In this document: positions 1 to 13,434 of the stretch, one piece after another
Numbering within the stretch: the first letter of the stretch is position 1
Layout: every line of letters begins with the position of its first letter
NCBI GenBank assembly: GCA_029838215.1
Contig: JALGVI010000076.1
Span: 1-13,434 of the forward strand
DNA: 13,434 bases
Reading direction: 5' to 3'
Source: Candidatus Helarchaeota archaeon
GTDB taxonomy: Archaea; Asgardarchaeota; Lokiarchaeia; Helarchaeales; RDOG01
Notes under the pieces: generated by a model
The model's input: the letters and a program-made list of their open reading frames with translations, nothing else
Database searches by the model: none
What the model was told of the DNA's origin: nothing
Made by a program: the position numbers and the translations under genes

Positions 1-1067
1 ATTTTTATTTTATAACCGTCATCAGACGTTATTCTGTCCTTATATGACGATAAAAAATGTTCGGGAAAGAAGACACGGCAACAAATATCTGTCTTCAAGA
101 GAATCATGTTTGGGAACTCTTCGTACAACGAAATTATGTCTAAAAGCTTCAATTTCTTAAGGCGATCTGCAAGATTGGAAATCGTGGCTCGATGATGAGG
201 CGTGACCGTGACCAAATCATCAATTGAAATGGGTTTTGTCCTTAGTGCTTCGATGAGACAATAATAATCAAAATCCGTAAATATGCTGATAATTTGCAAT
301 TCGTCTTCATTACTTATGATGTAACTTTCAAAAAAATCCCGAACCTCTGCAAGATAAGTGCTCGCTCCGGGAAATTCCTTTCTTCTTGCAAACTTGATGG
401 TCTGCGTTGGAGGAACACGATTCAAAAAATAGTCCCGTATCAAGAAGACCAATTCGTCGTTGTCATTCTTTGGGTCAGGAAGAACCTTGAGTAACCCAAT
501 TTTTTGAAGGGGACTCAGGAAATGATCAACGTTTATGATGGATTGAAATTGGTCGCGCAATTTCGTGCTTAATTCATACTTTGAAATAAATCCTCTCTCT
601 TTCAGTGTTTTGAAAATGAACGAATTCTGTGGCTCAAGACACATCTTACAAACTTGCTGCTCATATGTCAATTGAGGGAAGTCAATGATTAATTGCAGTA
701 AATATCCAAAGTGTTTCTGATATGAATCTAAATACCTGATGATGTAATTCATGCAAATCTCAAGGATGATTTCATAGCATGCGGGGTCTTCTAAAGGAGA
801 AAGAATGACGGACAAATAAAGGTCATTTTCTGACCCCGAATAATACGTGGCAATATTGAACCCCTTATCAACCAATGAAATCAAAAATTCCACATCTGAG
901 GACTTCGGAGTGGACCCTAAAAGAGCTGTTTGAATGTCAGCAGTTATCTCAAGGGCATCAGGAACTTGATTTAAAACCCTTATCTCACCCTCTACTATCT
1001 GGTATAGAATTATACCCCGAATTTGAGTCCCAGAAGCACCTGAAGCAACCACCAAATCCACGATCAT
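1..1067 (-). CDS. Conserved Asgard-type protein, 3'-truncated at the window edge; putative N-terminal longin/uDENN-like domain plus two winged-helix-like regions
   Basis: Translated by hand: ATG at 1067-1065 (in-frame TAA at 1079-1077 upstream, GAGG just before the ATG) and 355 stop-free codons to the edge: MIVDLVVASGASGTQIRGIILYQIVEGEIRVLNQVP...FNIATYYSGSENDLYLSVILSPLEDPACYE...FPQLTYEQQ...FISKYELSTKLRDQF...LVFLIRDYFLNRVPP...YLAEVRDFFESY...RVFFPEHFL...GYKIK. Absent from the track because it has no stop in the window. The ORF is well supported; the domain call is inference. Confidence 0.85.
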   Translation of the reverse strand, partial: MIVDLVVASGASGTQIRGIILYQIVEGEIRVLNQVPDALEITADIQTALLGSTPKSSDVEFLISLVDKGFNIATYYSGSENDLYLSVILSPLEDPACYEIILEICMNYIIRYLDSYQKHFGYLLQLIIDFPQLTYEQQVCKMCLEPQNSFIFKTLKERGFISKYELSTKLRDQFQSIINVDHFLSPLQKIGLLKVLPDPKNDNDELVFLIRDYFLNRVPPTQTIKFARRKEFPGASTYLAEVRDFFESYIISNEDELQIISIFTDFDYYCLIEALRTKPISIDDLVTVTPHHRATISNLADRLKKLKLLDIISLYEEFPNMILLKTDICCRVFFPEHFLSSYKDRITSDDGYKIK

Positions 1068-1156
1068 CCTCAGACTTTAATTCTTCATATATTTGGCAAT
1101 CGTTCTAATCAATAATTATTCTTTCGGTCAGGTTGATTTTGATCCATCAGGTAAAC

Positions 1157-1176
1157 AAAAAAAAAGGAGTAAAAAA
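1157..1176 (-). terminator. Candidate archaeal oligo-T terminator after the 7TM gene
   Basis: T6 and T9 tracts on the minus strand 9-28 nt downstream of the stop at 1185. Confidence 0.4.
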
Positions 1177-1184
1177 GAAGCTGG

Positions 1185-1940
1185 TTATTCCCAACGGGTT
1201 CGAAGCCAATTTGGCAAAATAAAACCCAAATATACGAAGATCGCACTTACAATGACAAAAAACCAGCCTAAATAATAAAAAATCGAAAACGCACCACCAA
1301 AACCCGGCACTATGAACTCATCAATCACGAACATTATGTTAATGAAGACCATCAAAATTCCTGAAAGACCAATCAATTGAGAGCCGTGCTTGAAAATCCT
1401 ATTCGATGTTTTGGATGCATTTTTAAACGCGCTCACGGACAGGTAAAGACTCACGAATAAAGTCAAAATCGCCTGATACGACCAAAGCAATGTAAATACC
1501 AACTCTGCCGATGTGCCTAAAAATGGAAAAATCGCGGCTAAAATTAGAAATCCGATAATTCCAATGGAATCAAATATTATGTAGACGATGAGAATTGTCT
1601 TGCTTTTTTCAAAAAAATCCTGAATGAAGACCATGTAAAAGGCGTTTGCCAATGCAAAGCAAGCCAACGTCAAGATTAAAAACGAATCAGGTATGTATGC
1701 CGTGACGTTATACGTGAAAAGCTGATTTGTCAAGAACAGCTGAATTAGGAAATGAGCTCTTCCAATAGCAGTAAAAAATCCGCTAATCGTCCAAGCTAAC
1801 ATCGTATATACCATGTAAAGGCGAGGTCGACTCTTATTCTTTAAATACTTGTTGAGAAATAATAGGAATATCATCAACATGATTCCCGTTATCGCAAATT
1901 CTATGATCATTGCAAGAAAAATATTCCAGCTTGTTACCAT
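1185..1940 (-). CDS. Stand-alone 7TM membrane protein (HisKA_7TM-like sensor type; paralog of 11679..12476)
   Basis: Seven hydrophobic segments, KYLKNK..RLY after TM1, C-terminal YLGFILPNWL. ATG at 1940 is preceded by an AGGTGG SD-like sequence, so it is preferred over the track's GTG at 1949. 251 aa. Confidence 0.8.
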   Translation of the reverse strand: MVTSWNIFLAMIIEFAITGIMLMIFLLFLNKYLKNKSRPRLYMVYTMLAWTISGFFTAIGRAHFLIQLFLTNQLFTYNVTAYIPDSFLILTLACFALANAFYMVFIQDFFEKSKTILIVYIIFDSIGIIGFLILAAIFPFLGTSAELVFTLLWSYQAILTLFVSLYLSVSAFKNASKTSNRIFKHGSQLIGLSGILMVFINIMFVIDEFIVPGFGGAFSIFYYLGWFFVIVSAIFVYLGFILPNWLRTRWE

Positions 1941-2076
1941 TTTAACCACCTTGAATCATACCATAATAATTCCGTCAAAAAACCCGATCTATTGCCGTAC
2001 GGCAACGAGATCTTCCATCTCCTTGATTCATTGATGTCAAGCGACATTCATGTATAGTATATATCACGAGATCAAC

Positions 2077-2084
2077 TATATAAA
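2077..2084. promoter_or_regulatory. Candidate TATA box in the divergent intergenic region
   Basis: TATATAAA on plus reads TTTATATA on minus, matching the archaeal TTTAWATA consensus. It lies between the divergent genes at 1940 and 2338. Confidence 0.4.
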
Positions 2085-2337
2085 CTTGATTTCTTCTGAA
2101 AAATCCACGTCTTCGGTGAACGGAACACCGATTGTATTTGGCAGAAGAAGAATCGCAATTATCGGGATGACATCGATGAAGCCCAATTGTCAAAAATGAC
2201 GTAAAAATCGTGTTGTCAGGAATCCGTGGATTTTGAACCTAATTTTCTTCGGTATTAATTAATATAGCATTGTCGTTCTATTTTTTTTGTGATTCTCTTT
2301 TAACCAAAACTCGTAATCAAAGGGGCAGGAAGCAAAA

Positions 2338-2595
2338 ATGGACGAAAAAGAGCGCGAAAAGCTCTATAAAAAAATCAAAAAATTAATGGAGAAAGGGCTT
2401 AGGCTCATTAACGATGAAAGATGGAATAAAGCTCTCGATATTCTAGAAGAAGCCGGAAATATGGCAGTCAATATCGGCGATAAAGAGCTCGAACTAAAAA
2501 TCTCGCGACAAATGGAAAAATGCATGCTACAACTACAAGATATAATGGAAGAAGAAGAAAAAAAAATCGAAGACAAATTCTCTGAGCTATATTGA
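2338..2595 (+). CDS. Small charged all-helical protein (TPR-like or MIT-like helical bundle)
   Basis: 85 aa, ATG start. The pattern KLMEKGLRLINDERWNKALDILEEAGNMA resembles a TPR/MIT helix pair, and the tail is acidic and coiled-coil-like. The antisense ORF 2364..2576 is its shadow. Confidence 0.7.
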   Translation: MDEKEREKLYKKIKKLMEKGLRLINDERWNKALDILEEAGNMAVNIGDKELELKISRQMEKCMLQLQDIMEEEEKKIEDKFSELY

Positions 2596-2774
2596 AGCCG
2601 TAATTTTTATACAACTTAATTTCTGAGATAATCGAAAAAAAATCAATTCACGAACGGTCATTCTTTTTAATCCACGCAATGAACTCGTGAAATAGATTTT
2701 TTTCTTGAACTCATGAAAATTTGATTGCCTTCTTCTTCAAAATCATTAAAAGTCAAATCTTCCATGGATCATTA

Positions 2775-3377
2775 ATGGTATTTTCATATAATGACTTCAT
2801 GTTGTTTTTCTTCACGTTCGCGCTAATTCTACTTGCAGAATTGGCTGATAAAAGTCAGTTGGTCATTTTAACAATAGTAATGCAAAAAGGACATGCTTTA
2901 AAAGTTGCCATCGGGGCGAGTCTTGGCCTAATAACGATGACAATAATTGGAATTTTGCTAGGAGCCATCATTTCTATTTTCATTCCCATATTTTTCATTC
3001 AAATCGTCGGCGGAATCGTTTTTATCGCTTTAGGTTGCTATGGGCTCCTGAAAAAACAGCAAGAGGAAGAAATCGAGCTTGAAACCAACAAGATTGAGAA
3101 ATACGGAATTTTATTTTTCAGTTTCGTTTCTCTTTTTTTCATGGAATTGGGAGACAAGACACAGGTTTTAGCAATTTCCCTTGTTGCGATGTTCTATGCT
3201 CCGATTCCCGTTCTACTTGGAACGATCACGGCATTAACTTTACTGACGTTCTTGGCGGCATTTGCAGGTTTGATCATTGCCAAAAAAATCCCTAAAAAAA
3301 CCCTTAATTTGGTTTCCTCTGTTCTCTTCGTGCTAATTGGTATCATTATCATCTTTCTGGTATTCATTCCGTCGTGA
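2775..3377 (+). CDS. GDT1/TMEM165 (UPF0016) family Ca2+/Mn2+ transporter
   Basis: Two repeats of the family motif ExGD(K/R)(S/T)Q: ELADKSQ and ELGDKTQ, about 6 TM segments and an acidic central loop (QQEEEIELE). Start is likely ATG 2775 or 2799 rather than TTG 2721. Confidence 0.92.
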   Translation: MVFSYNDFMLFFFTFALILLAELADKSQLVILTIVMQKGHALKVAIGASLGLITMTIIGILLGAIISIFIPIFFIQIVGGIVFIALGCYGLLKKQQEEEIELETNKIEKYGILFFSFVSLFFMELGDKTQVLAISLVAMFYAPIPVLLGTITALTLLTFLAAFAGLIIAKKIPKKTLNLVSSVLFVLIGIIIIFLVFIPS

Positions 3378-3448
3378 TTAAGATAAAAATAAATAGGATC
3401 CAAGCTTAACTCAACATATTAATCCACACAAAGATCGTGTCGTTTTAG

Positions 3449-4096
3449 ATGGAAGCTTTTAGAAAGTTAAAATATTACATTAAGATTTCGGAAACTGGAC
3501 CATTATTGAGACGTTTTTTCGTGATGAATGCATTTGATGGTTCGCTCACGACTCTCGGCATTTTAATTGGTGCTTGGACGGCGAATGGTGGTTTTTTCGG
3601 AATTCTTCGGTATCCTTCTAGTTTCTTTTTTGACATGCTTACAATTCAATTTATCGTTTCAGTAGGACTGGCAACGGCTTTTTCAATGGGTGTTTCAGGA
3701 ATCTGGGGAAGTTACATGGCAAGTGAAGCCGAACGGATGGTGGAAAAAGATCACATTGAACGAGCAATGATATTAAGAAAAGGAGAATTTGACCATTCTG
3801 TCATGGACCGGGCACAAAAAGTGGGGAGCATGATGTGTGCTCTCGTGGACGGTGGCTCACCTGCTTTAGCAGCCATTCTTTGCCTCATTCCGTTTTTCTT
3901 GGCACTCGTTTTTCCCCTCAATAACGTTGCTTTTATCCTCTCTATATGCGTCACGTTTGTCCTGCTAATCATCCTCGGTGCATTCTTGGGAAAAATTTCT
4001 CAAAAAAGATTGATCATTTCCGCCATTAAAATGGTCATCGCAGGTCTTGTCATAACCGCAATCTTTGTCGTTCTAAATATCTTCTTTCCGTCTTGA
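3449..4096 (+). CDS. VIT1/CCC1 family Fe2+/Mn2+ transporter (archaeal TIGR00267-like)
   Basis: RRFFVMNAFDGSLTTLG, GLATAFSMGVSGIWGSYMASEAE and LVDGGSP motifs; about 5 TM segments; the TM metal ligands Asp (FDG) and Met (SMG) are present. Confidence 0.88.
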   Translation: MEAFRKLKYYIKISETGPLLRRFFVMNAFDGSLTTLGILIGAWTANGGFFGILRYPSSFFFDMLTIQFIVSVGLATAFSMGVSGIWGSYMASEAERMVEKDHIERAMILRKGEFDHSVMDRAQKVGSMMCALVDGGSPALAAILCLIPFFLALVFPLNNVAFILSICVTFVLLIILGAFLGKISQKRLIISAIKMVIAGLVITAIFVVLNIFFPS

Positions 4097-4353
4097 AATG
4101 GTGATCGTTAACATCTAATTATTGAAGGATTGAAAACGTGGCAAATCCAAAACCCAATGATTCATCGAGCTCTATTTCGCGGGAAAAAGGCTTGTGGTTT
4201 TTCATCATTCATGAGATCGTAAAAGACATACCATTGCTGGCAATGGAACACATGCAAGTCATGAAAGCGGGACCAAAATGCGGTTTATACCTAAGTGACA
4301 CCTTTTCTTTTGACCCAACTGACAAAAATGAAAAAAAAGAATGATTTAATGCT

Positions 4354-6084
4354 TTATTTTCTTCCCAATTTCTTAAGTTCTTTTTCGAGTAATTGACGTC
4401 GTAAAACCTTGCCAACAGGTGTTTTGGGAATCGTTGGTACGAACTCGATCTGTCGTGGCCACTTGTATCCTGCCATGTATTCCTTCGCCCAGTCAATGAT
4501 CTCCTGCTCGGTGATTTTTCCCTTGTATTCCGGCTTTAACTTGATAAATGCTTTGATGGTTTCGCCGACTGCTTCGTCTGGAATTCCAATCACGCCACAT
4601 TCAAGCACTGCTGGATGATCGTAGAGTGCCGATTCGACTTCTGCCGGGAGGATCCTGTACCCTTTATATTTAATCTGCTCTTTCGACCGACCTACGATGA
4701 AGAAATTACCCTGTTCGTCCATCTTTGCAATGTCACCCGTGCGAAGCCAGATTCGCCCTTCTTTATCCTTGACAAGCGTGTTGTTCGTGGCTTCTTCGTT
4801 CCGCCAATAACCCTTCATGATTTGAGGTCCCCGCACCAATAATTCGCCGGGTGTTCCCGGAGGCAACTCATCATCATAATTCGGTGGGTCCACGACTTTC
4901 GCATCCGTGTCGATCATCGGAAAACTAATGCTTTCAGGATTGATTTCCCGCCACAGTCCGGGAAGCGTGACCGTGCACGTGGCTTCCGTGCAACCGTATG
5001 CGTTGCTGACTTTAAGCCCTGTCTTTTCCTCCCAGCGCTGCGCAAGTCGTGGCGCTAATGGTGAAGCCCCTGAAGCGGAAAATTGAAGCGATGATAAGTC
5101 CGCTTTTTCGAAATACGGATGATTGATGATGAAGTTATACATTGCAGGAATGCCTGCCCAACTCATGAGCTTGTATTTCTCAATTAATCGACAGACGCGC
5201 TCGGGATCAAACTGATCTATGATGAGCATGATGGCACCCGTGATGCAACTGTTTAAAATGAAGAATCCCATGCCGTGGCAAAGGGGGTTTGTCGTGATGG
5301 TTGCATATTTCCCAAACTGTTTAAAAAGGTCGTGATATTCATCAGAACCCGCATTTCCCGTATATAGAAATTGCAGGGAATTCGAAATTATGTTAGAATG
5401 AGTCAACATGACTCCTTTTGGTAATCCCGTCGTTCCCCCTGTATAAAGAAGTGCTGCAAGATCTTCCTTGATATCCAATGAAACATTTGGCTGCTTGGGT
5501 TCATGCTCTTCAAGCAACTCTTTAAAAGTTTTCTCCTTGGCATCGGGTCGATCCGTGATTAGTATGATGTTCTCAATTCCAAGATCCTTTATGCTTCGCT
5601 TCACGATTCCATACTGCTGGTCCCCCACGATGAAAACCTTGATATTTTGAGCGTTGGTGGCAATGTGCCGAACCTCCTTTTTCTTCAGGAGGGGATTGAC
5701 GGGGATCAGGATGCCGCCGCTTTCTAAAATGCCGTAGACGCTGAATACGAATTCCGAACAATTGGGAACCATGCAGGCGATTCCGTCACCCTTCTTGATT
5801 CCATATTCCGTTACAAGTGCATTTGCTATGATATCTGCATTATATGATACTTCATGATAGGTGAATTTCTCTTCTTTTGGTTTGAAATAGATTGCCACGT
5901 TATTTGGAAACTCGCTTGCCGTATTCTTCAACAGACAATGAGCTCCTTCCAAATCCGGATAATTCAAAGTTTTGGGAAGATCAAGTTTTTCTTTCCCTAC
6001 CAACCACGGTCTGTTTGGACGGACCCAGGGACTCTCATCATCAAAATTTCCTATGTCCCTGTCGTAAATACAAACTTTCGTCAA
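4354..6084 (-). CDS. Long-chain fatty-acid--CoA ligase-like AMP-binding enzyme (FadD-like; substrate not determined)
   Basis: 576 aa. Adenylation motifs YTGGTTGLPKG, AYGCTEA, RTGDIAKMDEQGNFFIVGRSKEQIKYKG and PKTPVGKVLRR. TTG start with an AGGAGA SD-like sequence upstream. Confidence 0.93.
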   Translation of the reverse strand: MTKVCIYDRDIGNFDDESPWVRPNRPWLVGKEKLDLPKTLNYPDLEGAHCLLKNTASEFPNNVAIYFKPKEEKFTYHEVSYNADIIANALVTEYGIKKGDGIACMVPNCSEFVFSVYGILESGGILIPVNPLLKKKEVRHIATNAQNIKVFIVGDQQYGIVKRSIKDLGIENIILITDRPDAKEKTFKELLEEHEPKQPNVSLDIKEDLAALLYTGGTTGLPKGVMLTHSNIISNSLQFLYTGNAGSDEYHDLFKQFGKYATITTNPLCHGMGFFILNSCITGAIMLIIDQFDPERVCRLIEKYKLMSWAGIPAMYNFIINHPYFEKADLSSLQFSASGASPLAPRLAQRWEEKTGLKVSNAYGCTEATCTVTLPGLWREINPESISFPMIDTDAKVVDPPNYDDELPPGTPGELLVRGPQIMKGYWRNEEATNNTLVKDKEGRIWLRTGDIAKMDEQGNFFIVGRSKEQIKYKGYRILPAEVESALYDHPAVLECGVIGIPDEAVGETIKAFIKLKPEYKGKITEQEIIDWAKEYMAGYKWPRQIEFVPTIPKTPVGKVLRRQLLEKELKKLGRK

Positions 6085-6194
6085 AATTTTTCTCTCCTTT
6101 TACAGTCAAATTCAAGATTTTTCATTGATTTGAAATTCTGAATTTTCACTTTTTCGATCATTCTAGAACCCTCATTTGAATCTCTCAGCACGTT

Positions 6195-6239
6195 TAATTA
6201 AGTCCATGATTAATGACTTAATTAGTAATGACTCATTAA
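6195..6239. promoter_or_regulatory. Operator-like repeat array between the divergent acyl-CoA ligase and PIG-L genes
   Basis: Perfect 10-bp inverted repeat TAATTAAGTC (6195-6204) / GACTTAATTA (6215-6224) with a 10-nt spacer; direct repeat TAATGACT at 6211 and 6226; palindrome TAATGA-C-TCATTA at 6226-6238. Confidence 0.55.
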
Positions 6240-6286
6240 TTTAAGTTTTAATTTCCAATTTATTTTATCAACCAAGGTGTTTTTAT

Positions 6287-6958
6287 ATGAAGGTCCTCTT
6301 TTTTGCAGCCCATCCTGATGATTTGGATGTTTTTTGTCAAGGAACTATTTGGGGACTGCTTGCTCGAGGGCACGAAATTTTTCAAATATATGCAACTAAA
6401 GGCGAAATCGGCACGCCATTTGCGGATTTTCGAGGCGAACGACTGGGACGGATACGCGAACGTGAAGCACGAGAAGCGGCACGAGTCTTCGGCATTGATC
6501 AACAAAACGTGATATTCCTTGGTTTCCATGATGGGAGCGTGAAGGAGAAATACACTCTTGATTCCATTAATATCTTCAAGCATTGGATCGAAATGATAAA
6601 TCCTCGAGTAATATTTGCTCCTGAAGCCGATGAAGCCTCGAGCTATTATCGGCATCCTGACCATCAGCACGTTGGAAAAATGGTCCGAGAAGTATGTCAA
6701 CTTCTATCTTGGAAGCAACCGCTCTTATTTTATCACTCAATGAAAAGCAATTTTTACGTGCGCGTCAAGAGGAAAAAAACCAAGGATACGAGAGAAGTGC
6801 ATTTAAGCCAATGGTATCTAATTCCATTTGATTTCGCAAGAAAAATTCCCGTTCCGATTTTTCGCTTGAGTCAGAACCTAGTTGACGGCATTTATGCCAT
6901 TTATGCTTTTAGAAAAGGTTTTAAATGGGTTGAACCATATCGAAAAATCGATTTTTAA
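6287..6958 (+). CDS. PIG-L/LmbE family Zn-dependent N-acetyl deacetylase
   Basis: FAAHPDD, TKGEIG, IREREAREAARVFG and HPDH motifs; 223 aa. Confidence 0.92.
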   Translation: MKVLFFAAHPDDLDVFCQGTIWGLLARGHEIFQIYATKGEIGTPFADFRGERLGRIREREAREAARVFGIDQQNVIFLGFHDGSVKEKYTLDSINIFKHWIEMINPRVIFAPEADEASSYYRHPDHQHVGKMVREVCQLLSWKQPLLFYHSMKSNFYVRVKRKKTKDTREVHLSQWYLIPFDFARKIPVPIFRLSQNLVDGIYAIYAFRKGFKWVEPYRKIDF

Positions 6959-7758
6959 GCTTGATTTTCCGGATCACTCACTATCTCTTCATCACGTCTT
7001 ACAAACCAGCTCGGAAGCTTCACGTCAAATTTATCTTCAATCTTACGGAAAGTCCACGGCAGTACCTTGTCCCAGAAGACCCAAAGAACGGGCACGCCTT
7101 GGTTATATAAAATGAACGTGTCGTAAACCAAAATGAAAAGACCCGCAAGACCGAATGGACGGATTCCGAAAATAAACAGCGGAAATTCCATCATGAATGA
7201 TAACGTGCAGCCTACGAGAAATAAGTATGATACTTGCTTGTAGTCATATTTCAAAACAAGTAGTAACACGTAACTCACGATAACAATTAGAATCTCAACC
7301 CATTGGATGGATGTCATGTGCCTGTTTGTATATACTATCAGATCATGAACTGGCACGAGATACATGAACAAAGGAATGAGCATCCAACCGAGAAACACCA
7401 AGGCTGTCCACGAAATGACCTCTTTATTGGATTTTCGTTCAAACATGATGATCATCCAGCTGAAAGAAACCATTCCGTAAGAAAGAGTCATCATGAAATC
7501 AACGAGAAACTTGCTGAAAATCAAATTGAATGGCTGTGGTATGAATGGAGGAACTAGTGGCGGTATTGCCATCGTCCGAATTCCCGTGCTGGTCCAAATG
7601 ACGGCGTCAATCGTATAAATCATGATTCCGCAGATGCCTCCAAATATTAACGGCCACCACTTCTTTTTATAGACCAAAAATCCCACGTAGATGCACAGAA
7701 AAATGAAATCGAATAAAATATAATCCGCCTGAAAATTTCTTATTATGTCCCCTGCCAT
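6955..7758 (-). CDS. Uncharacterised polytopic membrane protein with an internal duplication
   Basis: 267 aa, about 7-8 hydrophobic segments. The motifs D/E-x6-7-GIR and D-x7-G each occur once in both halves. Confidence 0.82.
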   Translation of the reverse strand: MAGDIIRNFQADYILFDFIFLCIYVGFLVYKKKWWPLIFGGICGIMIYTIDAVIWTSTGIRTMAIPPLVPPFIPQPFNLIFSKFLVDFMMTLSYGMVSFSWMIIMFERKSNKEVISWTALVFLGWMLIPLFMYLVPVHDLIVYTNRHMTSIQWVEILIVIVSYVLLLVLKYDYKQVSYLFLVGCTLSFMMEFPLFIFGIRPFGLAGLFILVYDTFILYNQGVPVLWVFWDKVLPWTFRKIEDKFDVKLPSWFVRRDEEIVSDPENQA

Positions 7759-7886
7759 TTTGTCATCATCTCATCAAAGAAGATTTCCTGATCTTGTTGA
7801 TGTCAATCTCGCTCACTAAAAATAAAAGGATTAAGATTATTTCGTCTCATTGCCGTCATTGATTTCTGATTTATTGAAGTAAAAAA

Positions 7887-8510
7887 TTAAAAATATATAT
7901 CCTTTTGTAAGTAGTCGCCCGGATTTTCGAATTGATGAAGGATCTTTTCTGCTGCGGTTCCGCGGAAAATCGTCTTAAATTTTGATTTCGGTTCAAGAGT
8001 CAGTTCCAATTGTTCATCGCTTTCCTTATTATTCAAGCCACGAATCCGGTCAATTGTCCACTCCAGTCCACTATTACGAACAATAGAATCCTGTTGTTTT
8101 CGTTCATTCTGCTGAAATTTTGCAAATGTACCATAAAGTTTGATGAAATTCCTTACAATAAAGCCGAAGTTACGATAGTGTTCTCCATAGGCATATTCAG
8201 AAATGACGATAATTCTCTTCACGTTGTTTTTTTTCATCGCATCGATGACATTTTGAGTTCCTTCCGAGAATAGAGGAATTTTTTGTGATCTCATTCGCCA
8301 AGTAATGAGTACTGCATCCGTGCCTCTCAGTGAATCAATAATTTTTTCTTTATCAAAGACATCACCTTCAATTACAGTGAGATTATCGTTGGAATACGTG
8401 ATTTTTTTTGGAGACCGAACATAGGCAATTATTTCATGTCCTTTTGCTAAAGCTTTTTTTAAAAACTGTTGTCCCAATCCGCCCGTGGCGCCGAATACTG
8501 CAATTTTCAC
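7887..8510 (-). CDS. NAD(P)H-binding atypical SDR (flavin reductase/BLVRB-like, NAD_binding_10)
   Basis: MKIAVFGATGGLGQQFLKKALAKGHEIIAYVRSPKK (GxxGxxG and R-S-P), GDVFD, SGLEWT; GTG start; 207 aa. Confidence 0.9.
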   Translation of the reverse strand: MKIAVFGATGGLGQQFLKKALAKGHEIIAYVRSPKKITYSNDNLTVIEGDVFDKEKIIDSLRGTDAVLITWRMRSQKIPLFSEGTQNVIDAMKKNNVKRIIVISEYAYGEHYRNFGFIVRNFIKLYGTFAKFQQNERKQQDSIVRNSGLEWTIDRIRGLNNKESDEQLELTLEPKSKFKTIFRGTAAEKILHQFENPGDYLQKDIYF

Positions 8511-8594
8511 GATATCACGTCCTTTATTTCTAAGTTTATTATTTTTCTTTAAAGCGATTTCCTTTTAAAAAGAATTTTATTGGTATTTTTATCT

Positions 8595-9464
8595 CTATTT
8601 GTTATTTTCTTTTGCGGCGGTTCCCTTTAATAGCCTGTCAGTAAGACCAATGCTGATCGATCTTATGAATCGCAAGAGAGCCCACCATCGGGGAACCATT
8701 ATCTCGTTTTTATTTCCTCGGGATGCTTTATAGACTGCTCTTCCGATATCGTCAGCCGTGATGGCGGAATAAATCCCACCTTTTTTCTCGTAGTGGTTCA
8801 TCCAAGTCCGGAAATCCTTCGTGGTATTCCAAAATTGAGTTTTTGCGGGCGCAGGACAGATCACGATGACCTTGATTTTTTCTTTTCTGATTCGGTAGCC
8901 CAGGCGTATCACGTCTGCCATTCCAAGTATCGCATGTTTCGTGGCACAATAGGATGCCATGTCCGGCACTCCGATCACGCCTGCTGAAGACGCGATGTAA
9001 ATGAGTTGTCCTTCACGTTGGTTTCGATTTTTCTTTGGAGGTTTCCTGACGGGTCTTCCGAGGTATGGTAATGCTGCTTGTGTGAGCCTCCATTGCCCAT
9101 AGAAGTTCACGTCCATCATCTTTTGCACTTCCTCGATCGAGCCGCCGTTTAGGATGCTCGTCCGGTTGCCATATCCTGCATTATTGACCAAAATGTCGAT
9201 ATAATTTTCCTTTTTCCCGATTTTTTCAACAACCTCTTTAATTTGATCTTGGTTGGTGACGTCCATTTCCATTCCCACGGCTGACTCCGCACCCAAATCT
9301 TCAAGCTCTTCCGAAAATTCCTTCAGCTTTTCCATTTGACTTGCAAGATCCGTTAGATAAAAACGCATTCCTTCTGGTGCAAAGTGTCGGCAAATGGCAC
9401 CTCCAATCTCGCCGGCTGCACCGGTTATGACCATTACTTTACCTTTATACCATTTTTTCTTCAA
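8595..9464 (-). CDS. Classical short-chain dehydrogenase/reductase (SDR)
   Basis: TGAAGEIG, NNAG, IASSAG and YCATK (YxxxK). Asp at the end of beta2 (YLTD) suggests NAD(H). TTG start with a GGAG SD. Confidence 0.93.
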   Translation of the reverse strand: MKKKWYKGKVMVITGAAGEIGGAICRHFAPEGMRFYLTDLASQMEKLKEFSEELEDLGAESAVGMEMDVTNQDQIKEVVEKIGKKENYIDILVNNAGYGNRTSILNGGSIEEVQKMMDVNFYGQWRLTQAALPYLGRPVRKPPKKNRNQREGQLIYIASSAGVIGVPDMASYCATKHAILGMADVIRLGYRIRKEKIKVIVICPAPAKTQFWNTTKDFRTWMNHYEKKGGIYSAITADDIGRAVYKASRGNKNEIMVPRWWALLRFIRSISIGLTDRLLKGTAAKENNK

Positions 9465-9518
9465 GGTAGCAACTCCATGTTGTTTATTAAGCTTTGTTTA
9501 AATTTGATCATCATTAGC

Positions 9519-9580
9519 TTATAAAATGCGCGATGACATGATCGTTATTTATAAATCATCTGACAGTTATTTTTTATAAA
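9519..9580. promoter_or_regulatory. Divergent promoter region with three TATA-like elements
   Basis: TTATAAA at 9519, 9549 and 9574. The middle one lies in the palindrome ATTTATAAAT (9547-9556), which could be read in both directions. The region sits between the SDR (minus) and the wHTH-V4R gene (plus). Confidence 0.45.
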
Positions 9581-9635
9581 CAAGTGCTTGATTCTTGGCG
9601 CGTGGTTCATTTTATTAGATGAAGGATTGATTTAG

Positions 9636-10418
9636 ATGAGCGAACTAGAAGGTTCAAAATTAAGAAAAAGCATGAGTTTCAAAAGTAAAGGAAAGAAAAA
9701 CATTCGACAAGATATATTGGAGCTATTACAACGTAGTAAATATGGATTAAACATATCTCAAATCGTGAAAAAATTAGGATTGAGCCGAAATACCGTCAAG
9801 AAATACATGCAATCATTCGAAAAGGAAGATTTAATCGAGGTCAAGGAAATCGGTCGTTCAAAAATTTGCTTGTTTAAAAAACAAAAAAAAAACCGAAACG
9901 TGGACATATTCAGGACGTTCTTTTTCGATTTTGCAACAAGCCTGTTTGATGCATATGACCAAGTTGCTGCTTCATATTTAATTTCTGATTCAAAAGAGTT
10001 TCTGAAAGAAATTGGGCGAAAAATGAGCGTGAATTTTGAATTTCCACAAATCACGCCCGAGGATTATTTTGATTCTGCGAGAGCAAATGTCAATGAATCT
10101 CGCTTTCTCATGCAGGTAGCGCACGTTTCAAAACAATTTTTAGAATTTTTTAACACTTTCGGTCAGAACATGTTACAAGTCGAAATTGTTCCACCGAAAA
10201 TCAATGAAAATGAGCCGGTCAAATCGGTTACATTGCGAGTTCAAAATGTATCAAATGAATTTGGCGAATCCGTATCTTTTTATCACTTATGGTCGGGATT
10301 TTATGAAACCAGACTTCGTAAGAATTTCAAGGTAAATATTTGCATCGACGTTCTGGAATTTCAGAAAGAGAACTCCTGTTGCTATTTTGAGATATATGTC
10401 GGAGAAACTAGTTGTTAG
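9636..10418 (+). CDS. Winged-HTH transcriptional regulator fused to a C-terminal V4R/Bet3/H-NOX-like ligand-binding domain
   Basis: wHTH: IRQDILELLQRSKYGLNISQIVKKLGLSRNTVKKYMQSFEKEDLIEVKEIGRSK. The C-terminal half has FLKEIGRKM, FYHLWSGFYE and ENSCCYFEI, typical of the V4R-like fold. Confidence 0.8.
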   Translation: MSELEGSKLRKSMSFKSKGKKNIRQDILELLQRSKYGLNISQIVKKLGLSRNTVKKYMQSFEKEDLIEVKEIGRSKICLFKKQKKNRNVDIFRTFFFDFATSLFDAYDQVAASYLISDSKEFLKEIGRKMSVNFEFPQITPEDYFDSARANVNESRFLMQVAHVSKQFLEFFNTFGQNMLQVEIVPPKINENEPVKSVTLRVQNVSNEFGESVSFYHLWSGFYETRLRKNFKVNICIDVLEFQKENSCCYFEIYVGETSC

Positions 10419-10454
10419 ACTCCTGAGAAAAAAGACACCTGAGAGGTAATTCCG

Positions 10455-10958
10455 TTGATTTCACGAAAGGAAATCTTGCACGAAAAGGCAGCCACCTATC
10501 TCCTAGAAATGATTTACGTTGAAATTTTCGCACATGTAAAGCAGAACATGCCCGTTAAAGAAGCCGAGGATAAACTCCTGACGCTAGGACGCCATGTCAG
10601 TGAGTCTTTTTACGACATTTTCAAGTCTAAAAAGAAAACAATTCCCGCAGTACTCAAGGAATTGGGTTCTAATTTCGGAGGTCTAAAAAAGATCAAGATC
10701 ACGGAAAACATTACTGCTTTCGAAAAAAGCTTTTCAATATCCTTTGATAATTGCCCTTTTTGCATTCCTGAAGTAAGTATCGATGACATTCCCTATTGCA
10801 TTCCACTATTGGGTGTATTCGAGGGATACATCAACCAGATGTTAAAGGATGGTTTCCTGAAAAACATGCACGGACGTGTTCAGGGAAATGTCATCAAGAG
10901 CATTTCTGGAGGACACGAAAGATGCGAATATATTTTCCGGTTGAAGGAGGACGAATGA
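10455..10958 (+). CDS. Stand-alone V4R/Bet3(TRAPPC3)-fold protein with four Cys
   Basis: KLLTLGRHVSE (Bet3/V4R-like helix), NCPFC, PYCIPLLGVFEGY and SISGGHERCEY. TTG start after a GAGGT SD. Confidence 0.8.
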   Translation: MISRKEILHEKAATYLLEMIYVEIFAHVKQNMPVKEAEDKLLTLGRHVSESFYDIFKSKKKTIPAVLKELGSNFGGLKKIKITENITAFEKSFSISFDNCPFCIPEVSIDDIPYCIPLLGVFEGYINQMLKDGFLKNMHGRVQGNVIKSISGGHERCEYIFRLKEDE

Positions 10959-10959
10959 C

Positions 10960-11592
10960 GTGCCTAAGGTTAAAAGAGCGAAAGTTGGTCTAAGAGAGAA
11001 ACTTCTAGCGGCTCTAGGGAAACGACTCATGTTTAGAAAAGAGAGAAAAATAAACAAGTTGCTAATTACTCTATCGTATCGCGAAATGGTTCGCATGTTA
11101 ATACAATTGCATGGTAGTCTCGATGCTGCTTTAAAAGCGATATTCGAATTAACCGAGCATGCGGGAGATGAATTCCTGATGCAATGGATAGAATCAAGTT
11201 CACCAATTCTCTCCAAACACGTCGGCGACCACGCATTATGGATAAAAAGCGGTTATTTTGCGTTCACGGGTGATAATGTCAAGGACATCCGTTACGTGCC
11301 ACCGGAAAAAGAAGGCGATCCCCACCGAGTGATCTGGCAGGTTGAGAAGTGCTTCTTATGTGCGGGTATGAATGAAGACAAGACATTACAAATCAAACCG
11401 GAAGACTTCGGTGAATTCAACTGGGGCATCGTCCCTGCAGGAATTTTCACAAAAACCATCAATTTAATAAACGAATATTGTGGCATAGAATTCACGGGAA
11501 CCGTTCGCGAAACAAAATGCCTCATGCGAGGGGATCCTTGCGGCGAATATACCGCCGAATTCTATCCAAAACAAAAAAACGAAGAGAGATAA
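10960..11592 (+). CDS. Stand-alone V4R-domain protein with a basic N-terminal extension
   Basis: KCFLC, AGIF and the V4R signature VRETKCLMRGDPCGEY. GTG start 1 nt after the upstream stop, GGAGG SD. Confidence 0.85.
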   Translation: MPKVKRAKVGLREKLLAALGKRLMFRKERKINKLLITLSYREMVRMLIQLHGSLDAALKAIFELTEHAGDEFLMQWIESSSPILSKHVGDHALWIKSGYFAFTGDNVKDIRYVPPEKEGDPHRVIWQVEKCFLCAGMNEDKTLQIKPEDFGEFNWGIVPAGIFTKTINLINEYCGIEFTGTVRETKCLMRGDPCGEYTAEFYPKQKNEER

Positions 11593-11678
11593 GCTTAAAA
11601 ATCAATACATATAGAAAAAAATAAGCTAAACAATTAATGAAATCTCGTAAAGTAAGTAAATAGAAGGGGATTCATCTC

Positions 11679-12476
11679 ATGCTAGATGTAATATTGGAAT
11701 TCATTGGTTATGGAATCGTTGGAGTAATCGTCATATTCGTGATCCTGAATCTGGTGATTCTTCTAAAAAAATATCGTGATACAAAGAATACTGCCACTCT
11801 CTATTTTGCGATTGGTTTTATTTTTTTCCTCGGTGCGGTGGCAACATTATTCTTGGAACAGATATGTTTGGGCTTTCTCGAACGCTTTTCACTAATTCCG
11901 AGCCTAGTTGGCTTGCTTAAACCGTTGGAATTCTACGCAAGATTGTGTGCAGTCATCGCCTTGATCTTGAGCGGAACCGCTATTGTATTCATTAACTTAT
12001 TTGCCTTTGAGAACACCTTCTCTGAAAAAAAGGTGCCCCTAACAATTATTGTAACCATCTTCACCATCATGTATGTCAGCCTACTCACGTTTGCAAACAT
12101 TAATGGCTACTGTGGAGGTCCTTTGGCTCCGATATCTCAGGGCGAAATTGTTTATGATAATGTTGTCCTTTTATTCATGATTCCTTGTACCATCGTGATC
12201 GGCGTTGCGGCTCCAGGCGTGTTTTATTATTTCAGCATCACGACGTGGTCGAGTAACAAACCAAACGCAAAACGAAGCCTGTGGATGGGAATTGCCATCA
12301 CGTGCTTTGTATTTGGTTACGTGATTGAAGTGGCATCCGTTGCGGGACCTCAAACACTCATCAATATCGCTGTAGTAATTGGAAGATCCCTCATGCTGTC
12401 CGCTGCAATTATTCTCTATGTCTGCTTCCGCATGCCCGACTGGTTTAAGGCACGAATTGGTTGGATTGAGGAATAA
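11679..12476 (+). CDS. Stand-alone 7TM membrane protein (paralog of 1185..1940)
   Basis: Seven hydrophobic segments, KKYRDTK..TLY after TM1, C-terminal YVCFRMPDWF; 265 aa; no cytosolic catalytic domain. Confidence 0.82.
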   Translation: MLDVILEFIGYGIVGVIVIFVILNLVILLKKYRDTKNTATLYFAIGFIFFLGAVATLFLEQICLGFLERFSLIPSLVGLLKPLEFYARLCAVIALILSGTAIVFINLFAFENTFSEKKVPLTIIVTIFTIMYVSLLTFANINGYCGGPLAPISQGEIVYDNVVLLFMIPCTIVIGVAAPGVFYYFSITTWSSNKPNAKRSLWMGIAITCFVFGYVIEVASVAGPQTLINIAVVIGRSLMLSAAIILYVCFRMPDWFKARIGWIEE

Positions 12477-12508
12477 AACACGATCCACCTGACAAATCTT
12501 CTATTTTT

Positions 12509-12910
12509 TTATTCCCAAAAAGTTGAGACTTCTTTAATGGAAGAGATTTTTCTATCTGGTGTTATTATAATTCCGTCCGCTTGCAAGGATTGAGCGCAAA
12601 TTCCTGCATCAAAGTAATCCAACTCATATTTTGATTCCAATCTTGCAATATTGTACAACACGACGGGTGCGATGGGGATGATATTCTTCTCGAGTTTTGG
12701 AAAATCGGCTAGCAGTAATGAATGTTTTTCCATGCGCTCTTTATATGAAAAACCCCTGCTTTGTAAGACGATATCAAATTCCATCAATGCAAGAGAGGGA
12801 ATAAAACACTTTCCATCGTTAGCCTTCTTCAAATATTTTAGTCCAATTTGATGGTATTTGTTTTTGGTATCTGCAGCACTAAAAATAACTATTGTATCAA
12901 TAACTGGCAT
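12509..12910 (-). CDS. vapC: VapC-type PIN-domain ribonuclease toxin
   Basis: VIDT, PSLALMEF, LDYFDA and IITPD supply the PIN acidic residues; 133 aa; its ATG overlaps the antitoxin stop (TAATG). Confidence 0.9.
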   Translation of the reverse strand: MPVIDTIVIFSAADTKNKYHQIGLKYLKKANDGKCFIPSLALMEFDIVLQSRGFSYKERMEKHSLLLADFPKLEKNIIPIAPVVLYNIARLESKYELDYFDAGICAQSLQADGIIITPDRKISSIKEVSTFWE

Positions 12911-13137
12911 TATTTGCTCTCCGTATTAAAAATGTATTTAGTTGCTTCATGCTCTTCTTCCTTAAAATCAAATCCGTCTAATGAACCAACGAATTTTTTT
13001 GTTTTTAATGGTACCACGTGAACGCGGTTTAAAGTTGCGAATATGAGGACTTTGTCTCCCGGTTTTATTCCCGCTATTTTTGCCTGTTTTTTTGGAATTC
13101 TTATTCGATTTTTATCATCAATGGTAATGACGCTCAT
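12910..13137 (-). CDS. vapB: AbrB/MazE/SpoVT-family antitoxin (VapB)
   Basis: TIDDKNRIRIPKKQAKIAGIKPGDKV AbrB motif; 75 aa from ATG 13137 (the track uses GTG 13143); directly upstream of the PIN gene. Confidence 0.88.
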   Translation of the reverse strand: MSVITIDDKNRIRIPKKQAKIAGIKPGDKVLIFATLNRVHVVPLKTKKFVGSLDGFDFKEEEHEATKYIFNTESK

Positions 13138-13165
13138 TTTCACTCACTATTATTTATATTTTTCG

Positions 13166-13188
13166 CCCACAAATTTATACATTGTGGG
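13166..13188. promoter_or_regulatory. Likely VapBC autoregulatory operator
   Basis: CCCACAA-N9-TTGTGGG inverted repeat enclosing a TATA-like sequence (minus-strand GTATAAAT), about 30 nt upstream of the antitoxin start. Confidence 0.55.
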
Positions 13189-13307
13189 ACAGATCAAGAT
13201 TGATCAACCAAGAGAAAAGGGAAAAATTAAACGAAATTTTCACACGCAAATTTAAATTCGGAAAAATCTATTGTTTTTAACTGAACAATATGGACTTGAG
13301 ATGAAAA

Positions 13308-13434
13308 ATGAGCCAAGATAAAATCTTGGAAGAAATTGACCGAATTTTAAGCAAGGGAATGGAAATATTTCAAAAAATCACGAGTTGTCACCCAAGTAAC
13401 GTCACGGAAGTAACGGAATCTCCCATTAAATTTG
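13308..13434 (+). CDS. 5' part of a hypothetical protein running off the right edge
   Basis: ATG 13308 and 42 open codons, MSQDKILEEIDRILSKGMEIFQKITSCHPSNVTEVTESPIKF; amphipathic-helix-like start; divergent from vapBC. Confidence 0.5.
   Translation, partial: MSQDKILEEIDRILSKGMEIFQKITSCHPSNVTEVTESPIKF

Follow-up and report, generated by a model that had tools for sequence, protein, structure and literature searches.

A conserved pair of diverged TRAPPC3/Bet3-family genes between a winged helix-turn-helix regulator gene and a seven-transmembrane protein gene in a Helarchaeota genome

Four co-oriented genes of an Asgard archaeon, here called O1 to O4, are best explained as three independent units that lie side by side rather than as one four-gene system. 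The middle unit, O2-O3, would be a coupled pair of anciently diverged paralogs with the TRAPPC3/Bet3 fold whose products form a heterodimer, O1 would be a ligand-sensing regulator and O4 a copy of an expanded seven-transmembrane (7TM) family. We give this explanation as a whole a probability of about 0.6. That O2-O3 is the only conserved unit, and that the set of four genes is not one, can be stated with high confidence. The DNA analysed (the window) is a stretch of 13,434 nucleotides, positions 1-13,434 of the forward strand of contig JALGVI010000076.1 in assembly GCA_029838215.1, from Candidatus Helarchaeota archaeon (GTDB Lokiarchaeia; Helarchaeales; RDOG01). Its relevant features are the following.

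1185-1949, minus strand: distant relative of O4 from the same 7TM family, the second member in the window, outside the cluster
8595-9464, minus strand: SDR gene, divergent from O1
9465-9635, no strand: intergenic region separating the divergent SDR gene and O1, with several TTTATAAA-type TATA-like elements
9636-10418, plus strand: O1, 260 aa
10441-10447, plus strand: SD-like motif GAGAGGT ahead of O2, inside the O1-O2 spacer (10419-10454)
10455-10958, plus strand: O2, 167 aa, TTG start
10946-10951, plus strand: SD-like motif GGAGGA within the 3' end of O2, ahead of O3
10960-11592, plus strand: O3, 210 aa, GTG start
11663-11669, plus strand: SD-like motif GAAGGGG ahead of O4, inside the O3-O4 spacer (11593-11678)
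11679-12476, plus strand: O4, 265 aa

The spacings are 36 nt between O1 and O2, 1 nt between O2 and O3 and 86 nt between O3 and O4, and the ORF calls and the sequence bear out the co-oriented cluster with SD-like motifs that a preliminary description of this DNA had reported. The called starts of O2 (TTG) and O3 (GTG) agree with the ATG starts of their orthologs. The 1-nt gap and the GGAGGA motif inside the 3' end of O2 suggest that O3 is translationally coupled to O2. The two products are most likely made in equal amounts.

The pairing of O2 and O3 recurs far beyond the window. The survey comprises 45 O3-family loci from 13 genomes (48 places originally, from which three fragmentary matches in ORFs of 48-81 aa were excluded), and at 42 of these loci an O2 gene lies directly upstream of O3 on the same strand. 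Two of the three exceptions are interrupted by contig ends, and one (L050) is without O2. The gap from O2 to O3 lies between -47 and +19 nt in 37 of 40 cases, with a median of 3. The genome of the window contains six strong O2 matches and six strong O3 matches, every one of them paired, which makes six pairs. Two sister families have a single long-form copy in 64 of 68 and 7 of 7 genomes, respectively, and an O2-like gene precedes this copy at all six such loci examined. The distances among O2 copies are also correlated with those among O3 copies within genomes G003 (r 0.92, reached by 0 of 2000 permutations), G001 (r 0.74, 1/2000), G006 (r 0.89, 31/2000) and G000 (r 0.82, 139/2000); co-divergence was not seen in G005, the fifth genome tested (r 0.20, 585/2000), and the permutation test has little power at five pairs per genome. 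O2 and O3 very probably work together, and literature searches found no published description of such a pair.

At the level of profiles and folds, O2 and O3 both belong to the TRAPPC3/Bet3 family, as paralogs that have diverged from each other. BLASTP detects no pairwise similarity among O1, O2 and O3, and hhalign relates the O2 family (A2) to the O3 family (A1) with a probability of 97% (E 1.3e-10, 151 columns, 17% identity). The O2 profile, built from 14 sequences, matches the Asgard protein Thor-TRAPPC3 over nearly its full length (7yh3_A, E 1e-12; 7yh2_A, E 1.4e-12), followed by TRAPPC3 6aq3_A (E 8.2e-7); another 13 TRAPPC3/Bet3 sequences score E<=1.5e-3. The O3 profile reaches the TRAPPC3 entries 7yh2_A (E 7e-4) and 6aq3_A (E 8.4e-4). 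The predicted structure of O3 (pLDDT 88.6, pTM 0.85), which was the one modelled of the two, superposes on the two-layer alpha/beta fold of Bet3 with its N-terminal helices and four-stranded sheet, and the N-terminal helix of O3 is basic. Foldseek aligns this model with yeast and mouse Bet3 (E 1.1e-7 to 1.8e-5, TM 0.60-0.78) and with PoxR (E 1.5e-4). VIA places it closest to yeast Bet3 3cue_E (Z 17.2, rmsd 3.4, 181 aligned) and mouse Bet3 1wc8 (Z 16.3), then to Thor-TRAPPC3 7yh3_D (Z 15.0, rmsd 2.7, 152 aligned) and TPC6 2bjn_B (Z 11.8), and further from the V4R domains of MopR, PoxR and DmpR (Z 9.8-10.9), MJ1460 (Z 8.0) and H-NOX (about 7).

The preliminary description had assigned V4R-like features to all three soluble products. 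For O2 and O3 this stands as membership of the TRAPPC3/Bet3-V4R superfamily, as supported by the profiles and, for O3, by the comparison of the model with Bet3 in Foldseek and VIA, and for O1 it stands at the level of the superfold. It does not stand as a match to the V4R family itself, since Pfam PF02830 gives no hit at E<=1 with O1, O2 or O3 of the window; canonical V4R proteins of the same genomes, used as positive controls, are recovered (L016, 8.3e-8; L036, 2.2e-6; L023:1786-2538, 1.2e-8). Both O2 and O3 are nearer Bet3 than V4R, with O3 at Z 16-17 against Bet3 versus 8-11 against V4R. The O3 family nevertheless borders on V4R, because 10 of its 22 members match PF02830 weakly (best E 1.6e-4; the O3 of the window is not among them). 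Weak matches to Pfam TRAPP (PF04051) occur in 3 of 14 O2-family members (best E 4.6e-4) and are listed for none of the 22 O3-family members, and neither O2 nor O3 of the window matches it at E<=1. What the window proteins have in common with V4R proteins (PF02830; XylR/DmpR/PoxR/MopR, MJ1460) is the superfold, together with a Cys/Glu metal motif close to the C-terminus, which O1 lacks.

The residues of the metal-type site differ between the O2 and O3 families. C100, C103, C115 and C157 are invariant in the 14 O2 sequences, and all four align with Cys of the Zn-binding 7yh3. The O3 family has the invariants C131, C134, E184, C187, G191 and D192, and thus a variant metal-type site of C131, C134, C187 and E184, in which two of the four O2-type Cys positions are missing and an invariant Glu-x-x-Cys is found instead. 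By this alignment, both subunits would contain a cavity stapled by a metal, in which a small hydrophobic ligand could bind. Thor-TRAPPC3 (7YH2, 7YH3) was found to bind Zn through four Cys, to contain hydrophobic cavities and to form a TRAPPC3/C6-like dimer, and mouse TRAPPC3 has a hydrogen bond where the Asgard protein has the Cys metal site (Tran, Akil, Senju and Robinson, 2024; PMC10933270). The predicted Cys metal site sets O2 and O3 apart from mouse TRAPPC3.

The most likely arrangement of the two products is a heterodimer formed through the N-terminal helices, as Bet3 forms with Trs33 or Trs31 in eukaryotic TRAPP. O3 finds its best structural matches (Z 14-17, TM 0.6-0.78) in the complexes of Bet3 with Trs33/TRAPPC6 and Trs31/TRAPPC5 (e.g. 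3CUE, 2C0J, 2J3R, 2CFH), which pair two different Bet3-fold subunits, as O2 and O3 would. However, sequence identity to them is 12-15%, and since O2 and O3 both score better against TRAPPC3 than against C5/C6, neither is equated with Trs31 or Trs33. A different precedent is Thor-TRAPPC3, the only Asgard relative with a solved structure, which Tran et al. (2024; PMC10933270) describe as a single gene product that crystallised as a homodimer, next to modelled homodimers of MK-D1 and Heimdall homologs and the statement that V4R sensor domains such as that of PoxR are homodimers, too. O2 and O3 could by analogy form separate homodimers, and their adjacency would then reflect co-regulation of paralogs with related but distinct ligands. 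This is unlikely in view of the strict 1:1 pairing with overlapping or near-abutting reading frames, the lack of any strong unpaired O2 or O3 in the genome of the window, the duplication and divergence of pairs as units in four of five genomes, and the retention of the pair despite a divergence as deep as 17% identity in the hhalign columns. Because such patterns of pairing, co-divergence and retention are typical of obligate partners, the heterodimer of O2 and O3 is favoured.

The gene upstream of the pair belongs to a different family. A winged helix-turn-helix (wHTH) on O1, as first described, is confirmed by a match of residues 23-68 to Pfam HTH_24 (E 4.6e-8) and by the structure model (pLDDT 80.7, pTM 0.73), in which an N-terminal wHTH (residues ~23-80; Z ~10 in VIA against ArsR/MarR/PerR-type domains) is followed by a C-terminal alpha-alpha-alpha-beta-beta-alpha-beta-beta domain (~87-255). 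Judged from this model, the C-terminal domain is a sensor with the H-NOX/V4R superfold. Foldseek lists H-NOX 1xbn (E 1.7e-4), V4R MJ1460 2oso (E 1.6e-3, TMt 0.43) and MopR 5kbi (E 4.3e-3), and VIA aligns 135 residues (model residues 95-257) with the H-NOX domain of sGC-beta, 8hbe_B (Z 10.1, rmsd 3.3 A). The heme-ligating His is the defining feature of H-NOX. No invariant or nearly invariant His is present in the O1-family alignment of 16 sequences, the invariants being E183, G221, E224, C249 and Y250, and with an identity of 12-15% the best matches of this domain, H-NOX/HNOB proteins (1XBN; sGC beta, 8HBE), represent a resemblance of fold only. The Cys metal site of V4R and TRAPPC3 is absent from O1. 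The O1 profile does match a canonical wHTH-V4R protein of the same genome at E 3.8e-13 over profile positions 18-199, that is, beyond the wHTH, and with this common architecture of wHTH and sensor O1 is a diverged relative of the archaeal wHTH-V4R regulators. O1 is predicted to be a one-component-type regulator, a single chain that combines a DNA-binding wHTH with a small-molecule-type sensor fold. It was proposed to be a third paralog of O2 and O3, which is not the case at any level visible to sequence methods, the profile of O1 having no significant similarity to those of O2 and O3 (hhalign 2% and 0.6%). The V4R-type fold of O1 and O3 does not discriminate here, because it is common to the whole superfamily. 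None of the O1 relatives at the six loci examined has an O2-O3 pair beside it (0 of 5 O1-family loci apart from the window in the count for the four-gene set), and FAD-linked-oxidase genes adjoin four of six.

O4 was described as a protein of about seven transmembrane segments that has no kinase or other output domain, and this holds. Hydropathy gives seven strong hydrophobic segments and a marginal one in a variable loop, the loop charges fit an N-out/C-in 7TM topology, and neither Pfam nor NCBIfam detects an output domain. The family is marked by KYRxTK after TM1, FAF after TM3 and a C-terminal MPxWFKxxIGWEE. The ORF at 1185-1949 aligns with the family, with which it has KY(L)xxK, FA(L) and (L)PxW...W(E) in common, and BLASTP links it to the C-terminal part of O4 (E 0.001). 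Four O4 paralogs are found in the genome of the window, none of them next to an O2-O3 pair, and genome G001 has 26 matches, some as tandem arrays. At least 150 cluster representatives are related to O4 at E<=1e-3, nearly all of 230-280 aa; six forms are longer, one of which has a weak DUF835 match. The nearest ESM-Atlas clusters are Asgard-only, and one, at a score of 0.95, bears the automatic name 'Histidine kinase N-terminal 7TM region'. O4 resembles the 7TM regions of histidine kinases (HisKA_7TM, PF16927; 7TMR-DISM_7TM) in topology and size, but differs in the lack of a kinase or output domain in a family of almost uniformly short proteins. No consistent Pfam family emerges across seven members, with PF16927 listed for none of the seven at E<=10 and 7TMR-DISM_7TM for one at E 1.2. 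O4 is one copy of a family of stand-alone 7TM proteins that is enriched in Asgard archaea and rich in paralogs.

The preliminary description had joined these parts into a signalling module of three V4R paralogs and a 7TM protein, in which O1, O2 and O3 form a hetero-oligomer, O2 and O3 couple O4 to the wHTH of O1, and signalling proceeds without a kinase. The co-orientation, close spacing and SD-like motifs of the four genes and the one broad superfold of the three soluble products are in line with such a module, but its arrangement is not conserved. An O1-like gene occurs at one of the 45 O3-family loci, which is the window itself, and O4-like genes are found within 7 kb of the pair at three of 45, and directly beside it in the window only. 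Given the 26 O4-family copies of G001, chance suffices to explain the single case in that genome, at 4.7 kb from a pair. At three orthologous loci (in G005, G002 and G003), neither O1 nor O4 was found within +-5-6 kb, and the O1 relatives examined (six loci) and the four O4 paralogs of the genome of the window do not sit beside pairs. In the neighbourhood survey the 7TM gene is not conserved beside V4R-type genes, and O1 and O4 are neighbours of the pair in the genome of the window only. Comparison across genomes lends no support to a hetero-oligomer of O1, O2 and O3 or to its coupling to O4. The reading as a four-gene signalling module does not hold, and a version of it confined to the lineage of the window has a remote probability.

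Palindromic TATA-like repeats in 9465-9635 and A/T-rich 8-mers at -117, -91 to -87, -67 to -63 and -27 from the O1 start make this region a probable promoter for O1, which could possibly serve O1-O2-O3 jointly. In the same 8-mer scan, no TATA-like A/T 8-mer turned up in the 130 nt that precede O2 of the window, unlike the three orthologous loci, all of which have one. Because of this lack, O1-O2-O3 may be a single transcript, which would suit a module. In the O3-O4 spacer, the TATA-like TTAAAAAT is positioned at -84 relative to O4, which may be transcribed from a promoter of its own; this element and the 86-nt spacing speak against a four-gene module. The 36-nt gap and the lack of a TATA-like element ahead of O2 make it conceivable that O1 and the pair are functionally linked in this lineage. 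In the genome of the window, O1 would have come to lie upstream of the pair by happenstance and may drive transcription of O2-O3.

The likeness of O3 to Bet3 as found in yeast TRAPP complexes raises the question whether O2-O3 corresponds to the TRAPP core in Asgard archaea and, together with longin and roadblock proteins, would act on small GTPases as their exchange factor or platform instead of binding a ligand. Some neighbours fit this: 12 single-domain longin-like genes in 11 loci, Robl_LC7 in five orthologous Loki-type loci, and a GTPase like Ras or Gtr1/RagA no more than two genes away from 2 of 39 pairs. These neighbours vary in position and strand, however, and the same search finds no longin-like or Roadblock neighbour at the five pairs surveyed in the genome of the window. 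Since Asgard genomes abound in longin, roadblock and GTPase genes (Tran et al., 2024; PMC10933270), the frequency of these neighbours is near background. The immediate neighbours of the 39 pairs are 133 heterogeneous genes from housekeeping and metabolic contexts, with no recurrent third partner and no pointer to a ligand or a cellular role. No longin, roadblock or GTPase gene is consistently linked (two GTPase genes in all), which is a further difference from eukaryotic TRAPP. A TRAPP-core role is therefore very unlikely for the conserved pair. The genomes of the order to which the window belongs have 3-10 O2-O3 pairs each, in unrelated gene contexts, and this suggests ligand-binding or adaptor modules that have diversified, not a single trafficking complex.

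Four co-oriented genes, with Shine-Dalgarno (SD)-like motifs before the last three, spaced by 36 nt (O1-O2), 1 nt (O2-O3) and 86 nt (O3-O4), lie in the window on contig C31 of a 3.6-Mb genome assembled in 170 contigs. The sequence and the ORF calls agree here with the preliminary description. The unusual start codons of O2 and O3 are supported, because orthologs have an ATG at the same position. The nearest database homologs bear Candidatus Helarchaeota as source name, and the host is accordingly a Helarchaeota-like Asgard archaeon.

Genes and SD-like motifs read from the sequence
9636-10418, plus strand: O1, winged-helix (wHTH) and sensor-domain regulator, 260 aa
10441-10447, plus strand: SD-like motif GAGAGGT before O2
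10455-10958, plus strand: O2, first TRAPPC3/Bet3-family paralog, 167 aa, TTG start
10946-10951, plus strand: SD-like motif GGAGGA before O3, within the 3' end of O2
10960-11592, plus strand: O3, second TRAPPC3/Bet3-family paralog, 210 aa, GTG start
11663-11669, plus strand: SD-like motif GAAGGGG before O4
11679-12476, plus strand: O4, stand-alone seven-transmembrane (7TM) protein, 265 aa

The first three products had been described as V4R proteins. None of them matches Pfam V4R (PF02830) or a like NCBIfam model at E<=1, and BLASTP finds no similarity among the three; the same Pfam model detects a canonical wHTH-V4R protein encoded on C86 in the genome of the window (E 8.3e-8), its relative in the related genome G002 and a XylR_N+V4R protein in G003. 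Family alignments of 22 sequences for O3 (A1) and 14 for O2 (A2) were used as profiles, the O2 relatives being gathered from fetched loci because a word-based search with O2 retrieved O2 alone. An hhalign comparison shows these families to be homologous (probability 97%, E 1.3e-10, 151 columns, 17% identity). Over nearly its full length the O2 profile matches two crystal structures entitled 'TRAPPC3 from Thorarchaeota' (7YH3, 1e-12; 7YH2, 1.4e-12), it reaches eukaryotic TRAPPC3/Bet3 with E down to 8.2e-7, and the O3 profile matches the same TRAPPC3 entries at E about 7e-4. The predicted structure of O3 is confident (pLDDT 88.6, pTM 0.85), and its ranking of neighbours in VIA agrees with that of Foldseek.

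Structural neighbours of the O3 model (VIA)
Yeast and mouse Bet3: Z 16-17; best 3cue_E, Z 17.2, rmsd 3.4 A, 181 aligned residues
Thor-TRAPPC3: Z 15.0
TPC6: Z 11.8
PoxR/MopR/DmpR V4R sensors: Z 9.8-10.9
Archaeal V4R MJ1460: Z 8.0
H-NOX: Z about 7

Single-sequence Pfam searches give weak matches to TRAPP (PF04051) in 3 of the 14 O2-family members (best E 4.6e-4; none for the O2 of the window) and to V4R in 10 of the 22 O3-family members (best E 1.6e-4; none for the O3 of the window). Profile, structure and Pfam results thus make O2 and O3 diverged members of the TRAPPC3/Bet3-V4R superfamily, intermediate between its named families and closer to Bet3. The superfamily assignment of the preliminary description therefore holds for these two proteins, while the V4R label itself has no PF02830 match in any of the three; for O1, the archaeal V4R protein is one of several fold neighbours of the sensor domain. 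V4R is said to have been proposed as the ancestor of Bet3 by Podar et al. in 2008. The Cys/Glu pattern is conserved: C100, C103, C115 and C157 are invariant in the O2 family (A2) and align with cysteines of the Zn-binding Thor protein, and C131, C134, E184, C187 and G191-D192 are invariant in the O3 family (A1).

Gene order was surveyed at 45 of the 48 places that match the O3 protein, which come from 13 of 41 related genomes; the other three are fragments on ORFs of 48-81 aa. Flanks were about 7 kb on either side at most loci and less at contig ends, and the family of the window is represented, apart from its own genome, by G001 alone. Pairing is strict: at 42 of the 45 loci the gene immediately before O3, in the same orientation, is O2-like, 40 of these partners coming from the locus survey and two (at L052 and L055) from a six-frame search. 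Two of the three loci where no O2 was found are cut by contig ends, and L050 is truly without O2. The genes stand at coupling distances, with a gap of -47 to +19 nt in 37 of 40 cases and a median of 3, counted from longest-ORF starts. The genome of the window holds six pairs (contigs C31, C12, C106, C112, C86 and C154) and no strong unpaired copy, and other genomes of its order have 3-10 O3-family matches each. Two sister families within the class have a single O3-like copy (in 64 of 68 and 7 of 7 genomes), and here the O3-like domain takes up the first 200 residues of a protein about 490 aa long; an O2-like gene precedes this long form at all six loci examined. Phylum-wide, some match occurs in 127 of 301 sampled genomes, those outside the class being weaker, on proteins of 170-210 aa, and occasionally tandem. 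Within genomes, the distances among O2 paralogs follow those among O3 paralogs in G003 (r 0.92; 0 of 2000 permutations reach r), G001 (r 0.74; 1 of 2000), G006 (r 0.89; 31 of 2000) and the genome of the window (r 0.82; 139 of 2000), G005 being an exception (r 0.20; 585 of 2000). These correlations indicate that the pairs were mostly duplicated and diverged as units. O2-O3 is a self-contained two-gene unit.

The long O3-like proteins of the sister families (L008:685-2067, L010:1471-2946 and relatives) are extended at the C-terminus by 250-290 residues that match no Pfam family and are absent from the short form in the order of the window. In other classes of the phylum, the O3 profile weakly matches tandem genes, two or three in a row and each about 170-186 aa long (G047:C15:16965-17972; G137:C24:16988-18389), and tandem TRAPPC3-like genes may therefore extend beyond the Loki/Hel group.

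All four genes had been proposed to form a kinase-free signalling module, in which a 7TM sensor and three V4R paralogs would connect the membrane with transcription. This arrangement is not recurrent. An O1-like gene occurs at one of the 45 O3-family loci, which is the window, and an O4-like gene within the flanks of three, adjacent solely in the window; the 7TM gene is thus not kept beside these genes in relatives. At three orthologous loci (O3 57-63% identical; G005, G002 and G003) the flanks hold crotonase, PGA_cap-like, TFB, MaoC, metallo-beta-lactamase and XylR_N+V4R genes, and no O2-O3 pair is found near any of the four O4 paralog loci in the genome of the window. O1-O2-O3-O4 is a local juxtaposition rather than a system, which removes the attractive 7TM-to-wHTH module as a false lead; the fold intuition behind it was good.

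The wHTH of O1 is clear (Pfam HTH_24, E 4.6e-8), as had been proposed. Beyond it, the O1 model (pLDDT 80.7, pTM 0.73) has an alpha-alpha-alpha-beta-beta-alpha-beta-beta domain that resembles H-NOX (Foldseek E 1.7e-4; VIA sGC beta Z 10.1, rmsd 3.3 A, 135 residues), with AxCeSD, the archaeal V4R MJ1460 (E 1.6e-3) and MopR as further fold neighbours. Among the 50 VIA matches listed for the model, wHTH matches predominate, the sensor domain is represented by H-NOX only, and V4R and TRAPPC3 are absent. ESM Atlas leads to V4R for the C-terminal part score only 0.76-0.78, among PDB sequences the O1 profile finds nothing but wHTH domains, and no invariant His or Cys cluster exists in the 16 sequences of the O1 family (A3). 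The profile aligns with the canonical wHTH-V4R protein of the genome at profile positions 18-199 (E 3.8e-13), well past the wHTH. The best description of O1 is a divergent relative of archaeal wHTH-V4R regulators. That it might be a third paralog of O2 and O3 was rejected, since its family has no significant profile similarity to either (hhalign 2% and 0.6%).

When metagenomes were scanned with the O1 alignment, 80 loci were retained, of which L077 and L078 alone match beyond the wHTH and were examined. The survey of relatives comprises five other loci (one paralog in the genome of the window, three in G001 and one on a metagenome contig), and neither an O2-O3 pair nor an O4-like gene is present at any of the five. 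Genes for FAD-linked oxidases (GlcD-like) divergently adjoin O1-family regulators at four loci (L015 on G000:C158, L038 and L039 in G001, and L077 on the metagenome contig) of six, the window counted among the six. CCG-type Fe-S genes often accompany the O1-family and FAD-linked oxidase loci, and O1 itself has genes for an SDR and for an NAD(P)H-binding protein as its divergent neighbours. The O1 family may regulate local redox enzymes.

Promoter signals were sought by an A/T 8-mer scan and a repeat search, which give weak hints; a scan for sigma-70 promoters and intrinsic terminators was set aside as inapplicable to archaeal promoters. In the window the 130 nt before O2 contain no TATA-like A/T 8-mer, whereas each of the three orthologous loci has one, and O1-O2-O3 may for this reason be one transcript; several such words lie upstream of O1. 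Such a transcript would mean that a regulator gene has captured the pair locally. In the 86-nt spacer between O3 and O4, a TATA-like word stands at -84 from the O4 start.

The 7TM assignment of O4 holds, as seven strong hydrophobic segments and the loop charges fit an N-out/C-in topology; one additional marginal hydrophobic segment lies in a variable loop. Four further copies are found in the genome, and a distant sixth member, recognised by similarity to the O4 family, lies in the window itself:

1185-1949, minus strand: distant O4-family 7TM gene

A gene 117 nt downstream of it (3-1949 region, minus strand) encodes a 355-aa protein truncated by the window end, with a weak MarR-like wHTH match (E 0.0018) and nothing else; an iterated search finds nine members of its family in this genome. 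Adjacency of 7TM and wHTH genes therefore occurs twice in 13 kb, with different wHTH families. G001 (5.8 Mb) has 26 O4-family matches, several in tandem arrays of 4-5 genes (for example C1:333669-336992 and C5:1294336-1298466), a striking case of a stand-alone 7TM protein that has expanded in one lineage. At E<=1e-3, a library of 1.8 billion proteins yields at least 150 cluster representatives, nearly all stand-alone and of 230-280 aa. The O4 relatives have no consistent Pfam family, and in six longer ones Pfam finds no output domain save one weak DUF835 match; the sole hint at function comes from a language-model neighbour cluster whose automatic name refers to the 7TM region of histidine kinases. 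Convergent with O4 are a PIN-domain gene (12509-12910, minus strand; Pfam PIN 8.4e-9) and, preceding it with a 1-nt overlap, a gene for a 77-aa MazE/AbrB-type antitoxin (12910-13143, minus strand; PF04014 3.6e-6); the two are an ordinary VapBC-like toxin-antitoxin pair.

The surroundings of the pairs are heterogeneous. For 39 pairs, the genes at most two positions away, 133 in all, encode among others ribosomal proteins, RNase P, proteasome, ArgRS, DNA ligase, TFB, beta-oxidation enzymes, FAD oxidases, Fe-S proteins, glycosyltransferases, two small GTPases and several unrelated transcription factors, and no conserved third partner is among them. The two GTPases, a 363-aa Ras-family protein encoded two genes upstream of a pair in the genome of the window (L013:834-1925, G000:C86) and a Gtr1/RagA-like protein adjoining a G001 pair (L045:7672-8832, G001:C11), are probably background. 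Associations of the pairs with small GTPases or transcription factors, and with longin/roadblock proteins, were dropped, their frequencies being near background. Proteins of about 206-257 aa adjoin several pairs (L042:6132-6815, L047:3440-4108, L049:3661-4341, L066:4705-5361, L050:7188-7808, L075:3431-4204); most have a C-terminal HTH_47-type wHTH, the L075 protein has a weak Fuz_longin_1 match (E 0.0039) and no detected wHTH, and the L050 gene of this set occupies the place of O2 upstream of O3. A Robl_LC7 gene is found 2-4 genes away at five orthologous Loki-type loci. The frequency of both kinds of neighbour may be near the Asgard background.

Unannotated proteins of about 350-390 aa that match no Pfam model form a family with seven genes near pairs, at six loci in four genomes (L012:4130-5311, L037:4179-5330, L060:1922-3094, two copies at L042, L069 and L023:8394-9200); at one locus of the genome of the window (C106) its gene immediately follows O3 in the same orientation, and a look-alike adjoins an O1-family regulator (L038:5425-6651). 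At an orthologous locus (L023:1786-2538, G003:C30) the next gene after O3, in the same orientation, encodes a canonical XylR_N+V4R protein (Pfam 2.3e-6 and 1.2e-8), which shows that a genuine V4R protein can adjoin the Bet3-like pair.

The 'eukaryotic signature proteins' of Asgard archaea include the TRAPPC3-like proteins, which have been treated as single and homodimeric. Heterodimers of the Bet3 family (Bet3-Trs33, Bet3-Trs31) are the organising principle of the eukaryotic TRAPP core. According to the available text of the structural study, two Thor TRAPPC3-like proteins were solved as Zn-binding homodimers resembling the TRAPPC3/C6 heterodimer, homodimers were modelled for MK-D1 and Heimdall homologs, a longin-TRAPPC3 fusion was noted, and the ligands are palmitate for mouse TRAPPC3 and phenols for PoxR (Tran et al., 2024; PMC10933270). 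That text leaves adjacent paralog pairs unmentioned, and its two MK-D1 proteins have accession numbers far apart. In the accessible part of a 2026 preprint (10.64898/2026.10.28.762692), Asgard structural clusters group with TRAPPC5/C6 besides TRAPPC3, and gene order is not given. Full-text literature searches, supplementary files aside, turned up no published tandem or heteromeric Asgard TRAPPC3 pair. What is known is Asgard TRAPPC3-like proteins; what is conserved here is a coupled pair of Bet3-fold paralogs.

O2 and O3 would be made in equal amounts and would form a heterodimer through their N-terminal helices, as in Bet3-Trs33 and Bet3-Trs31, with a structural Zn site like that of Thor-TRAPPC3 and a cavity for a hydrophobic ligand, as in Thor-TRAPPC3, mouse TRAPPC3 (palmitate) and PoxR (phenols). 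On a further-reaching view, the pair would be an obligate Zn heterodimer from a Loki/Hel-type Asgard ancestor, so that heterodimerisation in the Bet3 family would be pre-eukaryotic; it would then have given rise to 3-10 specialised pairs per genome in the order of the window, one of them captured here behind a ligand-sensing wHTH regulator. We give this combined reading roughly one chance in five. The multi-copy expansion in metabolic and housekeeping contexts in this order speaks for an ancestral role in small-ligand binding or as an adaptor, rather than in vesicle tethering. Through a strictly conserved, translationally coupled pair, the crystallised Asgard TRAPPC3 family gains a concrete and testable partner. 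The pair bears on the origin of the TRAPP core, with the heterodimer as its key prediction; if this is true, the asymmetric pairing of Bet3 paralogs in the eukaryotic TRAPP core would have a prokaryotic precedent.
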